Shown here one piece after another: positions 1 through 64,000 of a stretch of 64,000 nt of DNA (within the stretch, counting starts at the first letter, position 1; every line of letters begins with the position of its first letter). The DNA lies in contig OZ231126.1 of NCBI GenBank assembly GCA_965153355.1, positions 37,882,001 to 37,946,000 of the forward strand, read 5' to 3'. The notes beneath the pieces were generated by a model. The model had not been told where the DNA came from, searched no databases, and saw nothing but the letters and a program-made list of their open reading frames with translations. A program made the translations under genes and the position numbers. Origin of the DNA: Flaccisagitta enflata (Eukaryota).

Positions 1-332
1 TGTTTACGTCGCGGTTTGCTTCCAGTCTTGCAGCCGCAATCCAATATGTTTATGGAATCCGTCTCTGTTTTTTCCTTAGAGAGAATTTCTGTCTCTCATC
101 GACACAAAATAATCTTCCTCTTCAGTTTCTCCGCAGAGTTGCCGAGTTTTATTTCTCTTTACTTCCAACTCTTTCTTTCCTTCTTCATTCATGCACGCAA
201 TCACACACATAAACACACTCAAACAAAAAGACATTGAGAAAAACACACATGCAAGGAAGATTAAATGTGAATTCACAGACATACAACACACAGACAAAGA
301 CAAAGACAGAGACAGAAACACAGTTACATACA

Positions 333-334
<2 letters not shown>

Positions 335-406
<72 letters not shown>
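335..406. repeat. (CA)n microsatellite
   Basis: Pure CA run; source of the HTHT/CVCV ORFs. Confidence 0.95.
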
Positions 407-410
<4 letters not shown>

Positions 411-1308
411 AAACAAACAAACAAGAACAAAAGCATAAAATGTTAGATGCGTTAGATGATGAGACGCTCGCTTATATAAGCACGCACGGTACGCTGAGGT
501 CTGAGGAGATCACACATTTTTTTCCATGAGGGATCTAGGTCGTATTTCAATAGGGTGATAAATTCTTTAAAATTTCAGAACTGTGGAAGCTTCTACCCTT
601 CACCTCATGCTCAATTGTGAGTCCAGATTTTGATTCCTCTTAAAAAACTTAGTAAGATGCATGTTTTTTCAAGATTTGAAAAAGCATAAAAACCTTTAGA
701 AAATACACCATTTAAAAAAAAAAAAAAACTATTTTTGAAGCAGTTTTTTAAATTTTTGACTTGTTGTTATTCACGAACAGACGGATGGACGGACTGACCG
801 GCCGCCATGGCAAGTTTTAGAGTTGCGTGTTTGCGACTGAAAATAGTGTATTCTCCTCAGCGTGCACGCTGCATTGAATGACGGGGATCTCGAAAGACGG
901 TAGTAGTTAATTGGAATAGCAAGGACGCAGATAAAATTGTTTCCTTGTCACTAAACATAGATTTATATAGAATGCATTTTCAAAAAGTTAAGATCCTTTG
1001 CTAAAAGTTTTCCTTGCATTGCAAATTGCATGCATTTTAACCAAATTCCTAAGGATTGTTTCTGTTTGGCGGCCGTTTCCTCTTTCATCCTTATGAGGCT
1101 TATTTTCTTTTTCCTTCCTTCTTTTCTTTTTTCAAAATCGTTCTATAGACCTGGTTTTTGTTGTTGTCATTGTTGTTGTTGTCATTGTTGTTGTTATATT
1201 TTTTTTCTTTCTTTGCCTTTTGTTTTATTCTCAGTTCTTTCCCACTTACCTCAAATGGAATTACTTAACGTAATGGACCCTTCGCCATCGTAGGCGTCCT
1301 CGTTGTTT

Positions 1309-1344
<36 letters not shown>

Positions 1345-1489
1345 TTGGCTACTGGCGAAATGGCGCACGATATGACAATGACCATGTAGTTAAAATGCCT
1401 TAACAATCACTTTCCTTCTCTCGCTCAGTTTCTCTATTCCTCCTCTTTCTACTGATTCTTTCTTCTGTGTCTGTATATGTTTCTGACAG

Positions 1490-1754
1490 CGACACTTTTT
1501 TTTCTTCTTCTTCTTTCCTTTTTCCTATTTCTTCTTTTCTTTTTTCTCCTTTCTCTTTTCTCTTTTCTCTTTTCTTATTTCTTTTTTCTCTTTTCTCTTT
1601 TTTTTATTTCTTTTTTCGTTTTTCCTTTTTTTCTTTTTTTCTTTTTTCTGTTTTTCTGTTTTTTGTTTTTGTTTTTCCTTTTTCCTTTTTCCCTTTTTTC
1701 TGTTTCCTCTTTTCTCTTTTTCTTTTTTCTTTTTTCTTTTTCCTTATTTTTCCT

Positions 1755-1787
<33 letters not shown>

Positions 1788-1947
1788 ATCTTTTCTATTT
1801 TCTCTTTTCTCTGTTTTCTTTTTTCTTTTTTCTTTTTTCTTTTTTCTGTTTTCTGTTTTCTGTTTTCTTTTTTCTTTTTTCTTTTTTCTTTTTTTCATGT
1901 TTCTTGTTTCTTATTTCTTGTTTCTTATTTCTTATTTCTTATTTCTT

Positions 1948-1982
<35 letters not shown>

Positions 1983-2020
1983 TCTTTTCTTTTTTCTTTT
2001 TTCTTTTTTCTTATTTCTTT

Positions 2021-2075
<55 letters not shown>

Positions 2076-2455
2076 TCTTTTCTTTTTTCTTTTTCTCTTT
2101 TCTCTTTTCTCTTTCCTCTTTTCTCTTTTCTCTTTTCTCTTTTCTCTGTTTTCTGTTTTCTTTCTTCTTCGTTTTTGTTTTTTGTTATTTGTTTTTGTCT
2201 TTTGTCTTTTGTCTTTTGTCTTTTGTCCTTTGTCCTTTGTCCTTTGTCCTTTGTCCGTTGTTTTTTGTTTTTTGTTTTTTGTTTTTTGTTTTTTGTTTTT
2301 TTTTTTTTGCTTTTTCTTTTTGCTTTTTTTTTTTTTTTTTTTTTTTTTGTTTTTTGTTTTTTGTTTTTTGTTTTTTGTTTTTTGTTTTTTGTTTTTTGTT
2401 TTTGTTTTTGTTTTTTTTTGTTTTCTTGTTTCTTGTTTCTCTTTTCTCTTTTTAT
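1490..2455. repeat. T-rich compound low-complexity tract (TTTTC, TTTTCCA-like, TTTGTC, TTTTTG blocks)
   Basis: About 1 kb almost without A/G except in short-period units; source of the Phe-rich and Lys-rich ORFs. Confidence 0.9.
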
Positions 2456-2800
2456 AATTGAGGATAGTCGATTTCTTTGATTAAATTTTTCTAATCGTCA
2501 AGAGGTGAAAAGTCGATTCGATGAAGCCACTTTTTTAAACGCGAAATCCATTATTTCCTATTTTTGCCTTGTTGTTTATTTCTTTCTTTAAATTTCGTTT
2601 TCCAATTAGATTTTTTTGCCCATTTCTGTACCCTTTTCTTAATCTCGATTCTCGACACTCTTCCTCCCGCACCAACATCCATTCCTCGTCTAGGGATCCA
2701 TTGCACTGAGTTCCCCAACCTTTTACTTTGACTTCCTTCTTTCACTGTTCATCATCTACCACATGCAACAGTATTCTTTCCAACCTTATTTCTCTTGCCA

Positions 2801-2983
2801 ACTTACTCTTCATTTCCGTCAAATCCCACCTCTCACGCACTCAACCCCCATCACTTGTCTCTCGCCTCCACACCCTCTCTTCCCTCACCATCACTTACTC
2901 TTCATTTCCGTCAAATCCCACCTCCCACGCACTCAACCCCCATCACTTGTCTCTCGCCTCCACACCCTCTCTTCCCTCACCAT
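2801..2983. repeat. Direct tandem duplication of a ~92-bp unit
   Basis: acttactcttcatttccgtcaaatcccacc...cctcaccatc occurs twice back to back. Confidence 0.85.
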
Positions 2984-3103
2984 CCATTCTCCTTCCAATT
3001 TTCCCATCATTTCTTTTTACGCTCCTGCCTGCTTTTAAGATACTTTAAACTCCATTGTCCGCCTTCTCTCCCCCACCACCACCACGCCCCCATCATCCCG
3101 CTC

Positions 3104-3194
<91 letters not shown>

Positions 3195-4889
3195 CAGTTT
3201 CCTTTCCTTTCTTTAACTAATTTTTCTTTCCAATGCAAATTACAAAGTTTTCCTCTGCCAAGTAGTCGAGCCGTGAGCAGCGCCGCGGTTTTCTGCCAGG
3301 CGCCGCCGCCGCCGCTGCCGTAGCCGCCGCAGGGACATCGCACGGAGGAACAAATGCGTAGTTTTGGGATTATGAGAGAGAATGTTATTCATTGCAATAC
3401 TTTAATGTAATTATTGCTGAAGCTGTATTTATTTATTCTGCATACTGGCTATGAAAAAATTCAACAACAACTTTATAAATTCAACCCACTATTGGTATAA
3501 TGTTTCAAAAATCATTTTGTAGTTATTTTCTTTCCTTTCTTTTCTTTCGTGCATGACTCTTGAAAATGATGAAGTTTGCTCTGTTCATGATCAGATTTTT
3601 TGTTTGGTTTCAAAAACAAAGTCACCTTTTGCTGTATATCTTTTTATTTCTACCTAACCAGTTACTATTTAGAGGCCAGAGGTTCAAAATGTTTTTCTCT
3701 CATTATTGTCTATCAATTGAGATGCGTCATTTCCGATATCCCTATCCCCAAGAGAAGTTTGTGACTGTGGCGGCAAAGGAAAGAGGGACGCCGCCTTCTG
3801 CTTCACCGCCATCTTCGATGACATCAGTCCAAACAATCACTGACGAGACGCCGTCGTCCGTTGGTCGTTTCCTGTTTGTCTGTCAGTTCCACCGTTTGTC
3901 GCTTCCTGTTTGTTCGCGTCATCGATTGTCGAATGTCAATGTTTGTTTGTCTGTCATATATCCACCGTTAGTCGCCTATCCTTCCATCGGTTATCATTGA
4001 ATCCACTGTTCATTTTCATTCATCTATTCATCGATTCATTTATTCAGTCGCCTTTTCATTCATTCAATTATTCATTTATTATTCATGCACCAAAGCCAAT
4101 CTCGCCAGCGGGGTCATGTTGCAAACACGTACACGCGCATTCCCCTGCACTCGCTCGAGGCCTGTTACGTTATAGCTCGTTTGTTCAGATGAGATGAGAT
4201 ACACTAGTGCACATTCTTTTGCGGTGAACGCCAATGTACGCAATTGTGTGGGGTGTTGGGAGCGCCAATAAATGACTATATCCAATCTTTGTCCATATAT
4301 TACACTGATTGTCACTGTACGCGCGGCATTAAGTACTAATCTACGTGTCGGTGCCTGTCTGTAGGACCTGTAGATGTGTGCGTAGCGTAGATGGGCATGT
4401 GTTACGTTGAGCGCCAATTTACGCCAATATGCGTCATGTTGCGGTGAGTCCATGAGCGCCAACATGCGCCAGGTTTTAATTCCAATGGAATGGCGATGTC
4501 CTCGTAGTTATGGCAGAGGCGTGTGTGCACCGCGACGAGCAACCAGTTGGCTGAAGGCAATAGAACGAGAGAACCCCAGGGTCTCTATCGTTCCCTCTTT
4601 CTGTCCTTGTTTTTCTATCTTTCTGTCAGTCAGTTAGTCTGCTCGCCTATTTGTCTTTCTCTCTATCTGTTTGCCCTTTTTCCCAGTCTGTGTAAAAATG
4701 ACCCTTAACTCTGTCCTTCCTCTCTGTCAGTGTATTGGTGTTTTAAACTATGTTTTTATCGTGCTTCTTATCAGTTTTTTTTTTCAGATTGTCGTTTTTC
4801 TATCCATCTATCTGTCTGTGAGTCTGTCGTGCAATCTGTCTGTCTGTTTTTCTGTCTCTCTAGGTCTGTCTGTCTCTGTCTTTCTGACA

Positions 4890-5094
<205 letters not shown>

Positions 5095-5170
5095 GCAGCA
5101 AACCGTTTCCGTTTCTACCTGTTTTCACGCGTCACTAATTGAAACCGGATTTTTCACAAACGAGTGATGG

Positions 5171-5264
<94 letters not shown>

Positions 5265-5286
5265 GGATGATGATTATCATCATTAC

Positions 5287-5324
<38 letters not shown>

Positions 5325-5325
5325 A
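5171..5325. repeat. (CAT)n microsatellite
   Basis: Near-pure CAT run; source of poly-H/poly-M/poly-D ORFs. Confidence 0.95.
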
Positions 5326-5758
5326 CTTCATCATCGTCAAAGTTCACAGTGATTACTATATCGCCTTATCGTAAAACAAGGCCAAGTAGGCCAATAAGAT
5401 GCGACGCGTGGATTGTCGAACGAATGCGTTTCCGACCGACCGACCAACCAACCAACCGACGGACACAGCCAGTTTGGAGATGCTTTGTCGCACCTAAATA
5501 ACTTCTCGAACAAAAAAGAGTTTCATTAAACAGTTACACCCAATTTCAAAAGTAACGGAAATCCGCCTATAGCGGATATGTAACTTTGGTGTATTTTCTT
5601 TTAATCTCTTCATAGGCAATAATGGAAATCCGCCTATAGTATTTGAAATTGGTTAGTCCTTTGACATCCGTTATTGCGCCTTTTTGCGGGGCTCAACTAT
5701 AAAATGACGTTTCTCCATTGCATTGACAACGGAATTCATGACATCGTCGTTTCTGCTA

Positions 5759-6750
5759 CAGGGTGTTTCACGCGTTTTGAGGTTTAAAGAATCGACATAG
5801 CTTTTCTCCTAGAAAAGTTATACCAATTCTGAAAAAAGGTCTGAATAGATCTTGAAGTGCAATTTTTTTATGTCACCAATTTTTTATATCTGCGCTTTTA
5901 AATATGCCCACTATGTAAGTTTGAAGAAAACAACCATATCCAGCATGCATCTTTAATCCGGATAATTATGGCAAAAAAAATGAAAACTACTTGTTTGATA
6001 GCGTTCACATCCAAGCAACAAGAAAAACATAGAAAAATCCATGACCATCTTGAAGCTCTGTTAAAGATCTTTGCAATGAGACGTTGCTGGTTGTCATATC
6101 TCTATCCGTTTAGAAATGGCAGAAGAATGAAGACAGGTGGTCAAGAATTTGGAAAGTCAGTAACACCTGATTTTCATGGGCTCTCCTTATTGTAACACAG
6201 AAATTGAACAAATTGAGTTGGAAATTTGTTCTTGGCTCCATTTTATAGAAAATTCATGGCTCTTTAATTTGCTCATGGATATTGAGTAGCTAAGACAATC
6301 CTGAGTTTGTAATTGACAAAACTGAAAAGAATAAAATTTCTCGATGAAAAAAAAATTGAAAGGAGTATTTTTTTCAATTTGTGATTTTTTTCTTTAATCT
6401 TTTGCTGTTTCTAAATGAATGAAGCTACAATGTCCTGCAACGTCGCATTTTGAAGATTTTTTGCGGAGCTTTTAAAAAGTCATGGATTTTTTGTAGTTCA
6501 GGCCAACAGTTGACCAGAAACTAGTAAAAGAAGTTGTCCTTTTTTTCTTTACCATGGTTAGTTAACTGGATAATGTTGTTTACTTTAAACTCCCGTAGCT
6601 CACAAGCTAAAAAACGCAAATACAAAAAATTGGTGACATAAAAAAACTGCACTTCAAGATCTATTCAGACCTTTTTTCAGAATTGGAATAGCTTTTCTAG
6701 GAGAAAAGCTATGTCGATTCTTTAAACCTCAAAACGCGTGAAACACCCTG
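5759..6750. mobile_element. Non-autonomous Tc1/mariner-type TIR element (~990 bp)
   Basis: TA|CAGGGTGTTTCACGCGTTTTGAGG...CCTCAAAACGCGTGAAACACCCTG|TA; ~125-bp near-perfect TIRs; no transposase ORF. Confidence 0.9.
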
Positions 6751-7840
6751 TACAATTGCAAGAGTTCTGCCAGAATTGCGCTTCCGGTTGTCAATTCTCT
6801 CATCGCTGCAGCTAAAAACCTCCAGCACAAAACTGCTGTTGATGTGAATGCTGTTGGCGTGACTGATATTGGCATTATTACTGTTGGGACGACCACTGTT
6901 GGCGTGACTGCTGTTGGCGTGAATACTGTTGGCGTGACTGATATTGGCAATATTACTGTTGGAACGACCACTGTTGGCGTGACTGCTATTGGCGTGCGGC
7001 TGTTGGCGTGACCACGGTTGGTGTGGCCCCACTGCGGGTGAATTGGTATGGTCACTTTTTCCCCAGGATGCAGAATACTCATGCGGAATATTCAACCGAG
7101 GAGTGGTCCTTGTGAAGTGGCTTTTACATGACTGGAATGACACCTGCACGCGACTGAAATGATACCTACACGATGCAGTGGGAACAAGATACCTTGGCTC
7201 ATTATATCTTTATCTCGCCATTTCAAAGAACGTAACTCGATCTTTTTCCAATTAATTCTGACATGGACGATGCGCATGTGGCAGTCTGGCAGATGCATTC
7301 CTTTTTTGCCTTTTTGAATTGCGTCGATAATAGTAGCACGGTAGACGAGCCCTCCTGAGAAGAATAACAAGAGTTCATGCATGCAAAGTCGTAGGGAAGT
7401 TCTCTATCAGAGGGATAAGACTCAAAATCATGTATACAGATAAACCACGACAAACATTTGGTCCAGGGACCTCCATAGATTACCGCCGCCACCCCCCTCA
7501 TATCCCATAGAAAATGAACAGGGGGGATTTTTGCCTCTGAGGCTTCCTATGTTTTATTATGGAAAAGGGGGCGGGTGGCGGCTACAATTTATAGGGGTTC
7601 CAGGGCTAAATTTTTTTTTTATGGACCATCTGTAAACCATATCTGAGCCATATCCCTCTGATAGAGAACTTTTTTTTATGACATCTCATAAATTGTCGTT
7701 AGGCAACTCCTGAGACGATAGTTGTTCGTCCTTACTTCTCTATTCGAGGGCTGATGCATGATGATTCAGGGAGTGGTCCATTATTTGCATGTAACGTATC
7801 AATCAAAGAGGATGCATCGTTAGCATCGTTGGCTTGTTAC

Positions 7841-8008
7841 TTTTTAGTTGCGGACACGCAACTCTGTAAGATGCTTTGTCCGTTGGTCCGTTCGTCCGTC
7901 CGTCCGTCCGTCGGTCCATGGTGATCGAGTTAGAAAGTGTAAAACCGCGCATTTCCGCCCCTGCCCACCCGTCCGCAACTGGTATTGGCTGTGTATCCGA
8001 ACTTATTT
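7841..8008 (+). mobile_element. Helentron-associated interspersed element (HINE/DINE-1-like)
   Basis: TTTTT-AGTTGCGGACACGCAACT 5' palindrome, (GTCC/GTCG)n, CCCCTGCCCACCCGTCCGCAACT 3' subterminal repeat and terminal hairpin. Confidence 0.75.
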
Positions 8009-8100
8009 GTAAAAAAAATTTCATTTCTTACTATATGTCGGACATAAAAAAGTACCGATTTCGTTAACATCTCTTTACAAAAACTATCACTTTCTATATA

Positions 8101-8435
8101 CCGTATTTTCTCTAAAAAGCGCCCCCCTTCCAAAAAGCGCCCCCCCCTCTTTTTTTTCTTAGTATTACACTTTTCAGAAGAAATTTGTACAAAAATATTA
8201 AGTGAAATAATGAAATAATACAACACAATGAATATTTTTAGAGACTTTCAAACAGATATATGCAATGAATATCTCCATTGTGAGTCAAATTCAGCATTTT
8301 GGTAGCCTTTCATGAAAAAGATAGACTGAATGTCAGTTCATCTACATTATAAAGGAGGCGCTAATTCAAGGGTTAAAAAGCAAAATCTCATTTCAATTTC
8401 AAAAGCGCCCGGGGCGCTTTTTAGAGAAAATACGG
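8101..8435. mobile_element. Tc1/mariner-superfamily (Tc2/pogo-like CCGTA ends) MITE
   Basis: TA|CCGTATTTTCTCTAAAAAGCGCCCC...GGGGCGCTTTTTAGAGAAAATACGG|TA perfect 25-bp TIRs. Confidence 0.9.
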
Positions 8436-8827
8436 TAAGTACTATCACTTGATTCTTCATTTCATATTCTATCCATAAACTATCAGCTTTCTTGTTTGTA
8501 CCTTATACAAACTCACACATCATAAATGTCACTTTAACTTAAAACGTCTTCCTCGGTGTGCGATCTAACATACAGAAGGCATTTAGGCGGAAAATGTCAT
8601 ATCTTTTCACTCTAGATCTTTATTTTCCTCTTCCTTTGTACTGCACATCTCTCGCTTCGTCTTCCCTCGGTAGGTGAAGACGCCACAATAAGTTTCTAGT
8701 TGAAAGCGTCATGATTATTGATTGATTCAAGGAGCGTAATTCCCTGCGAAAAGCATTTGGAGAGGCAACGGCGAGTGGCAAAGGAAATAGATGTGAACTT
8801 CAGGAGTCATGATGCATATTTACTTTC

Positions 8828-9045
8828 TTTTAGTCACATGCTTTGCAACTCTACATCCCACCCCACTCCATCTACCTGTCCGTCTTCTTGTTGGTTGGTC
8901 AGTTGGTTGGTTGGTCGCCTCTTTACTTTTTCAGCATTTTGAGCATTTTGAGCTCACTGCTCCTGCCCAAATGCCCCAGTAACCTACTCTATCATCACCC
9001 CTGCCCACCGCATGTAACTATGGTGGCTGTGTATCCGGTCTTGTT
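8828..9045 (+). mobile_element. HINE-like element (diverged)
   Basis: TTTTAGTCAC.. start, GTTG/GTCG repeats, CTGCCCAAATGC core, GGCTGTGTATCCGGTCTTGTT end. Confidence 0.65.
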
Positions 9046-9685
9046 AAGTTTCACTATACACAATGCAAATGTTCCATATATCAGGGTTGACATATCAACT
9101 GGCTGATAAAATGAATTTTCATCACCTGAACGTAAAAAAAATGGTAAAATTGTATGTCAATATTTTTAACACTGTTTGGGAAAACTAGAACATGTCCAAA
9201 ATGAACCATATGACCACCTTCACTAGTCTGAAAGTTTTTACGATTTCTTAAACTTGTATAATTTGAACTCATATACGGACCAACTATATGTTGTATCATA
9301 TTTATCAACATATATTTATATCCTAGAATTAAATCCTTGCTAATATCATAGCACAATATAGAAGAAATTTGCTCAATGATTTATAAGTGAATCAGCAACG
9401 CGATACTTTTGATACTAATAATCTTTCTTCCCTGCACTGATGCTGTCTACGCCGCCTTTCCCTCGCCGTGTGTAGCAGTTTCTGGGTGAATATTCATTAC
9501 CTGCCACACGTTGCTTTGTCTTCCTTCTCTAATTTTCTAGTTGGTCTACTCGCGCACCAAGAAATTAATAATGAAACGAAAAAGATGAGGAGGAAAGTGG
9601 ATAAAAAAAAAGATGTGCTGTATCCGCCGAGGAAAGTTCCGTATTTGACCGATGGTCCGTCGGTTTTTTGGTCTGTCAGCTGGGG

Positions 9686-9949
9686 TTTTTAGTCGCGTGC
9701 TACGCGACTCTGTAAGTCACTTTTTGGTTGGTCCGTCGGGCGGTCCGTCTGTCCATCCGTCCACACGTCACAAAGTTATCTTAAAGGTATTTGAATTGTT
9801 TGAAAAGATGTTTCCAACTATTCCAAGGTCATTTAAAACCTCTTTTTGTGTATACCTGTTCATCTGTCTGCCTGTCCGTCTGTCTGTCTGTCCGTCTGTT
9901 TGTCTGTCCGTCTGTCTGACGCACGAGACGTTGGTTTAATGACCTTGTT
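9686..9949 (+). mobile_element. HINE-like element
   Basis: TTTTTTAGTCGCGTGCTACGCGACT 5' palindrome, GTCC/GTCT repeats, GCACGAGAC...CCTTGTT end. Confidence 0.65.
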
Positions 9950-10802
9950 ATTTGTTTACTAGCTGGGAACGCCACGCGCTCTCTTTCTCACAAACGGTTT
10001 TGTTCATTCATTTTACCTTGCTTACATTCTCCAACCTTATGAAAAGAAAGCGAATATTTCAGTAGGTCCAAAAAAGGTTTAGCCAAGGATGAAAGTATTG
10101 AATAAGTAAGTAGAAGGAATCTTGATATTGTAGCTTGGAGATGATTGAGAGAAACAAAAGAAAGGGGAGGGAGGAGGGCTGGCGTTGGTGGCGATGGAAT
10201 TGAGGCCGAGTGGGGGGGGGGAGAGGAAAGGACGTGGGAGTTGAAAAGTATCAAAACGTCCTTATCGCCTTTTTGCACGGATTTGAGGTAAAATCGCAAA
10301 GAAGAAAAACTTTAAAGGAACATGCTTCTTTTTCCTCTCCTTCCTGAAGTTATGTCCTTTCCTCCTTGTCGTATCTTCCCTTTGGTATTGTCGTATCGTC
10401 CTTTTCTTTTTGTCGTCTTGTCACTTTTTTCCTCCGTACAAATCCTGCTGCTCCTCCTCCCCTTCCTCCATCACCTGCTTCTCCTTCTTTATCCTCTTTC
10501 CCTTCGTTATCTTCTCCTTTATCATAGTATACTTTTCTCCTTCAACTTTCTTCATCCCCTTCCTCCTTTTCCCGCTCCTCCTCCTCCTTCTCCTCCTTCT
10601 CCTCCTTCTCCTCCTTCTCTCCCCTCCTCCTCTTCCTGTTGCCTTCCTTTTCCTTCCTTCTCTCATACGGCTCTTCATATCTATTGAAACTTGAAGCTAT
10701 CTTCTTTTGTTGATCTTCTCGAATTCTCCTCCCATATGATTCCGTCAATCTCTTTCCTCCACCAAACACGCTGCGCCGAATATGACCAATTCCACGACAT
10801 TA

Positions 10803-11358
10803 CAGGGTGAACATTGTCAAATGCAAAAAAGAATTAAGCTTTTGCTCCTAGATTCTTCATCATCATGACTTGGAATTATTTTTCTGTTATAGTACTATGC
10901 TTGACATTTTTTGTGTCAAAATTTCATGGATCTGAGTTGTATAGTTTGTCCATAACATCAATTTGAAGTAAAATGAATATTTACAGCTTTAGCTTGATTA
11001 ATGACTTTTTTCATCTGGGCAGTTTCTTTTGGAATTGTTCTGATGTTATAATGACTTAAACCACAGATGCTACATCGGTCTTGAATGGAAGAGTGTCAAA
11101 TTATCTTCCATTTGAGACCAATCTGGCATTTATAGCTCAAGTCGTCTTCAAATGAGAGCAAATCAAAGAAAAACTTTCCTGTTTAAAGAAGAAAATTTTG
11201 AGCTAAAAATGAGCTTCTTCTAGAAATACCTCTATTACTTCAATTTAATTTTGTGGACAAAGTATCCAACTTAGACCCATGAAATTTTGACACAAAAAAT
11301 GTCAAACATAGTACGTTAAGAGAAAAGTGATTCCAGGTCATAAAGATGAAGCATCTAG
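10803..11358. mobile_element. Fold-back TIR element (Tc1/mariner-type left end); right end interrupted by a LINE fragment
   Basis: TA|CAGGGTG at 10803; ~120-bp inverted arms ctagattcttcat..tgtgtcaaaatttcatgg..tgaagta vs tacttcaa..ccatgaaattttgacaca..atgaagcatctag. Confidence 0.65.
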
Positions 11359-11612
11359 TATAGTATAGTGGTAGTGCCCCTAGGCCAGCGTCCGCTGGCA
11401 TTGCGGGGACGTCGTTCCATTTTTTTTTCGTGGCAATGAAGTTATTCATTTCCTTCATTGTTCATCCTTGCGTCGTCATTCATCTCATTGCCGTCATCTA
11501 TGGGTTGGTTCGCCTTCCACTTCCACCTTCCACCTTCCACTCGTCATAGCAGTTTTTGAATCCATTTATCGATGTCTGTTTTTTCACTGTTTCCGGTAGT
11601 TCATTCCACTTT
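11359..11612 (-). mobile_element. 5'-truncated CR1/L2-type LINE (ORF2 C-terminus, 3' UTR, tail)
   Basis: Minus-strand peptide WNELPETVKKQTSINGFKNCYD matches the WNxLP..V....S...FK..LD C-terminal pattern of CR1/L2 ORF2; 3' UTR stem GCCAGCG-TC-CGCTGGC; short (CTATA)-like tail. Confidence 0.7.
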
Positions 11613-13154
11613 TTCGCTTTTATCTTATTATCTTTTTCTGAAACTGTATATATGATGAAATAAGAATTTTGGTTTTCTATTTTCTTCTTTTTTTGGGGGG
11701 GGGGCATGGTGAATAAATCCTGATCTTATTTACGAGATTATGAAAATTGGTCCAATTGTGGTTGAATTTGAATTTGCAGACACCTCTTTCATTTTTGTAA
11801 GGATCGAATTTGGACTCTAAAAACACTCATTTTGAGAGTGTTGATATTTTCTTTGCTTTATGTTTAAGAATAATATCTCAGGAAAAAAATCGTTTATCCT
11901 AAAAAATTTCGTGGAGCTCTGCTCCCAAACGAAAAAAGCTTTGCCGTTTGGAATCTTTAGCTTTCACTGCAGAAAACTTATGATCCTTGAAACAATGCTC
12001 TACAATGTTTAAACTGCATTATCAAATTCTTTTAAGGAAATAATTTTTTTTAATTTTTGAGGAAATTAAAAGCATAAGTTATCCTTTTGCGTTTTGTGCT
12101 TATCAACTTTAAAGATAGAAAAAATTGTTTCAGATCAACTAGGTAACTCTATATATAGCATATATGCTTTAATACAGGTTTGTTTTGATAGAGAATGTGA
12201 GTTTTTCTGAAATGATCACTAGTTATTACAGATGATTTGTTATAGAGCAGTGCTCCATCAGAATTTTTTTAAGGATGAACGATGTTTTTTTTATCAAATT
12301 CCAAGCACCGTGCCCGGACTTTCTTTACTTTTGTCATCTTCCCGTCATCATCCTCATCATCCCTTTTTTTCCTTTCCTCCTTTTTTTCCTTTTCTTTTCC
12401 TCTTCGCGTTTCTCCTCTGGCGATGGCGATGCGTCTTTGACTCTTCCATTCTATATACGTTGGCTTTATTCCTTATTTTTTTTTCTTTCATCTCATCTTT
12501 CCTCTCCCTGTCTCTGTGTCTCTCTTTCTCTCTCTTTCTTATAATGTCACTCCAATGATAAATCCAATGGATATAAACCAAGAGATAAATCGTCACATAC
12601 ATGATTCATGATGATCGCCAACTAAAAGTGATTACAATTTCTACCAAGCGGCTTTCTCCAGCGTAAGACCTTATTGAACAATTTCTTTTTAATTATCCTT
12701 TTGTTTCTTTTACGCTTTTCGCTCTTTCCTGTTTGTCTATCTGTCTGCCCGCTCCTCCCATTGTGTGTTTGTTTATTTTTACTCTTTTATTTATGTTTGT
12801 TTGCTTGTTTTTTCCTCCCTGATTTTGTATTTTTGTCTCTATCTGCCAATCTGGATTTCGGTCTGATTGTCTATCTGTCTGCCTGTCTGTCTTCTTTTCC
12901 GGTTGTCTGTCTGAGTGTCTCTCTGTCTGAATGTCTCTGTCTAAGTGTCCTCTGTCTAAGTGTCTCTCTGTCATATTTTCTTCCCCTTACGCCAGCATTA
13001 TCGTCTCGAAGAGATCTTTTGTTTGAACGGGAATTCGGTTGACAAACCAGGCATCGCATTTTCTCGTCTTCGCCGCTTGAGGCCGCCACCGGTTTTGCTT
13101 CGTCGCGTTTCTATCCTCGTAAAAAAATCCTTGTCATTTTGACGTCTTAGAAAT

Positions 13155-13280
<126 letters not shown>

Positions 13281-13538
13281 GAGACAAAGAAAGAGACAGG
13301 GATAGAAACAGAGACAGAGATAGAAAGAGAGAGGTAGAAAGACACAGAGCCAGAGAGCCAGAGAGACGCAGAGAGACAGGGAGGAAAAAAAGCGTTTTTT
13401 TTTTCTTCAGCAAACCCTCTTCTCATTCTCCTATCTATATTCTATGATAACCGTTTCCTTTTTCTCCGCCGCCTGATATTTCTTTTTCTTTTTGATATTC
13501 TTTTTTTAACATATTATCATGAAAATTTCTTTTTTTTT

Positions 13539-13828
13539 CAGGGGTGTATAAAGTTGAGTATTCCCCCCCCGGTGGGGAAGAAAATCAAAAGTTTGAAATG
13601 AAGAAAAAAGAAAATTTTTGAAGATCTAACATTTTTGGTAGTACCAAAAGGTAAAATACAATTACTACAACACAATTTAACACTATCTAAACCTAAAATA
13701 TACTGTTTTCTAGCTTTGAGGGGAAGAAAATCAAAGATTTTGTAACATAATGCAACGCGTCGCGGGGAAGAAAATCAAAGGCAGGGGGGGGAATAAAATC
13801 AAAAGCCGCTAAACTATATACACCCCTG
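13539..13828. mobile_element. hAT-type MITE (290 bp)
   Basis: TIR CAGGGGTGTATA...TATACACCCCTG flanked by TTTTTTTT on both sides (8-bp TSD-like); internal GGGGAAGAAAATCAAA motif about four times. Confidence 0.75.
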
Positions 13829-14253
13829 TTTTTTTTCTATTCCTGTTTCGCTTTTTTCTTCTTTTTTTTCCCCAGCTTCTGCCAAATGCAAATAACATTT
13901 TTCCCCTTATATTTCTTCGGGTTTTTTTTTCTATTTCTACTTCATGAACTTCCTTCCTGATTTTGCCCCCTTACGGTTGGCGAAATCAAGTCAAATCATG
14001 CAACATGCTCATTTAGTCATTTTCAATTCCTCCCCCCCCCGCTTCTTTCTGCCTTTTTTCTCTGGTCAGTTGACCGATTCAAAAGCCCATTGCGTTGGAC
14101 TTTTTCTCGGACCTCCTTCTTGAACCTTTCCTTGGTTTTTACCTTGTGCGTCCTCTGCACGGTTTAGTCCTTCTATTTTCTTTTCCTCAGTCGCTTCTCT
14201 CCCCGTCTCTCTTTGACTTTTTCTGTCTCTATATCTCTCTGTCTCTCTCTCTG

Positions 14254-14304
<51 letters not shown>

Positions 14305-14425
14305 TTTTTCTGAGTATGACAAGTGAAACAATACACTAAAATTGTCTAATTATTCATAATAATAGCTTTTCAGGCTTACGCAAAAAAGAAGAATGTAGAT
14401 GTAAATCCAATTGTATCCCCTTTTC

Positions 14426-14623
<198 letters not shown>

Positions 14624-15114
14624 CTTTTTTGTTTCAGGCGGAAGCGACGCACTTTCCAATAATTCTCGAAACGCAGATAAAACCAAAGGAAGAAAAAGGA
14701 AAAGTGTTTAAAAAAAAAAAAAAAGAAAAGACGAAAAACATTGTTTTGTATTTTGGAATCGGCGAATTAAACGAGAAAAGGCGTGGTAACAAAGGGTCAA
14801 AGCAAATATGGCGACGTGTTTTACGACGACGACGACGACGACGGCAACGACTGAGAAAAATAAGTCTGCGAATTGACAACAACGAAACTATGACAGTGAC
14901 GTTGGCGACAATGACGATAACATCGACGAAGTTGATACAAGGACAGAAACAACAAGAACAGCTACAGTGACAACAACGACGACAATGACAACAACGACGG
15001 CAATGACAAAAACGACGACAATGACAACGACGGTGAAACGAGTTCAGTAGGTAAACAATCGATGTGGGCTCAACAGCGACGACAACTTACAGTCGTAAAC
15101 GTGTTTTCCCTCCA

Positions 15115-15166
<52 letters not shown>

Positions 15167-15840
15167 AAGGAATCATTCTGACGCCATGTTACTGCCATAC
15201 GCGGTGAATTAGTGGTAGTAACTTTTTCCAAGTCTGTTTGTTTGTTCGTTTTTGTAGTGGGCTGCTGTCATATTACAGCCATGTGTAGAGTTGTCATTTT
15301 CTTTACGTATGTTCGTTGTTTAAGTGAGCTGATGTCATATCACCGCTATTTCAGCCATTACCATTTCGACCATTTTTACCCTTCTGTTCTATCCTATTGC
15401 TTGTAACTGTAAGCATCGGAGAAAACTCCCCCTTGTTAGACAGGGAAAGTGAAGATTTTCATGGGTTCGAATCCTGCCTTTTTAGCTAGAAAAATGGGAA
15501 GCCGCAAAAGGTCGCTGCCTAAACGTTGCTGTTTGTTTATGATTTGTGTTCAGCAGCTTCATAGCTACATTGTTTTAAAAAGTACAAATCAAAACGCTAT
15601 CAGATCTACTTCACTGACAAATATTTACATGCTGCGTCATACACTAACTCCACTATGAAAAACGGACTCGAAAGTTTCACTTTCCCTCGCTACCCTTGTC
15701 AACTAGCTTGAACGTTCATCAGATTTTTTTTATCTTTTGATTGTTCGTTTAACAAAAAAGAGAAAAATTAGGCCCCATCGATATAGTCGCCAACAAGGGG
15801 ATGCTGATTTGGAATCATTTTCATCAATGAATGAATAGAA

Positions 15841-16215
15841 TTTTTTGGTCGCGTGCAAGCGACTCTATGACCCGCTCTGTCCGTCGGTCGGTCGGCATAA
15901 ATTGAAGCTGGTGGGCATGAATTGAAGCTGGTGGGCATGAATTGAAACTGGTGGGCTCGAATTGAAACTGGTGGGCTTGAATTGAAACTGGTGGGTTTCA
16001 AGGCTTGAAATGAAACTGGTGGGTGCCAGGACTTGAAATGAAACTGGTGGGTGCCAAGACTTGAAATGAAAATGGTGGGCATGAATTGGGGGGGGGGGTT
16101 GGTGGGGTTGAATTGAAACTGGTGGGTTTCAAGGCTTAAATTGAAACTGATGGAGTCAGGTCAAAAAAAAAAATATTTATGTCCCGCACGCGACTTATAG
16201 GTGTTGGCCTTGTTT
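15841..16215 (+). mobile_element. HINE-like element with internal ~20-bp tandem array (ATTGAAACTGGTGGGCATGA)
   Basis: GTCGCGTGCAAGCGACT start, (GTCG)n, array at 15900-16155, GCACGCGACTTATAGGTGTTGGCCTTGTTT end. Confidence 0.8.
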
Positions 16216-17803
16216 ACGAGAACGAAGCACAATTACATTGATAAGAAATTGTAAAAAGTCTGCCCCAAGGGATACCCTGTAAGGTCCAAAAACTTTTTTT
16301 TCCAGCATGGTCCCCTGAGCTTGTGAAGGCAAGCATTTCTAATGTTACAGTGCTTGCTAAAAAAAAAGTAAACAAAGGAATTAGTTCATAATTATCGATC
16401 TGTGGTGAGGTTTGCATACATCCCATAGGACACACTTGCGGCATGAATTTACCGAGAAGGCAGGTCGAAACAATAAGTGAGTGGCCAGGTATAAAACCAG
16501 CGGCCTTGCAACACGGTCTTATCAGAACAAATGCATTAACCGTAACCTTATCATCAAGCCCGTTACTTAACTCAGATCGATACGCGAAACAGTCTCTCTC
16601 AGCGCCAAGTCAAAAATAGGCTCGTTCTATTCTCGTTAATAAATTAAGCCATCTCGACAAATTGGCTATATATTTCCATTGTTTCCCCGACTGGAATAAA
16701 ATACTCTCTCCTATTTTCTCTTTTTTCTCTCTCTTTCTTTGTTCATCCTTCGCCCTCTTGCTGCCCGGTAATAACTCTGCGTCCGGTTGGTTGATCCGTC
16801 CGTATGTTGTACAACTACGATTCAATCTCGGTGAACTGACACATAAGTCGTGATTTTCTTTATCAAATGATAAAACTGCGCAGTTCAAAATTCAGAAGAA
16901 TAATGGCACTCAATTTGCACCTCGGAAAATTGTTTTTTTTTCTTTGTGCCTTTTGCACATTTTTTTCTTGCATCGATGGCTAAAAACTGTTCCCTTACCT
17001 CCACTTCTTATCTCCGTCATTCCCTCTTTCGAGTCTATAGATCTGATCCCCCATAGAAGATCGCTTCATCAGTCTTATTCGATCAGCCTTCCGCTTTGGG
17101 CGGTTTGCGCGCGGATATCTTTATTCCCGTTCTATTTATTTCTTTGGCCGATTGTGTTCGCGTTTTCTATGATCATTTTCATAATCTTATCTTATTAACT
17201 GACTTCATGCACTCGGAGATCATGGGTAATCGTGTAATCTTAACAAACGTTCATTCCATTGTCTCGATACAGTGCGACTCATAAAAAAAGTTACAACTTT
17301 TAGTATAGTTTTACATTGTTTAAATTCTACCAATCTTATTGTTATTCATGAGCATTTTAAAAAGCTTCAAAAAATGAAAAATTTGCCACCAGTCCCATCG
17401 AATTTGATCAATTAGTTTGGATTTTATGTTTAAATGAAGACAAATGTATCAAAACCTATGTGGGAAAACAACAGATTTTCTGTTATAGTTTTTAAAGGAC
17501 AAATTTTACAAAAACTATTGTAATTTGTAAACCAATCGAGCTATTAACCCCAGAAACGGCTCAACTGACAGACTTTTTGAAGGGCTTTCTCAATGTCATT
17601 GATTTTGATAGGTTTTTACTTGATTTGAACCCTTTATGAATGACAAAAGAAAGAATTTTTTCATCACTTAAATTTGAAAAATTATTGATCTTTTTTTCCT
17701 CATAAAATATCCATGTTTGAATAAAAAAAAAGTAAACAAAATCAGTGACCGTTTGAAAGATCTTTGAGAGATCTTTCATTCTAGACCAATCCCAGCCTCC
17801 TAG

Positions 17804-18689
17804 GGCCTATTCACTGAATCACGAACTCTGATCTGGAAAAAAGGCCAGTCAAGGCCCATTCCACTGAAGCACTACTTCGTGCTTCAGTGGAATTGAAATT
17901 CGTGCTTTAGTGATTGACTCTTGACCTCTTTTCATATTGCAATGATTGAGTGCAAATATTTCAGTGAAATAAGAAACTTATTTGATTTCTTTCAATTGAA
18001 ACAAGAGAGGTTTTTAGTCGCGTGCACGCGACTCTATGACCCACTCTGTCCGTCTGTTGGTCCGTCGGTCCGTCGGTCCGTCGGTAACCCTTAGCTTTTT
18101 TTCGCCGTTTTACATCATTTTTCGCCGCTCCTGCCCACCCGCACGCGACTTCGGCTCGTGTATACGGCCTTGTTTATCTTTTCTTAACTGTCATTTTTGG
18201 ATATCTCTAATTTTTTTTTCCTCTTTTGAATCTTGTTTTTGTTATAATTTTTCCTATCATTTCAATTTTTGTGTCTCTGAAGGAAAAAAGTTTTCTTACC
18301 TGCAATTTTTATTCTTATCTTGTTTTTATAGTAAATTTTTTTTCCCTATCATTCAAATTTTTGTGTCTCTGAAGAAAAAAAGTTTACTTGCAATTTTTTT
18401 TCAAGGGATGAAAACTAAGCTGATGTTGAAATATATTTTTTTCTGATATTAACATACACTTAATAAGTAAAGAGAAATAGGGGGAGGTGAAAAGAAAACA
18501 GTGGATTTTTTTTTTTCTTCAGATAAAAAAAAGATTACTTTAATTTTTTTTACTGTGACAAAAATCAGTTATGTTCAATTCCACTGAAGCTCAAATTGCA
18601 AAAAGCACTTGTTATTTCTCATTCCACTGTGTGCTTCAGAGGAAATAATTCTAACTTAAGCACGAATTTTGTGATTCAGAGGATGCCCC
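17804..18689. mobile_element. TIR element with 8-bp TSD (CCTCCTAG); superfamily uncertain (hAT/Merlin-like)
   Basis: CCTCCTAG at 17796-17803 and 18690-18697; imperfect TIRs GGCCTATTCACTGAATCAC / GTGATTCAGAGGATGCCCC; repeated TTCCACTGAAGC motif. Confidence 0.55.
18011..18175 (+). mobile_element. HINE-like element nested in the 17804-18689 element
   Basis: TTTTTAGTCGCGTGCACGCGACT...CCCGCACGCGACT...CGTGTATACGGCCTTGTTT. Confidence 0.8.
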
Positions 18690-19653
18690 CCTCCTAGCTT
18701 TACTTGTTTGGAAATGACATTGGTTTGAAGTTAAATGGGTACATTTTGGTGATGCACCTTTTCACACTTGAAAATGAATACTCTTCAGTCTTTTCTTTAC
18801 TGCGTCTGAACAAATTGAGCTAGAAATGCAAGATTGGCGGCAAATGAAAGCTCTTTTAAATATCTTTCAAATGATCTATGATTTCAATTGATTTCTTGCA
18901 GTGCAAATGACAAAAATCAAATATAAAAGGTCCCTTATTTATATTTTTTGAAGAATTTACAGTTCAGACACAGATCCTGGAACCATTATCTTCTTTTTAT
19001 CATAAAATCTAAAATAATTGATGAAAACTCATGGGATTTGTGACATTCGCCTCATTTGATGACACTCTTTCCATTTCTCACAAAAAAAGTATTGATAAAT
19101 CATTTTTTTCACCAGAAATATCTTTGAGAACAGCTGTAACCTTTTTTATGGTTCGCAGTGTATACTGACATATTGATTATTCTATTATTTCTATTGATGG
19201 AGTTTTGTTCGACTGATTGATCGATTAAGTGAAAAAGATTTACGGATCTGGCATGCTGGAGCACAGCTGGAGCGCTGCCGATGCAAGCAAAATGTGTGTG
19301 CAAACGAATGAGACATCCCCAAAAGCTCTTGATGATCTCAATCAGCCTAATACAAATCATCTCACTCTTTTTCCCGCTCTAATTCATCTTTTTTTCCCCT
19401 CTTCCTTATTTTTTTCTTCGGTTTCTTCTCTTACTTCTTGACGCTTTATCTTATCATCTATTTTTCTTTTTCCATCGTTTAAGGTTCCTTCTTCGATTCC
19501 ATCTTATTACATCTTATTACATCTTATTTCATTCTCCGTTTTTCCTTACCTTTTCTTACGGGGTATAATTCACGGATCAGACAATGAATGATTACATTCC
19601 ATTCTGTGGTTCATTTTTCCTTACCGTAACATTTCACTCTCGCGCTCTCTCTC

Positions 19654-19767
<114 letters not shown>

Positions 19768-19993
19768 GCAGCACGTTTCCGGTTCCTCCTCCTTCGACCT
19801 CGTTGTCTTCTTGAGTCTTTTCTTTTGTATCTTTGCCTCGACCTTTTTCTTTATCTTACTTCTTTTCAACACTAACTTCCTGTTTATATCACCTTCCTGT
19901 TTATATCACCTTCCTGTGTATGTGTTGTTCTTGTTGTGTGTGTAAAACTAGGATGATGTACAAAATTGTAATGAGTGATAACGAATGATCGTA

Positions 19994-20154
19994 CAGCTAC
20001 ACCCCGCTGTACCGGATCCGTGAGTAATAAAAATCCTCCTATAACAAATAAATCTAGGTCTTTACTTGAGATTTCTTTCAATTTCTTGCAGTAGCAAAAA
20101 CAGAAATCCCCCAAATAAAATTTGTTGGATATCCGTCATTGTGGGGTTCGACTG
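19994..20154. mobile_element. pogo/Tigger-like MITE (related copies near 5531-5699, 61393-61569, 62850-63005)
   Basis: TA|CAGCTACACCCCGC...GTGGGGTTCGACTG|TA with internal ATCCG motifs shared across copies. Confidence 0.6.
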
Positions 20155-20587
20155 TAGTTCTTTTAATGTTATAACAAATCAACAAACCTGCGCACTTAGT
20201 TCCTTCCTGTCATATTATTCGTCATCCCTACAGCTGTCTCTGATTTTTTTTTGCTGACTGTCAAAGTTTCAAAATGTTTCAGTCTGTCTGTTCGCCTTTG
20301 CAGTTCATATTTTTTGTATTTTCCACCGAGCCATCCCTTCGGTTTTCCCCATCCTTTTCAAACACACTCCAACACCTCACCTCATTTCTCTTCCGTTTTC
20401 AATAACTGTCTCCTCTTTGCAGTGCAGTCGACTCATCTCAGGCGGACGGCAATGAAATTCCCGGTGACGGCGGTGGTGGTGTGGTGGTGGAAGAGTTAGG
20501 CGGAGGAGGTTAAAGTGGCGGCGGCGGCGGCGGCAGCAGCGGCAGCGGCTTTGAGTCTGCCGACTTTACGCCATTTACTATCCACGC

Positions 20588-20646
<59 letters not shown>

Positions 20647-21208
20647 CTGATGGCACCTGACGCAATACGACGCCACCTGATTTGGCACATCAACCTTTTC
20701 CAACTCCACCCTTTTGCCCTCTTAAAATTCATCCCCGTCGTCCTCAGTTGCCTTTTGGGTAGCAGCACCGAGGGGGACTCTTGTTTGTTCATTCGTTTGT
20801 TCGTTCTCTAGTCCATTCGTCTTTTCTTTTGTTTGACCATACGTCCCCTTCTCTAGCCGCTTAGGCCTCAAATCTGCCCGCTTAGTTCTCAAATCATCCC
20901 TCTCAGGCCTCAAATCAGCCCTGTCAAGCTCCTAATCAGCCCTCTCAAGCCTGGAATCATTCTTCTCAAGCTTCAAATATGATCTCTCCGGCTTCAAATC
21001 AGCCATCTCAGGCGACAAATTAGCCCTCAAAGGCTATCTTAGGCCCTCATTCAGCCCTCTTTGGCGCCCCATCAACTTTCTCAGGCTGGACGAACAAAAT
21101 TCCCCTTGTGTTTTATAGGACTTTGTTACCTTCAAAGCAACGGGAATTGCTGACCACTTACCCTTGGCCGACTGGCTTTACAATCTCGCGCGTGCGCGCG
21201 AGACAGCA

Positions 21209-21560
<352 letters not shown>

Positions 21561-23070
21561 TACGGATAATCAAAGTGACAGGGGAAAGGATTAAAATACA
21601 GAGAATTGTAAAAATGACAGAAAGCGAGAGAGCGAGAGAGAGATGAAGACAATGATGAAGATAGAGAAAAAGAAAGAAAATGATAAAACGAGAGAGAGAG
21701 AGAAAAGAGAAAGCGCGAGCGCGCGCGCGAAATGTCAACGCGCCTCCCCGCCATTGATACCACGCCGCGCCTGCACCTGGCATCGACTCATCACGTGGAA
21801 AACGTTCTTTCGAGGACGACGCCTCCTCTGGTCTCTACTACCCTTTCGCATCTGCCTGCCTCCTTCTTGAATTTATGTTTTGGAATGGCACTCTAGGATA
21901 AGAATGCTACCCTTTCGCATCTGCCTGCCTTCGACTAAAGTTTATACTATGGAGTGGCACTCAGGAATAGAAATGCCTCCTCTATCCTCTCGCATCTGTC
22001 TGCATCATACTTAGATTTTTGTTGTTGAATAGTTCTGTTGAAAAAAAAAAAAACGTTTTCTCCTTTCCTAGTCACATGTGCGATGGGCCGTCTAAGATGG
22101 CTGCGTGCCACTAAATTTTCGAATCACACTTATGGAGAATACTGCTACAGTGCTATCATCATTGCCTTTGCTTACCTCTCATTCAAAATGGTGTAATTCA
22201 ATCACATTCTTCATAGGAAATGTCTCACTTTCCCTCTATTTAAGGACGATATGATGTTAAACCATTTGACCGAAGTGGTCTAGGGTTTTCTTGTATGAGA
22301 ACCGTTATGCCGACAGGAAGATAAACTGGGTTTCAAGGAAAATGCTTATTTTTCTTGCGCAATTATCAATTTTCCTCCATGTGGTGCTTGTCGCTCCAAC
22401 ATGTTTTCTTGCAAAAAAAATGAACAACGTGGTTAACGGCCGAATTGTGGGCCATTCATTCACTCACTCACTGAGTTATAAATCGACGACAATAAAAACA
22501 AGTTTGAGCTGCAAGTGTAAAGTTGTTGCGCGAATGAATCTGAATAACATCGAAACAACGACGGGGAAAACAAAGTCGCAATTTCTTCTCAGATACAACG
22601 CTACTTTCCGTTTTATCCATTTCGGGTTTTGAAAAAAATTAATGAAAAAAAAACAAACAAAAGAAATATTGTCATGTGTCACTGACGGCTTAACATTCAA
22701 AAGAGATGATGGTTCAAAAGTACATCCATGGCTCGGAACTTCGCTGTGATAGGACACATGGATGGTGGGCCATCGGCTCTTGTGGACTCTACAGCATTAG
22801 GTTGTTGAATGGATCGGCCATTCTGTAATGGTGTCGTTTTTCTGACTCTTGAATTATGTTCAGGTGTCAGACGCCTTTACAGATGAATAATTTAGTGCTG
22901 GGTGGGTAGAATCCAGGTAGCGAATGGGGTTGGGAGTCGTAGCAAAAGTGGTGGTCATATTTTCGAGACAAGAAGAAAAAAATCTCTCTACGCCGTGAAT
23001 GGTTTTCGCGCCTGCTGTTCCAATATTCCCGTGCGAGCTCAAATGTTCGATGTACCAATTTTGCGTCCTA

Positions 23071-23447
23071 TTTTTAGTCGCGTGCACGCGACTCTACAAC
23101 CCGCTTTGTCCGTCCGTCGGTCCGTCGGTCCGTCGGTCCGTCCGTCCGTCCGTCCGTCCGTCCGTCCGTCACACTTTACTTTTTTGTACTATAACAACAA
23201 CTCTTAGGTCATTTTAAGTCATTTTAGGTCATTCATAGTTATTCTAAGTCATTTTAATTCATTCTAAGTCATTCTAAGTCATTTTAAGTTATTCTAAGTT
23301 ATTTTTGGTCATTAGGTTTTTTAGTCATTTTAAGTCCTTTTTGCTCATTTTAGGTCATTCTAAGTCATTGAAAGTCATTCTAAGTCATTCTAAGTCATTC
23401 TTAGTCTGTAAGTCTCGCACGCGACTTATAGGTGTTGGCCTTGTTTT
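23071..23447 (+). mobile_element. HINE-like element with internal 10-bp tandem array (TAAGTCATTC/T)
   Basis: TTTTTAGTCGCGTGCACGCGACT, (GTCC)n, array at 23203-23405, same 3' end as the 15841 copy. Confidence 0.8.
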
Positions 23448-23982
23448 CCCTTCTTTTTGCGTTTTTGTGTTTTATTTTGGTGACGTTGGAGGTTGGTGTT
23501 GAAGTTTCACCTTTACCCCTTTTTTTTATCCGTTATTTTGTAAATTGATAAATCCTAATGTTAACAATTTTGATAATGAAAACTTTAAAACGGGATGATG
23601 AACATAGATTGTATTTTCTTTTTATTTCTATCTTCATTTAGGCTGTTTATCTTTTTTTTCCTTGTCTTCTATTTTGAACAATGATTAGGTCAATAGATTT
23701 CAATGATGTCAGAAGTGGTCCCATGCTTTTGAATCAGGGTTTGTAAAATGTAAAATTTGTCTGTTCCTTCTGAGGTTCTAGTAGGGGTATTTCCCATTTT
23801 TAACCCGCATATATCGTTATAATTGAGACAGGTTGCCTGTTGTGTCTGAAAATGGAAATGGGATCGGAATGTGTCCTTTTTTTTCTCTTGTTTTAAAATG
23901 GTTCTCGTACGTTTGACCTCGATGGGCCAAAAAAGTAGTTAAGAAGTTGTTTGAATGAAGTAACTGCCGAGGAGACGCACTT

Positions 23983-24915
23983 GACAACCACAATGACGAC
24001 GACGATTTCGGCGACGATAACGACGCCAATGACGACCAAGACGATAATGATGACAACCGGATCTTGGACGATGACGACGCCAATGACAACCAAGACGATA
24101 ATGATGACAACCAGATCTTTGACGATGACGACGCCAATGACGACCAAGATGATAGTCATGATAACCAGATCTTGGACGATGAAGACGCCAATGACAACCA
24201 AGACAATAATGATGACAACCAGATCTTTGACGATGACAAAGCCAATGACGACCCAGACAATAATGATTACAACCGGACCTTTGATGATGACGACGCCAAT
24301 GATGACCAAGACGATAATGATGACAACCAGATCTTTGACGATGACGAAGCCAATGACGACCCAGACAATAATGATTACAACCGGACCTTTGATGATGACG
24401 ACGCCAATGATGACCAAGACGATAATGATGACAACCAGATCTTTGACGATGACGACGCCAATGACGACCGAGACGATAATGATGACAACCGGATCTTTGA
24501 CAATGACGACACCAATGACGACCAAGACGATAATGATGACAACCAGATCTTTGACGATGACGACGCCAATGACGACCAAGACAATTACGATTACGACCAG
24601 ATCTTTGACAATGATGACCAAGACGATAATGATGATGACCAGATCGATGACGATGACGACCAATACGATGATGATGACGACCAGATCTATGATGATGACG
24701 ACCAAGACGATAATGATGATGAGCAAATCGATGACAATGACAATCAAGACAATGATAATGACGACCAGATCTTTGACGATGACGACCAAGACGATAATGA
24801 TGATGACCAGATCTTTGACGATGACGACCAAGACGATAATGATGACAACCAGATCGATGACGATGGAGACCAAGACGATAATAATGACAACCAGATCTAT
24901 AACGATGACCACCAA
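23983..24915 (+). repeat. 54-bp minisatellite (about 11 units, then shorter 39-42-bp units); one frame reads DDDDANDDQDDNDDNQIF repeats
   Basis: GCCAAT recurs at 24025, 24079, 24133, 24187, 24241 and onward (period 54). Confidence 0.9.
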
Positions 24916-24950
24916 GATGTCTCCTTCTACACGCCTTTAGGCGTCTTGGG

Positions 24951-24951
24951 C

Positions 24952-25043
<92 letters not shown>

Positions 25044-25044
25044 C
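24951..25044. repeat. (AAC)n microsatellite
   Basis: Direct reading. Confidence 0.95.
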
Positions 25045-25238
25045 TATGAAGACCAGGACGATAATGGTTGTGTCAGCGTCGGCGTTGTTTTTTTTTTCTT
25101 TTCTTCGACGAGGAGAGAGTCACTTACCAGCTCCATTCCGCAACTCACACCTCAACCAATTCTCCGAGAAAATAAAAGTCACACTCAGATAAACTTCTTT
25201 TTTACTCTCTAAAACTTGTCTTTTAGCGACTCCGGGTT

Positions 25239-25299
<61 letters not shown>

Positions 25300-25624
25300 T
25301 AAATTTCTTTTTAGCCCCGCTTTGTCCTTCGGTCGGTTGGTCGGTTGGTCACACTTTACTTTTTTCATGTTTTTTTATTCTTTGACCGCACTGCTCCTGC
25401 CCAAATGCACTGGTGACCTCAGATATGGCGCCTGCCCACCCGCACGCGACTGGGGTAGCCGTGTATCCTGCCTTGTTCATTCTTCCGACTATCAAGTTTT
25501 TGTCTAAGACTGTCTATGCGTTCATCAACGTTCATCATTTGCATTTTATCATCCATCGCGTGATGATAGTAATTGTCATTTTCCTGTCATTTTAATCATA
25601 TCGTCAACCCGAATCACTCCTTTC

Positions 25625-25658
<34 letters not shown>

Positions 25659-26074
25659 AGTTTCGTTTCCTCCCTTCATCACCATTTCTCCTTTCTCGTA
25701 TTCCTTCACTTCCTCCTCCTCTAAGTCCTCTTCTTCTTCCTCCTCCTCCTCCTCCCCCTCTCCCTGTTTCTTTTATTCTTCTGCTTTTTTTCACTCTCGG
25801 ATTCCATTCACTATTTTCCTCTCTTTTCAAATGACTATCTGATTCTGTCTCTGTCCCTTGACTTTGGTTTCATGTCTTTTTTTTTTTTCGTCTGACTGTG
25901 TTTTTGTCTGTCTTACTGTGTCTCCTCTGATTTTTTGTCTGCATGTTTGACTGTCTTTTGATAAGTCTCTGTCTATTTCACTATCATTTCTTCGACCAGC
26001 ATCTGTTTAAAGTGATTATGCATCAGTCTGTCTCTGTCACCTCTCCCTGTCACCTCTCTCTGTCACCTCTCTCT

Positions 26075-26111
<37 letters not shown>

Positions 26112-26721
26112 AACTACACATCACGGTTGTTTTTTCTTTCTTTCATTCTCTCTCGAAGCGAAAATCACAACTTCGAAAGTTAATCATTCCACAAAGTTGA
26201 ATAAAAAATGGGAACGGGAACTTATTCTTATGTCGACTGTTCTTTTCATTTTTTTTTTTTTGCTTATCTTTTTTTCTGTTTCCATCTGTCCCTCTCTCCT
26301 TTCCCACTTTTTTTTTCTATTTCAAAACTCATCCCCAGTTCTTTTATATCTGTTAACTTTACTTCTGATGACGGGTGCCCCGTTTGTCACTAACACCTCC
26401 ATATGTCACTGAGAATAGGGGAGACTCTCTCTCCAACTATGATTTTTTTATCTTTGTTTGTCTGAATCTGTCTGTCTGTCTGTCTGTTGGTTTATCATTT
26501 TGTTTCCATGAGTACAGTCAAATGACAAACACGCCTGTCATGAAATCTATGTCAAGTCCTCTCAAGAAACTTCATTTTTTTTCATGTATTGTCTAAGAAG
26601 AAATTTTCTACGACATTATATTTTGGAATTTATTAGAATGTTTATTAATTTAACATGTGTATCTCGATGTTGTATGTTGGTCAGTGTGATCATTTGACCT
26701 TTCAAACATTTTGCTCAAATG

Positions 26722-26934
26722 AAACAAGGCCGGATACACGGCTACCCCAGTCGCGTGCGGGTGGGCAGGAGCAGTGCTGGAAAAGGTCACTAGAGCATTT
26801 GGGCGGGAGTGGTAGGCTCAAAAAGCTCAAAAACGCCAAAAAAGTAAAAAGGGGACCAGCCGACCAACCGACCAACTGACCAACTGACCGACCAACATAG
26901 CGGGGCGTAGAGTCGCGTTGCATGCGACTAAAAA
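26722..26934 (-). mobile_element. HINE-like element
   Basis: AAACAAGGCCGGATACACGGCTACCCCAGTCGCGTGCGGGTGGGCAGG...(CCGA/CCAA)n...AGTCGCGTTGCATGCGACTAAAAA. Confidence 0.8.
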
Positions 26935-27044
26935 TGAAACACTCCACTGTCAATTCCAAACAATAAATTGGGAAGTCATTTGAAATATTTCGTGCTCCGT
27001 CCATGAAATGGTGCATTGGACATTTTTATCTTAATTGATCAATA

Positions 27045-27408
27045 CCACGCGTATAAAAAAAGACGCTCCTTACTCTTCATTGATAAAACTGATATAAGAA
27101 ACAGACACAATTTTTACAATTAAGATGATTTTAAAGATGTTTTAATCTAGACTAATGCCAGGTGTGTGTCTCAAACGGTCTGGGAGCCAGAGCCTTCCAA
27201 ACTGAAGGTCCATTTTGCTAAAATGACAAAGGGATTGTGAAAACAAAAAATCAAAGTTTTCATTCAAACTAATTGCAATTTCAAACGAATAAAGATAGAA
27301 ATACCAGATTGAAACCAAATGAAAGTATTTTCCAGGGGCAAGTTATTTTGAAGTTTGTTGCCATAAAAACCTATTCAAAAGTGCGTCTTTTTTTATTGAT
27401 ACGCGTGG
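27045..27408. mobile_element. TA-flanked MITE
   Basis: TA|CCACGCGTATAAAAAAAGACGC...GCGTCTTTTTTTATTGATACGCGTGG|TA. Confidence 0.7.
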
Positions 27409-27442
27409 TACATGGTGCCTAGGGAGACTTTCATCTGATCAA

Positions 27443-27498
<56 letters not shown>

Positions 27499-28746
27499 CA
27501 TCATCACACAAACTCAAGTGACAAACTCACTCAATCATTTGATATATTCTCATTTTAACAACCATTTGATATGGTTCGAATCGGCCTTTTCTTCTGTATC
27601 CATGCGCAGGTCATTTTGAATAAAGTCATTTGAGGTTTTAGAGTCCCTATTAGCTATTACGACATCATTACCCACTCTTCAGTCACTTCCGCGGATCACT
27701 TGGTCACTCCGTTTGTCCGTCAGTCAAGAGGCAATACCAAGAGATGTCCAATAAATGCGTCCTCTCAAGATACAAGATAATATGAGAGATGAGAGATGAT
27801 GAGAAAACCCTAAAAATCGCATAAAGAATCATTCGCATTACCAGGAGAGGGACTTACCTACCTACCTACCTACCTACCTACCTACCTACCTACCTACCTA
27901 CCTACCTACCTACTTACCTACCTACAGACACATCCTCCTATGGAGATACGAGGACTCTGTTTTCATGACATTACTGGCCCTATAGAAAGTGTTAAAACCA
28001 CACGCCAACACCACTTAGGCGAAATTTAGAATTTGACCTTTTACCAGAAAAAAGAGCTACTTAGTGTTGAAATTGGCCGTTTTGACGGCGACGATCAAGG
28101 CCGCAAAGAGAACTGTTAATCAGTTTTCATTTTTTGTGGATGTTACCGCGTTTGCTCGTTCTTGATCATTTATCCTTAGTCGCTATGTCGGTCGGTCCGT
28201 CCATCTGTTGGTCTGTTGGTCCATGACCGAGCGTCAAAGGCTCTTTTTCCACCACCTCCTCCTCCTCCTCCTCCTGACCCCTCTCCCCCCATTTCTAAAT
28301 ACTTTTGCACATCTCCATTTTATCTCTATCTAGGTGAGTCGTGACACTTTTCTTCAACCATTCTGATTAGTTTTGACGTCTTTGCTTATCATACTTGGCG
28401 TGGCAATAAAGGAAATTTGACAATTCTCAGCAAAAATTGCCATATTTAACATTTTCTCATACAAAATAAAAAGCGGATGGATGAAATTCATTTCCGAATG
28501 TTGTCATCGTTTCTATCACCTTCCCTAAACACTTCTACAGTGAGAAGTACTTGTAGATAATCAAAAATGTTGATTTTTGTCATTTCGGTACAAGCTATTG
28601 GTCAGTCAGTCTCTAACTTTTCACTTTTTCGGCGTTTAAGGGCGGTTTTCGCATTACTGCTCCTGTCCAAATGCATGGTTAACCTTTTTTGCATCATTGC
28701 CATTACCCACATGCACGCGACTTGGGTAGCCGTGTGTCTGGCCTTG

Positions 28747-28922
28747 TTTTTAGTCGCGGACAAGCGACTCTATAAGAGGCTTTGTCCGTCCGTCCGTCCG
28801 TTGGTCGGTCGGATGGTCGGTTGGTCGGTCCGTGGTGATCGAGTTGGAAAGTGTGAAAACGCGCATTTCCGCCCCTGCCCACCCGTCCACGACTGGTATT
28901 GGCCGTGCATCCGGCCTTGTTT
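28747..28922 (+). mobile_element. HINE-like element directly abutting the 3' end of a partial HINE (about 28600-28748)
   Basis: TTTTTAGTCGCGGACAAGCGACT...CCCCTGCCCACCCGTCCACGACT...GGCCGTGCATCCGGCCTTGTTT. Confidence 0.8.
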
Positions 28923-29508
28923 ATCTATCTAATTATTTTGTTCATTTATTTCTTATCTTATCTGGGATCTCCATTTTCAACTAACCGGTACTGTTTTGAA
29001 TCACATGAGACCAGTCATAGCTAGATAACTGTTATCGGAGTGGTTTTCAGATGCTTCCTCGCATCTCTATAAGAGGGTCCGTCCGTCCATTCGTCTATCC
29101 GCATTTCTTGGCACCTTTTGGCTGCAGTGATGTTGTACACCAATTAAAATTACTTGAGAGGCTTGTTTTCTTTTTTCTTTTATTAAAAATCTGTCTGTCC
29201 GTCCATCTGCTCCTCAATGTATCACAAATTATCAGCTTAATAGTTGAGAACACGCTACCTTCTACCTAGCACAGTCAGAACGCATCGTTGCCTGATTGAG
29301 CTTGTTCCCTTGCATGTTGGTTGCTACAAAATTCTGATTTCCCCACATGACGATGATAGTACGAGACAATGAAAACTGCATCAGCTTCCTTCAATAGTAA
29401 AATGCAGTTACCTTGCTCACCAACCGCGTGTGCGTCGATGATTATGGAAATCCTTGAGAAAAAAAAACTTTGCTGGGGAAAATTGCTAAAAGAAACCAAA
29501 GCAAAGAC

Positions 29509-29723
29509 AAACAAGGCCGGATACACGGCTACCCAAGTCGCGTGCTGGTTGGCAGAGCCAGAGGCAGTGATAAAAAGGCTGTCCATGCATTTGGGCAGGA
29601 GTGTGCAATAACCGCCTTTAAACGCCAAAAAAGTTAAGTTTGACAAACTGATGGACGGACCAATGGATGGACCGATGGACAGACGGATAAAGCGGGTTGT
29701 TCAGCCGCGTGCACGCGACTAAA
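29509..29723 (-). mobile_element. HINE-like element
   Basis: AAACAAGGCCGGATACACGGCTACCCAAGTCGCGTG...GCCGCGTGCACGCGACTAAA. Confidence 0.8.
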
Positions 29724-30210
29724 TATCCGCAGTTTTAATTCTTTAAGAATGTTGGGGAGAGGGGAGAGAGAAAGGAAAGAGAGTGAGAAAAAAAAACAAC
29801 ATGGAGACTGATAACAGCATTTTAGCATCTCATCCATCTTAACAGCTAAATCAACGCCTAGCCAAAACTTCAAAACGTCAGGTTGGAAAGAGTTTGTAAT
29901 TTCCAGTTATTGCGCGGCTCCGTCAACAGACCAACTGATAGTTGACTTTTAGAATATCAAGTATTGCGAACTCGCGATTTAGAAAGAAAACTAACGGAGG
30001 CAAATGTGGCGTCGTGGGTAAAAATTAGATTTTTTTTCTTCTTATTTTGCTTCTTCCATGCCTTAGAGAATGAAGGAGAAGAAGCAATGAAAACACGGAA
30101 GGGAAATTGGAAGGAAGAAAAAAAGAAAATGATGAAAAAAAAAAGATTCTTAAAGAAAAAAAGCAAAACTGAAACATAGAAAAGCAAAAAAGAGGGGAAG
30201 TTTCATTGGA

Positions 30211-30440
<230 letters not shown>

Positions 30441-30860
30441 CCGACGGACGGACCGATGGTTGTACCGACATAAGTAAACAGTAGGGGAAAGACCTACAAA
30501 CATAATAATGGAAAGAGCAGATGCAGACAGACAGACAGAGAGACAGACCGACAGACGCACAGGCAGACAGACAGACAGAAAAGGCAGAGGTGAGACAGAT
30601 AGACAGACAAGCAGATAGATACAGTGCAAGAGAAAAGAGGAAGATAGGAAAACGCACCTCGCAGCTGTGACAAGGACTCAGAATGGATCAAAAGGAGGAA
30701 AAGCATAAAACTCGCGGAGGGTGCAGAGAGACTGCGATGTAAAGAAGGAAAGAAGAAAAAAAGAAAGAAAGAAATGCGGTAAGGTGGAAAAAAAATGTCA
30801 CTGCTGCGTAAACAGTGGGAATCAATGGCTGCCCAAATATTGCCTTTCAACCAGACAGAG

Positions 30861-30940
<80 letters not shown>

Positions 30941-31022
30941 ATAGCTAACCAGACAGACAGACAGAGAAATAATGGAACAGGGAAAACAGGGAGTGAGAAA
31001 GAACACGGGTATTGAACTCGCC

Positions 31023-31062
<40 letters not shown>

Positions 31063-31306
31063 CCATAAAGTGACAAGGTGTAAACAACGAAAGAATTTCC
31101 TCTAACTTTTGCTTCCCGGTACATGCATTTCAAACTAAACACAACACCATCGTATACCGCAGTGGAAAATGGTGTTTCTCCGTTGTCCAACCCAGGAGAG
31201 GCGATTGAAAAAACAGTAAAGCCGCCTTACAGTTATCAAACAACTTCAGATTGATCAACTTACACTGGGTCATTCAAGCATGCCAAGCATTTCTTGAATT
31301 GTAATA

Positions 31307-31866
31307 ACCATGCCCCAAAAAAAAACCGCACTACGTTTTGATGTGCTGCGCTCATTACTTGGTGGCAAAACTACAAAAAAATCTATGAACATTTTAAAGA
31401 GCTTCAGAAAATTCTAGCTCAAAAACTTTAAAAGTTACGAAGGTTTAAAGTTAAATTGTCAATATCTCAATTGCAGGAAACTACATTTTTGTTCCTCTCC
31501 ATAAACTGTACCTTTCATTTAATCATAATTTCAAGCTACTAATTTCTGCTTGGCGGCATTACGAAGACAATTTTTCAAAGATCTTTTTTTCTGTCATGAA
31601 TTTTTTTTCACTCAGGTGAATATTGATTGAGGTACAAAGGAAACAATGAAAAGATTTGACCTTCAATTTCCTGGCAATTGGGATAATGACATCTTAACTT
31701 GAAATTGTTGTAAGTTTTAAGTTTATGAGCTAAAACTTTCTGACACTACTCAAATGATAGAATTTTTGATGCTCTTTAAAATACTCATGGATTTTGTGTA
31801 ATTTTGCCTCTTGATAAAGAGCTAAAGGTTATCATATCGCAGTGCGGTTTCTTATTTTGGCATGGT
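31307..31866. mobile_element. TA-flanked fold-back MITE
   Basis: TA|ACCATGCCCCAAAA..AACCGCACT...AGTGCGGTTT..TTTTGGCATGGT|TA with degenerate internal inverted symmetry. Confidence 0.7.
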
Positions 31867-33042
31867 TATATATCATGAAAGATTATCCATTCAGTTGTTG
31901 ATAATGGTTTTTCACGCTAGGGCCGCTGCATCAGTATGCGTGGAATCCCTGCTATTGGGATAAAATGAAAAGAGAAATTATGGAGGGAACAAAAAAAAAC
32001 GCGCAAAAATATTGGGAAAGAAAAAAAAAGAGAAAAAATGCAAAAACTGGCATTTAATTCGAATTTTGAAGATTCAGTTCCCCTCCAAAATTCTCGTAGA
32101 TGTGACGTCTGGGTTTTTGTTTGTCTGTCTGACTCTCTGTTTGTTTGTTCGGCTTTTTCTGTCTGTTCCTTTCTTCCTATCAGACACTCAAGATTCTTTA
32201 GCCTTTTTGCAATTCTCCATTCATAGTTTCCAAGGTTATGGAGGCAAAATGAAAAAAAAAGCTTGAAAAGAAGAGAAACAGAATGGCACCATGTCTACGG
32301 AGAAAAAGAATGTAAGAAGTTTGAAGACATTCAATAAAACATCGTCAAGAAACTCAAGTAGTTCGCAAAAACAATTCCGCAGTCCAGTGATGCTACAGGA
32401 GCAAGATCAAGTATTGAAAATCAAACTCGTTTTGAATTAATCTTTTTCCAAATCATGTTGAAAGAGTTCATTTCCGTTCGTCCGTCATTGTGTTGTTTTT
32501 CGTTGGACAAATCCCCCGGCGTACATGTAGAGCCATTGTTACGGGCAACTAACCAGGAAATACAGTAGATCGCGTCTAGACTTGAGATAACGGGGGCATG
32601 CATTGTAGGAAAAAGAATGAAGCTAAGGCACTGATATTTGGAATATAAACTAATAAGATAATATTTCATTGCCCATGATAGTTGGTTACCATGGAAACGC
32701 ATTTTCATGTATTTACTCTAAAATATCAACATTTTGAGGAAATTTTTAAGGGAACATTGTTAAAAACAAGTTTTCTAGAACTTTCCCACAGTATGTGCTG
32801 TCAGAATATCGCTTGTTCAGCGGTTGCTAGGAGTTGTCACACATGGATATGCTCACTAGCTATGGCCAAATGAGCGATATTCTTACAGAACATATTGTGG
32901 GAAAGCTGTGTAGCACATTTGATTTTAAGCAATGTTCTTTAAAAAATCTCTCAAAATATTGATATCTTAGCGAGAATACATGGAAATGTGTTTCCATAGC
33001 AACCGAGTATCATATGAAATAAATCATTCTTTTAATAGTGTA

Positions 33043-33831
33043 TGTGACATTCTTCACATTCCCCACCATATGCAGGCCTAGAAGCGCTCGATCGGACGCA
33101 TTCGACTCCGCGGATCCCGAAGAAGAGGAGGGGCTCTCTCGCCATCGAAAATCCAAGATGGCGTCTGCTCGACTGCAGAGTGGAGGAAATCGAGGAAGAA
33201 GGAGAGAGATCTTCGATCGACGGAGGAAGGGGAGGAACGCGCGCGCGCACCGGAAGCGCTGACTTCCGGTTGAGGATTGATGAACTATATCTCCTCAACC
33301 GCTTAGAGGAGAAAAGACTTCGACCCCTCTATCGAATTCCCACGACGTGACGAATCTATTTATCATTGTTTCATTGCTGCCAAATAATTTCAAATCTCGT
33401 GATGTTTTGATTCATTTTTTGTTATTTCCAGGTTAAGTAAAAGTAGCTTCCCTGACTTTCTTACTGACATTCGATTACACGATCTCAGTTAAAGACTCGA
33501 TTTTTGATGCTTTTTCCCCGACTTCCCTGCCCTGCGCCTAGATTGGAAACCGTTCGACAACATCCGTGTAAGTCCTTGACCTTTTATCATTTTGGCGCCA
33601 TACAAGAGTATCCTTCATTGATGTACAGAGCTTGTCCTAACCTTTTTCCTTTTTCTCTGTCCGTCAGGATTCCACGAATAGACTGATTTCGCGGACAACT
33701 TGACCGCTCATCTCAACAATTCGTTCTAAGCGGGTGTGCGTTCCAAATCATTAGCGCAGCTACGCAGTGGAGTCAGTTCTCGCGATTACGCATCAGGAGC
33801 TTGCTAAGAAACTAGACGCTAAACGATCTCA
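33043..33831 (+). repeat. 5' LTR (789 bp)
   Basis: TGTGACATT...CGATCTCA; by eye identical to 44690-45479 except one T-run indel (~33590) and one G/A substitution (~33606). Confidence 0.97.
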
Positions 33832-33843
33832 ATTCGTGGAATC
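33832..33843 (+). promoter_or_regulatory. Putative primer-binding site of non-tRNA (self-complementary) type, ATTCGTGGAATC
   Basis: Directly abuts the 5' LTR, lacks the leading TGG of tRNA PBSs, and is the exact reverse complement of 33668-33679. Confidence 0.7.
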
Positions 33844-33875
33844 AAAAACCATCAACGATCCACGCAACGTCAACG

Positions 33876-36800
33876 ATGTCGACCGCCAACAACAACGCCA
33901 ACGCCGACGCGATGTCAATGCCGCCACCTTCGCTGCCCAATCAACGCAGAAAAGCCTTTCGGCCAACCGACTGCGTGTCCGTCGTTTCCGACTCATCCGT
34001 CTACGCGGGCGCAATGGACCCCGTGGCTACGACGCTTCGCGGATTACGAAAGGCGCTACGCAACACGCGCAACGCCTACATGTCGGCGTTGAAACAAGCC
34101 GATACCCTCAACGACGATGATATATTGGACTTTTACCAAGATATGGACTGCCTTCGAAAGGAAGTGTGGTTGGCGGCGTGGCGACTTGTCAACCAGACAA
34201 AGACTTACTCACATGCAGAGTCGACCAACAACCCCGACAAAGCGGCGTCACTGTTATCGACGGCCGAAAGCTCATTGACGGAAGTACGGAAACTGTGGGA
34301 CCAATCATGCTTCCACGACAAAAACACTTTTGCGTCGCATTTATTCCTGCCGACCTACCACGACATCCACGACGAGTCACCGGAGACTGGAGCAAAACGC
34401 GCTCTCGAGATGACGATGGGGTCGTCGACGCATTTCGTCCAGTCCCTTTCACGACGACGCAAATCGACGCCGAACACGACCGGCGACGATGGAGACGCGG
34501 GAGAGGACGACTTGCCCGTCGGTACGGAAGCAGCGAATCTCAATGCAGCGGATCAACGTCACAACGCGCCGCCCCATACGCCAGGCGCGATAGAAGACGC
34601 CGAGCAGATACGTATAAACTTTGAACCTCCGACGCCGGTGACGCCGGCGAGGTCGCGCTTCTTGTCGGCCAGACGACGCGATGGAAACGTCATGGCCGAA
34701 CGACGACGCCGACCTCCCTCCAGGCGCCGTTGGCGGCGCCCCTCCCACACAAGATCTTCTCAACATGCTACAGCAGTCGATTGTCGACGGCGACAAAAAC
34801 GCTCAAGGCGACGCGATGGTGCACGTCGTCCAACGTCTTGTCAACGACGTCAACCAAGTTCGACGCTCGGTGGCGAGAGAAGCACGCGCAAATACGCGAT
34901 TCCGTCTCAGCTCGCAGTCTGTATCTCAACAACGCGAAGAGAACGCCCGGCAGTTGACGGCAAACATCGCATTAGACGCAGCCGTTACTGCCCGGACAGA
35001 CGCGGTCACGGCCGGAATTGACGAGAGGAAAAGAAGGGAGGAGGAGGAGAGGAGGAAGAAAGAGAAGGAGGAGGAGGAGGAAAGACAACGCATCCACGCT
35101 GAAGAAGTGAGAAGGAAGGCAGAGGAGACGAGAAAGGAGCAGGAGGAGAAAAGGAGGACGAACTTGAAAAACAAGATCGCACAGGAGAAAAGAGAGAAAG
35201 AGGAGAGAGAGGAAAAGAAAAGGAAAGAAGCAGAGAGGAAAGCAGAGGAGGAGAGAAGGAAGGCGGTGGCAAAAAGAGACGCGGAAGAAAGAAAGAGGAT
35301 GGAGGAGAAGAAAAGACGCGAAGAAAAGAAAAAGGAGGAAGAAAAGAAAAGGAAAGAGGAGAGGAGGAGAGGAAGAGGAGAGAGGCACAAAAGAAAAGCC
35401 AGCAGAGACAACTACCTTCCAAAACGCCACCCCCAGCCGCACGTGAACATCCTCTCCACGAGCAACTGCGCACGAGACAAGATGCAGCGGAGCAAGAAAG
35501 AACGCGATGGATCACGCGGACGCAATGGCAAGGGTCCAACAATTGATCAGCGACCTCAACCTGGAGGACAGTGTCGTTTTGCAGACACGTGCTCCACCGT
35601 GTAAATCGACGCCGCCATCACCAAGCTCACCCATCATCGTCCGCCAGATCGCGGGTGATCTTCCAGCTCCGCAAGCATCCCGAAATGCACGCGGGAGTCA
35701 GCGGCCCCTGGTCGACGACGTCTTCGATGACGAGGGGTTCGAACGCGTCGACAGACGGAAGTCGAGGAAGACGCCGCCCCCAACGCCGTCGCCTCCTACG
35801 TATCAAAGACGTCAAACCGGAAGTGACTCCGCGCGAAATGGCCTCGCGCATTCGCAGTCCTTCGCCGAGAGGATGAACGCAGCCTCTTTCATCGACAACC
35901 CAATCGCCTACGACGCCCGCGTCAGAGCAAAGGACGTGGGATTGAGGGAAATGCGCGCAGCACGTCCAAGAGAAGCGTATGGATACCTCGAGCCGATCGA
36001 CTATATCATTGCCAAGTCTAAATTCGAAAATGCCGCCTCCAACATCGAGCTAGACGAAATCGACAAAGTAACTGAATTGGCCAATGTCTTCGCGAATCCA
36101 GCGAAGGAAATTATCGACGGTCAACAACTCATCATCAAGGCGCACAACATGCGCCGTGTCTACAGCACCTTGTGGAGACGCCTGGACGAGATGTTCAACA
36201 CGAGCGCCAACCCATTCCAATCGGCCGTCGACAGCATCTGCAGGAAAGGAAAGGTTCCGGAAAACGATATGAGAGCCCATCAATCATTGATTGGCACGTT
36301 GTACAAACTGGAAAACGTCGCAGAATTGCTGAATGTACCTGGAGAGTGTGATCGTGACGTCCACATCCGCCGCATCATCAACGCGAGGGTGCCACACATC
36401 TCGACGGACTATTGGAAAGCGAGCGCGCGTGAACAAGCTCGCCATGGCACGGCTTACGGCTTCCAAGAACTCATCGAGGAGGTGAAGCATTGGGTGTCGT
36501 ACAACAACCTCAAAGAACCAACACGCATGGCGCCAAACCAACGAAGGTTGCAGCGACTGCAGTTGGTCCGGCGACGTTTAAGGAACAGCTCGTCAACTCA
36601 CCTCCGAAGCAGCAACCCAACGACATCTGCAATATTTGTGGAGGTCGTCACAATTCTCATTCGTGTCAACGTTTTGGAAGCCATCCCATCAGCAGAGGAT
36701 CGTGTGAAGAAGTTGGCGGAGAAACGTCTATGCTTTCATTGTTTCTGCCCAAACCATTCGGCGCGCGACTGCAAAGACAAGCCAACATGCTCATCTTGCA

Positions 36801-36997
36801 ATAAGAGACACGCAACTTTGCTGCACGACCGCCAATTCAAGCCAAAAGGGAATGGAGAAGGAATCACGTTCAAGACGCCGAATGCCGCCGCATTAGCCGC
36901 AGCCGCTGCCGCCGCCAAAACCGTTCCTCCAGCGCCCCCAAGCAGCTCGTCGACGGATGACTCTGCATCTGATGAAGGAAGAGTGATGGAGGCGTGA
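33876..36997 (+). CDS. gag: BEL/Pao Gag, about 1040 codons, interrupted by ~5 single-base frameshifts
   Basis: ATG 33876; E/K/R coiled-coil at 35020-35400; helical core with LWRRLDEMF; knuckles CNICGGRHNSHSC, CFHCFCPNHSARDC, CSSCNKRHATLLH (36627-36826), the triple-knuckle pattern of BEL/Pao. Confidence 0.85.
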
Positions 36998-39900
36998 CTC
37001 GCTGCCACCTCCGCGATGAGGACGGTGGTCGCGAGGATGATGTCACGCGACCGATTGTTCCTGTAAAAATCACCAACGCATCGACGGGCCGTTCCACCGT
37101 AGTGTTGGGGATGATTGACAGCGGTGCGGATTGTGACGTTTTATCGCTTCAAATCGTTAACAAATTAGACTTACCAACTGAAAAGATGCTGATGCGCGTG
37201 CATACGGTCAATTGTGAAGTGGTGGAGGAGAAAGTTTTGGCGTCCTTTATCCTTTCATCGATTGACGAGGAATACAACGTCCACATCAGCAACGCACTAA
37301 CGGGAGAGTTATTGACGGGTGAAGCTGATATTGCTCCATGCCAACGCGACTTCACAAATCAATCTCATCTTCGCGATATTCCATTTCCAAAAGCAAATGG
37401 TCCTGTCCAATTGATCATCGGCGCCGCCCATTACGACGCGACGATGCCTGTGGAGGCAAGAAGAGGTCCATCAGGATCTTTGACAGCCTTCAGATGCGGT
37501 TTTGGATGGACTGTAGCAGGGAAGAGTGGACGAAGATCAGATGATACCGCTGTCATTAACGCAATCCACGTGGATAACGTCGCATTGAGCAAATCTCTCG
37601 ACCGCATGTTCTATCACGACTTCGCCATTGTGTCGGAGGAAGAAATGGGCCAGTCTGAAGAGAATCGTCGCGCGGTGAAGCGGGTGATGGAGACGATATA
37701 CTTCGACGAGAAACTCCAAAAATACGTCGTGGGACTTCCATGGCGCTATGACAAGGAGAAGATCATCGAGATTATCAAGTCTGTCAACGCACGCGCGATG
37801 ACGATTAAGAGGACAAAAAGTCTCCGATACAAACTCTCAAATAATCATGACCTCCGCGATCGCGTCTTCAAAGAAATGGACAAATTTGTGGATACGGGCG
37901 TGGCGATTGAGATTGATCCGACGAATGACGACGCAAGCATCTCATCGCCCCACTGGTACTTACCCATCCATGTGGTGGAGGAAAGAAATAAAACGCGGAT
38001 TTGTCACGATGGACGCGCGGAGACTGGCGGCATTTGCCTCAATGAACTACTGATTGGAGGTCCGAATATCATGAACGTCTTGACTGAAGTTCTTATGAAA
38101 TTTCGCCTTTATAAAATCGGTCTGATGACTGATATAAAGGCGTTCTTTCATAATGTCCGCGTCCATCCTGAGGACGCGGACACGTTCAGATATATGTGGT
38201 TCACTGACAAAAGCATGAGAGAGGCAGTCGTGATGCTCTTCTTGGCGCACATTTTTGGATCTGTGTCATCGAGTCTCGTCACCAGCTATGTTTTACGCCA
38301 TCACGCGGAGAAGATCAAGCCCGACTTCCCGAAAACGTCTACGAAATGTTGAGGCATGCCTTCTACGTTGATGACGGCTCTGGTGGTGCGGATTCAGTCG
38401 ACTAAGCACTGCAGTTGAAGCAGGATCTCATCGCCGCCATGAAGAGCGGCGGATTTACTTTGACTAAGTGGAAGTTTAACGCGGTGGAGGTGATGGACGA
38501 GATCCAATGTCGCGGTCACTTGAGCGCCCAACTTGAGGAGCCGACGAAGGTCTTGGGAGTCCAATGGTTGCCGTCGACGGACTGCTTCATCTTCAGATGC
38601 GATCCAGAAGCATGCAAGAGGGTGGCAACGACTCCTCGCGAATTGGTCTCCATGCAAGCCGACAACTATGATCCACTGGGATTCACAGCGCCCCGCGCCC
38701 TTGAAGGGAGGAGGTGTCTTCAGTTGACGAGAGCTTCCGAGAAGGGATGGGATTCGACGATGGAGGAGGCGTTAATCAAACGTTTCGCCAAATGGTACTC
38801 TGCGACTCCATTGCTGATCCAAATTGAAATTCCGCGCCACATTGAATGGGGCATTGTGAAGGCCGTTCGACGAGAAGTTCACATCTTCTGCGACGCCGCC
38901 ATCCCTGGTTTGGAGTAGTGGGCTATTGGTTGGTGGAAGATGAGGATGGAACAATCTGCTACCATTTTGTGCGCCTAGGCTCACGTCGTCCCTCTTGATG
39001 CGTCAAAAGCGTCGCACCACAACTCGGTGCCGAGGTTAGAAATGACAGCGGCAGAGAAAGCGGTGAAACTCAAACTTTTCATCAAGAGGACCATTCCAAA
39101 GGTGACCGAGGATATGGTGACGCTCTGGTCGGATTCAGAGGCGGTGCTGAAGATGATTTTCGACCATAAATCTAAACGTCCGAGCTTCTTCGCAAACCGA
39201 CTTTCAAAATCCACAGCGGCTCAAGCGATTCTCAATGGAGGTGGGTTGATTCGGAGAATAACCCCGCTGGACTATTGTTCGCGGGGTATTGACGCCAGCG
39301 ATAAAGAAAAATGGGACATCTTCCATTTCGGTCCGAAGTTTCTCTACCTTCCCAAATCTGAGTGGCCGGTGATGAATATCGCGACGGCGCCGGAGGCGTC
39401 AATCAACGCCGTCGCGACAGAAACGGTGGAGGAAGAGGAAGGAGAGAAGGAGAAGGAAATGTTCGCCTATGCAGTCGCCGCCCGTCGCCAGGAGTGGGTG
39501 GCGAAATTGCGTTTGATCGCCGTGATTGTGAAGTGCGCGCAGCGATGGAGACAGAAGGTGAAGGCAAAAACTAGAGCAGCGGCGACGACGCTGCCAAATC
39601 CATACTCTGTATCTATGGCTGAATTGTACGACGCACAACGCCGCTTGATCAACGCAATCCAGTTCAAACATTTCCATGGAGAATAACTAAGTTGAAGCGG
39701 TGGGAAAAACGACGCCGCTCATCAACGACGCCGGCGCCAAAGTGATCTGTAAGACTCTACGCCATCACAATCCGGTTGTCGACGAGAAAGGAACGATGCG
39801 TGTCGGGAGCAGACTTGTGAATGCGGATATTGGCCATGATGAAAAATACCCGATGATTCTCCCGTCGAAAGATCCAAACGTCGCTTCTCTGATTCGCCAT

Positions 39901-41002
39901 GTCCATCATCAGGATCTTCACGCAGGCCCAAAACACGTCTTGTGCCAACTGCGACGCTTTGTGTGGATTCTTCGAGGTCTCCAGGCGGTAAAAACAGTCA
40001 TCCACCATTGCGTTACGTGCCAAAGGAACTTCAAAGATCCTATGAAGCAGCAGATGGCGCCTCTTCCTCAACGTCGGCTCATTCCAACGGCGCCTTTCGA
40101 GGAGGTGGGACTCGACTGCATGGGTCACTTCCTGGTGAAACTGAACGGAAGGGCGGATCATAAGGTCTGGGCAGTGGTGTTTACCTGCATGGTTTCGAGG
40201 GCGGTGCATGTGGAGGTGTTGTTTAAAATGGACACAGAGGCAATGATCAACGCCATCATTAGATTCGCAGCGAGACGGCAAACGTGCGTCGATTCATATC
40301 AGACTGTGGCACCAACCTGGTTGGGGCAAATCGCGTCATGAAGGAGGAGATGCAGTCGTGGAACGCGTCGTCGACAGTGGCTCTGCAGCAGCATGGACTC
40401 CAATGGGACTTCATTCCTCCGGGGACTCCTCATTACGGCGGCGTATGGGAAAGGGTCGTATCCCTTTTCAAAAAACATTTGGCGTCCATTACTTCCGGTC
40501 ACGTGCTCCATTACGACGTCTTCCAAACGGTTGTGATTGAGGTGGAAGGAATTCTCAACCGTCGACCTCTCACGCCTTTGAGCGACGATCCTAGCGATAC
40601 ATCAGCGCTGAGGCCGGTCAACATCTTGCATCCGTCTACGTTCTCACACTCGTCGGCAGCTATTCTTCCTCCAAAGACCGGAAACGACGCCGTGGGAACG
40701 AGATGCCGATGGAGAAACGCACAGGCCCGCGTTGACGCCTTCTGGAAGGTATGGCGCGCCGAATACCTTCAGTTGCTGCACGCAAGGAGCAAATGGACAA
40801 AATCGGAAGTGAATATCAAAAAGATGCATTGGTCATCATCGTTGACGAGACGCTTCATCGGCATCAGTGGTCTTTGGGACGCGTCGTCGAAGTGGAAGGA
40901 TCTGGTGGTCATGTCCGGAAAGCACAGATCCTACGCCCCGACGGCAAGATTGTTCTCAAGGATCGGTCGAAGATCGTCCGATTGGAGCTGGATCCAGATT
41001 AA
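36994..41002 (+). CDS. pol: BEL/Pao Pol (aspartic protease, RT, RNase H, integrase), interrupted by several frameshifts and one in-frame TAA (38403)
   Basis: PR GMIDSGA (D at 37117); RT WYLPIH, KTRICHD, LNELLIGGP, DIKAFFH, FG, YVDD (38364-38375); RNase H HIFCDA, PRLE, WSDS, NPADYCSRG; IN H..H..C..C, GLDCMG, ISDCGTN, GGVWER, FWKVWRAEYL. Confidence 0.93.
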
Positions 41003-41547
41003 AAACGGATAAGTGTGAAGAGAGAGAGAGAAAGTAGACCAGAGAGAAGCACAAGTGTTTCTATTTGTAAAGACTATACATGAAAATGAGGATTTTTTCT
41101 CTCATGATTATTTTTTGGTCTTGTTTACTTTTTCTCAGTCGGTCTGTCTGATATGTCTTTGTGTGTAATGACAGGAGAGAGAGAGGTACATGGTGCCCCA
41201 GTCAGTTGAGAATGTCTGCATGATTGACTGACAATCTAAATTTTGCCATGCCATTTCAATCTTGTATTGACCATATAAAGGCATTTGTTCGTCATTTTCT
41301 TTTCCGTTTTATCCATATCATTGACTGTTGAGTGTGGAGGTCATTTGAGGCGCTGATCGAAGAGTTTTTATTTCTTTGTCTGCGTATACCATTTAATCTT
41401 CCTCAATGTTAATGGATATGTCTTCCTCTTTCCGTTTGGTTACATCTCGAAATCTGAATTTTCTCCAAAAACAGGCGTTTACACTATCTTACGCTAAAAG
41501 CTTCCCCTTGTCGGTATCGTCGCATAACTGTTGCAGAGAGATCCATC

Positions 41548-43875
41548 ATGTCGCAGCAGAACAACCAAGGCACGCCGGACGAGATCCGCGAAGCGAGGAG
41601 GCAGCGAATGGCGCAAGCCCAGGCCGATTTGGTGAGGAGTCATGAGGAGGAGACGAGGAGGATGGAAGAGGAGCGGGCGAGGGTGGAAGAGGAGAAGAGG
41701 AAAGTGGAGGAAGAGAAGAAAGACCCGGAGAAGAAGAGGAGGAGACAGGAGCAGGAGGCCAGGGCAGCGTCCCTCAGAGAACAACGCAGGCTTCGCGGGT
41801 TGCAACAGTCCGTCGTTGGAGGAGCTGATGACGTCATCGACGGGGTCAGCCATCTCTTCAACGACTCGTCTTCCGGCGCGTGGACCGTTACGGACCCTAT
41901 TCCTGCTCGGGCCCTCAACGCGTTCGATGCCAACGCCTTTGCCGACAAGCGCGCCGCCGGTGAAGCGCGTCGTCAAGCCGACGATGCGCTCCAGGCGGCA
42001 AGAAAGGCGAAAAGAGAACAAGCTGCCAACGAAAGCTTCGATACGGCAGTTTCGGGAGTGGAGGCGCTCATGGGGGAGTCAACGTCGGACTCCACCACGG
42101 ACGCCCCCCCGCCGCCACGCGGAGCAGAGGAAGTGGAGCGACAAGATTTGAATGACCCTGACAACTTAGACTTTGACGATGACGATTTACGACGACGACG
42201 ATGATGACGACTACGACTCAGGATGACAGTGAGGGCGATGATATGGACACTAACGAACATGACGGAAGGGGAGAGGGACTTCCCCCCGGGAGGTTGCTCG
42301 ACCCGCTTCTACAGGCCCCCAAGGGGTACTTACTGCTCCTTCTCTTGCTCCCCACCTGCCGCCGCCGCAGACGTCGCAGGCGGTCGTGGAGTCGCCGACG
42401 TTACAAGTAACGCCGGCCGCAGACTCGACCGCGCCGGCGCCGTTTCAAGCATCACCTGACGCGACGCTGGTGATCCCGCCGCACATCAGTGACCTGTCCT
42501 CCATCTCGCAGGAACAAGCTGTCGAATTGGTGAAGATCTACAACGCCCAAGTCGACGCCCTCATCGAGCGGAAGCACACTGCGATATACCACGACACGCA
42601 GCGTCGCTTACGCGCGGAGAGAGATGCTCTTCATCCACAAGCCGAGCGAAGAGCATATGTTCCGACGCAAAGAGTCAGAGACGAATTAGTCGAAGAGGAC
42701 GGAGAGATGGCGACGGTTGAAACACGCGAGACGCTCCAATTGTGCAAGATCATCAACATCAGATCTATTGGAGCAACGGCGGACATGGGAAATGGGACTT
42801 TGAGAGACATTTCCCGCGGAAAAGCCTCAAATCAGAGAAAAAGACGACGTGAAGGAGCCGCTCGTCGGATCGCGGAGGCTATTCGTTCGACCGGAAGTGG
42901 CAGCGATCAGCGTCAGACGCCCGCGACGCAGGATCCTCCACAACATCATCCGAGAGACGATCGACGAGCCAAAGCTGGCGCCAACAATCTACAAATCGAA
43001 GTGAGAGAGAAGAGACGTCGGGTGAGCAGGGGTGGACCGCCGGATGCATCCGCATCGCATCATCGACGGTGATGGATGGTCCCGCGAGATTACCACATGG
43101 TCCTGCTCCCCGGCCTCCTCCTCCTCAACGCCAGCGGTCACGTGACATTTCACCAATCCGTGTCCCAACCCAAACGATTTACGACAACGGATAATCAAGG
43201 TGGCGCTGGGGCAGCCGCAAATCTGCTCCCCCTCCTCCTCCTCCTGTCAACGACCAACAGCGACGAGAGGAGCAAAACGCCAACAAAAAGAAGAGGAATC
43301 GTCGTCCAAAAAGGAAGTCTGGGGATGCGTCGACGTCCAACAGGTCGTCAACGTCGACTGCATCCGCTTCTTCTCCTTCACATCGCCCTCCCCGATCGCC
43401 GGAAGACCTTCTGACCGAGGCGATGTTGGCCGTCGCCATCAAGTTGCCAAGTCATCCTCGGTCAAAGGATATTCAAAAGGTTGTAGACATTCTTCCGGCG
43501 GCATTCTATCCCAACTCATCTCCGATGGATCGCGCGATCTACGCTGCCGATCACGCCGTGGATAGAGCCAGATCGGCGAGGAAGCTCATCGAACAATACA
43601 ACTTTAGGATGAAGGTTGTCGGTGAGCACGACGCGAAAGTTGCTCAGATGGCCCAGCTGCTGTCCGACGCGAAGAAGGAAGCCGACCGCGTCCGCGCGGA
43701 GTTCTCTCAGCCCGATGGACAGATGCCATCGACTTCCGGGACTCAACGCCACTTCGCGTCGTCGAGCAACAACGCGCCACCTTCCGGCAGAAACCCCCCT
43801 CCACGCCACAGTAGGAAAGACGACGCGCCATCCTATCGTGGAGGAAAGGGCGGCAGGGGTAAAGGCCGGAAGTAG
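41548..43875 (+). CDS. Accessory ORF3 of the retrotransposon, unknown function, about 775 codons when ~5-6 frameshifts are bridged (track pieces 41548-42204, 42201-, 42386-43072, 43423-43875)
   Basis: GC-rich coding-like block between two AT-rich spacers; ATG in catcATGt; coiled-coil N-terminus, acidic and Pro-rich linkers, basic clusters, C-terminal RGG tail; no signal peptide or TM segment. Confidence 0.65.
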
Positions 43876-43990
43876 AGGGTCTCGTCGCCATGATCCCGGC
43901 CATCGTCTTCCCACTTCAATCGCGCGTATCATACCGACGTTTCACGTCGTCGCGGAAGACTAGCGGTTGATCATCCAATGGCGACTCGAG

Positions 43991-44997
43991 ATGCTTCCGG
44001 TGACGGACAGGCCGGCCGTCCTCGCTTCTCTAGAGGGCGGTCGGGGGAGGGGGTCCCACCGGGGACCCCCCTGCGACTCTCCCGCGTAAGTGTCGAGGGG
44101 TAGGGGGGGTCTTGAATTGCTCATGAATCAATTGTACCAAATTAGAATATTAAGCGTATGATTTGAGAATGAGAATCAGTTCTAACTCTCCTAATCCGTT
44201 TCTCCATACCCATTCCGGGTGTCAGGGACGTACGTGCTGGAGTGATGGACAATCCTAACGGGGCGTTGGTACGTAGTATAGTATAGTTTATACACTAGTA
44301 TAGGCCACTTAGCGTATAGTCTAATTATTTATTTCAGTCCATCATTCCCGTGGATCTAGTATCGTTACCTTTTTTCTTGTTTTAGCATGAAGACTGGATG
44401 CAGAATGGAGCAAGAGGAGCAATTCATAACCAGACCGTAGCGATAGCCCGGACAATCGACGGTGGTAGGTGTTTCTGCTCCTAGAACCCATTTTCTGAAT
44501 CGTCTTATTCGCGCGAGATCCACGATATTTATAATAGCGTCTTTGTAATATTTAAAAATTTTGTTTTTGAGATGAGCCCCGGATGTTGTCATAGCTTGTA
44601 AATTTTTAAAATGAACGGTATTCCCTGACAAGAAACTAGTTAGATACGAGATTTGAAATTTTTTTGGCAAATATTTCAAATGGGGGGACTGTGACATTCT
44701 TCACATTCCCCACCATATGCAGGCCTAGAAGCGCTCGATCGGACGCATTCGACTCCGCGGATCCCGAAGAAGAGGAGGGGCTCTCTCGCCATCGAAAATC
44801 CAAGATGGCGTCTGCTCGACTGCAGAGTGGAGGAAATCGAGGAAGAAGGAGAGAGATCTTCGATCGACGGAGGAAGGGGAGGAACGCGCGCGCGCACCGG
44901 AAGCGCTGACTTCCGGTTGAGGATTGATGAACTATATCTCCTCAACCGCTTAGAGGAGAAAAGACTTCGACCCCTCTATCGAATTCCCACGACGTGA
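43991..44997 (+). CDS. Hypothetical spliced ORF4: exons 43991-44085, 44226-44268, 44386-44464, 44723-44997 (163 aa, or 125 aa from ATG 44245); last exon lies in U3 of the 3' LTR
   Basis: Three GT-AG introns (GTAAGT..CTAAC..CAG; GTACGT..TTTTAG; GTAGGT..TGCAG) whose phases keep one frame open to TGA 44995-44997; exons GC-rich, introns AT-rich. Confidence 0.4.
44678..44689 (+). promoter_or_regulatory. Polypurine tract (AAATGGGGGGAC)
   Basis: G-run immediately upstream of the 3' LTR TG; preceded by hairpin ATTTGAAAT(44651)...ATTTCAAAT(44681). Confidence 0.8.
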
Positions 44998-45479
44998 CGA
45001 ATCTATTTATCATTGTTTCATTGCTGCCAAATAATTTCAAATCTCGTGATGTTTTGATTCATTTTTTGTTATTTCCAGGTTAAGTAAAAGTAGCTTCCCT
45101 GACTTTCTTACTGACATTCGATTACACGATCTCAGTTAAAGACTCGATTTTTGATGCTTTTTCCCCGACTTCCCTGCCCTGCGCCTAGATTGGAAACCGT
45201 TCGACAACATCCGTGTAAGTCCTTGACCTTTTATCATTTTTGGCGCCATACAAAAGTATCCTTCATTGATGTACAGAGCTTGTCCTAACCTTTTTCCTTT
45301 TTCTCTGTCCGTCAGGATTCCACGAATAGACTGATTTCGCGGACAACTTGACCGCTCATCTCAACAATTCGTTCTAAGCGGGTGTGCGTTCCAAATCATT
45401 AGCGCAGCTACGCAGTGGAGTCAGTTCTCGCGATTACGCATCAGGAGCTTGCTAAGAAACTAGACGCTAAACGATCTCA
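44690..45479 (+). repeat. 3' LTR (790 bp)
   Basis: Near-identical to the 5' LTR; followed by TSD GTGTA. Confidence 0.97.
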
Positions 45480-46837
45480 GTGTATATTCCAAATATTAGC
45501 CCACTAGCTTCATTTATTCTTCCATAATGCTTGCCCCCGTTATCTCAAGTCTAGATGAGATCTACTGTAGCAAATTCAGATTGTACCGAAGAAGCAATAA
45601 TATTTCTGCGGTTTCAAGTTTCTGGTATTATTGTGTTTTTCTATCCCAATTCATTTTTCGTTTCTTTCCTTCGAAGGAAAGACAGAAATCCAATTATATC
45701 CCACGGAGAATTGCTCCTGCTTGATGCGAAAAATGCACATTGCACAAATGAATTTGGCAAATTCCTTTGCCTTGCATTTTCCTTCAGGCTTCTTTTGCTT
45801 CCTTCTTTTTTTCTGTTTCTTTTTCTTTTTCTTTTTTCTTTGTGTTTTTTTTTTTCATGATTCTGCTTTTTATCATGTTTTAATCCCCCGTTTCTCCATC
45901 TTTTTTTATCATTCCATTGATATTTGATGCCTTCCTCTTCTTATTAAGCTTAAGCTCTCTTGTTATTTTTTCACGTTCTTTGCCATTTCACATCAACGTC
46001 TTCCGGTTTGAAGGTTATTACTAAAGTTTGCAGACATTCAAAAATCAAACAAGCTGACGATAGAAGTTAAACTGGTAGTGATGATAAAACATCACTAACG
46101 AGCCATGCTTCTCTCATAGTTCTCGTTGATATCTAAATTTGTACCTTCCGCTTCCGGATCCATCATCAGATGGGGAGTGGGTGGGGGTCCCTTCTTTATC
46201 CTAGACGCTGTCCCCTTCCACGCATATCAATCTCGCACCAGTCCGCCCCAGAGAAAAAACTCGTTCGCTCCTAGGGTGAGGCTACATCGTCAAACCAATT
46301 ATTTTGATGCTAGTCTACCACTTTCTACATTTAATCTGCCCATCTCCTTCATAACCCTGGAAAGACAGCAACGCAAAGCAAAGAGAAGAAAAGCAAAGAA
46401 AAGAGAAGCAAAGCAAAGCAAAGCATAGAAAAGAGGAGCAAAATAAAGTCAGTTAAAACTGTAACTGAAACAAAGCAAAATGAAGTCAATTAAAACTGAA
46501 ACTGAAACTCTGAAAAAGATAGGGAAAAAACAAGGGGAAAAAAAGAGGGGGGGAAAAGGGAGAAAAAAAAAGAACCGGAGTCATTGTATCTGTAGGTTTT
46601 CTCTCATCAATCAATGCCATCAACGTTTTTTCCTCTCTTTTTTCAAACGCTATCTTTCGGCGAGGGAGCGGAGAAGGGAGGGGGGGGGGTTGGGAAAAGA
46701 GGGGGCAATGGTGATGATTCAGCTCGCGTAGAATATATCCATCATTTTTGGGCAAAGAGACCCAAAACCGACAAAGCTTCATTATTTTTCGTTTTAACGA
46801 AACTCGAGTATCACCGCTTGTCCTCTCTATTTTAAGT

Positions 46838-46946
<109 letters not shown>

Positions 46947-47251
46947 ACGAACTTACTAAGAAAGCTGGAAGTTGTTACCTGCTAAGCAGCGCGCGTTTTA
47001 TTCGTGGCAACACGGAAATGGCATCGGTCAAGAATATCTTTGGCAGCTCGCTTGATTGAGATGTATTCATTTCCGTTATCGCTGTTCTCTGTCACCATCT
47101 CACCTTTACGTCTCTTTCTCTGTCTTTCTATCTGTGTCTGTGTCTATGTCTGTAACTTTGTACGTGCCAGCTTGTCATCCATCTCTGCTTGTCTTTATCT
47201 GTCTTTGCTTTTTTTCTCTGTCCATTACAGTGCTTTTATGTCTCTTGTCGC

Positions 47252-47301
<50 letters not shown>

Positions 47302-48002
47302 CTCCTGTGATATGGTGTTCGACGCGACCACCACGCAAATTCGCATTCGTCGCGAGGAAACCGGCAATTAATCGGCCTATTAATGCGGTTGGGTTCATAC
47401 CCACACTTTCTGTCCGTTTTTCTGTCCGTTCTCCTGTCCGTCTTTTCATCAGTCTGCTTTTCGTCTGTCCGTCTCAGCGTCATTCTCTCTGTAACGTTAC
47501 TGAATGCAAAAGCGATCATCGATTCTTGCGCAGCAGTGTTCTGCCGTCGTGTTTTGCACTCTGCTGTCTTTGTTTGTGGTGTGTGGTCCTGTGTGTTCTC
47601 CGTGGTCTGTGAGTTACTGTGACAGTGGTCTGTGGTCAGTGGTGTCAGAATGATGGGCTAAAAATGGTTTAATATTCAAAGAAAAAAAAAACAAATCTTA
47701 AATCGCTGGAATAACTTTTTTTAAGTGAAACTGACCCCCTTCATCTTTTGTTTGTGTCCGCGAATCGTAAACAATACAAAAAGGAAAAACTGATGATCTT
47801 TATGGCGAAATTTTAACACATTAGATTTAATTCCTATGTCTGATGTATCAGTTCCTCACATCATTTCTCTCTTTTTCCAGGTTTCGCGGCACGTAATAAC
47901 GAGGAGTAAAGGACTCGTACGAAGAAAGAAGGAAAATCTGTGCGACAATCTAAATTAAAAAGAGCGAATGAAGGCAAAAAAAAATGAAATAGATAAATAA
48001 AT

Positions 48003-48050
<48 letters not shown>

Positions 48051-49225
48051 AATGCCAATGACTACTGAATGGGAACAAAAACGAAAAGAAAATTGTGAGA
48101 GAGAGAGAGAAAAAAACATTTAAACGAGATGACCCGAGTTAATCCGCATCCAACTGGGAAACACATCGAAAACGGCGTGATTAGTAACGCCAAAGAACCT
48201 CCGCCTCATCAACGAATCTCCGCCTCATCAACGCACGTCGAATTTTTCCCTTTCTTTTCGTTTTTAGTCGCTTGCTGAGCGACTCCATGAGAGGGTGTTT
48301 CCGTAGTGCTGTCCGTAGGACGACAGGAGGAAGGTTACGCGAAATCAACTGTAAGAGTCTACTGAACTGTAATGCTCCTGCCGACCCACATTGCAGCCCC
48401 GGCCCACTAAAGCATTGCCCCTACCCAGTGCCCACTTACATTTCTATCTCGGCCCACCCGCAAGCGACTCCTCATTGGTGATGTAAACGGCCGTGTTCTT
48501 TGAATACTTTTTTTTTAGATTCATCTACGCATCTTTATGAGGGGCTTTATCCGTCCGTCTATCCATCCGTCTGTCCATTCATTCATCCATTGGTCGGTAC
48601 AATTTGCATGAGCTGAAAAATGGTCAATTGGCAGAGAATGTCTGTTTGTTCGTCATGGGAATGATGGATTATCTAACATCTTGACAAATGTGATAGAAAG
48701 ACGTGGACGCATCTTTGTCCCTTCGAGGTACTTGTTCCTTCTATTTTTCTTTCTTTCGTTGTGTATGACTTGACATCAGTGACGTCAGTGACGTCAGTGA
48801 CGCCGACAGTTGAGTAGAGATTCAATCTACCTCACGCTTACCGTTTGTTTTTTGTCCTTGATTGTCTGTCTCTCCGTCTGTGTTATGTCGTGTGTATCCG
48901 TTTATGTACACATCCTGTTTGGAGAGACATTTGTGAATATGAGATACACGGAAGAAAGTGACTCATAAGACTTCTGCCACGCTGACGCAACAACAGCGTC
49001 ATTTTCCGTTTTGTTGCGTTGCTATTCAATTCATGGCAATCCCACGACGAGGACGGGACGGCATCCAATATGGACTTACAGTCTCTTTTAGTCTTTTTCC
49101 GATTCTGTCTTTTTTCCACTTCTGTCCCTGTTTCTGTCTTTGGTTCTGTCTCTGATTCTGCTTTGTCTCGTTTTGTTTTGTCTCTGTTTCTGTTTTGTCT
49201 CTGTTTCTCTTTTGTCTCTGTTTCT

Positions 49226-49416
<191 letters not shown>

Positions 49417-49423
49417 CTTCCCC

Positions 49424-49840
49424 TTTTTAAGTGCGTCCTCGCACTTCTATAAGAGGTCATGTCCGTTGGTTGGTTGGTCGGTCGGTGGGTTGGTCGGTCG
49501 GTCACGCAAACGTTTGAAAAGTGCAAAACGGCTGATTCAGACGTATTTTTTCATTCCTATCACCTTTTATGCCTTACCACATTCAATTTCATTCATTCAT
49601 TCATTCATTCATTCATTCATTTACTCACTCACTCACTCACTCATTCATTAATTCACTCATTCATTCATTCATTCATTCATTCATTCATTCATTCATTCAT
49701 TCACTCATTCATTTATTCATTCATTCATTCATTCATTCATTCGTTCATTCATTCATTCATTCATTCTTTCATTCATCAAAAACGTTCATTCACAAATTCT
49801 TAATCAAGCGAGCACTTAATGGCCTTTACTTGGCCTTGTT
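49424..49840 (+). mobile_element. HINE-like element (second subfamily) with internal (ATTC)n array
   Basis: TTTTTAAGTGCGTCCTCGCACTT 5' palindrome, (GTTG/GTCG)n, (ATTC)n at 49590-49775, GAGCACTT...TGGCCTTGTT end. Confidence 0.7.
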
Positions 49841-51039
49841 TTTTTCATATCCTCAATATCGTTGCCGTCACGATAACACCAACCAGAACCATTTTGCGAC
49901 GATTCTGCCCCTCTGCCGCAAACTTAACGAACTTCCGATTTTACGCTCGGGCTAGCCCTTAAGACAGCGATTGTTATGCTAAAATTGTCTGGACCGACTG
50001 ATCGATACGGACTTACGGTTTGTCATTAAATCGAGTACACTTTTCATTCCCTGGCTAAGCGACTCCATCTAGGAGGCTGTGTCCGTAGGTACGAAGGCCG
50101 GGAACGCGAAAAGTTGGATGACTTGAAATCGGCTGAAAAGCGGTTTTTGAGCACTACCGCCCCTGCCCAGCCACATTACCGCAGCCGCCCTGCCCCGTAC
50201 TGCCCCTGCCCTTATTACCGCCCCTGTCTAGTGCCCACTCGCAAGCGACACTTATTGGCCGGCCGTGTTTCTGACCTTGTCTACATAAGGACCAGTAAGA
50301 TTTTTCTGAGGTTGGGACGTCCTTAATTTTCTGCAGATTTTGGTTTTTTTTTTCAAAATGTACCACAGTTTTCTTGTAATATTGTATTTCTTTATACTTT
50401 TATTATCAATTTACAAAAAGCAAATATCATACTTATTAATTTGTTTTAAGCTAGATACACAATATATGTGATGTACATATTAAATTATAATCCTCTCTTA
50501 TTCCGAAGTTACGTTCCATATTGAGTATTGAGTATTGAGTATTGAGTATTGAGTATTGTTTAATGAAAATATACTTAAGATTTAAAATCCAGAATAAAAT
50601 TTTCCTTTTACTTGCAGCTTTTTAGGGCTCTTCCTTAAGAAGTCCTCAAATTTTGGCATAATTTCAGCCTTTTTGTTCTTAATCAGAAAAAAAGGAATTG
50701 AGAAGCGAATTGAGACAGAGACAAAGTAAATGAGACAGAGACAGAGACAGAGAATACAAAGAGGAGACAGAGAAAAAATCGTCCGCGCTTCTTCTTTATT
50801 TGATTTAATTTTTCTCCCTGTTATCCGTTTTTGATTTGTTCTATTTAATTCGTTATCTCACTTCCATCCATATTTTTCTCTGCTTCATCTTTTTTCTCTC
50901 TCCTTCTCTTCTTCCATTAGGCGTTCTCTCTCCACTTCTCTACGACTCTCATCTCCCTTCTAGAATTATTTTTCTCTTTCATTTTTTTTCATTTTTTTTC
51001 TTCATTTTTTTCATTTTCTTTCTTGTTTTCTTGTTTTCT

Positions 51040-51044
51040 TGTTT

Positions 51045-51135
<91 letters not shown>

Positions 51136-51139
51136 TTTT

Positions 51140-51203
<64 letters not shown>

Positions 51204-51222
51204 TTTTCTTCTTTTCTTGTCT

Positions 51223-51261
<39 letters not shown>

Positions 51262-51298
51262 ATCTTTCTTTCTTCCCTTCTTTCTTTCTTTCTTTCTG

Positions 51299-51374
<76 letters not shown>

Positions 51375-51400
51375 TCATTCTGTCTTTCTTTCTTTCTTTC
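51040..51400. repeat. (CTTT)n tract
   Basis: Direct reading. Confidence 0.95.
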
Positions 51401-51538
51401 TCTCTTTCTGTCCTTGTACATCTAAAAGAGGATTTTGTCCGTCGGTCAGTGTCTTGTCATGTCTCATTTATACACTCCCCAATCCCCATCCACCTTCTTC
51501 CGCTTAGTTTGTTGATTCATTCATATTAATTTTTTTTA

Positions 51539-51641
<103 letters not shown>

Positions 51642-52617
51642 TAGTTGTGGGTGATTTTTTTTCTCGACAAGAACCAATTTCAGTCTTGTTATCCTACCAT
51701 TATTCTATCAAGTTCAACTACTAACTATTAAGTAAATGGTGACGCATCGGTTTCACTGCCGCTCTTTTGTCATCAATTTTCTCAAGCAGCTGAGTTCGTC
51801 CGCTCTCCATCCATTCGTTACATCCATTTCCGCATTCATTCGTTATTTCCATTTCCGCATTCTACGTTATTTCTATTCATGCATCCATTTGTTACTCCCG
51901 ATTCTGAAAACATTTTTCATTATGCACTATTTTTCTATATACGACCAATCTGAAATGGAGAGAGGAAAAGACGACGATGATAATTGAACCAAATTACACG
52001 CCATTCTACCATTATTTTTTTCACGTAAGAATAGAAGGGCTGTAATATGTCCGCTTTATTCATTATCAACATATCACTTATTTTTCGTCAGCGACTTATG
52101 TCCGCTCAATTCATTATCACTTGTTTTGTGTCATTTGCTGTGATATGTCCGCTCAACTTATTATTAGGAACATTTGCACGGCAGATTGTGGAGTGATCAG
52201 GTTGAGAAAAAGTTGACTGATTTTTTAAACGAGCGAACAGACTATGAAAATATGATAAAAAAATGAATAATTAATCATGTTGCTTGTCCAGCATCATGTA
52301 GAAAGGGCCCATAGAGTCAGACTGTCATTTTTCAGCGAGTAAAAATAAGTGAGGTTTAGAGAAATGAGACTTACTGTGAAATAAGATACTTTTGCGCCTG
52401 TAAAAAGGCCTGTACGCCTCTGTACTCACAGGGACATATAGTTTTGACCTTGCTGATTCTAAATCTGGTTTTACTTTTTTGCCGATTTCATCCGAGGCAA
52501 CGCGATAAAAATAAGAAGACGAAGCATCTCTTAAAAAGTGCAAACCAAAACAGCGTCATGGAAATTAAACAGTTCGTGGTTTGCGCTCGTATATTTTTTT
52601 TTGTCTCCAATTTTATC

Positions 52618-52767
52618 TTTTTAGGTGCGCCACAGCACCTCTATGAGAGGCTCTGTCTGTTGGTCGGTCAGTTGGTCCGTTGGTCGGTAACGCTCGAGTT
52701 GAAAATATCAAGAAACAGTCAAAATCACCGAAAATGGATCCTTATCATCGTTATAACATCGTCATCG

Positions 52768-52844
<77 letters not shown>

Positions 52845-53722
52845 GTCATCGTTGTCGTCGTCGTCATCGTCGTCGTCGTTCTCGTCTTCAACGTTGTCTC
52901 CGTCGTTGTCGTTATCATTGATTCGTTGTCATTATTCTCATTTTTAGGTGCGCCTTAGCACCTCTACAACTAGCTCTGTCTGTCGGTTGGTCGGTTGGTT
53001 GGTTGGTCGGTCACGCTCGAGTTGAAAATCTCGAATAGAAGAAAAAAATCACTGGAAATGATTCAGAAATATGCTAGGATGATTTTTAGATGCGGCATAG
53101 TACCTCTAAAAGAAGCTCTGTCCGTCCGTCCATCCGTTGGTCACGCTCGAATGAAAAATCGCTAAAAATGTTTGAAATCAATAGAAAACTCATATCGTTC
53201 GTCATTGATGATACTCGTAATTTCATACACTAATATAATCAGCTACGGTTAGGTCTGATAGAGCTGGTGATAGGTCTGGTGATAGGTCGGATAGAGCTGG
53301 GGATAGGTCTGATAGAGCTGGGGATAGGTCTGATAGAGCTGGGGATAGGTCTGATAGAGCTGGTGATAGGTCTGATAGAGCTGGTGATAGGTCTGATAGA
53401 GCTGGTGATAGGTCTGATAGAGCTCGGGAAAGGTCTGATAGAGCTCGGGAAAGGTCTGATAGAGCTCGGGAAAGGTCTGATAGAGCTCGGGAAAGGTGTG
53501 ATAGAGCTCGGGATAGGCCTGATAGAGCTAGGAATGGTCTGATTGAGCTAGGGATAGATCCGATGGAGCTAGGGATAGCTAAGGATGAATAACGCCCGGC
53601 GTGATAGGTCTGATAGAGCTAGGAAAGGTCTGATAGAGCTAGGGATAGGTCTGATGGAGCTAGGGATAGCTATGAATTAATAACGCTCGGTGCACCGTCT
53701 TGGCCCGTGTATCCGGCCTTTT
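52618..53722 (+). mobile_element. Composite of three head-to-tail HINE-like 5' modules ending in one 3' end; contains (CAT)n and a 21-bp array (GGTCTGATAGAGCTGGGGATA)
   Basis: TTTTAGGTGCGCC..GCACCTCTA at ~52618 and ~52941, TTTTAGATGCGG at ~53084; array at 53250-53690; GGCCCGTGTATCCGGCCTTTT end. Confidence 0.7.
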
Positions 53723-54324
53723 CAAATTATGGGAGACTTACATACATGCGAAAATTTGTCTAATTTCCACGTAGTTGTCTGGTGGAGTAAACAAGGTCCG
53801 ACAGAGGTTGCCAGAGAATTACTGACATTTACTTCTCGTGCTCCATCTTCTCTCTGTCTCAGAGAGAATGTTCTGAAAGGTGTGCAGAATTTTTTGAAGC
53901 AAATTGCGCAACTCAAGCAAGCAGATTCGAAATCCACGTAGCCATCACGACATACTTAACCATGGCTAGTATCTTTAGCCTTTTTCGCAGTCATATTTTT
54001 GATTCAACTGAGATTTAATGAATTTATTCAGCAAGCATGCAAACTCGAAAACCACGTAGCCAATGCGACATTCTTATCCATAACCAGTATCTTAACCTAT
54101 TTTGCAGTTGTATCTTTTATTAAATGGAGATTCAATGAATTCTACTCACTGGATGATCTCAAACATTCATATGTGCCTTTCTTTTACATTCAATGACGCT
54201 TTATGTAATTACAAAATTTTATCGTCTTGAATAAACAATTTCTTTCCGTCTTTTGTTCAGTTTTGATTTTATGTCGCGGAATCTATAAAGGCTATATCCG
54301 TCTGTCTTGCAGTTGTCCATCTAT

Positions 54325-54596
54325 TTTTAGTTGCGGACACCCATCTATTTTAGTTGCGGACATCCAACTCTATAAGTGGCTTTGTCCAATGTCCATCCTT
54401 CGGTCCATCGGTCAGTCAGTCCGATGGTGCATTGGTCTATGGTGATCGAGTTGAAAAGTGTGAAAACACGCATTTTAGACGCTGCTGTGTGATAGTCCGT
54501 GGATGTAATGTGTTTGGGGTGGGCGAGGGTGTGAATGGGGGTTGTATGCCCCTGCCCAACCGCCCGCAACGATATTGTGGCCCCGCGTCACTTGTT
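54325..54596 (+). mobile_element. HINE-like element with duplicated 5' end
   Basis: CCATCTATTTTTAGTTGCGGACA occurs twice; GGTGATCGAGTTGAAAAGTG core shared with the 7841 and 28747 copies. Confidence 0.65.
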
Positions 54597-54602
54597 CCAC
54601 TA

Positions 54603-54656
<54 letters not shown>

Positions 54657-55904
54657 GAGACGCCGATAAGACAACGACCCACCGCTTGCCCCTTCCCACA
54701 CCCCTCGACGTTGCCACGTTGTTTTAAAAATCACCATCACTTCGCAGTTTTGAGGATGATTATAGGATACTAGGATATAGGATATAGGATATTATTGTGG
54801 TGATGTACGGCTTAAATGAGTCTTTGTGGTGAAGTATTAGGTTGGTGATGTGACATGCTCATTTTGGACGGGTACCCAGCATGTTCCAAGTCGAATTTTC
54901 ACCCCAAACGAATTTCAATCAGTTAGAAAGTTAAATCCAAACAAGTGACAGACTCGCTAGAACGGCGCCAAAATCAATATAGCGCGATATATCTTGGAAA
55001 AGCAGTTAAAATATGCAATATGGGGTATCAATCGAAAGCCCTTGGTATTCTGCATCGATTGATACCAATAATCGAGGTTTTGGAGAAAATTTTTTTTTTG
55101 TCATACTTTCCTATTATTATCATATGTTCCGCGTCATTCATTGTGTTGTGTCTGATCAATTCATTACCAATAAAGGCGGCTCTCGCCGTAGGAAAAAAGT
55201 CGTAAGTGCGATGTTTTGGAATTTTTTGTGATTGTGTTTTGTCTGGTTGATTGCTTTTTTTTTTCTTCTGGCATCTTTTTGGTTTGTTCCACTCTCTACA
55301 TGTGTATCTCTGTTTGAGAGAGAGGCATCCAACCCCCAGCCACACCCCAACCTCAACCCCCACACACAAGCATCTAGACCGCTTGTTTTTCCACTTTTCC
55401 ACTCGGACGGACAAACGGACCAATAGACCAATGGATGGACTGACAGACAAAGCCTCTCATAGAGTCCAGAGTTGAAATGAGAGAGAGACTGTGCTGCCAG
55501 GATGCACACATAAGAGATCTTGAATAATCATTTCCAAGATCATCAAAATTCGGACAATAACAATGCATGGACGAAACGATACAGGCTCACCTAGTTGAAA
55601 CGCATAAACTGAATTAGTTTGCTTTGGTAGTCACATGTATTCGGAGTTAGCACGACCTCAAAAATACATTTTTCTATAATCAGTTGTTTTGAAAATCGAT
55701 TTCTTAAATTTCCATTCCAGTTGAGAAAAGCCTTTGATTCACTTCAGTAACAGCTTGTTGAAGGGATGGAATCTTATTCGGAATGATTATCACCTGGGAC
55801 AAAGTTCAAATTGACTTCAATTAACTCAATTCCTCATTTTTGGGAAAAATGTGAAAAATGCGAAAAACTATTAAAAGATTTAAAAAATCATAGCTCCAAA
55901 ATTA

Positions 55905-56877
55905 ACCTTGGCGTCATAAAAAATGGCGGATTTTTAAAACCTTTTTTACCAGACTAAATTTGAGAGAAACTAAGAAAAATTGGTGATGGATAGAAAGCTC
56001 TTTGAAAGGTCTTTCATTTGAGTTGTGTCGCCATGTTGTCGCTCTAATGGTTTAGAAGCTATATCAATTTGAAAAGTACTTGTCTTTTTTCGCCCTTACA
56101 GTGTGTAAGCAACCATAATTTGAAAACAATTTCTTGAAAACCATACTTAATATCATCCGATTGAGATAAAAATTTATACGGTGGTACAACATACCTTCTT
56201 CTAACAGCTCCTAAAATTTCATCCAAATCGGACAATTTTTACTATAATTTTTACCATGCAAAAGATTTCAATGTTGGTTTGCAAAACTGTTGTTTGAGAG
56301 AATCAAGGATTGAATTTTATTGAGTGTTTTGTTCATTAAGATATGGTTGAAATTGTTAGAAATCTATGACAGTTTTAGAGTCCGTTCAAAGGTCTATATC
56401 TTGGGCCCTCTTCCAAAGAAGTAGACTGAGTATGAGCTCAAACAATGCAGAAATAAATGCAAGTTTTTTTTGAAATTGCATCATTTTCTAAGAATTTTTA
56501 TGAGGCATAGTAAAGAAACATGCAAAAACCATAGAAGGAAATTTCCAATTCTCACAAAAATTGAACTGCTATCAGAAGACACACAATTTAAACATCACCT
56601 AAAATTTCAGGGCAATCGGACAAGATCTTCTACCATTTTGATAATGATGAAATTATTAGCAATTTTTGTTTAATGATACACTGTAAGGGTGAAAAAATAG
56701 ATGTTTTGTTTAAATCACTGTAATTTCTAAACCGTTTGAGCTACCACATCCAGACACGACTCAAATGAAAGATCTTTCGAAGAGCTTTGTAACCATCACC
56801 AATTTTCCTTAGTTTCTCTCTAATTTAGTCTGGTAAAAAAGGTTTTAAAAATCCGCCATTTTTTATGACGCCAAGGT
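55905..56877. mobile_element. TA-flanked fold-back TIR element (~970 bp)
   Basis: TA|ACCTTGGCGTCATAAAAAATGGCGGATTTTTAAAACC...GGTTTTAAAAATCCGCCATTTTTTATGACGCCAAGGT|TA; near-perfect outer ~80 bp, degenerate symmetry to ~200 bp. Confidence 0.85.
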
Positions 56878-58624
56878 TATCAATCGCAGAGAATTCTGCT
56901 CGGCGTCATCTGAAAGAGGAGAATTAGCTCTTTCTTAGCTATCAATTAGTCAAATAGTCTCGTTCTGCCCGAAAAATGCACCAACTTGCCCAAACGCCTC
57001 ATAAAACAAAGGGAAATCCGTTTTTCTCTGCAGGACTCAATAAGACCGAAGGGATTTCGTCTCTTCGACTTTTTTCCAAATAACTTGTTATGCGTCTTTT
57101 GCTGTGATATGTCCGCTCAATTCATTATCATTTGTTTGACGTCATTCTCTGTGATATGTCCGCTCAACTTATTATCACTTGTTTTTCGTCGTCTGCTGCA
57201 GTCTCATGCGACACATTTTCTTTTGCATCGTTGGTGAATTTCTTGATTTTTATGACGTTCCAATAATTGGAATCCAATTTTTTCTGTCCTTTTTCCCTCC
57301 CGACGTGTAATTTTTTGTGACGTCCAATGCACCCGACTCATCGTTCGTCATTTTCGGTCGGTCCGTCGGTCAGTCCGTCGGTCTGTCCATCCGTCCGTTC
57401 ATTCGTTGACCCATTGATTTATTGAGTTCACCCCACGAACTTTTTATGACACATGTTGGCTTTTATCGGCATAAATCTGGCCTTACTTGGTGGTGAATAC
57501 CGATATAGATATCTTTACCCTGGATTTGAATGTCCGGGGTTCACATTAAGCTGTAAGGGTATGGTTTCCTGATAATGATACCCTCGCCTGATTTGATATA
57601 TTTCAGTTATACAGGTAACAATCATTTGCTTTTAACTTCTTCTCATAAGCGATTTTCGTTTGGGTTAGCATACCAAGATTGAGAAAGAATGTTTTTTTCA
57701 GATTCTGTTTTATGGTGTTTTGTGGTGGCGTACATGTCAGTCAGGCTTTGGAAGGCCCTCTTTCATTTATTTCAGTTTGAGTGGATATTGTTCCACTTGT
57801 CATTTATATTTTTTTTGTCTTTCATACAGATTTTCTTCTTTCTCTGAAGAGAGGTCGGATGATGAGTGTTATCTAAACATAAAATACGAACCGAAGGTCG
57901 CGTCACACTTTGTTATCATCTCTCGTCTAAAACTTGACTACCTCCTCATCCGTCTCCTTCGTTTCTTCCGCCACTTCTTCCAACTTCTTCGCCATTCCTC
58001 AAAATCCACCTACTGCTCCTCCTCCTCCTCCTCCTCCTCCTCCTCCTCCTCGTCTACAGGTCTTCCCTCTTCACCTACGACGACCTCGAAGCCACACGAA
58101 ACCGAAAGTAATCGGTGTGATCGCAAAAAAAAAAAAAAAAAAAAGGTGACAATAACGACAACAACAACTAAGCATGGGCAGCTTCAACTACAGTAACTTG
58201 TACAGTTACAACAGCAAAAAGAGCCAACAAGAACAACTTGACCAAACAACAACTACAGCGACTACAGAAACTACTGAAACCACACAGCAACAAGGAGAAT
58301 GATTAGAACAACTTATGCATTGAACACAGCAACTTCAGATACAAGAACAACTGAAGAATTGTCCATAACTACATCAACAAGAACAACTAGAGCATACACA
58401 ACAGCGACTACAGCGACCTGAACAGCAACCACAGCGATAAGGGTGATAAGAACAACTTTTTAAGCGTTTACACAGCAACAACAGCGACAAGAATGACAAT
58501 TACAGCAACAAGAACAAGACAGACAGAAAAGATGAGAAAAAGAAACTCTTCAGCGCAAACATATACGGCTTTCAAAATACACAAAAGCGCCGTTCGAGCG
58601 TCCGTCAGGAGATAAATGAAGAGA

Positions 58625-58832
<208 letters not shown>

Positions 58833-61024
58833 GCCCGCAATTTCTGCGGCCATCTCTATCATTCTCTTTTTTCGGCGTTTCAAACTCGCCTCTCCATGTT
58901 TCCTTGCTTTTGCAGATTTCATTTTTTGGGCAGCGGCTCCGAAGGGGTTAATGACCTATGCTTTCTCCTCCTCGTCCTCCTCTTATTCTACTATGCTGCT
59001 CCCTGGCCTAAATCCTCGCCCCAAGGCAGAAATAGCAGCCATGAGGACAAAGTCCTAAACACCAACCTTAGGGCTCAAATCCTGGCTATGGAGCCACGAG
59101 ACTGAAACCTATCTAGGCCCAAAAAAACAGACTAATGACCCAAATCCCACCTCAAAGGCCCCAATTATAGCCCAAATTCCAGTCTTGAGGCCCAAAGAGT
59201 AGTTTTGTAGCTCAAATTATACTCCAGAGACTATTTTCGCAAACCCTAAGGTATCTATCCCAAGCCAAAAGACCAAAGGCTTGCTCATGATTTATCAATC
59301 AAAGCATATGTTATTGGTCTTTTTTGAACTGCTGCTCAACTCAACATCTCATCCTCACGATCTAAATGATAACTAACGATTGGTTACCGCTGACCATCCT
59401 ACGCTTTTGTGACTACTCGTGTTAAAAAGTTAAGACGCGTTTTGATGTGGCGCGAAATAAAATCTCTATTCCATTCACCGTGTCTGTCCCTTGGTCCGTT
59501 GGTCCACTGTTTGCCCGCAATGATTTGTATTGATTGACGATTAGAAGGATTTTGTTCTGTTTTTGCAAAACCACGATTTGACTTGCGTAATAACACGTTG
59601 TTTCCGTTCCTCTACCCCTCGATCAGTTACGCGTACGAGCCACGAGGCCACTTAGTTTTTATTACCCCCAGCATGTATATATTCCTACTTAATTTCTTAT
59701 CATTTTTTCCCCAAACTTCTCCTTTATCTCGTTTCCTTTCTTTTATCTCTCTTCTTCCTCCTCTCTCCTCCTCTTCCTCTTCCTCTTCCTCCTCAGCCTC
59801 CTACTCCTCCTCCGTTTCCATTCATGTCTCCGAATTGTCTCTCCCGCGCTTCGCTTCGACGTCATCCTGAATAAAACATCGAGAAAAGAAAAAAAAACTC
59901 CAAACAATAAACAAACGCGCGAAAGAATAACAACGAATCATAAAAATAAAAAGAAAATATTCAGAACGTTATAAAAGAAAAAAGGAAAACGTCAAACGAC
60001 AAGAACGACGACGAAGACGACGACGATAACGACAACGATAACAACCACGACAAGGACAGTGTGGAGATACGCGCATATTTAACGAATAAGAAGAGAGAGA
60101 CAGACGGAAAAAAAATAATAACACGTTTTAGATTCCGGATATCAAAAGCGCGCGGTATTGGAAACATATCGGAGGATTTGTTTTCTTTTCTTTTTCTTTT
60201 TTGTTTCTTTCCAAATGTAATTTGATAAACATACTCGTTTACTATAAATTCATCCAGATACTAACATCAACCAAAAGAAAATTTCGTTATGCCGGACATC
60301 GTGCATGCGAAAGAGTAAGTGACAGCCGTCGTTACGTGTATTGGAAATTCAATGTGTCGTGTGTGCGTTTAAACAAGCGCGCGTTATTATTTTACCCACT
60401 CGTGTCTTCTACTTAAAACTGAGTCAAATTTATATGTGTGTGTATGCTCGTTTGTGTAAACCGAAACAAAGTCAACAACTTGTTAAAGAAAACAAAACAA
60501 AAACAAATGCGACAGATTTCATTTTCATGAATGAAAACAACGCCATAATTCTGTGATGCTTTATTCCGATATATGACGTCCCAAATTGTATAAACATCGA
60601 TCGTTTTTCTTTGCCATGATAAGACTTTCAAATGAAAAACAAAATCAAATGACAGAAAAAATTCCTTCGCGCGATGTTTGATTGATTGATTGTTCAGAAA
60701 CCTACAAAAACGAGGACAAGATAACAGACCCAAAACAAAAGGAAATGGGAATATAAACAGAACACACACAAAAAAAACTAAATGAATTAAAAAAAACAGA
60801 AAAAAAATCAAAGGGGGAGAAAAACTTCGCTGTGCGTATCTCTCTCTCTCTCTTCCTCCACTTCCGGTCTCTCTCTATCCACGCGCGACTTCCTTGTTTT
60901 TTTCTTTTTTGTTTTCGTTTGTTGTTGGAATTGTTGTTGTAATTGATCTGTTGTTTATCGGAGAGAGCTCTCAATGATTATCGAGGCGGAAGAACAGAAC
61001 CGAGAAATGTCCATCAATCTTTTG

Positions 61025-61340
61025 GCACATCCCGCCACTGGTAAGTCGTTCTCTGTCCAGACAGACTCACAGACAGATCGACACACAGATATACAGACAG
61101 ATAGACAAATGCACATACCGCCACTGGTAAGTCATTCTCTGTCCAGACAGACTCACAGACACATCAACACACAGATATACAGACAGATAGACAAATGCAC
61201 ATACCACCACTGGTAAGTCGTTCTTTGTCCAGACAGACTCACAGACAGATCGACACGCAGATATACAGACAGATAGACAAATGCACATCCCACCACTGGT
61301 AAGTCGTTCTCTGTCCAGACAGACTCACAGACAGATCGAC
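61025..61340. repeat. 86-bp minisatellite, about 3.7 units
   Basis: CCACTGGTAAGTC at 61035, 61121, 61207, 61293. Confidence 0.9.
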
Positions 61341-61911
61341 CAACAGATCCTTTCCCTCTTTTTCTATTGGTTCTATTTCACTCATTCCAATACAGTGAGT
61401 CATATACAAAACCCCGCAATAAAGAATGTAAAGGGGCTAACAAATTTCATCCACTATAGGCGGATTTCCGTCATTGCCAATATAGAAATTAAAAGAATTT
61501 GACATAGTGGGACCAAGTTTCAGACGGATTTCCATTACACTTGGATCCGTTTTAGCGGGGTTTAACTATACATGTATAGTATGGAAATGAACAATTAACG
61601 ACATTGCCGGTCTTTAATCAAAGACTTTAGAAAAATGTACAAACCGGTCCCTGAATCTCAACCAGAGGGATGAAAATGATGAATCCAAATTAAAAAAAGA
61701 TTCCAACCAGACAAATCAACCAATATCCACGCAAATTAAAGCTGAACTATAACAATGACAATTGTGACAGATCAAAAGATGATTTTCAAGTAAACAAATG
61801 GGACCTCGAGATTTCTTTACTTGTAGTAGATTCTATAAGAAAGCATCTTCATTTCACTTCCATGTTGAATCTTGCCGTAGGAAAAGCCGTAAATGTGGGT
61901 GTTTTTTCTTC

Positions 61912-62236
<325 letters not shown>

Positions 62237-63455
62237 ACCAATCACCATCTAAAACCACGTTAAGGTATAAAAGAGTCCACTTTTGCATCATGTATATTCT
62301 TAACTTGGTTGCCACTTCCATGTGAAAAGAAACTCTCTTTCCAGAATGGAATTCAGATATGAAATTTTCATGAATACATTTCCATAAAATTTTCTATCGG
62401 TAGCACAGCAAAGACGACGAAAAAAACATTGCCGAAAAATATAGGTCGGTTACCGGCTAAATTGTCTTGCCAAAAGGTTTGAGGGGGAAAAGATAGGCAT
62501 AGAATGAAATGACAAGTTTTTGTTCATTCTTTTTTAGTGATCAAGCTCTTTAATCTTTTGCTGCATCTTTGACTTTGTAAACGTTTGACAAAAACAAAGT
62601 CATAGTGAAAATACAATCCATTAGTTTCATCCGAGAATATTTGCTAGTCTTTCTTAAAATGAATTAAAAAGCATTCTCATTTCTATAGGGTTTTTAATCG
62701 GGGACACGCGACCCTGCACCTTGCCGTGTCGGTTGGTCGGTCGGTAGGTCGATCCGTCCGTAGCATTTTTGAATTCCGAGCGGTTTTCGCATTATTGCTC
62801 CTGCCCAACCGTCGGCAACTGGATTGCCGTCTATCTGGCCTTGTTAACTGTACAAAGAACTGATTTTGATACTAAACAATCGTCCACCGGGACATGCCGC
62901 TCTAACAGGTTTCTGTTATAGCCAATGAAGAAAATTGAAGACAAATTGGGAGGCGCAAAGATTTCCATTAATGGCGAGTCCGTTAAAGCGGGGTTTGAGT
63001 GTTCGTCGATTATTCTCAAATTAAACCATTTAAAAGTGACATAGACAAATTTAGTCTAAGGCATGTTACGACTTTGTCACAGAAAACCCGCTTACACAAA
63101 TAGAATATGTTCAATAATTCATAAATGCACTCAATGTACAAATTTTGCCTTCGAGCTTTGATGAAAACAGCGCATTTTTAATGAGATGTATCATAAGTTT
63201 TGTCGCTAAGATATCTCGAAATAATACTGTGCGATCGATGAGGGACTGATTATACTATTCTGAAACACAGTAAATCGGCAAACCACCAAGTCAGTTCGTA
63301 AACAAGAGAGCAATAAGTTGAACTTACTAACAAAAAAAAAAGAAAAGAAAAAAAAATTGAAATGAATGAACGCAATCGCATACCAAAGTGAAAGTAACAC
63401 TTGAAATTTTCTTTTCCATTTTAAATTGGGACTCAGAGTGAATAATGGAAGAAAA

Positions 63456-63533
<78 letters not shown>

Positions 63534-63720
63534 AACAGACCGAAAGACAGTGAGAAAAAGACAGAGCGAGACAGAGAGACAGATATGACTGGGTAAGTAG
63601 AGCACAGAAAACCGGGAAAAAAGACACAGAATAAAGCGAGGAAAATCAGAAAGAGGCATGCACAACTTAAATGTATGACAGGAGACAAAGAGACAGAGAG
63701 CTCGCAAAGCAGGGATTAAC

Positions 63721-63900
63721 AAAACAAGGCCGGATACACGGCCACCAGTTGCGGACGGGTGGGTAGGGGCGGAAATGCAACTGTCCGCAACTAAAAATGT
63801 TCTACAACGCTTGTTTTCCCACTTTTCGACTCGTGCTGACGGACCGACGGACGGACCGATGGACAAAGCCTCTTATAGAGTTCTGTGTCCGCAACTAAAA
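63721..63900 (-). mobile_element. HINE-like element
   Basis: AAAACAAGGCCGGATACACGGCC..AGTTGCGGACGGGTGGG...(GGAC/CGAC)n...GTGTCCGCAACTAAAA. Confidence 0.8.
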
Positions 63901-64000
63901 AGGGGATAAAAAAGCAAGACAGAAAGACAAGAAGAGAAAAAGGAGCGAGAAAGCCTCAATAGAAAGAAAAAAGAAAAAAGGGTAAGAAAGCAATGGAAAA

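Follow-up and report, generated by a model that had tools for sequence, protein, structure and literature searches.

How does an LTR retrotransposon begin reverse transcription when the sequence directly behind its 5' LTR complements its own upstream RNA? The question is raised by an element in the window, the whole 64,000-nt stretch of Flaccisagitta enflata DNA that we analysed, numbered here from its first base. A sequence-only reading of this DNA had proposed that the element belongs to the BEL/Pao superfamily and may dispense with a tRNA primer, using the 5' end of its own transcript instead. We examined the boundaries and classification of the element, the complementarity and its expected frequency by chance, the other primers that could serve it, the predicted RNA fold, the candidate transcript ends and distant relatives.

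A complete BEL/Pao retrotransposon with firm LTR boundaries

The window carries one complete BEL/Pao LTR retrotransposon of 12.4 kb (Table 1). No other BEL/Pao copy and no other LTR pair was found within the window, and the pairing evidence from this element is that of one copy. Aligned with each other, the two LTRs show a single substitution and a single 1-nt indel (~99.7% identity), and this alignment, together with the GTGTA duplication on either side, makes the boundary at 33831 firm and the spacer between LTR and primer-binding site (PBS) zero, as had been claimed from the letters alone.

The BEL/Pao assignment, also proposed beforehand, was upheld by protein domains. Pfam searches matched Peptidase_A17 (PF05380, 8.1e-14), Integrase_H2C2 (PF17921, 1.6e-07) and DUF5641 (PF18701, 1.2e-07), and part of Peptidase_A17 was matched once more in another frame; PF05380, PF00078 and PF18701 are present in the database protein relatives, and the domains of the element and its relatives together identify it as BEL/Pao. 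The structural marks of the superfamily were found as well—TG..CA LTR ends, a 5-bp duplication (4–6 bp being expected) and a polypurine tract. Canonical BEL/Pao elements (Belpaoviridae, Semotivirus: Tas, Pao, BEL and Achilles) share these marks with our element, as they share a gag-pol with Peptidase_A17, integrase and DUF5641.

The reading frames of this copy are broken, which we counted against the self-priming reading. In gag, for example, the match to the database protein P0030 covers 33876-34688 in one frame and continues at 34672-35088 in another, with the switch near 34672-34688. Between the end of the integrase and the 3' LTR lie a further ~3.7 kb (41013-44679), an unassigned region by which the element exceeds the length of BEL/Pao elements described so far, 4.2-10 kb according to ICTV (PMC8742986). 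Three ORFs of this region (41458-42204, 42263-43072 and 43195-43875) gave no Pfam match above noise, and the region could hold an env-like or other extra gene. Two further inverted repeats were observed near the 3' LTR: a local hairpin, ATTTGAAAT/ATTTCAAAT, just before the polypurine tract, and a 15-nt perfect inverted repeat of 44646-44660 with 45033-45047 (also 33386-33400), linking part of U3 in the LTR with a site that lies ~30 nt ahead of the polypurine tract.

Table 1. Features of the element in window coordinates, with the basis on which each was placed
Feature	Position	Strand	Basis
Target-site duplication GTGTA, 5' copy	33038..33042	.	same 5 nt after 3' LTR
5' LTR, 789 nt, TGTG...CTCA	33043..33831	+	LTR-LTR alignment, direct-repeat search
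Initiator-like TCAGGA; RNA would begin at A33666, 2 nt ahead of the 12-mer	33664..33669	+	motif
5' arm of the pair, candidate self-primer GATTCCACGAAT; RNA cut predicted after 33679	33668..33679	+	perfect complement of 33832-33843
Downstream-promoter-element-like GGACA, +28..+32 from A33666	33693..33697	+	motif
GGAGTCAGTTC, 11-mer common to L001 (45-55), containing TCAGTT	33769..33779	+	window-L001 comparison
3' arm of the pair, candidate primer-binding site ATTCGTGGAATC; adjoins the LTR with zero spacer	33832..33843	+	complement of 33668-33679
gag region, three frames in this copy	33876..36997	+	protein match to P0030
pol region: protease-like, RT, Peptidase_A17, integrase, DUF5641; several frames	36976..41012	+	Pfam, protein relatives
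Polypurine tract ATGGGGGGAC, adjoining the 3' LTR	44680..44689	+	sequence
3' LTR, 790 nt	44690..45479	+	LTR-LTR alignment
Second copy of the 12-mer, within the 3' LTR	45316..45327	+	exact search
Target-site duplication GTGTA, 3' copy	45480..45484	.	LTR alignment flanks

A sharply bounded 12-nt complement at the edge of the LTR

The central claim of the earlier reading, that a segment of the 5' LTR has its exact reverse complement in the 12 nt that adjoin the LTR, holds both in the sequence itself and in an exact search, which placed the 12-mer at 33668 (+), at the equivalent 3' LTR site 45316 (+) and at 33832 (-). The bases beside both arms are non-complementary, so the paired unit of 12 bp is sharply bounded, and one of its edges falls at the U5/PBS junction; such an abrupt loss of similarity at both edges shows that the pair is no remnant of a longer inverted duplication that has decayed. 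Neumann et al. (2019) predict self-priming from a complement to the 5' LTR of at least 10 bp that starts 0-5 bp after it (PMC6317226). On the same scale, our element shows 12 nt at offset 0.

How often such a pair should arise by chance depends on the background. The figure first put forward, 790/4^12 (~5e-5), proved too optimistic for a window this rich in repeats: 174 of 63,198 window positions, in 36 clusters, start a 12-mer with its reverse complement in the preceding 790 nt. Most of these clusters sit in the microsatellite flanks. Within the element, where 11,635 positions were tested, only one cluster besides the PBS was seen (45033-45036). A search for the 12-mer allowing at most one mismatch gave four matches, a number reached by 0 of 100 shuffles. 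For a position fixed beforehand, the chance of the pair is ~1e-4 to 3e-3, and the complementarity is well beyond chance.

These counts bear on the possibility that the pair is a functionless inverted repeat that arose by chance, with the true primer site unrecognised or decayed in a defective copy. The abundance of inverted 12-mers in the window would fit such an origin, as would the broken reading frames and the presence in the same element of a second, longer LTR-linked inverted repeat (44646-60/45033-47) to which no role is assigned. Set against this are the near-absence of such clusters inside the element, the start of the pair exactly at the first base past the LTR, and the near-identity of the LTRs, which implies little time for a PBS to decay. 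On balance, we consider a chance origin decidedly unlikely.

A host RNA as a possible alternative primer

The statement that BEL/Pao elements are generally tRNA-primed found support in two papers (PMC8742986, PMC4580426), and this description is itself an argument for an external primer here. In the ICTV account, belpaovirids are described as tRNA-primed, with replication poorly understood, and as having an 18-nt PBS for tRNA-Arg or tRNA-Gly (PMC8742986); for Achilles, a tRNA-Tyr primer site is described (PMC4580426). Against these canonical cases, no tRNA-Arg, tRNA-Gly or tRNA-Tyr site was recognisable in our element.

We scanned 33800-33880 for a tRNA-type start. At offsets of 0-4 nt from the 5' LTR no TGG occurs, in agreement with the earlier reading that the PBS does not open with one, but a single TGG is present in the scanned interval at 33837, 5 nt past the LTR. 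Pairing of a tRNA from 33837 would need a U discriminator and A/U at six of the seven acceptor-stem bases, a combination unlike cytoplasmic tRNAs. With its offset, this TGG just falls within the 0-5 nt allowed for tRNA-type sites in the Neumann et al. survey (PMC6317226), which counts in favour of an external primer, whereas the atypical tRNA end that it would imply counts against one. Pairing through the T-arm, with the CCA end inside U5, was considered and ruled out, as the TGG needed at 33824-26 is not there. ARAGORN detected no tRNA gene in the window (0), and a search of 32900-34100 against Rfam returned four matches, all far under their gathering scores. These searches place neither a tRNA gene nor an Rfam family at or close to the LTR, a point against host-RNA priming, and no candidate primer could be named.

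We consider it rather unlikely, though conceivable, that a host RNA of some kind—a tRNA, a tRNA fragment or another transcript—primes the element and that the helix with the LTR 12-mer is structural. Under host-RNA priming, the helix could keep the PBS masked up to packaging; alternatively, with the 12-mer in U3, it could join the ends of the genomic RNA to help strand transfer. The 5'-3' pairings of yeast Ty1 and Ty3 offer a comparison for an end-joining helix of this sort.

Predicted folding of the leader RNA

In the RNA 33666-33860, the 12-bp helix appears in both the minimum-energy and the centroid fold, while the overall stability of the fold is ordinary (z = -1.66). All 12 pairs are present in the minimum-energy fold for every combination of starts at 33600, 33666 or 33668 with ends at 33850, 33880, 33950 or 34100. 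For these three starts, the mean pair probability of the helix is 0.98-0.99 and the minimum per-pair value 0.91; with an RNA start at 33486, the probability of the helix falls to 0.02-0.23. This fall and the ordinary stability of the whole fold weigh against self-priming. A second stem suggested earlier as a means of bringing the two arms together was only partly recovered: its halves are present (TTAGCG at 33751-33756 and CGCTAA at 33817-33822), but the partner of 33750-55 in the minimum-energy fold is 33803-08. Shuffled sequences gave duplex energies as good in 40 of 200 cases for the window, 102 of 200 for the distant locus L001 and 49 of 200 for L004 (both loci are described below), with a program whose tolerance of very large loops makes the comparison uninformative, and exact k-mer counts were used in place of this measure. 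A helix covering the whole PBS would also compete with any external primer, which is a further point against a host RNA in that role.

Candidate start sites and polyadenylation signals

Self-priming from the 12-mer depends on where the RNA begins. The 5' LTR has four TCAG sites, and only the one at 33664 is followed at +28 by a match resembling a downstream promoter element; across the window, counting both strands, 12 of 418 TCAG sites have such a match. The initiator and downstream-promoter-element consensus motifs applied to 33664 and 33693-97 are those that we take to be standard. Together, the TCAG at 33664 and the GGACA favour an RNA start at the 12-mer, as a candidate site recognised post hoc.

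A competing candidate is TCAGTT at 33773-78, which is a better initiator-like match than 33664, with no downstream-promoter-element-like match at +28. Transcription could begin here instead, which would place the 12-mer in U3 and so prevent it from acting as a 5' self-primer. The 11-mer that contains this TCAGTT and recurs in L001 (Table 1) may mark a start site or another conserved signal; as a possible start, it lends weight to host-RNA priming. In L001, a second near-copy of GGAGTCAGTTC was observed at 209-217, past the putative PBS of that locus.

At the other end of the transcript, neither AATAAA nor ATTAAA occurs in the LTR, and variant hexamers were found at 33436, 33677 (AATAGA) and 33806 (AAGAAA). 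Self-priming requires a poly(A) site downstream of 45327, a region in which only the weak variants AATAGA and AAGAAA are available, which counts against this mode of priming.

A proposed Tf1-like priming scheme

Weighing these results, we take self-primed, Tf1-like reverse transcription to be the best reading of the element, though an even call. The earlier proposal to this effect is sound in its geometry, a 12-bp duplex with zero spacer that falls within the published range for predicted self-priming, and stays conditional in its RNA start and enzymatic steps. To the duplex, position and predicted stability that we observe, we fit a scheme in which transcription start, RNA cleavage and each enzymatic step would follow the Tf1 model. 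The RNA would begin at or just upstream of 33668, and the segment 33668-33679 would fold back across a 152-nt loop to pair with 33832-33843, after U5. The element's RNase H would then cleave the RNA after 33679. The geometry suits such priming, in that the 3' end of the would-be primer faces the last base of U5, and the new 3' end could be extended through U5 as far as the cut at 33680. The resulting short DNA would transfer to the 3' LTR copy of the RNA, in which the 12-mer persists (45316-45327); self-priming would depend on this 3' copy, from which the primer sequence would be recovered once the first strand transfer has taken place, so that new LTRs regain the 12-mer. Finally, the plus strand would copy the retained RNA primer. 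If so, the PBS would be rewritten in every cycle, and this renewal would account for a duplex so perfect and so sharply bounded.

Distant relatives

The close relatives of the element are proteins from short contigs; of the gag relatives P0030, P0032, P0033, P0034 and P0035, several begin with the N-terminus of gag, and their contigs may extend into the leader. An alignment-based search with gag found no related DNA in metagenome, genome or viral contigs, and one with pol found none in viral or genome contigs; in metagenome contigs, the pol search yielded six distant loci (L001-L006), of which only L001 and L004 extend upstream of gag. The leaders are not meaningfully alignable, either between the window and L001 or between L001 and L004. 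Upstream of gag in L001 and L004, there is no CA followed by TGG within 5 nt. An attempt to treat both loci as starting a fixed distance inside their LTRs was abandoned, as no consistently placed CA end could be found.

L001, with 37% RT identity to our element, contains a perfect 9-nt pair of GGAATTCTT (29-37) with AAGAATTCC (176-184). The pair spans a 138-nt loop, against 152 nt in the element, and begins 2 nt past a CA. In the predicted fold of L001, the pairing grows to 15 bp, interrupted by a 2-nt bulge, and a strong hairpin stands directly upstream. As a background, 65 of 30,519 positions in L001-L006 and the element have a 9-mer complement within 175 nt, and a pairing like that of L001 is expected by chance with a probability of ~0.1-0.2 over the plausible PBS zone; with the LTR end of this locus undefined, the pairing is suggestive and not significant on its own. 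Similar geometry with a different sequence is what compensatory change would predict, and L001 is suggestive in this respect too. L004 shows two 7-mers only, which is chance level and a point for the reading of the element's pair as a functionless repeat.

The wider proposition is that a BEL/Pao lineage of marine animals has abandoned tRNA priming and primes with the 5' end of its own RNA, the L001 pairing representing compensatory change; in our judgement its prospects fall a little below even.

The gag frames of both loci are very long (251-2968, 905 aa, in L001; 244-3354, 1036 aa, in L004), in agreement with the ~3.1-kb gag region of the window element. No gag domain of Pfam was matched in them, and their repeats are acidic and rich in lysine/glutamate.

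Comparison with proven and predicted self-priming elements

To our knowledge, fission-yeast Tf1 is the only element for which self-priming of reverse transcription has been proven. In Tf1, the complement takes up the first 11 nt of the RNA, compared with 12 nt in our element, and the cut in our scheme is placed by what is general knowledge of Tf1. The Tf1 case is experimentally proven, whereas ours is read from sequence. Tf1, Tf2, Tj1 and the Tf1/sushi group likewise have a PBS after the 5' LTR that complements their own upstream RNA and not a tRNA, and the primer is made by fold-back followed by a cut (PMC4600332, PMC5445492), as we propose for the element. By its Pfam domains, our element is BEL/Pao and not a Ty3/gypsy chromovirus; it may work like Tf1 without being a member of that group. 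No Pfam match to a chromodomain was found in the element, the ORF at the integrase end (40284-41012) having been scanned at E<=0.01 only.

Beyond Tf1/sushi, the survey of Neumann et al. lists self-priming as reported or predicted for Tcn1, also of Ty3/gypsy, and for TAR of Ty1/copia (PMC6317226). For the TAR lineage (Houba, Osr-1) and the Tcn1 clade, the evidence is of the same type, judged by the same criterion, as for our element (PMC6317226). Those are plant and fungal elements from the other two superfamilies, surveyed in many copies, whereas here there is one copy. In the open full-text literature that we searched, we found no report of self-priming in BEL/Pao, a result we hold as provisional. 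That the mode evolved independently in this lineage, as the sequence-only reading suggested, is something we infer from classification only.

If the self-priming reading is correct, this way of starting reverse transcription would be found in all three LTR-retrotransposon superfamilies, through either repeated convergence or the survival of an ancestral hairpin-priming mode, and primer choice would be evolutionarily labile in every LTR superfamily. It would be a known mechanism in a new variant and not a new kind of mechanism. It would also bear on the proposal that hairpin priming preceded tRNA priming (PMC3601003). In practical terms, annotation pipelines that demand a tRNA-type PBS would miss or misclassify such elements; moreover, the lineage would be predicted to escape host defences aimed at tRNA-type primer sites.

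Genomic surroundings

The element stands out from its surroundings in base composition, with 51-58% G+C inside it and ~35-43% in the flanks. None of the 10 large open frames tested in the flanks was recognisable as a host gene. A search of sequencing runs found part of the stretch in 20 of 24 runs, marine metagenomes included; six RNA runs held small shares of it (0.08-0.18), which are not evidence of expression or habitat. Micro- and minisatellites with periods of 2, 4, 8, 21 and 54 nt are very abundant in the flanks, with arrays at, for example, 1400-5400, 13100-13900, 21100-21800, 30100-31000 and 49500-51500. A dispersed repeat of ~87 nt is present in 12 copies (at 7841, 15842, 18011, 23071, 28747, 48512, 49424, 52941, 62691 and other positions). 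It opens with TTTTTAGTCGCG...GCGACTCTA, a short palindrome, continues into GTCC/GTCG tetranucleotide arrays, and is probably a small non-autonomous mobile element.

Follow-up and report, generated by a model that had tools for sequence, protein, structure and literature searches.

What sets the 5' boundary of a primer that a retrotransposon carries in its own RNA is the question raised by a locus of Flaccisagitta enflata (contig OZ231126.1), where a 12-nt putative self-primer inside a long terminal repeat (LTR) begins exactly at the base that follows a splice-acceptor-like CAG. The boundary might be set by the start of transcription, or it might be set by the spliceosome, either through removal of the 100-nt intron-like segment that ends there or through the joining of a spliced leader. 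In the 64-kb window (the whole stretch of DNA analysed, 64,000 nucleotides, with the features named below lying on its plus strand unless stated otherwise), the former answer is the one preferred here, with about even confidence: positions 33666-33668 would form the U3/R border of a self-priming BEL/Pao element, working in the manner of Tf1 and Tf2. Real splicing, with the cis and trans forms taken jointly, appears somewhat unlikely.

The element and its coding capacity

The LTR retrotransposon spans positions 33043-45479 of the window, a length of 12.4 kb. Its 5' LTR (33043-33831, 789 nt, TG...CA) is a direct repeat of the 3' LTR (44690-45479, 790 nt), in which the copy of the intron-like segment lies at 45215-45315 and that of the 12-mer at 45316-45327. 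The two LTRs are 99.7% identical and differ at two places only, a T-run indel at 33590 and a G/A difference at 33606. The insertion is flanked by the 5-bp target-site duplication GTGTA (33038-33042 and 45480-45484), and a polypurine tract, AAATGGGGGGAC (44678-44689), is found directly 5' of the 3' LTR.

The first open reading frame, of 381 aa (33876-35021), opens at the first ATG after 33621 and has no Pfam match; it is followed by a gag-like ORF with Cys-His knuckles and then by protease (DSGA), reverse transcriptase (RT), RNase H and integrase (35447-41012), as judged by Pfam and the translations. Because of its Pao-type Pfam domains and the order of its translated gag and pol parts, the element is assigned to the BEL/Pao LTR retrotransposons: Peptidase_A17 (Pao), Integrase_H2C2 and DUF5641 are all matched, and the domains run PR-RT-RH-IN between TG..CA LTRs with a target-site duplication. 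This identity is observed directly, and it means that the pol is not of the Ty3/gypsy type found in the Tf1/Sushi clade. The BEL/Pao superfamily is known only from animals.

The element is unusually long because of extra ORFs before gag (33876-35604) and after pol (41458-43875), whose products are charged, rich in Glu, Lys and Arg, coiled-coil-like and without Pfam match. In this copy pol is interrupted: against it, the continuous proteins of relatives shift frame near 38325-38335 and continue through the stop or stops at 38919-38978. The copy may be young yet defective, and possibly mobilised in trans.

The protein relatives number 23, all of them unnamed sequences from ENA and MERC assemblies; the nearest Atlas protein clusters are mostly arthropod, and parts of the element are present in marine metatranscriptomes from several studies. 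P0012 and P0013 are abundant relatives (31 and 18 member sequences, respectively) that encode proteins of ~560 aa; the match of these is limited to the protease part and the end of the integrase, corresponding to element regions 37033-37716, 39462-39683 and 40219-40999, and they may be internally deleted derivatives.

The putative self-primer and its binding site

The primer-binding site (PBS), ATTCGTGGAATC (33832-33843), starts 0 nt after the terminal CA of the 5' LTR and is complementary at 12/12 positions to the putative self-primer GATTCCACGAAT (33668-33679), which bears out the claim of the first-pass annotation that G33668 is the first base of a PBS-complementary 12-mer. Exact copies of the 12-mer occur three times in the window, namely once in each LTR and once as the PBS on the minus strand, and with one mismatch at least four matches were reached in 0/100 shuffles. 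Such a PBS, which adjoins the 5' LTR and can pair with a sequence inside the LTR, is the arrangement of Tf1-type self-priming.

In Tf1, Tf2 and Tj1, according to the portions of PMC5341516 and PMC4600332 drawn on here, the self-primer lies in R at the mRNA 5' end and anneals to the PBS; RT then cleaves it from the RNA and extends it through U5 and R. The likeness to these elements of S. pombe (Tf1/Tf2) and S. japonicus (Tj1) consists, as far as those portions go, in a PBS directly after the 5' LTR that is complementary to a short LTR sequence. The present element shares this, with an exact match of 12 nt and ~150 nt between primer and PBS. It differs in descent, since Tf1, Tf2 and Tj1 form the Tf1/Sushi group of Ty3/gypsy whereas this one is BEL/Pao, with a predicted start and a predicted cut. 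It differs further in the splice-acceptor-like consensus that adjoins the primer, a feature not met in descriptions of Tf1-type elements, the comparison having been made by description and not by sequence.

The 12-bp pairing could alternatively be a structural stem of the leader, with the RNA starting elsewhere in the LTR, another primer in use and the splice-like signals present by chance. The stem appears in both the MFE and the centroid folds of 33666-33870, and the overall stability of that fold is ordinary (z = -1.17), so that the whole leader is not unusually stable, which is counted in favour of this alternative. TATA-like sequences at 33286 and 33357, together with AGTAAA at 33436, would allow a different layout of U3, R and U5, and a report of BEL/Pao self-priming was not found in the literature searched. 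Against it, the complementarity is exact over 12 bases and sits at the obligatory position of a PBS, where no plausible tRNA 3' end would match: a tRNA pairing with the bases after the LTR would need a very AT-rich acceptor end, which is unlikely judging from the bases themselves. Moreover, with R ending near 33460 the 12-mer would fall in U5 without an evident role. We consider a purely structural stem quite improbable. A self-priming layout with R near 33390-33460 was rejected, in that the strong-stop DNA would be left after the cut without homology at the RNA 3' end.

Further copies of the arrangement were sought in several collections. Within the window, blastn found no LTR copies beyond the two of the element. 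The pattern of primer, gap and PBS gave 0 matches in viral contigs and 0 in genome contigs, and its sole match in metagenome contigs, L001, was discarded as a non-relative, being a bacterial contig of high GC content whose inverted repeat is unrelated. At L001:3243-3433 the same 12-mer lies inside a ~29-nt imperfect inverted repeat with a 130-nt AT-rich spacer, a chance match. A protein-guided search, with an alignment of 12 sequences (the query and 11 of the 23 relatives), returned 64 pattern matches in viral contigs and 26 in genome contigs, none of which was confirmed as a relative.

The intron-like segment

The segment that ends at the primer is 100 nt long (33568-33667) and comprises GTAAGT (33568-33573), a branch-like CTAAC (33637-33641), a pyrimidine tract (33641-33665) and CAG (33665-33667), all of which are found in the sequence as first annotated. 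The branch-like A of CTAAC is located 27 nt upstream of G33667, and 18/20 bases 5' of the CAG are C or T. GT...AG ends, donor consensus, branch site, pyrimidine tract and CAG/G are thus all present, as in a spliceosomal GT-AG intron, and these signals are a matter of observation.

Acceptors with at least 18/20 pyrimidines and YAG number 21 in 128 kb (the window on both strands), or ~1.6e-4 per position, and the one ending at 33667 is the strongest on the plus strand of the element. Two further acceptor-like sites annotated at the outset, ending at 33431 and 33541, do exist and are weaker (15/20 pyrimidines). A composite was defined as GTRAGT, a CTRAY branch 15-40 nt upstream of the acceptor, at least 16/20 pyrimidines and YAG, with a length of 40-500 nt. 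It occurs four times in the window, two of these being the LTR copies, compared with a simulated mean of 0.9 per 128 kb (100 first-order Markov simulations) and an expectation of ~0.006 per LTR strand, and these rarity figures overstate the significance because the signals were selected post hoc. An intron-like appearance combined with an end at the first base of the primer is statistically unusual, although part of the coincidence would be explained otherwise by the predicted start site described below. In the window outside the element, 0/10 large ORFs, sought as host genes with which to calibrate splice signals, reached the Pfam cut-off.

These signals could belong to a genuine cis-spliced intron. 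Transcription would then start upstream of 33568, for example at the perfect initiator TCAGTT with A33487; GTAAGT at 33568 would be the main donor, used either with the acceptor at 33668 or with more distant ones (41139, for instance), and the genomic RNA would be the unspliced form and the mRNAs the spliced ones. Such a start is possible because 33568 is the sole early donor and strong acceptor-like sites exist at 41138 and 44385; apart from the GTAAGT at 33568, no consensus donor occurs in the 5' 2 kb of the element, and the leader 33668-34300 contains none. In addition, each of the four signals (donor, branch, tract, acceptor) agrees with its consensus, their spacing is typical, and the composite is one that chance would rarely produce. 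Nevertheless, a cis-spliced intron offers no explanation for the exact coincidence of its 3' end with the primer start. It would also place the primer ~180 nt inside the RNA, which should give a non-matching tail on the plus-strand strong-stop DNA, and the ATGs at 33507 and 33621 would sit in the transcript. Weighed together with the RNA contigs discussed below, cis-splicing seems rather unlikely.

Of the distal sites, the strong acceptor-like one at 41138 (41109-41138) lies after pol and before the extra ORFs 41458-43875, and that at 44385 belongs to a second intron-like pair in the 3' non-coding part, GTAAGT at 44086 ... TTTTAG at 44385, of 300 nt. On these sequence features, the 3' ORFs may be expressed through splicing.

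The acceptor might also serve trans-splicing, by which a host leader would be joined at G33668 and R would in effect start there; the cut after the 12-mer would discard the leader along with the primer, and the strong-stop DNA would match the 3' R. That the strongest acceptor-like site of the element falls exactly at the primer start agrees with this, and the weaker acceptor-like sites and T/C-rich sequence upstream resemble an outron. Also in its favour are the mainly arthropod nature of the closest protein clusters and the presence of the element in marine metatranscriptomes, given that calanoid copepods are described as trans-splicing in the part of PMC4664967 concerned. On the other side, an Rfam scan of the window found no SL RNA gene (0 matches); a tRNA scan of the window gave 0 matches as well. 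The consensus donor that lies 100 nt upstream would point to cis-splicing instead, the same acceptor in the 3' LTR would need to be ignored, and a leader 5' of the primer would be expected to be copied into the plus-strand strong-stop DNA. Trans-splicing at G33668 is therefore viewed as very improbable.

A precedent for both forms of splicing is Cer1 of C. elegans, whose spliced mRNA occurs with and without SL1 and whose genomic RNA skips the splice sites, as stated in the portion of PMC3315495 drawn on here. The likeness, on the strength of that portion, is that of an LTR retrotransposon that can make genomic RNA only by bypassing its consensus splice sites: in Cer1 the mRNA is spliced while the 8-kb genomic RNA passes over consensus sites, which supports the possibility of a cis-spliced intron here, and the ability of an LTR-element mRNA to carry SL1 supports that of a trans-spliced leader. 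Against the latter, the full-length genomic RNA of Cer1 is not trans-spliced (PMC3315495, same portion). Cer1 differs in being Ty3/gypsy, and in that portion of the report self-priming is unmentioned and the splice sites are not placed in the LTR or beside a primer. The present element differs in turn by the lack of spliced RNA among the three metatranscriptome contig sets compared. PMC9911081 mentions LTR retrotransposons and trans-splicing without linking them.

Variation within the segment

Both differences between the LTRs fall within 33568-33667, at the two positions given above (2/2, p = 0.016), in agreement with the first-pass annotation. The same concentration is seen in RNA contigs: in X2 record 12, 6/6 differences over 316 nt covered lie within the 100-nt segment (p = 0.001), and in X5 record 15 at least 12/23 do so (p = 0.03). 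The segment is thus either under relaxed constraint or fast-mutating at its T-runs, since the differences concentrate there. A hypervariable patch at 33581-33606 holds ~10 variant events in 26 nt, counted over the two contigs and the two LTRs, and the flanks 33505-33567 and 33668-33825 are conserved in the two contigs.

In contrast to this variable interior, neither the 5' splice-site region 33568-33580 nor the surroundings of CTAAC show a change in 2/2 contigs, a point in favour of cis-splicing. GTAAGT, CTAAC, CAG and the 12-mer are likewise unchanged in both; yet the probability that ~14 variant events miss 14 signal bases is ~0.12, which is not significant, and the constancy of the splice signals in two contigs is therefore no more than chance allows.

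A 5-nt direct repeat, TCCGT (33563-33567 and 33660-33664), brackets 97 nt of the segment, which might have arisen long ago by insertion or duplication. Recombination that removed the DNA between the two TCCGT copies would look like loss of an intron, although 97 nt and not 100 nt would be missing.

Evidence from RNA

The region 33000-34500 was compared with four runs, namely the assembled contigs of three metatranscriptomes (X1, X2 and X5) and a raw polyA RNA run (X15). In the raw run, 0/12.16 million reads match the element, and hence it has no bearing on splicing or on the start. In the contigs of the three metatranscriptomes, 0 splice joints were found, and no leader-like loose end is seen at 33668; the former counts against cis-splicing and the latter against trans-splicing. 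Positions at which molecules begin or end likewise numbered 0 in these contigs. Two contigs from two studies, X2 record 12 (33502-33817) and X5 record 15 (33505-33825), cross 33568-33667 unspliced. This result argues weakly against splicing and is silent on the start site, because minor forms are lost and RNA ends are invisible in assembled contigs, and the assembler joins U3-R reads to R-U5 reads by way of R.

A further contig (X1 record 2) stops exactly at 33568, the last base common to the spliced and unspliced forms, both of which continue with G. This is in line with cis-splicing, and it is a weak hint because the coverage of X1 is patchy elsewhere too.

Both LTRs of the young copy keep the segment, and therefore the RNA behind this copy was unspliced in its 3' LTR. 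The earlier annotation also reasoned, with sound logic, that if splicing is real it must spare the segment of the 3' LTR in genomic RNA. That annotation had offered splicing or an initiator as the two possible accounts of the segment, of which splicing has found no support in the contigs (0 joints, two unspliced contigs) and the initiator fits better, with TCAGGA, GGACA at +28 and an ATG-free leader, and with the requirement of Tf1-type priming that the primer lie at the RNA 5' end.

The predicted start site and the 3'-end signals

The initiator-like TCAGGA (33664-33669) overlaps the CAG of the putative acceptor and has a predicted +1 at A33666. It keeps the TCAG core of the initiator (Inr) consensus TCAKTY and agrees with it at 4/6 positions, +3 and +4 being mismatched. 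A DPE-like GGACA (33693-33697) is situated at +28 to +32 from A33666 and fits RGWYV; such a DPE-like match accompanies 1/11 TCAK sites in the LTR, against an RGWYV background of 2% per position. The two consensus sequences, TCAKTY for the Inr and RGWYV for the DPE, are those given in the relevant passages of PMC1538597 and PMC3601003. An MTE at +18 to +27 was also considered and set aside, the sequence, read by eye, not fitting. The likeness to TATA-less promoters with Inr and DPE, known from arthropod genes and retrotransposons, lies in the TCAG core with A+1, in RGWYV at +28 and in the lack of TATA at -30; the difference lies in the misfit to TCAKTY at +3 and +4, and the consensus is an arthropod one that may not be the host's. 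Furthermore, no ATG occurs in 33622-33875, and the probability of finding no ATG in 208 nt is 0.08 across the window and 0.05 inside the element.

Downstream of the predicted start, AATAGA (33677-33682) is a poly(A)-signal-like hexamer that we take to be a minor variant (AAUAGA in RNA), one of two such hexamers in the LTR, the other being the AGTAAA at 33436. Canonical AATAAA is not found downstream of 33668. A U-rich tract lies 13-40 nt upstream of AATAGA (33677), and GU-rich GGGTGTGCGTT (33732-33742) may be a putative downstream poly(A) element marking the R/U5 region. Poly(A) enhancers exist in the U3 of retroviruses.

From these signals we infer a start site, a primer cleavage and a role in polyadenylation that would be linked as follows. 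RNA polymerase II would start at TCA(+1)GG, with the RNA 5' end at or 2 nt before GATTCCACGAAT. The 12-mer at this end would fold back onto the PBS (33832-33843), the RNase H of the element would cut after the 12-mer (33679/33680), and the freed 3' end would prime minus-strand synthesis through U5 and R. An RNA 5' end at the primer is favoured because extra 5' bases would, on the Tf1 scheme, yield a plus-strand strong-stop tail that mismatches the PBS region; R must in turn include bases after 33680 because the strong-stop DNA needs, after the cut, homology at the RNA 3' end. The 100-nt 'intron' would be the promoter-proximal last 100 nt of U3, untranscribed from the 5' LTR and present in the RNA only in its 3' UTR, with CAG forming part of the initiator and GTAAGT and CTAAC being incidental. 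The U-rich tract might aid 3'-end formation at the weak AAUAGA. Being transcribed from the 3' LTR alone, the tract would not accompany the 5' copy of R and could act only at the 3' LTR.

If CAG and the tract are functional for these reasons, the coincidence left, that of GTAAGT and CTAAC, amounts to a few per cent, a rough estimate from motif frequencies. Several observations speak against the preferred account, with its start at 33666-33668: the match to the Inr is partial, the likeness to an intron is above chance with its end at the primer start, GTAAGT at 33568 stands alone as an early donor with strong acceptor-like sites further in, X1 record 2 stops at that base (a weak point), and a canonical AATAAA is lacking.

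Relation to known self-priming elements and possible implications

In the literature searched, the only elements credited with self-priming are Tf1/Sushi and Tcn1 among gypsy elements and TAR among copia elements, according to the passages of PMC6317226 that treat it. An ascription of self-priming to BEL/Pao was not found in that literature, which was non-exhaustive and consisted of portions of PMC6317226, PMC5445492, PMC5443660 and PMC3601003. By analogy, the present element may work like Tf1, yet outside that clade.

If the self-priming reading is true, the element is a clean, young Tf1-style example in BEL/Pao, of modest value in itself, and the start of the primer marks the U3/R border without RNA data. 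Should the acceptor be in use, which we regard as unlikely, the spliceosome and not initiation would set the 5' boundary of the primer, through trans-splicing at G33668 or removal of the 100-nt intron. In that event, the self-priming cut would strip foreign 5' sequence and leave R matching at both ends. Use of the splice signals would tie RNA processing to the onset of reverse transcription and would bear on how retroelements cope with trans-splicing hosts, as a way to live there; use of the acceptor would give a first instance of an LTR element whose priming step incorporates splicing.

Other repeats in the window

A dispersed repeat of ~87 nt is present in the window in 12 copies, at 7841, 15842, 18011, 23071, 28747, 48512, 49424, 52941, 62691 and other positions. 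It starts with TTTTTAGTCGCG...GCGACTCTA, a small hairpin, which is followed by a (GTCC/GTCG)n tail, and from its sequence it looks like a SINE or MITE. Microsatellites are very abundant in the window.

Follow-up and report, generated by a model that had tools for sequence, protein, structure and literature searches.

Oversized Gag, a third gene and an LTR-complementary primer site in a frame-broken BEL/Pao retrotransposon of Flaccisagitta enflata

In the 64,000-nucleotide stretch of Flaccisagitta enflata DNA that we analysed (the window), we confirmed the existence of a BEL/Pao LTR retrotransposon of 12.4 kb at positions 33043–45479, whose features all lie on the plus strand. Direct reading places a 5-bp target-site duplication, GTGTA, on either side of it (33038–33042 and 45480–45484), and comparison of the LTRs delimits a 5′ LTR of 789 bp with TG...CA ends (33043–33831), GC-rich over its first 300 bp and AT-rich at 33350–33667, and a 3′ LTR of 790 bp (44690–45479), the two being one substitution and one 1-nt indel apart. 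The 3′ LTR is preceded by the polypurine tract AAATGGGGGGAC (44678–44689) and this in turn by a 3′ untranslated region (43876–44677). The Pfam profiles Peptidase_A17 (8.4e-14), Integrase_H2C2 (1.7e-07) and DUF5641 (1.2e-07) follow one another in order along the element, which combines paired TG...CA LTRs and a duplication with PR-RT-RH-IN order and a triple Cys-His box; the BEL/Pao motifs used for comparison, including this box, were taken from the accessible part of PMC554778. The initial annotation had described a young 12.4-kb BEL/Pao element, and the near-identical LTRs, the duplication, the polypurine tract and the BEL/Pao Pol domains bear that description out.

The gag gene (33876–36997, about 1,040 codons) runs to a TGA at 36995–36997 along the frame path 3>1>2>1>2, with frame changes near 34620–34700, 35447–35600, 36480–36520 and 36670–36700, and the distance from LTR to protease is about 3.1 kb. 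It contains a K/E/R-rich stretch (35023–35322) and, within 36628–36826, all three Cys-His boxes, the first (36628–36666) in frame 1 and the others (36731–36772 and 36788–36826) in frame 2; the triple pattern is given in the accessible part of PMC554778 as CX2CX3-4HX4C, CX2CX2-4HX4-5C, CX2-4CX3HX4H. The enlarged Gag noted at the outset recurs in the related loci L003 (919 aa) and L001 (at least 662 aa), each with a K/E-rich block, and large Gag size is a trait of the family. An intact family Gag would comprise about 1,000 residues, with a charged coiled-coil N-terminal extension and the triple Cys-His box.

The pol gene (36998–41002, stop 41000–41002) follows the frame path 2>1>3>(other)>3>1>3>2, changing frame near 37020–37035, 38320–38335, 38900–38910, 38975–38990, 39676–39700, 40260–40290 and 40800–40820. 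Motif reading located the protease DSG at 37117 and the reverse transcriptase YVDD at 38364–38375, and the profiles placed RNase H within the Peptidase_A17 model, the integrase H2C2 at 39907–40020 and DUF5641 after the integrase D/D/E, whose three segments (40108–40125, 40299–40316 and 40443–40457) show D-49-E spacing. The RNase H motif reads DAA both in this copy and in relative P0008, so that the aspartate of the Sinbad-hallmark DAS is kept and the serine replaced. There were 23 Pol relatives, from metagenome sources throughout, the best of them 87–90% identical. What had been called a standard Pol does have the BEL/Pao domains, but its frames are broken here and it carries a premature TAA at 38403–38405.

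At the junction of the two genes the gag stop TGA is followed by CTC (36995–37000), and an in-frame TGA-CT(A/C) separates gag from pol in 5/5 family members (L001–L004 and this copy). Past the TGA, pol continues in frame in 4/4 related loci, while this copy changes frame about 30 nt beyond TGA-CTC. The conserved in-frame TGA-CTN between gag and pol is a new observation, and since pol lies in the same frame as gag behind this single stop, Gag-Pol is most likely made by stop-codon readthrough. RNAalifold, applied to the five sequences after the TGA, returned a consensus energy of −1.76 kcal/mol with many broken pairs, and no conserved RNA structure 3′ of the TGA was detected among them.

Downstream of pol lies an AT-rich spacer (41003–41547, GC 0.36–0.43) with an acceptor-like ...AAACAG/G at 41474 and no ATG between 41475 and the start of ORF3. 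The latter (41548–43875, about 775 codons, frames 1>3>2>1, with changes near 42150–42220, 42263–42330 and 43055–43062) encodes a charged, proline-rich sequence ending ...RGGKGGRGKGRK. Five relatives were 60–90% identical to it, identities over all comparisons with relatives being 57–90%, and three relatives each join two of this copy's ORF3 pieces in a single frame. Among 1.84 billion representatives there were 6 matches, each at least 61% identical, and no homologue from outside the family. We found no Pfam match for ORF3 and, in seven sequences, no membrane segment (maximum 19-residue hydropathy 0.27–0.81); AlphaFold models (mean pLDDT 62 and 52) contained long helices only, Foldseek found no fold match in the PDB at E <= 0.001, and the Atlas gave no usable match. 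ORF3 is, by its distribution among relatives, a conserved, family-restricted gene and the one accessory gene beside gag and pol, and the large accessory ORF3 of the initial annotation thus stands as a family trait, in one frame in relatives though broken in this copy. Its identity as Env was ruled out because it is mostly disordered and lacks a membrane segment, a signal and any homologue, viral or other, outside the family. The product would be soluble, largely disordered and charged, made up of long helices and clusters of basic residues and ending in an RGG-like tail, and we read it, from its composition, as a putative nucleic-acid-binding or particle-associated accessory protein. By analogy, we tentatively suggest that ORF3 might be made from a subgenomic mRNA, either spliced or internally started.

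Immediately behind the 5′ LTR, the primer-binding-site position (33832–33843, ATTCGTGGAATC) does not begin with TGG and is a perfect reverse complement, over 12/12 nt (14/15 with one mismatch), of an LTR-internal 12-mer at 33668–33679 that is directly preceded by TCAG and has its second copy at 45316–45327. A 12-nt complement was reached in 3/20,000 LTR shuffles, and in the minimum-energy fold (z −2.3) it is this pairing that closes the leader. In L003, the one relative whose leader was examined and whose LTR end is inferred, an analogous pairing of different sequence consists of 9 bp, a 2-nt bulge and 5 more pairs, and its spacing is comparable (138 vs 146 nt). A self-complementary primer site, as first annotated, is upheld. 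Further downstream, at a distance of 101 nt from the LTR 12-mer, TCAGTT, which we take to be initiator-like, lies in an 11-nt block, GGAGTCAGTTC (33769–33779), that is identical in L003 (45–55); an 11-mer in common arose in 27/2000 shuffles. The element has two candidate starts, TCAG at 33664 and TCAGTT at 33772, the latter being a possible alternative transcription start, and there is no AATAAA between 33668 and 33831.

As assembled, this copy is unable to encode its proteins: gag, pol and ORF3 together contain one premature stop and no fewer than 14 frame changes, and marine-metagenome relatives stay in one frame across 10/14 of the frame changes and also across the premature stop. That the changes are errors that arose when a multi-copy repeat was assembled from long reads prone to indels, and that the true copy is intact and possibly active, is conceivable but in our judgement not the probable course. 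Because the LTRs are near-identical (one substitution and one indel in 789 bp), ordinary decay since insertion predicts, by simple arithmetic, only about 1–2 indels in the internal 10 kb, and 14 were seen; the LTR indel sits in a T-run, indel densities in LTR (1 per ~1.6 kb) and interior (~1.4 per kb) are of the same order, and two pairs of close compensating frame changes keep long frames open. However, the premature TAA is a substitution and not an indel, the labelled organism's own DNA runs contain only 0.56–0.59 of sampled words (word content, unaligned), and the defective, internally deleted relatives P0012 and P0013 (31 and 18 members) form larger clusters than the intact pieces, so that defective masters have evidently been copied in trans. 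Separately, RNA runs contain 0.10–0.23 of sampled words (word content, unaligned). That ORF3 is not a gene of the element but a passenger, a host gene or a piece of another element, seems to us improbable. Its linkage to Pol is known from this copy only, all four related loci ending inside Pol; the AT-rich spacers on either side resemble host DNA, and bdelloid LTR elements have captured diverse ORF3s (accessible part of PMC5408684). Yet the GC content of ORF3 (0.55–0.62, with flanks at about 0.4) and its codon usage (o3a 0.12 bits per codon, untrained) match those of gag-pol, neither terminal repeats nor other repeats marking a nested element were found around it, all 6 homologues are closely related to it and come from the type of metagenome that also yielded the Pol relatives, and it shares the orientation of pol and the polypurine tract, between which it is situated.

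The initial annotation had also proposed that the retroelement is 'complex': LTR introns and alternative splicing under regulation would separate genomic from ORF3/ORF4 mRNAs, with ORF4 spliced into U3. Intron-like GTAAGT...CAG strings are indeed present in the LTR (GTAAGT at 33567, pyrimidine-rich ...CAG at 33667 and 33431), a further GTAAGT at 44088 stands behind a frame of 36 codons that opens with ATG, and acceptor-like sites occur at 44337 and 44386 as well as at 41474; U3 contains a 100-codon open frame within the 3′ LTR (44695–44994), relative P0036 (cluster of 11) has a 153-aa frame from an ATG in the polypurine tract into U3, and spliced mRNAs are, according to PMC5408684, the usual source of ORF3 expression in LTR elements. 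Against this, the U3 frame has no ATG and starts just after a TGA (44692–44694) that closes it five bases into the LTR in this copy, gene calls there change frame relative to this copy in 8/11 relatives, and its codon score (0.06 bits per codon) comes with flat GC by codon position, while the proposed ORF4 'exon 1' in the 3′ untranslated region (43980–44087) is not coding-like at −1.12 bits per codon. One GTAAGT per 789 bp is expected by chance, on simple arithmetic, about once in five LTRs, and the CAG before the LTR 12-mer is equally explicable as part of a TCAG initiator. The U3 'ORF4' was rejected as a second accessory gene because its frame is unconserved and its codon usage not coding-like; non-coding promoter sequence is the most likely identity of the U3 open frame, of 'ORF4' and of the LTR 'introns', and a regulated splicing system of the proposed kind is very unlikely. 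Turning to the primer, the lack of a tRNA-type site together with 12 nt of pairing with its own LTR makes self-priming the most likely reading, and we give roughly even credence to a Tf1-like start of reverse transcription from the element's own RNA. If transcription started at TCAGTT, the complement would fall in U3 and the Tf1-type model would fail; conservation of the initiator-like block downstream of the LTR 12-mer here, and of the 5′ arm in L003, points in that direction. The primer would then be a host RNA such as an internal tRNA fragment, half-tRNA primers being known in Ty1/copia lineages (accessible part of PMC6317226), and the LTR complement would serve cyclisation (5′–3′), dimerisation or packaging, or act from the 3′ U3 copy. 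We consider this somewhat unlikely: the 64-kb window contains no tRNA genes for comparison, the site lacks the initial TGG, the complement starts right where the LTR ends, which is the usual place of a primer site, and L003 shows the pairing again with a different sequence.

Taken as a whole, the element is probably one copy of a BEL/Pao (Belpaoviridae-type) family of a marine planktonic animal, recently inserted and with its frames lost as assembled. The survey of traits in relatives that had been suggested gave a divided answer, with Gag and ORF3 recurring and the primer pairing present in L003, but with the U3 frame not conserved. We thus describe a family with an oversized Gag, a third gene and a self-matching primer site, for which a 'complex' spliced retroelement is not supported so far. 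The broader proposal, that of a BEL/Pao clade of marine zooplankton which would prime with its own LTR-derived RNA instead of tRNA, read through TGA and express a conserved non-envelope third gene from subgenomic mRNA, we regard as doubtful; if true, no BEL/Pao lineage that primes itself and carries an accessory gene would have preceded it. In our searches of article texts we came across no report of a self-priming BEL/Pao element.

Gammaretroviruses make Pol by readthrough of a stop between Gag and Pol, and UGA-CUA is a readthrough context. Our element resembles them in that gag is divided from pol by one stop, in frame, and that CTA or CTC follows this stop; in contrast, the stop here is TGA, not TAG, and no conserved stem-loop or pseudoknot was detected downstream of it. 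BEL/Pao elements that carry a third ORF (Tas, Cer7, Roo and the mosquito BEL elements) share with ours Peptidase_A17 with DUF5641, the triple Cys-His box, DSG and YVDD, PR-RT-RH-IN order and an ORF between pol and the 3′ LTR (PMC554778, PMC13524379 and PMC3118150), but their known third ORFs are envelope-like glycoproteins and ORF3 here has no such features. Closer in this respect are the non-envelope ORF3s of bdelloid rotifer LTR elements, including 'CC' coiled-coil types, which are likewise family-specific, downstream of pol and free of envelope features, although their carriers are Ty3/gypsy-like lineages and they have no sequence relation to ORF3 here (available part of PMC5408684).

As for the primer site, Tf1/sushi elements, Tj1 (Ty3/gypsy) and, by prediction, TAR-lineage Ty1/copia likewise have a post-LTR site complementary to their own LTR-derived RNA (accessible parts of PMC4600332 and PMC6317226), and the likeness to the Tf1 type extends to the absence of a tRNA 3′-end match at the primer site here. 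Unlike those elements, ours belongs to the BEL/Pao superfamily and has a candidate initiator downstream of the complementary segment. Membership of the Tf1/sushi chromovirus clade was rejected, since Pol matches BEL/Pao-specific models; the element may nevertheless work in a Tf1-like manner. In size, finally, it exceeds both yardsticks available, with 12.4 kb against a usual BEL/Pao length of 4.2–10 kb (accessible part of PMC3118150), and a Gag about twice the whole gag-to-protease stretch of a 6.3-kb element such as Sinbad (accessible part of PMC554778 for size).

The 12.4-kb element at 33043-45479 on the plus strand is confirmed as a BEL/Pao LTR retrotransposon with the boundaries and superfamily proposed in the initial annotation, and we rate it as a distinctive BEL/Pao family that is represented here by a broken copy. 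Its direct repeats of 789 and 790 bp (5′ LTR, 33043-33831; 3′ LTR, 44690-45479) start with TG and end with CA, are set apart by a single substitution plus a 1-nt indel within a T-run, and have the 5-bp target-site duplication GTGTA on either side; the purine tract AAATGGGGGGAC lies directly 5′ of the 3′ LTR. No further copy or solo LTR of the element was found within the window. The Pfam matches in the internal region fall in the order Peptidase_A17 (8.4e-14; the 'Pao peptidase' model), Integrase_H2C2 (1.7e-07) and DUF5641 (1.2e-07). Of the Pao/BEL hallmarks listed in PMC554778, the element has three Cys-His boxes at 36628-36826, protease DSG at 37117, RT YVDD at 38364 and a D-to-E distance of 49 residues in the integrase; the RNase H motif reads DAA, not DAS, as it also does in one relative. 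According to PMC3118150, BEL/Pao elements are usually 4.2-10 kb in size and few carry env.

As assembled, the copy is not coding-competent. An enlarged Gag, a standard Pol and a third gene (ORF3) had been described; the Gag size and ORF3 hold as traits of the family, while in this copy the genes are not open and their pieces lie in different frames. We count one premature stop and at least 14 frame changes, of which 10 are spanned by a relative with an uninterrupted frame. For the PR-RT piece, metagenome protein collections hold 23 relatives, the best of them 87-90% identical, and relatives read on without a break where Pol changes frame in the window (near 37020-37035, 38320-38335, 40260-40290 and 40800-40820, and at a compensating pair near 38900-38910 and 38975-38990). 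Another Pol change near 39676-39700 is placed by Pfam matches that fall in different frames, and the premature TAA at 38403-38405 occupies a position where relatives have a sense codon. ORF3 changes frame near 42150-42220, 42263-42330 and 43055-43062. In gag, Cys-His box 1 is in frame 1 and boxes 2-3 are in frame 2, a pattern in which the flanking residues fit the Gag proteins of two related metagenome loci (L003 and L001); two further gag changes, near 34620-34700 and 35447-35600, are taken from the ORF map and codon-usage segmentation only, the latter giving a coarse frame map that misses short double shifts.

With LTRs that differ at two positions, ordinary decay would by our own arithmetic account for about 1-2 indels per 10 kb, as against at least 14 frame changes, so that either the copy was templated by an already defective element or many of the indels are assembly errors. 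Assembly errors would fit an indel density in the LTRs that is of about the same order as in the internal region. A defective template would fit the relatives P0012 and P0013 (555 and 562 aa, matching 37033-40999), in which protease and early RT are joined to late-integrase parts via a low-complexity stretch, and which look like internally deleted derivatives. These two proteins represent larger clusters (31 and 18 members) than the intact Pol pieces (1-7), which suggests that non-autonomous copies may be multiplying.

Four related loci of 1.4-4.3 kb, every one ending inside Pol and with Pol identities of 36-42%, were recovered by scanning metagenome contigs with a Pol alignment; no related loci were found in viral contigs, queried with a single protein and then with the alignment, or in genome contigs. 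The Gag of L003 is 919 aa and that of L001 at least 662 aa, open at the contig end, and both have a K/E-rich helical block before the part that aligns with the C-terminal half of the window Gag. A similar block is present in the window Gag at 35023-35322 (77% K/E/R), so that a large Gag characterises the clade as a whole. At all four loci the gag stop is TGA followed by CTA or CTC, and pol goes on without a change of frame. At 36995-37000 the window likewise reads TGA-CTC, and one of its frame changes lies about 30 nt further on. A UGA-CUA context favours readthrough, and from these junctions we infer that Gag-Pol is probably made by readthrough of the stop codon. No convincing conserved RNA structure was detected 3′ of the gag stop.

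ORF3 (41548-43875) lies between pol and the 3′ LTR and has no Pfam match. Five related proteins share 60-90% identity with it, and three of these each cover two of the window pieces in one frame, which makes the family ORF3 a single gene of about 775 codons. It is composed of conserved blocks and variable linkers, and two of the relatives end in the same ...RGGKGGR.KGRK tail. An exhaustive, profile-free comparison of the C-terminal piece with 1.84 billion representatives returned six proteins, all at least 61% identical; the gene is confined to this family. The protein has basic clusters and no similarity to Gag, and its structural models, which are of low confidence (pLDDT 62 and 52), are mostly disordered with long helices. 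Hydropathy over 19 residues peaks at 0.81 or less in seven sequences, so a hydrophobic segment is absent; Foldseek against the PDB gave nothing at E <= 0.001 and the Atlas no usable match. An envelope protein was ruled out. GC content and codon usage of ORF3 are like those of gag-pol and unlike those of the flanks, and there are no flanking repeats of a nested insertion. A spliced or trans-spliced ORF3 mRNA would fit the sequence at 41474, which resembles an acceptor and is followed by no ATG before ORF3 begins.

A fourth, spliced gene had also been proposed, in which an exon at 43980-44087 is joined to a 100-codon open frame in U3 (44695-44994). For the U3 frame, 11 gene calls were matched in relatives, but aligned to the window, 8 of them pass from one of its frames to another once or twice, so frame-shifting indels are tolerated in U3, which argues against a protein. 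The U3 frame scores 0.06 bits per codon with GC flat across codon positions. The score is 0.12 bits per codon, with the usual codon-position pattern, for untrained segments of gag and ORF3, and -1.12 bits per codon for the proposed first exon. The U3 gene is not supported. The GT...AG strings in the LTR (33567/33667) are putative introns at most, and the reading of the element as a 'complex', alternatively spliced retroelement is not shown at present. In P0036, a relative representing a cluster of 11, an ATG inside the polypurine tract opens a 153-aa frame that crosses U3 and the AT-rich part of the LTR; in the window (44680-44694), this frame is closed by a stop once five LTR bases have been read.

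The self-complementarity proposed for the primer-binding site was borne out. The 12 nt directly after the 5′ LTR (33832-33843) have no TGG start and are the exact complement of LTR positions 33668-33679, a 12-mer that is present only in the two LTRs and whose complement occurs only at 33832; among shuffled LTRs, a 12-nt match at most 5 nt from the LTR end arose in 3 of 20,000. The helix between the two closes the minimum-energy fold of the leader. In L003, the sole relative with a leader, an analogous 9-bp helix (29-37 with 176-184), extended by 5 pairs beyond a 2-nt bulge, closes a loop of 138 nt, as against 146 nt in the window, with a different sequence; its 3′ arm is preceded by ...ATCTACA, similar in our reading to the window LTR end ...ATCTCA. 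On this pairing, Tf1-type self-priming of the element is a possibility that we consider evenly balanced.

The argument is weakest on where transcription starts. TCAG stands directly 5′ of the 12-mer, but 101 nt further downstream there is a TCAGTT that resembles an initiator, within an 11-nt block, GGAGTCAGTTC, at 33769-33779. This block is identical at 45-55 of L003, where the 5′ arm likewise lies upstream of it; the two leaders are otherwise unalignable, and an 11-mer in common was seen in 27 of 2000 shuffles. At 209-217 of L003 there is also a second GTCAGTTCT. Were the 11-nt block the transcription start, the complement would be in U3 and present only at the RNA 3′ end, and another role, such as cyclisation or a 3′-derived primer, would apply to it. 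No tRNA genes or Rfam families were found in the window, and our literature searches gave no report of self-priming in BEL/Pao; supplementary element sequences (PMC3118150), which were outside the search, might bear on this.

The flanks (1-33000 and 45500-64000) contain no convincing long ORF, tRNA or Rfam match and are rich in long dinucleotide microsatellites, including (TC)n at 4895-5092, 14428-14617 and 49215-49413, (GA)n at 30215-30440 and (GT)n at 58627-58833, together with T/C-rich arrays at 1498-2452 and 51015-51409 and an 86-bp tandem repeat at 61025-61348. A 54-bp tandem array, also with 42- and 21-bp units, at 24013-24917 lies inside a 417-codon plus-strand open frame (23959-25209) that would encode an Asp/Asn-rich repeat, and could be coding or a minisatellite. 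Two inverted-repeat pairs with arms 0.5-0.6 kb apart (5757-5943/6566-6752, 89% over 187 bp; 55903-56133/56649-56879, 84% over 231 bp) could be foldback or MITE-like elements.

Word matching in public sequencing runs gave 24 rows from 10 studies, 20 with part of the stretch and 8 with at least half of the words; by word matching only, the element turns up in DNA runs from one labelled organism and in many marine metagenomes. Five rows are RNA, with shares of 0.10-0.23 of the words, a word share alone and not evidence of expression, nor of habitat beyond the 'marine metagenome' labels. The sources of all protein relatives are metagenomes or 'merc', presumably a catalogue of marine eukaryote transcripts. 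Among LTR superfamilies BEL/Pao has been studied least, and PMC5029228 places its RT genes, which include five unnamed environmental clades (BEC1-5), among the most abundant genes of large-size plankton metagenomes.

Self-priming here, if true, would mean that this mode arose or was kept in all three LTR superfamilies, which bears on the evolution of tRNA priming. A gag-pol junction that is uniformly TGA-CTN would supply a clean series of natural readthrough contexts, and ORF3, being conserved, disordered and not an envelope gene, is a candidate for an accessory factor, testable by expression and localisation assays. In its primer site, which pairs with the element's own LTR, the element resembles self-priming elements; the same layout is described for Tf1 and Tj1 and predicted for some plant lineages (PMC4600332, PMC6317226). 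In its third gene it differs from known BEL/Pao elements, whose third ORFs are envelope-like (PMC554778, PMC13524379), and is alike in kind to rotifer Ty3/gypsy-like elements, for which PMC5408684 describes non-envelope ORF3s.

Follow-up and report, generated by a model that had tools for sequence, protein, structure and literature searches.

A probable orphan, non-envelope third open reading frame in a recently inserted BEL/Pao retrotransposon of a marine animal

The 64,000-nucleotide stretch of Flaccisagitta enflata DNA analysed here (referred to as the window) contains a single copy of a complete 12.4 kb BEL/Pao LTR retrotransposon, recognised by its LTRs, target duplication and Pol domains, with the order LTR, gag, pol, AT-rich spacer, ORF3, untranslated stretch and LTR (Table 1). 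The LTRs have TG...CA ends, are flanked on either side by the 5 bp sequence GTGTA, and differ by just one substitution and one gap, the sole LTR indel lying in a T run. Because the LTRs are identical at 788 of 790 positions and the target duplication is perfect, the insertion is very young. Apart from the paired LTRs and short target-site duplication, membership of BEL/Pao is indicated by Pol, in which Pfam detects a Pao-type Peptidase_A17 domain (E = 8.4e-14), an H2C2 integrase domain (Integrase_H2C2, E = 1.7e-7) and a DUF5641 C-terminal domain (E = 1.2e-7); the intact Pol relative P0044 carries PF05380, PF00078, PF00665, PF17921 and PF18701. BEL/Pao elements are known only from animals. The gag-like region includes an E/K/R-rich low-complexity stretch at ~35100-35420, and two pieces of the region compared with Pfam matched no family. 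Over the window, there were no Rfam matches and no tRNA genes were found in a tRNA search.

In the spacer between pol and ORF3, a TATAAAG lies at 41274-41280 and three upstream ATGs are in frame at 41406-41420, while sites with a pyrimidine run and AG are found at 41473-41474 and 41535-41536; the TATAAAG and pyrimidine-run/AG motifs could have putative promoter or splice acceptor roles. At the other end of ORF3, the untranslated stretch terminates in a purine-rich run adjoining the 3' LTR.

Table 1. Positions of the features of the BEL/Pao element and of the segments of its ORF3 protein in the window.
Feature	Position	Strand	Basis or comment
5' target-site duplication GTGTA	33038..33042	.	matches the five bases at 45480-45484
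5' LTR, 789 bp, TG...CA	33043..33831	+	788/790 identical to 3' LTR
gag-like region, three frames as read	33876..36997	+	ORFs 33816-35021, 34642-35604, 35447-36997
pol (protease, RT, RNase H, integrase)	37016..41002	+	97.8% identical to intact P0044, 1332 aa
AT-rich spacer between pol and ORF3, GC ~0.38	41003..41547	+	sequence and GC by position
ORF3, ~772 codons through six frame breaks	41548..43875	+	frameshift-aware alignment to intact relatives
N-terminal E/K/R-rich long helix	41575..41799	+	P0002 residues 10-70, pLDDT 82-89; conserved N-terminal motif precedes
Second helix	41929..42027	+	P0002 residues 114-146, pLDDT ~81
Asp-rich acidic patch	42142..42263	+	in P0002, -12 to -13 net charge over 40 residues
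Pro-rich disordered linker	42276..42481	+	AlphaFold2 model and alignment
Third helix	42509..42661	+	P0002 residues 310-350, pLDDT 74-82; runs into conserved block at P0002 333-360
Most conserved block, Arg-rich cluster	42806..42919	+	P0002 residues 409-446
Conserved Ser/Thr-rich block, directly after second basic cluster	43321..43371	+	alignment
C-terminal conserved region ending in ~60-residue helix	43396..43701	+	P0002 residues 652-711; pLDDT 81-93 in 150-aa model
Conserved Gly/Arg/Lys-rich C-terminal tail	43816..43872	+	alignment
Untranslated stretch, 815-bp	43876..44689	+	GC-rich to ~44110, AT-rich after
3' LTR, 790 bp	44690..45479	+	pair of 5' LTR
3' target-site duplication GTGTA	45480..45484	.	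same as 33038..33042

ORF3 begins with an ATG at 41548 and ends with a TAG at 43873-43875, with no in-frame stop codons but with frame breaks near 42187, 42215, 42291, 43058, 43180 and 43226, each of which displaces the frame by one or two bases. A sequence-only reading of this region had joined its fragments through single-base shifts into ~775 aa of GC-rich, coding-like sequence, and this agrees well with the ~772 codons recovered here. The GC content is 0.57-0.58 in the 42-44 kb bins versus 0.31-0.48 in the host flanks, and long stop-free stretches lie on the + strand in two frames, at 41458-42204 (248 codons), 42263-43072 (269 codons) and 43195-43875 (226 codons). The frame-break density had also been judged to be like that of the upstream genes, and this holds for pol, with six breaks in 2,325 nt of ORF3 and nine breaks plus three stop codons in 3,984 nt of pol, one of the three stop codons adjoining a frame break. 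The window copy, as read, cannot make full-length ORF3 protein, and the prospect of one continuous ORF was borne out not here but in other assemblies, where uninterrupted relatives of 761-817 aa are found.

These relatives come from marine assemblies and fall into at least three diverged clusters. P0001 is 94% identical to the window reading, members of the second cluster (768 and 772 aa) are 79.9% and 78.5% identical, and those of the third (815 and 817 aa) are 62.5% identical. Five relatives were recovered at E<=1e-3 among 5,424 candidates and, separately, ten among 8,000. The P0001 cluster has 82 members, 40 of which were read and 15 listed; those listed comprise 11 full 761-aa proteins (the sequences of ten were fetched and read), one frameshifted 463-aa protein (P0027) and three 150-aa C-terminal pieces. 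As a metagenome assembly can merge the copies of a multi-copy element into one majority sequence, the contigs encoding intact proteins do not necessarily represent single genomic copies. The start is conserved, with the N-terminal motif also present in P0002, P0003, P0010, P0012 and P0020, and poorly conserved linkers separate seven blocks of the alignment in which column identity is 85% or higher. At the DNA level, pattern searches for the relatives yielded no confirmed matches in JGI metagenome contigs (0 of 580), IMG/VR (0 of 6) or GTDB genome contigs (0 of 33). ORF3 itself is present in contigs from runs of 11 studies, most labelled marine metagenome, and parts of its stretch (shares of 0.07-0.32) are in contigs of six RNA-recorded runs, to which we give little weight; P0007, with the source label 'merc', presumably derives from metatranscriptomes.

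The pattern of substitution between the window copy and P0001 is informative. There are 49 substitutions over 752 aligned residues and none of them falls in the 217 columns that are invariant across five diverged members, whereas ~14 would be expected there if they were random (probability ~6e-8). Only four gaps fall in these invariant columns, and two or more of the four coincide with frame breaks. The avoidance of invariant columns shows that the lineage evolved as a protein and that the breaks are either recent or technical, and neither neutral evolution nor a captured pseudogene unique to this copy, both of which the sequence-only reading had named as grounds for setting its proposal aside, is compatible with these substitutions and with intact relatives in the diverged clusters. 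As judged from the alignments, the frame has been kept at ~760-817 residues in several diverged lineages, and its blocks behave like protein under constraint. ORF3 lies on the sense strand between pol and the 3' LTR in the window copy and is conserved among its relatives at the protein level, which places it among the additional, non-env ORFs of LTR retrotransposons. The other ORF3 copies may also lie behind a BEL/Pao pol, judging by this one copy, by the occurrence of both protein clusters in many copies and by the shared GC content.

Two explanations for the frame breaks are about equally likely, and we place each of them a little short of an even chance. The first is that they are base-level assembly errors and that ORF3 and pol are intact in the genome. 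A very young insertion nonetheless has 15 frame breaks in ~6.3 kb of coding sequence, all 15 are shifts of one or two bases with no longer indel in comparison with relatives at 94-98% identity, a T run holds the sole indel between the LTRs, and the frame breaks do not respect the invariant columns of ORF3 although the substitutions do. However, long microsatellites in the window are free of errors as arrays, (TC)99 for instance having 100% matches and 0% indels, and thus give no sign of a noisy consensus, most break sites are outside homopolymers, and pol also has two clean stop-codon substitutions. The second explanation is that the breaks are real and that the window copy, alone or as part of a sub-lineage that is itself defective, was mobilised in trans by the proteins of intact elements, such that the internal lesions predate the present LTR pair. 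Retrotransposition resets the LTRs to identity while internal lesions are inherited, which accommodates near-identical LTRs alongside many lesions, and the frameshifted P0027 illustrates that a broken ORF3 exists elsewhere. Also in its favour, among ~20 point differences in pol, two create stop codons and one strikes an invariant column, so that some random change, whether real or technical, is present in the window copy. A natural spectrum consisting of one- and two-base indels with none longer would be unusual, however, the six ORF3 breaks are absent from 15 aligned intact relatives, and ORF3 has no substitution at constrained columns.

The order of segments described from the sequence alone, with an E/K/R helix, an Asp-rich patch, a Pro-rich linker, two helical segments, basic clusters and a Gly/Arg/Lys terminus, is recovered in the alignment and models (Table 1), and two of the frame breaks lie within the Asp-rich patch. 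The AlphaFold2 model of P0002 has a mean pLDDT of 50.6; 488 of its 768 residues score below 50, and helices span residues 10-70, 114-146, 310-350 and 652-711. The 150-aa protein is modelled as a single helix at residues 34-94 (pLDDT 81-93). ORF3 protein is thus predicted to consist of long isolated helices in a mostly disordered chain. It is soluble and highly charged; besides the long helices, of which there are four or five, it has an acidic patch, a Pro-rich linker and a Gly/Arg/Lys tail, along with three K/R clusters that are conserved. Complex prediction with two copies of the C-terminal helix region gave a score of 0.01, which speaks neither for nor against self-association. The likeness of ORF3 to the element's own gag (41% over 53 residues) is confined to E/K/R low-complexity sequence and was set aside as a sign of duplication.

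What might such a protein do? The conserved Arg-rich block could be NLS-like or RNA-binding-like. The sequence-only reading had proposed a nuclear or RNA-binding accessory factor (RNP scaffold, export factor or silencing suppressor); the K/R clusters and the tail would fit this, although neither homology nor a fold match points to any one of these roles. Together with the Gly/Arg/Lys tail, the conserved basic clusters suggest an accessory or scaffold protein that would act in the nucleus and bind nucleic acid, a proposal based on composition and short motifs, and low-complexity K/R clusters and Gly/Arg/Lys tails are common in unrelated proteins. The K/R clusters would promote nuclear entry, the Arg-rich block and tail would bind nucleic acid, and the long helices would mediate self-association, so as to give an RNP- or chromatin-associated accessory or scaffold factor serving the element. 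Its message would be subgenomic and would arise by splicing or by internal initiation in the AT-rich spacer. Taken jointly, these steps form a tentative scheme that we consider possible rather than probable. A comparable and equally doubtful alternative is that ORF3 is real but has some other role: it might act as a chromatin tether that guides integration, counter small-RNA silencing by the host, or be a structural protein associated with particles. Any of these would fit an acidic patch combined with basic clusters, the Gly/Arg/Lys tail, the long helices, and disordered linkers that are multivalent and contain short conserved motifs, although no homology to known tethering, suppressor or capsid domains was found in Pfam, PDB or Foldseek searches.

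Database searches indicate that ORF3 is a small orphan family. A profile search of 1.84 billion representatives returned 14 proteins at E<=1e-3, all of which were read and are family members or pieces of them, with no named cellular protein among the 14. None of three ORF3 pieces from the window and none of six relatives matches a Pfam family, the best sub-threshold match among the relatives scoring 13 bits against a cut-off of 26.4. The six matches among PDB sequences had E values of 0.65-0.8 with none better, there was no match to ORF3 in the ESM Atlas, and of 226 Foldseek matches to the PDB at E<=10 none reached E<=0.001, the outcome of a check recommended with the sequence-only reading. 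The top, non-significant Foldseek match was the Arc C-lobe, a retroelement capsid-derived lobe (E=1.9, probability 0.12), and is given no weight. A simple hydropathy scan, as opposed to a dedicated predictor, identified no signal peptide or membrane-spanning segment in any of the six intact relatives, with maximum 19-residue Kyte-Doolittle means of 0.81-0.93, and each protein has just one to three cysteines; the earlier description of a protein with no signal peptide, no transmembrane helix and few Cys, dissimilar to the env-like genes of BEL/Pao elements, is therefore sustained. By Cys count, Pfam, PDB and Foldseek, there is neither a Cys-rich ectodomain nor homology to viral fusogens (F, gB, Gn-Gc or gamma-type). 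No GDSL/SGNH or DEDD catalytic domain was matched in Pfam at E<=1 in any of the six relatives, and a protein of ~770 aa with no hydrophobic segment does not resemble sORF2 or a FAST-like small fusogen.

These results bear on two further readings. An envelope-type fusion glycoprotein, such as those of roo, Tas/Cer or mosquito BEL/Pao elements, is recommended by nothing but the long helices and the placement of ORF3 after pol and before the 3' LTR; given the lack of a signal peptide or membrane segment in six of six relatives, the scarcity of Cys, the predicted disorder of nearly two-thirds of the chain, and no match in Pfam, PDB (best E=0.65) or Foldseek, we regard it as highly improbable, and as refuted at the level of the sequence, fold and hydropathy searches used. 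From the six interruptions, and from the long chance ORFs that GC-rich DNA yields on both strands, it might be proposed that the region does not code for protein, that it is a decayed remnant, or that this copy alone captured a host pseudogene. This reading has hardly any probability left and is refuted by intact ORFs in many variants across the diverged clusters and by the avoidance of constrained columns, and the 14 profile matches include no named cellular protein. We conclude that the 41548-43875 region is probably the ORF3 of a recently inserted, complete BEL/Pao element in a marine animal, and that it is orphan and non-envelope.

The third ORFs of BEL/Pao elements that are named in the literature consulted are all envelope-type: F-like in roo, gB-like or Chuviridae-like in nematodes and mosquitoes, and Gn-Gc-like in hookworm Atlas (PMC13524379, PMC9094657). 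They occupy the same place as ORF3, after pol, on the sense strand and inside the LTRs, but they are virus-derived fusion glycoproteins that have a signal peptide, are anchored by a TM segment and bear a Cys-rich ectodomain, whereas the window ORF3 has none of these. Non-env ORF3s are reported from bdelloid rotifer LTR retrotransposons of the Juno, Vesta, TelKA and Mag clades and encode a GDSL esterase or a DEDDy exonuclease (PMC5408684). They too are family-specific non-env genes after pol, suggesting an auxiliary role in the replication cycle (PMC5408684), but are recognisable enzymes, whereas the window ORF3 is in BEL/Pao and has no enzymatic or globular domain. Plant LTR retrotransposons are likewise reported to have a conserved ORF of unassigned function in a long region between pol and the 3' LTR (PMC7264820, PMC11963269), although these belong to the Ty3/gypsy and Ty1/copia superfamilies, are in other hosts, and have no sequence relation to ORF3. 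The sORF1 and sORF2 genes of the Drosophila MDG1 group are accessory ORFs with a dedicated role in spread in an Env-less LTR retrotransposon (PMC11952523), but sORF2 is a short transmembrane fusogen-like protein, whereas ORF3 is ~770 aa, soluble and disordered. Searching the literature for BEL/Pao together with ORF3 returned no paper, and RepBase-type lists in supplements might name non-env BEL/Pao ORFs.

Complex retroviruses also encode 3'-proximal accessory regulators, including Rev, Rex, Rec/Rem and the foamy-virus Tas and Bet, which have defined RNA or DNA targets and, with the exception of Bet, are much smaller than ORF3. By analogy, ORF3 would share with them a 3'-proximal gene, a conserved Arg-rich cluster and, probably, a separate subgenomic message. 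No homology of ORF3 to these regulators was found; the conserved Arg-rich block is present, although presence of such a motif does not by itself amount to RNA binding. A more ambitious proposal, to which we give only a slim chance, is that this lineage is a 'complex' retroelement, in which ORF3, with a subgenomic RNA of its own, would encode a dedicated regulatory or scaffold protein. Once in the nucleus, this protein would bind, through its Arg-rich block and its Gly/Arg/Lys tail, either element RNA or the chromatin-modifying and chromatin-reading machinery, and so control export, packaging or the choice of integration site; the tail is reminiscent of the Gly/Arg/Lys pattern in the N-terminal tails of histones H4 and H2A. 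If true, it would be the first non-env accessory regulator to be described in the Belpaoviridae, evolved independently of the retroviral Rev, Rex and Bet.

For annotation, the element is a warning that a gene in the env position is not necessarily env, and it illustrates how a frame-broken copy can be proven to be coding from substitutions that avoid constrained columns. How LTR retrotransposons acquire new abilities, such as infectivity, membrane targeting or RNA processing, can be seen from the additional genes they carry. The presence of a large, conserved, non-env and disordered ORF3 across diverged lineages implies that there is a needed function beyond those of gag and pol, and makes ORF3 a concrete candidate for accessory-protein biology in an invertebrate retroelement.

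The BEL/Pao LTR retrotransposon that carries ORF3 is complete, very young and 12.4 kb long. The two LTRs are identical at 788 of 790 positions, the exceptions being a single substitution and a single gap, the latter within a T run, and GTGTA flanks the element on both sides as a perfect target duplication; no second copy is present within the 64-kb window. GC content is 0.48-0.58 in the 33-45 kb block and 0.31-0.48 in the flanks. Pieces on the + strand between the LTRs match Peptidase_A17 (E 8.4e-14), Integrase_H2C2 (1.7e-7) and DUF5641 (1.2e-7), the domain set of a BEL/Pao Pol, and we therefore assign the element to this group, which is not known outside animals. In the protein collection the closest intact Pol is P0044 (1332 aa), which contains PF05380, PF00078, PF00665, PF17921 and PF18701; relative to it, pol has a short, locally frame-shifted stretch at P0044 residues 497-503. 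At least a dozen further intact Pols of ~1,300 aa (P0045-P0057) are 37-53% identical to the PR-RT piece of the window, which points to a diverse BEL/Pao clade predicted to have pol as a separate ORF. The gag-like region (33876-36997) is unusually long, with ~1,040 codons across three frames as read, and two of its pieces gave no Pfam family. Within it, at about 35100-35420, lies a low-complexity stretch, rich in E/K/R and over 100 residues long, with weak similarity to the ORF3 N-terminal helix (41% over 53 residues).

Features of the element and its flanks (window positions)
Feature	Position	Strand	Remarks
5' LTR (direct repeat)	33043-33831		begins TG, ends CA
pol	37016-41002	+	97.8% identical to intact P0044; stop codon at 41000-41002
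Spacer, pol stop to ORF3 ATG			545 bp, AT-rich, GC about 0.38
TATAAAG in spacer	41274-41280		
Three in-frame upstream ATGs	41406, 41412, 41418		80-codon frame 41406-41645, overlaps ORF3 start
Pyrimidine-run/AG sites in spacer	41473-41474, 41535-41536		first ATG beyond is 41548
ORF3	41548-43875	+	ATG 41548, TAG 43873-43875; read through six frame breaks
Conserved block, end of helix 3	42578-42661		
Conserved block, Arg-rich	42806-42919		
Conserved block, Ser/Thr-rich	43321-43371		after second basic cluster
Two conserved blocks	43396-43449, 43492-43551		lead into C-terminal helix
Conserved block, Ser/Thr/Gly motif	43714-43770		short
Conserved block, Gly/Arg/Lys tail	43816-43869		
3' LTR (direct repeat)	44690-45479		begins TG, ends CA
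Dinucleotide microsatellites	4895-5092, 14428-14617, 30215-30440, 49215-49413, 58627-58833		host flanks

The host flanks hold very many long, nearly perfect dinucleotide microsatellites, such as (TC)99 at 100% and (GA)113 at 98%, and tandem repeats account for 78 rows in 64 kb. These include a 21-bp array of about 15 copies at 53268-53690 (92%) and an 86-bp repeat of 3.8 copies at 61025-61348 (93%).

The sequence-only reading had described 2.3 kb of GC-rich, coding-like sequence after pol, and this is borne out. Three long stop-free pieces (41458-42204, 42263-43072 and 43195-43875), joined by frameshift-aware alignment to intact relatives, give ~772 codons with no in-frame stop, and every protein segment previously listed is present. 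The frame is interrupted near 42187, 42215, 42291, 43058, 43180 and 43226, each time by 1-2 bases. The breaks had been judged about as dense as in gag-pol, and for pol this is correct, with six in 2,325 nt of ORF3 and, in 3,984 nt of pol as read, nine together with three stops (one beside a break).

Searches with ORF3 recovered members or fragments of a single family among all of the proteins read (ENA, Logan and 'merc' records). The C-terminal piece matched five longer proteins of 761, 768, 815, 471 and 555 aa at E<=1e-3 (5,424 candidates), a profile of the first relatives found ten proteins (8,000 candidates), and HMMER, run exhaustively against 1.84 billion representatives, gave fourteen. 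P0001, an intact relative, belongs to a 90% cluster of 82 members. Forty of these were covered, and the 15 listed comprise 11 complete 761-aa proteins, each on its own contig of 2.5-10 kb (ten of these proteins were read as sequence), one frameshifted 463-aa protein (P0027) and three 150-aa C-terminal pieces. Compared with eleven proteins of this first cluster, the window reading shows 93.4-94.4% identity; the figures are 79.9/78.5% for cluster 2 (768/772 aa) and 62.5% for cluster 3 (815/817 aa), and the frames of clusters 2 and 3 are open throughout. Frames that stay open for ~2.3 kb in such distant lineages are not neutral DNA, contradicting the neutral evolution that had been named as a ground for abandoning the earlier interpretation; judged by this conservation, ORF3 is a gene. 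DNA of the relatives was not found in three collections (JGI metagenome contigs, IMG/VR and GTDB genome contigs).

Constraint on substitutions could be examined from the protein alignment alone, for which the relatives' DNA is unnecessary. The window differs from P0001 by 49 substitutions among 752 aligned residues, none of which falls on the 217 columns invariant in five diverged members; random placement would put ~14 there, and the probability of none is ~6e-8 (arithmetic from the counts). Forty-nine positions vary within cluster 1, and at 43 of them the window residue is found in some member. Conservation is blocky, with seven blocks of at least 85% column identity separated by poorly conserved linkers, and this pattern, together with the avoidance of invariant columns, indicates that the lineage leading to this copy was, until very recently, evolving under protein-level constraint. 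Only four invariant columns are gapped in the window, two or more of these gaps being at frame breaks, and since the breaks hit conserved columns they are either recent lesions or technical errors.

Assembly error has a little under an even chance of being the explanation: against near-identical LTRs and a perfect target duplication stand 15 frame breaks in ~6.3 kb of coding sequence, all of 1-2 bases and with no longer indel relative to relatives that are 94-98% identical. That the breaks are real, and the copy a defective one mobilised in trans, is likewise just short of an even bet. This is favored by two clean nonsense substitutions in pol, a pol change at a position that is the same in ten Pols, the perfect arrays of the long microsatellites in the window, the location of most break sites outside homopolymers, and the occurrence elsewhere of a frameshifted relative, P0027.

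As had been proposed, the protein has no evident transmembrane helix or signal peptide and few cysteines: in six intact relatives no 19-residue hydropathy value exceeds 0.93, none has a hydrophobic N-terminus, and there are 1-3 Cys, with a pI of 6.3-6.7. Pfam gave no family for the three window pieces at E<=0.01 or for the six relatives at E<=1 (the highest sub-threshold score, 13 bits, falls short of the 26.4 cut-off), a PDB sequence search gave nothing better than E=0.65, and the ESM Atlas gave no usable match. A Foldseek comparison with the PDB returned no matches at E<=0.001, the top one being a non-significant Arc C-lobe (E=1.9). Low hydropathy, few cysteines and the lack of matches in these searches together rule out an envelope protein at the level these tools resolve.

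AlphaFold2 modelling of P0002, a cluster 2 relative, with ten sequences gave a mean pLDDT of 50.6. Of the 768 residues, 488 score below 50, and confidence is confined to long single helices (10-70, 114-146, 310-350 and 652-711); the C-terminal 150 residues modelled alone form one ~60-residue helix (pLDDT 81-93). Charge is strongly segregated: the acidic patch carries a net charge of -12 to -13 over 40 residues, the segments around the two K/R clusters carry +7 and +9, and the tail is also basic. Tandem arrays at 24013-24917 (periods 54, 42 and 21 bp; GAC/GAT-rich units; scores up to 932) yield Asp-rich repeats on translation, and these gave spurious tblastn matches to the acidic patch. Taken together, multivalent disordered linkers bearing conserved short motifs, K/R clusters of classical nuclear-localisation type, long helices and a Gly/Arg/Lys tail are most simply, if tentatively, read as those of an accessory or scaffold protein that would bind nucleic acid in the nucleus and might serve the element in its RNP or its chromatin dealings. 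A role as chromatin tether, as silencing antagonist or in association with the particle would suit these features too, and is about as likely.

ORF3 expression probably needs a subgenomic RNA, and the ATGs upstream in the spacer would be predicted to hinder its translation from any RNA containing them. Six runs on record as RNA have contigs that contain part of the stretch (shares 0.07-0.32), a region that any full-length element RNA would include. The 'merc' source, which we take to be built from marine metatranscriptomes, contributes one family member. Beyond the ORF3 stop, the first ~235 bp (43876-44110) are GC-rich (0.59-0.68 at all three positions), followed by AT-rich sequence.

In the accessible portions of the literature, the third ORFs named for BEL/Pao elements are of envelope type, including roo F-like, gB-like and Chuviridae-like proteins (PMC13524379) and a phlebovirus-like Gn-Gc in a hookworm element (PMC9094657), whereas ORF3 is non-env. 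Outside subscription journals, RepBase entries and supplements, we found no literature on BEL/Pao combined with ORF3. Non-env additional ORFs are described, in the portions available, for other LTR elements, encoding a GDSL esterase and a DEDDy exonuclease in bdelloid rotifers (PMC5408684), unassigned products in plants (PMC7264820, PMC11963269) and the small transmembrane sORF2 of the Drosophila MDG1 group (PMC11952523). Because such ORFs are already known, we class ORF3, from its sequence and predicted structure, as an additional non-env LTR-retrotransposon ORF, here in BEL/Pao, encoding a putatively disordered orphan protein.
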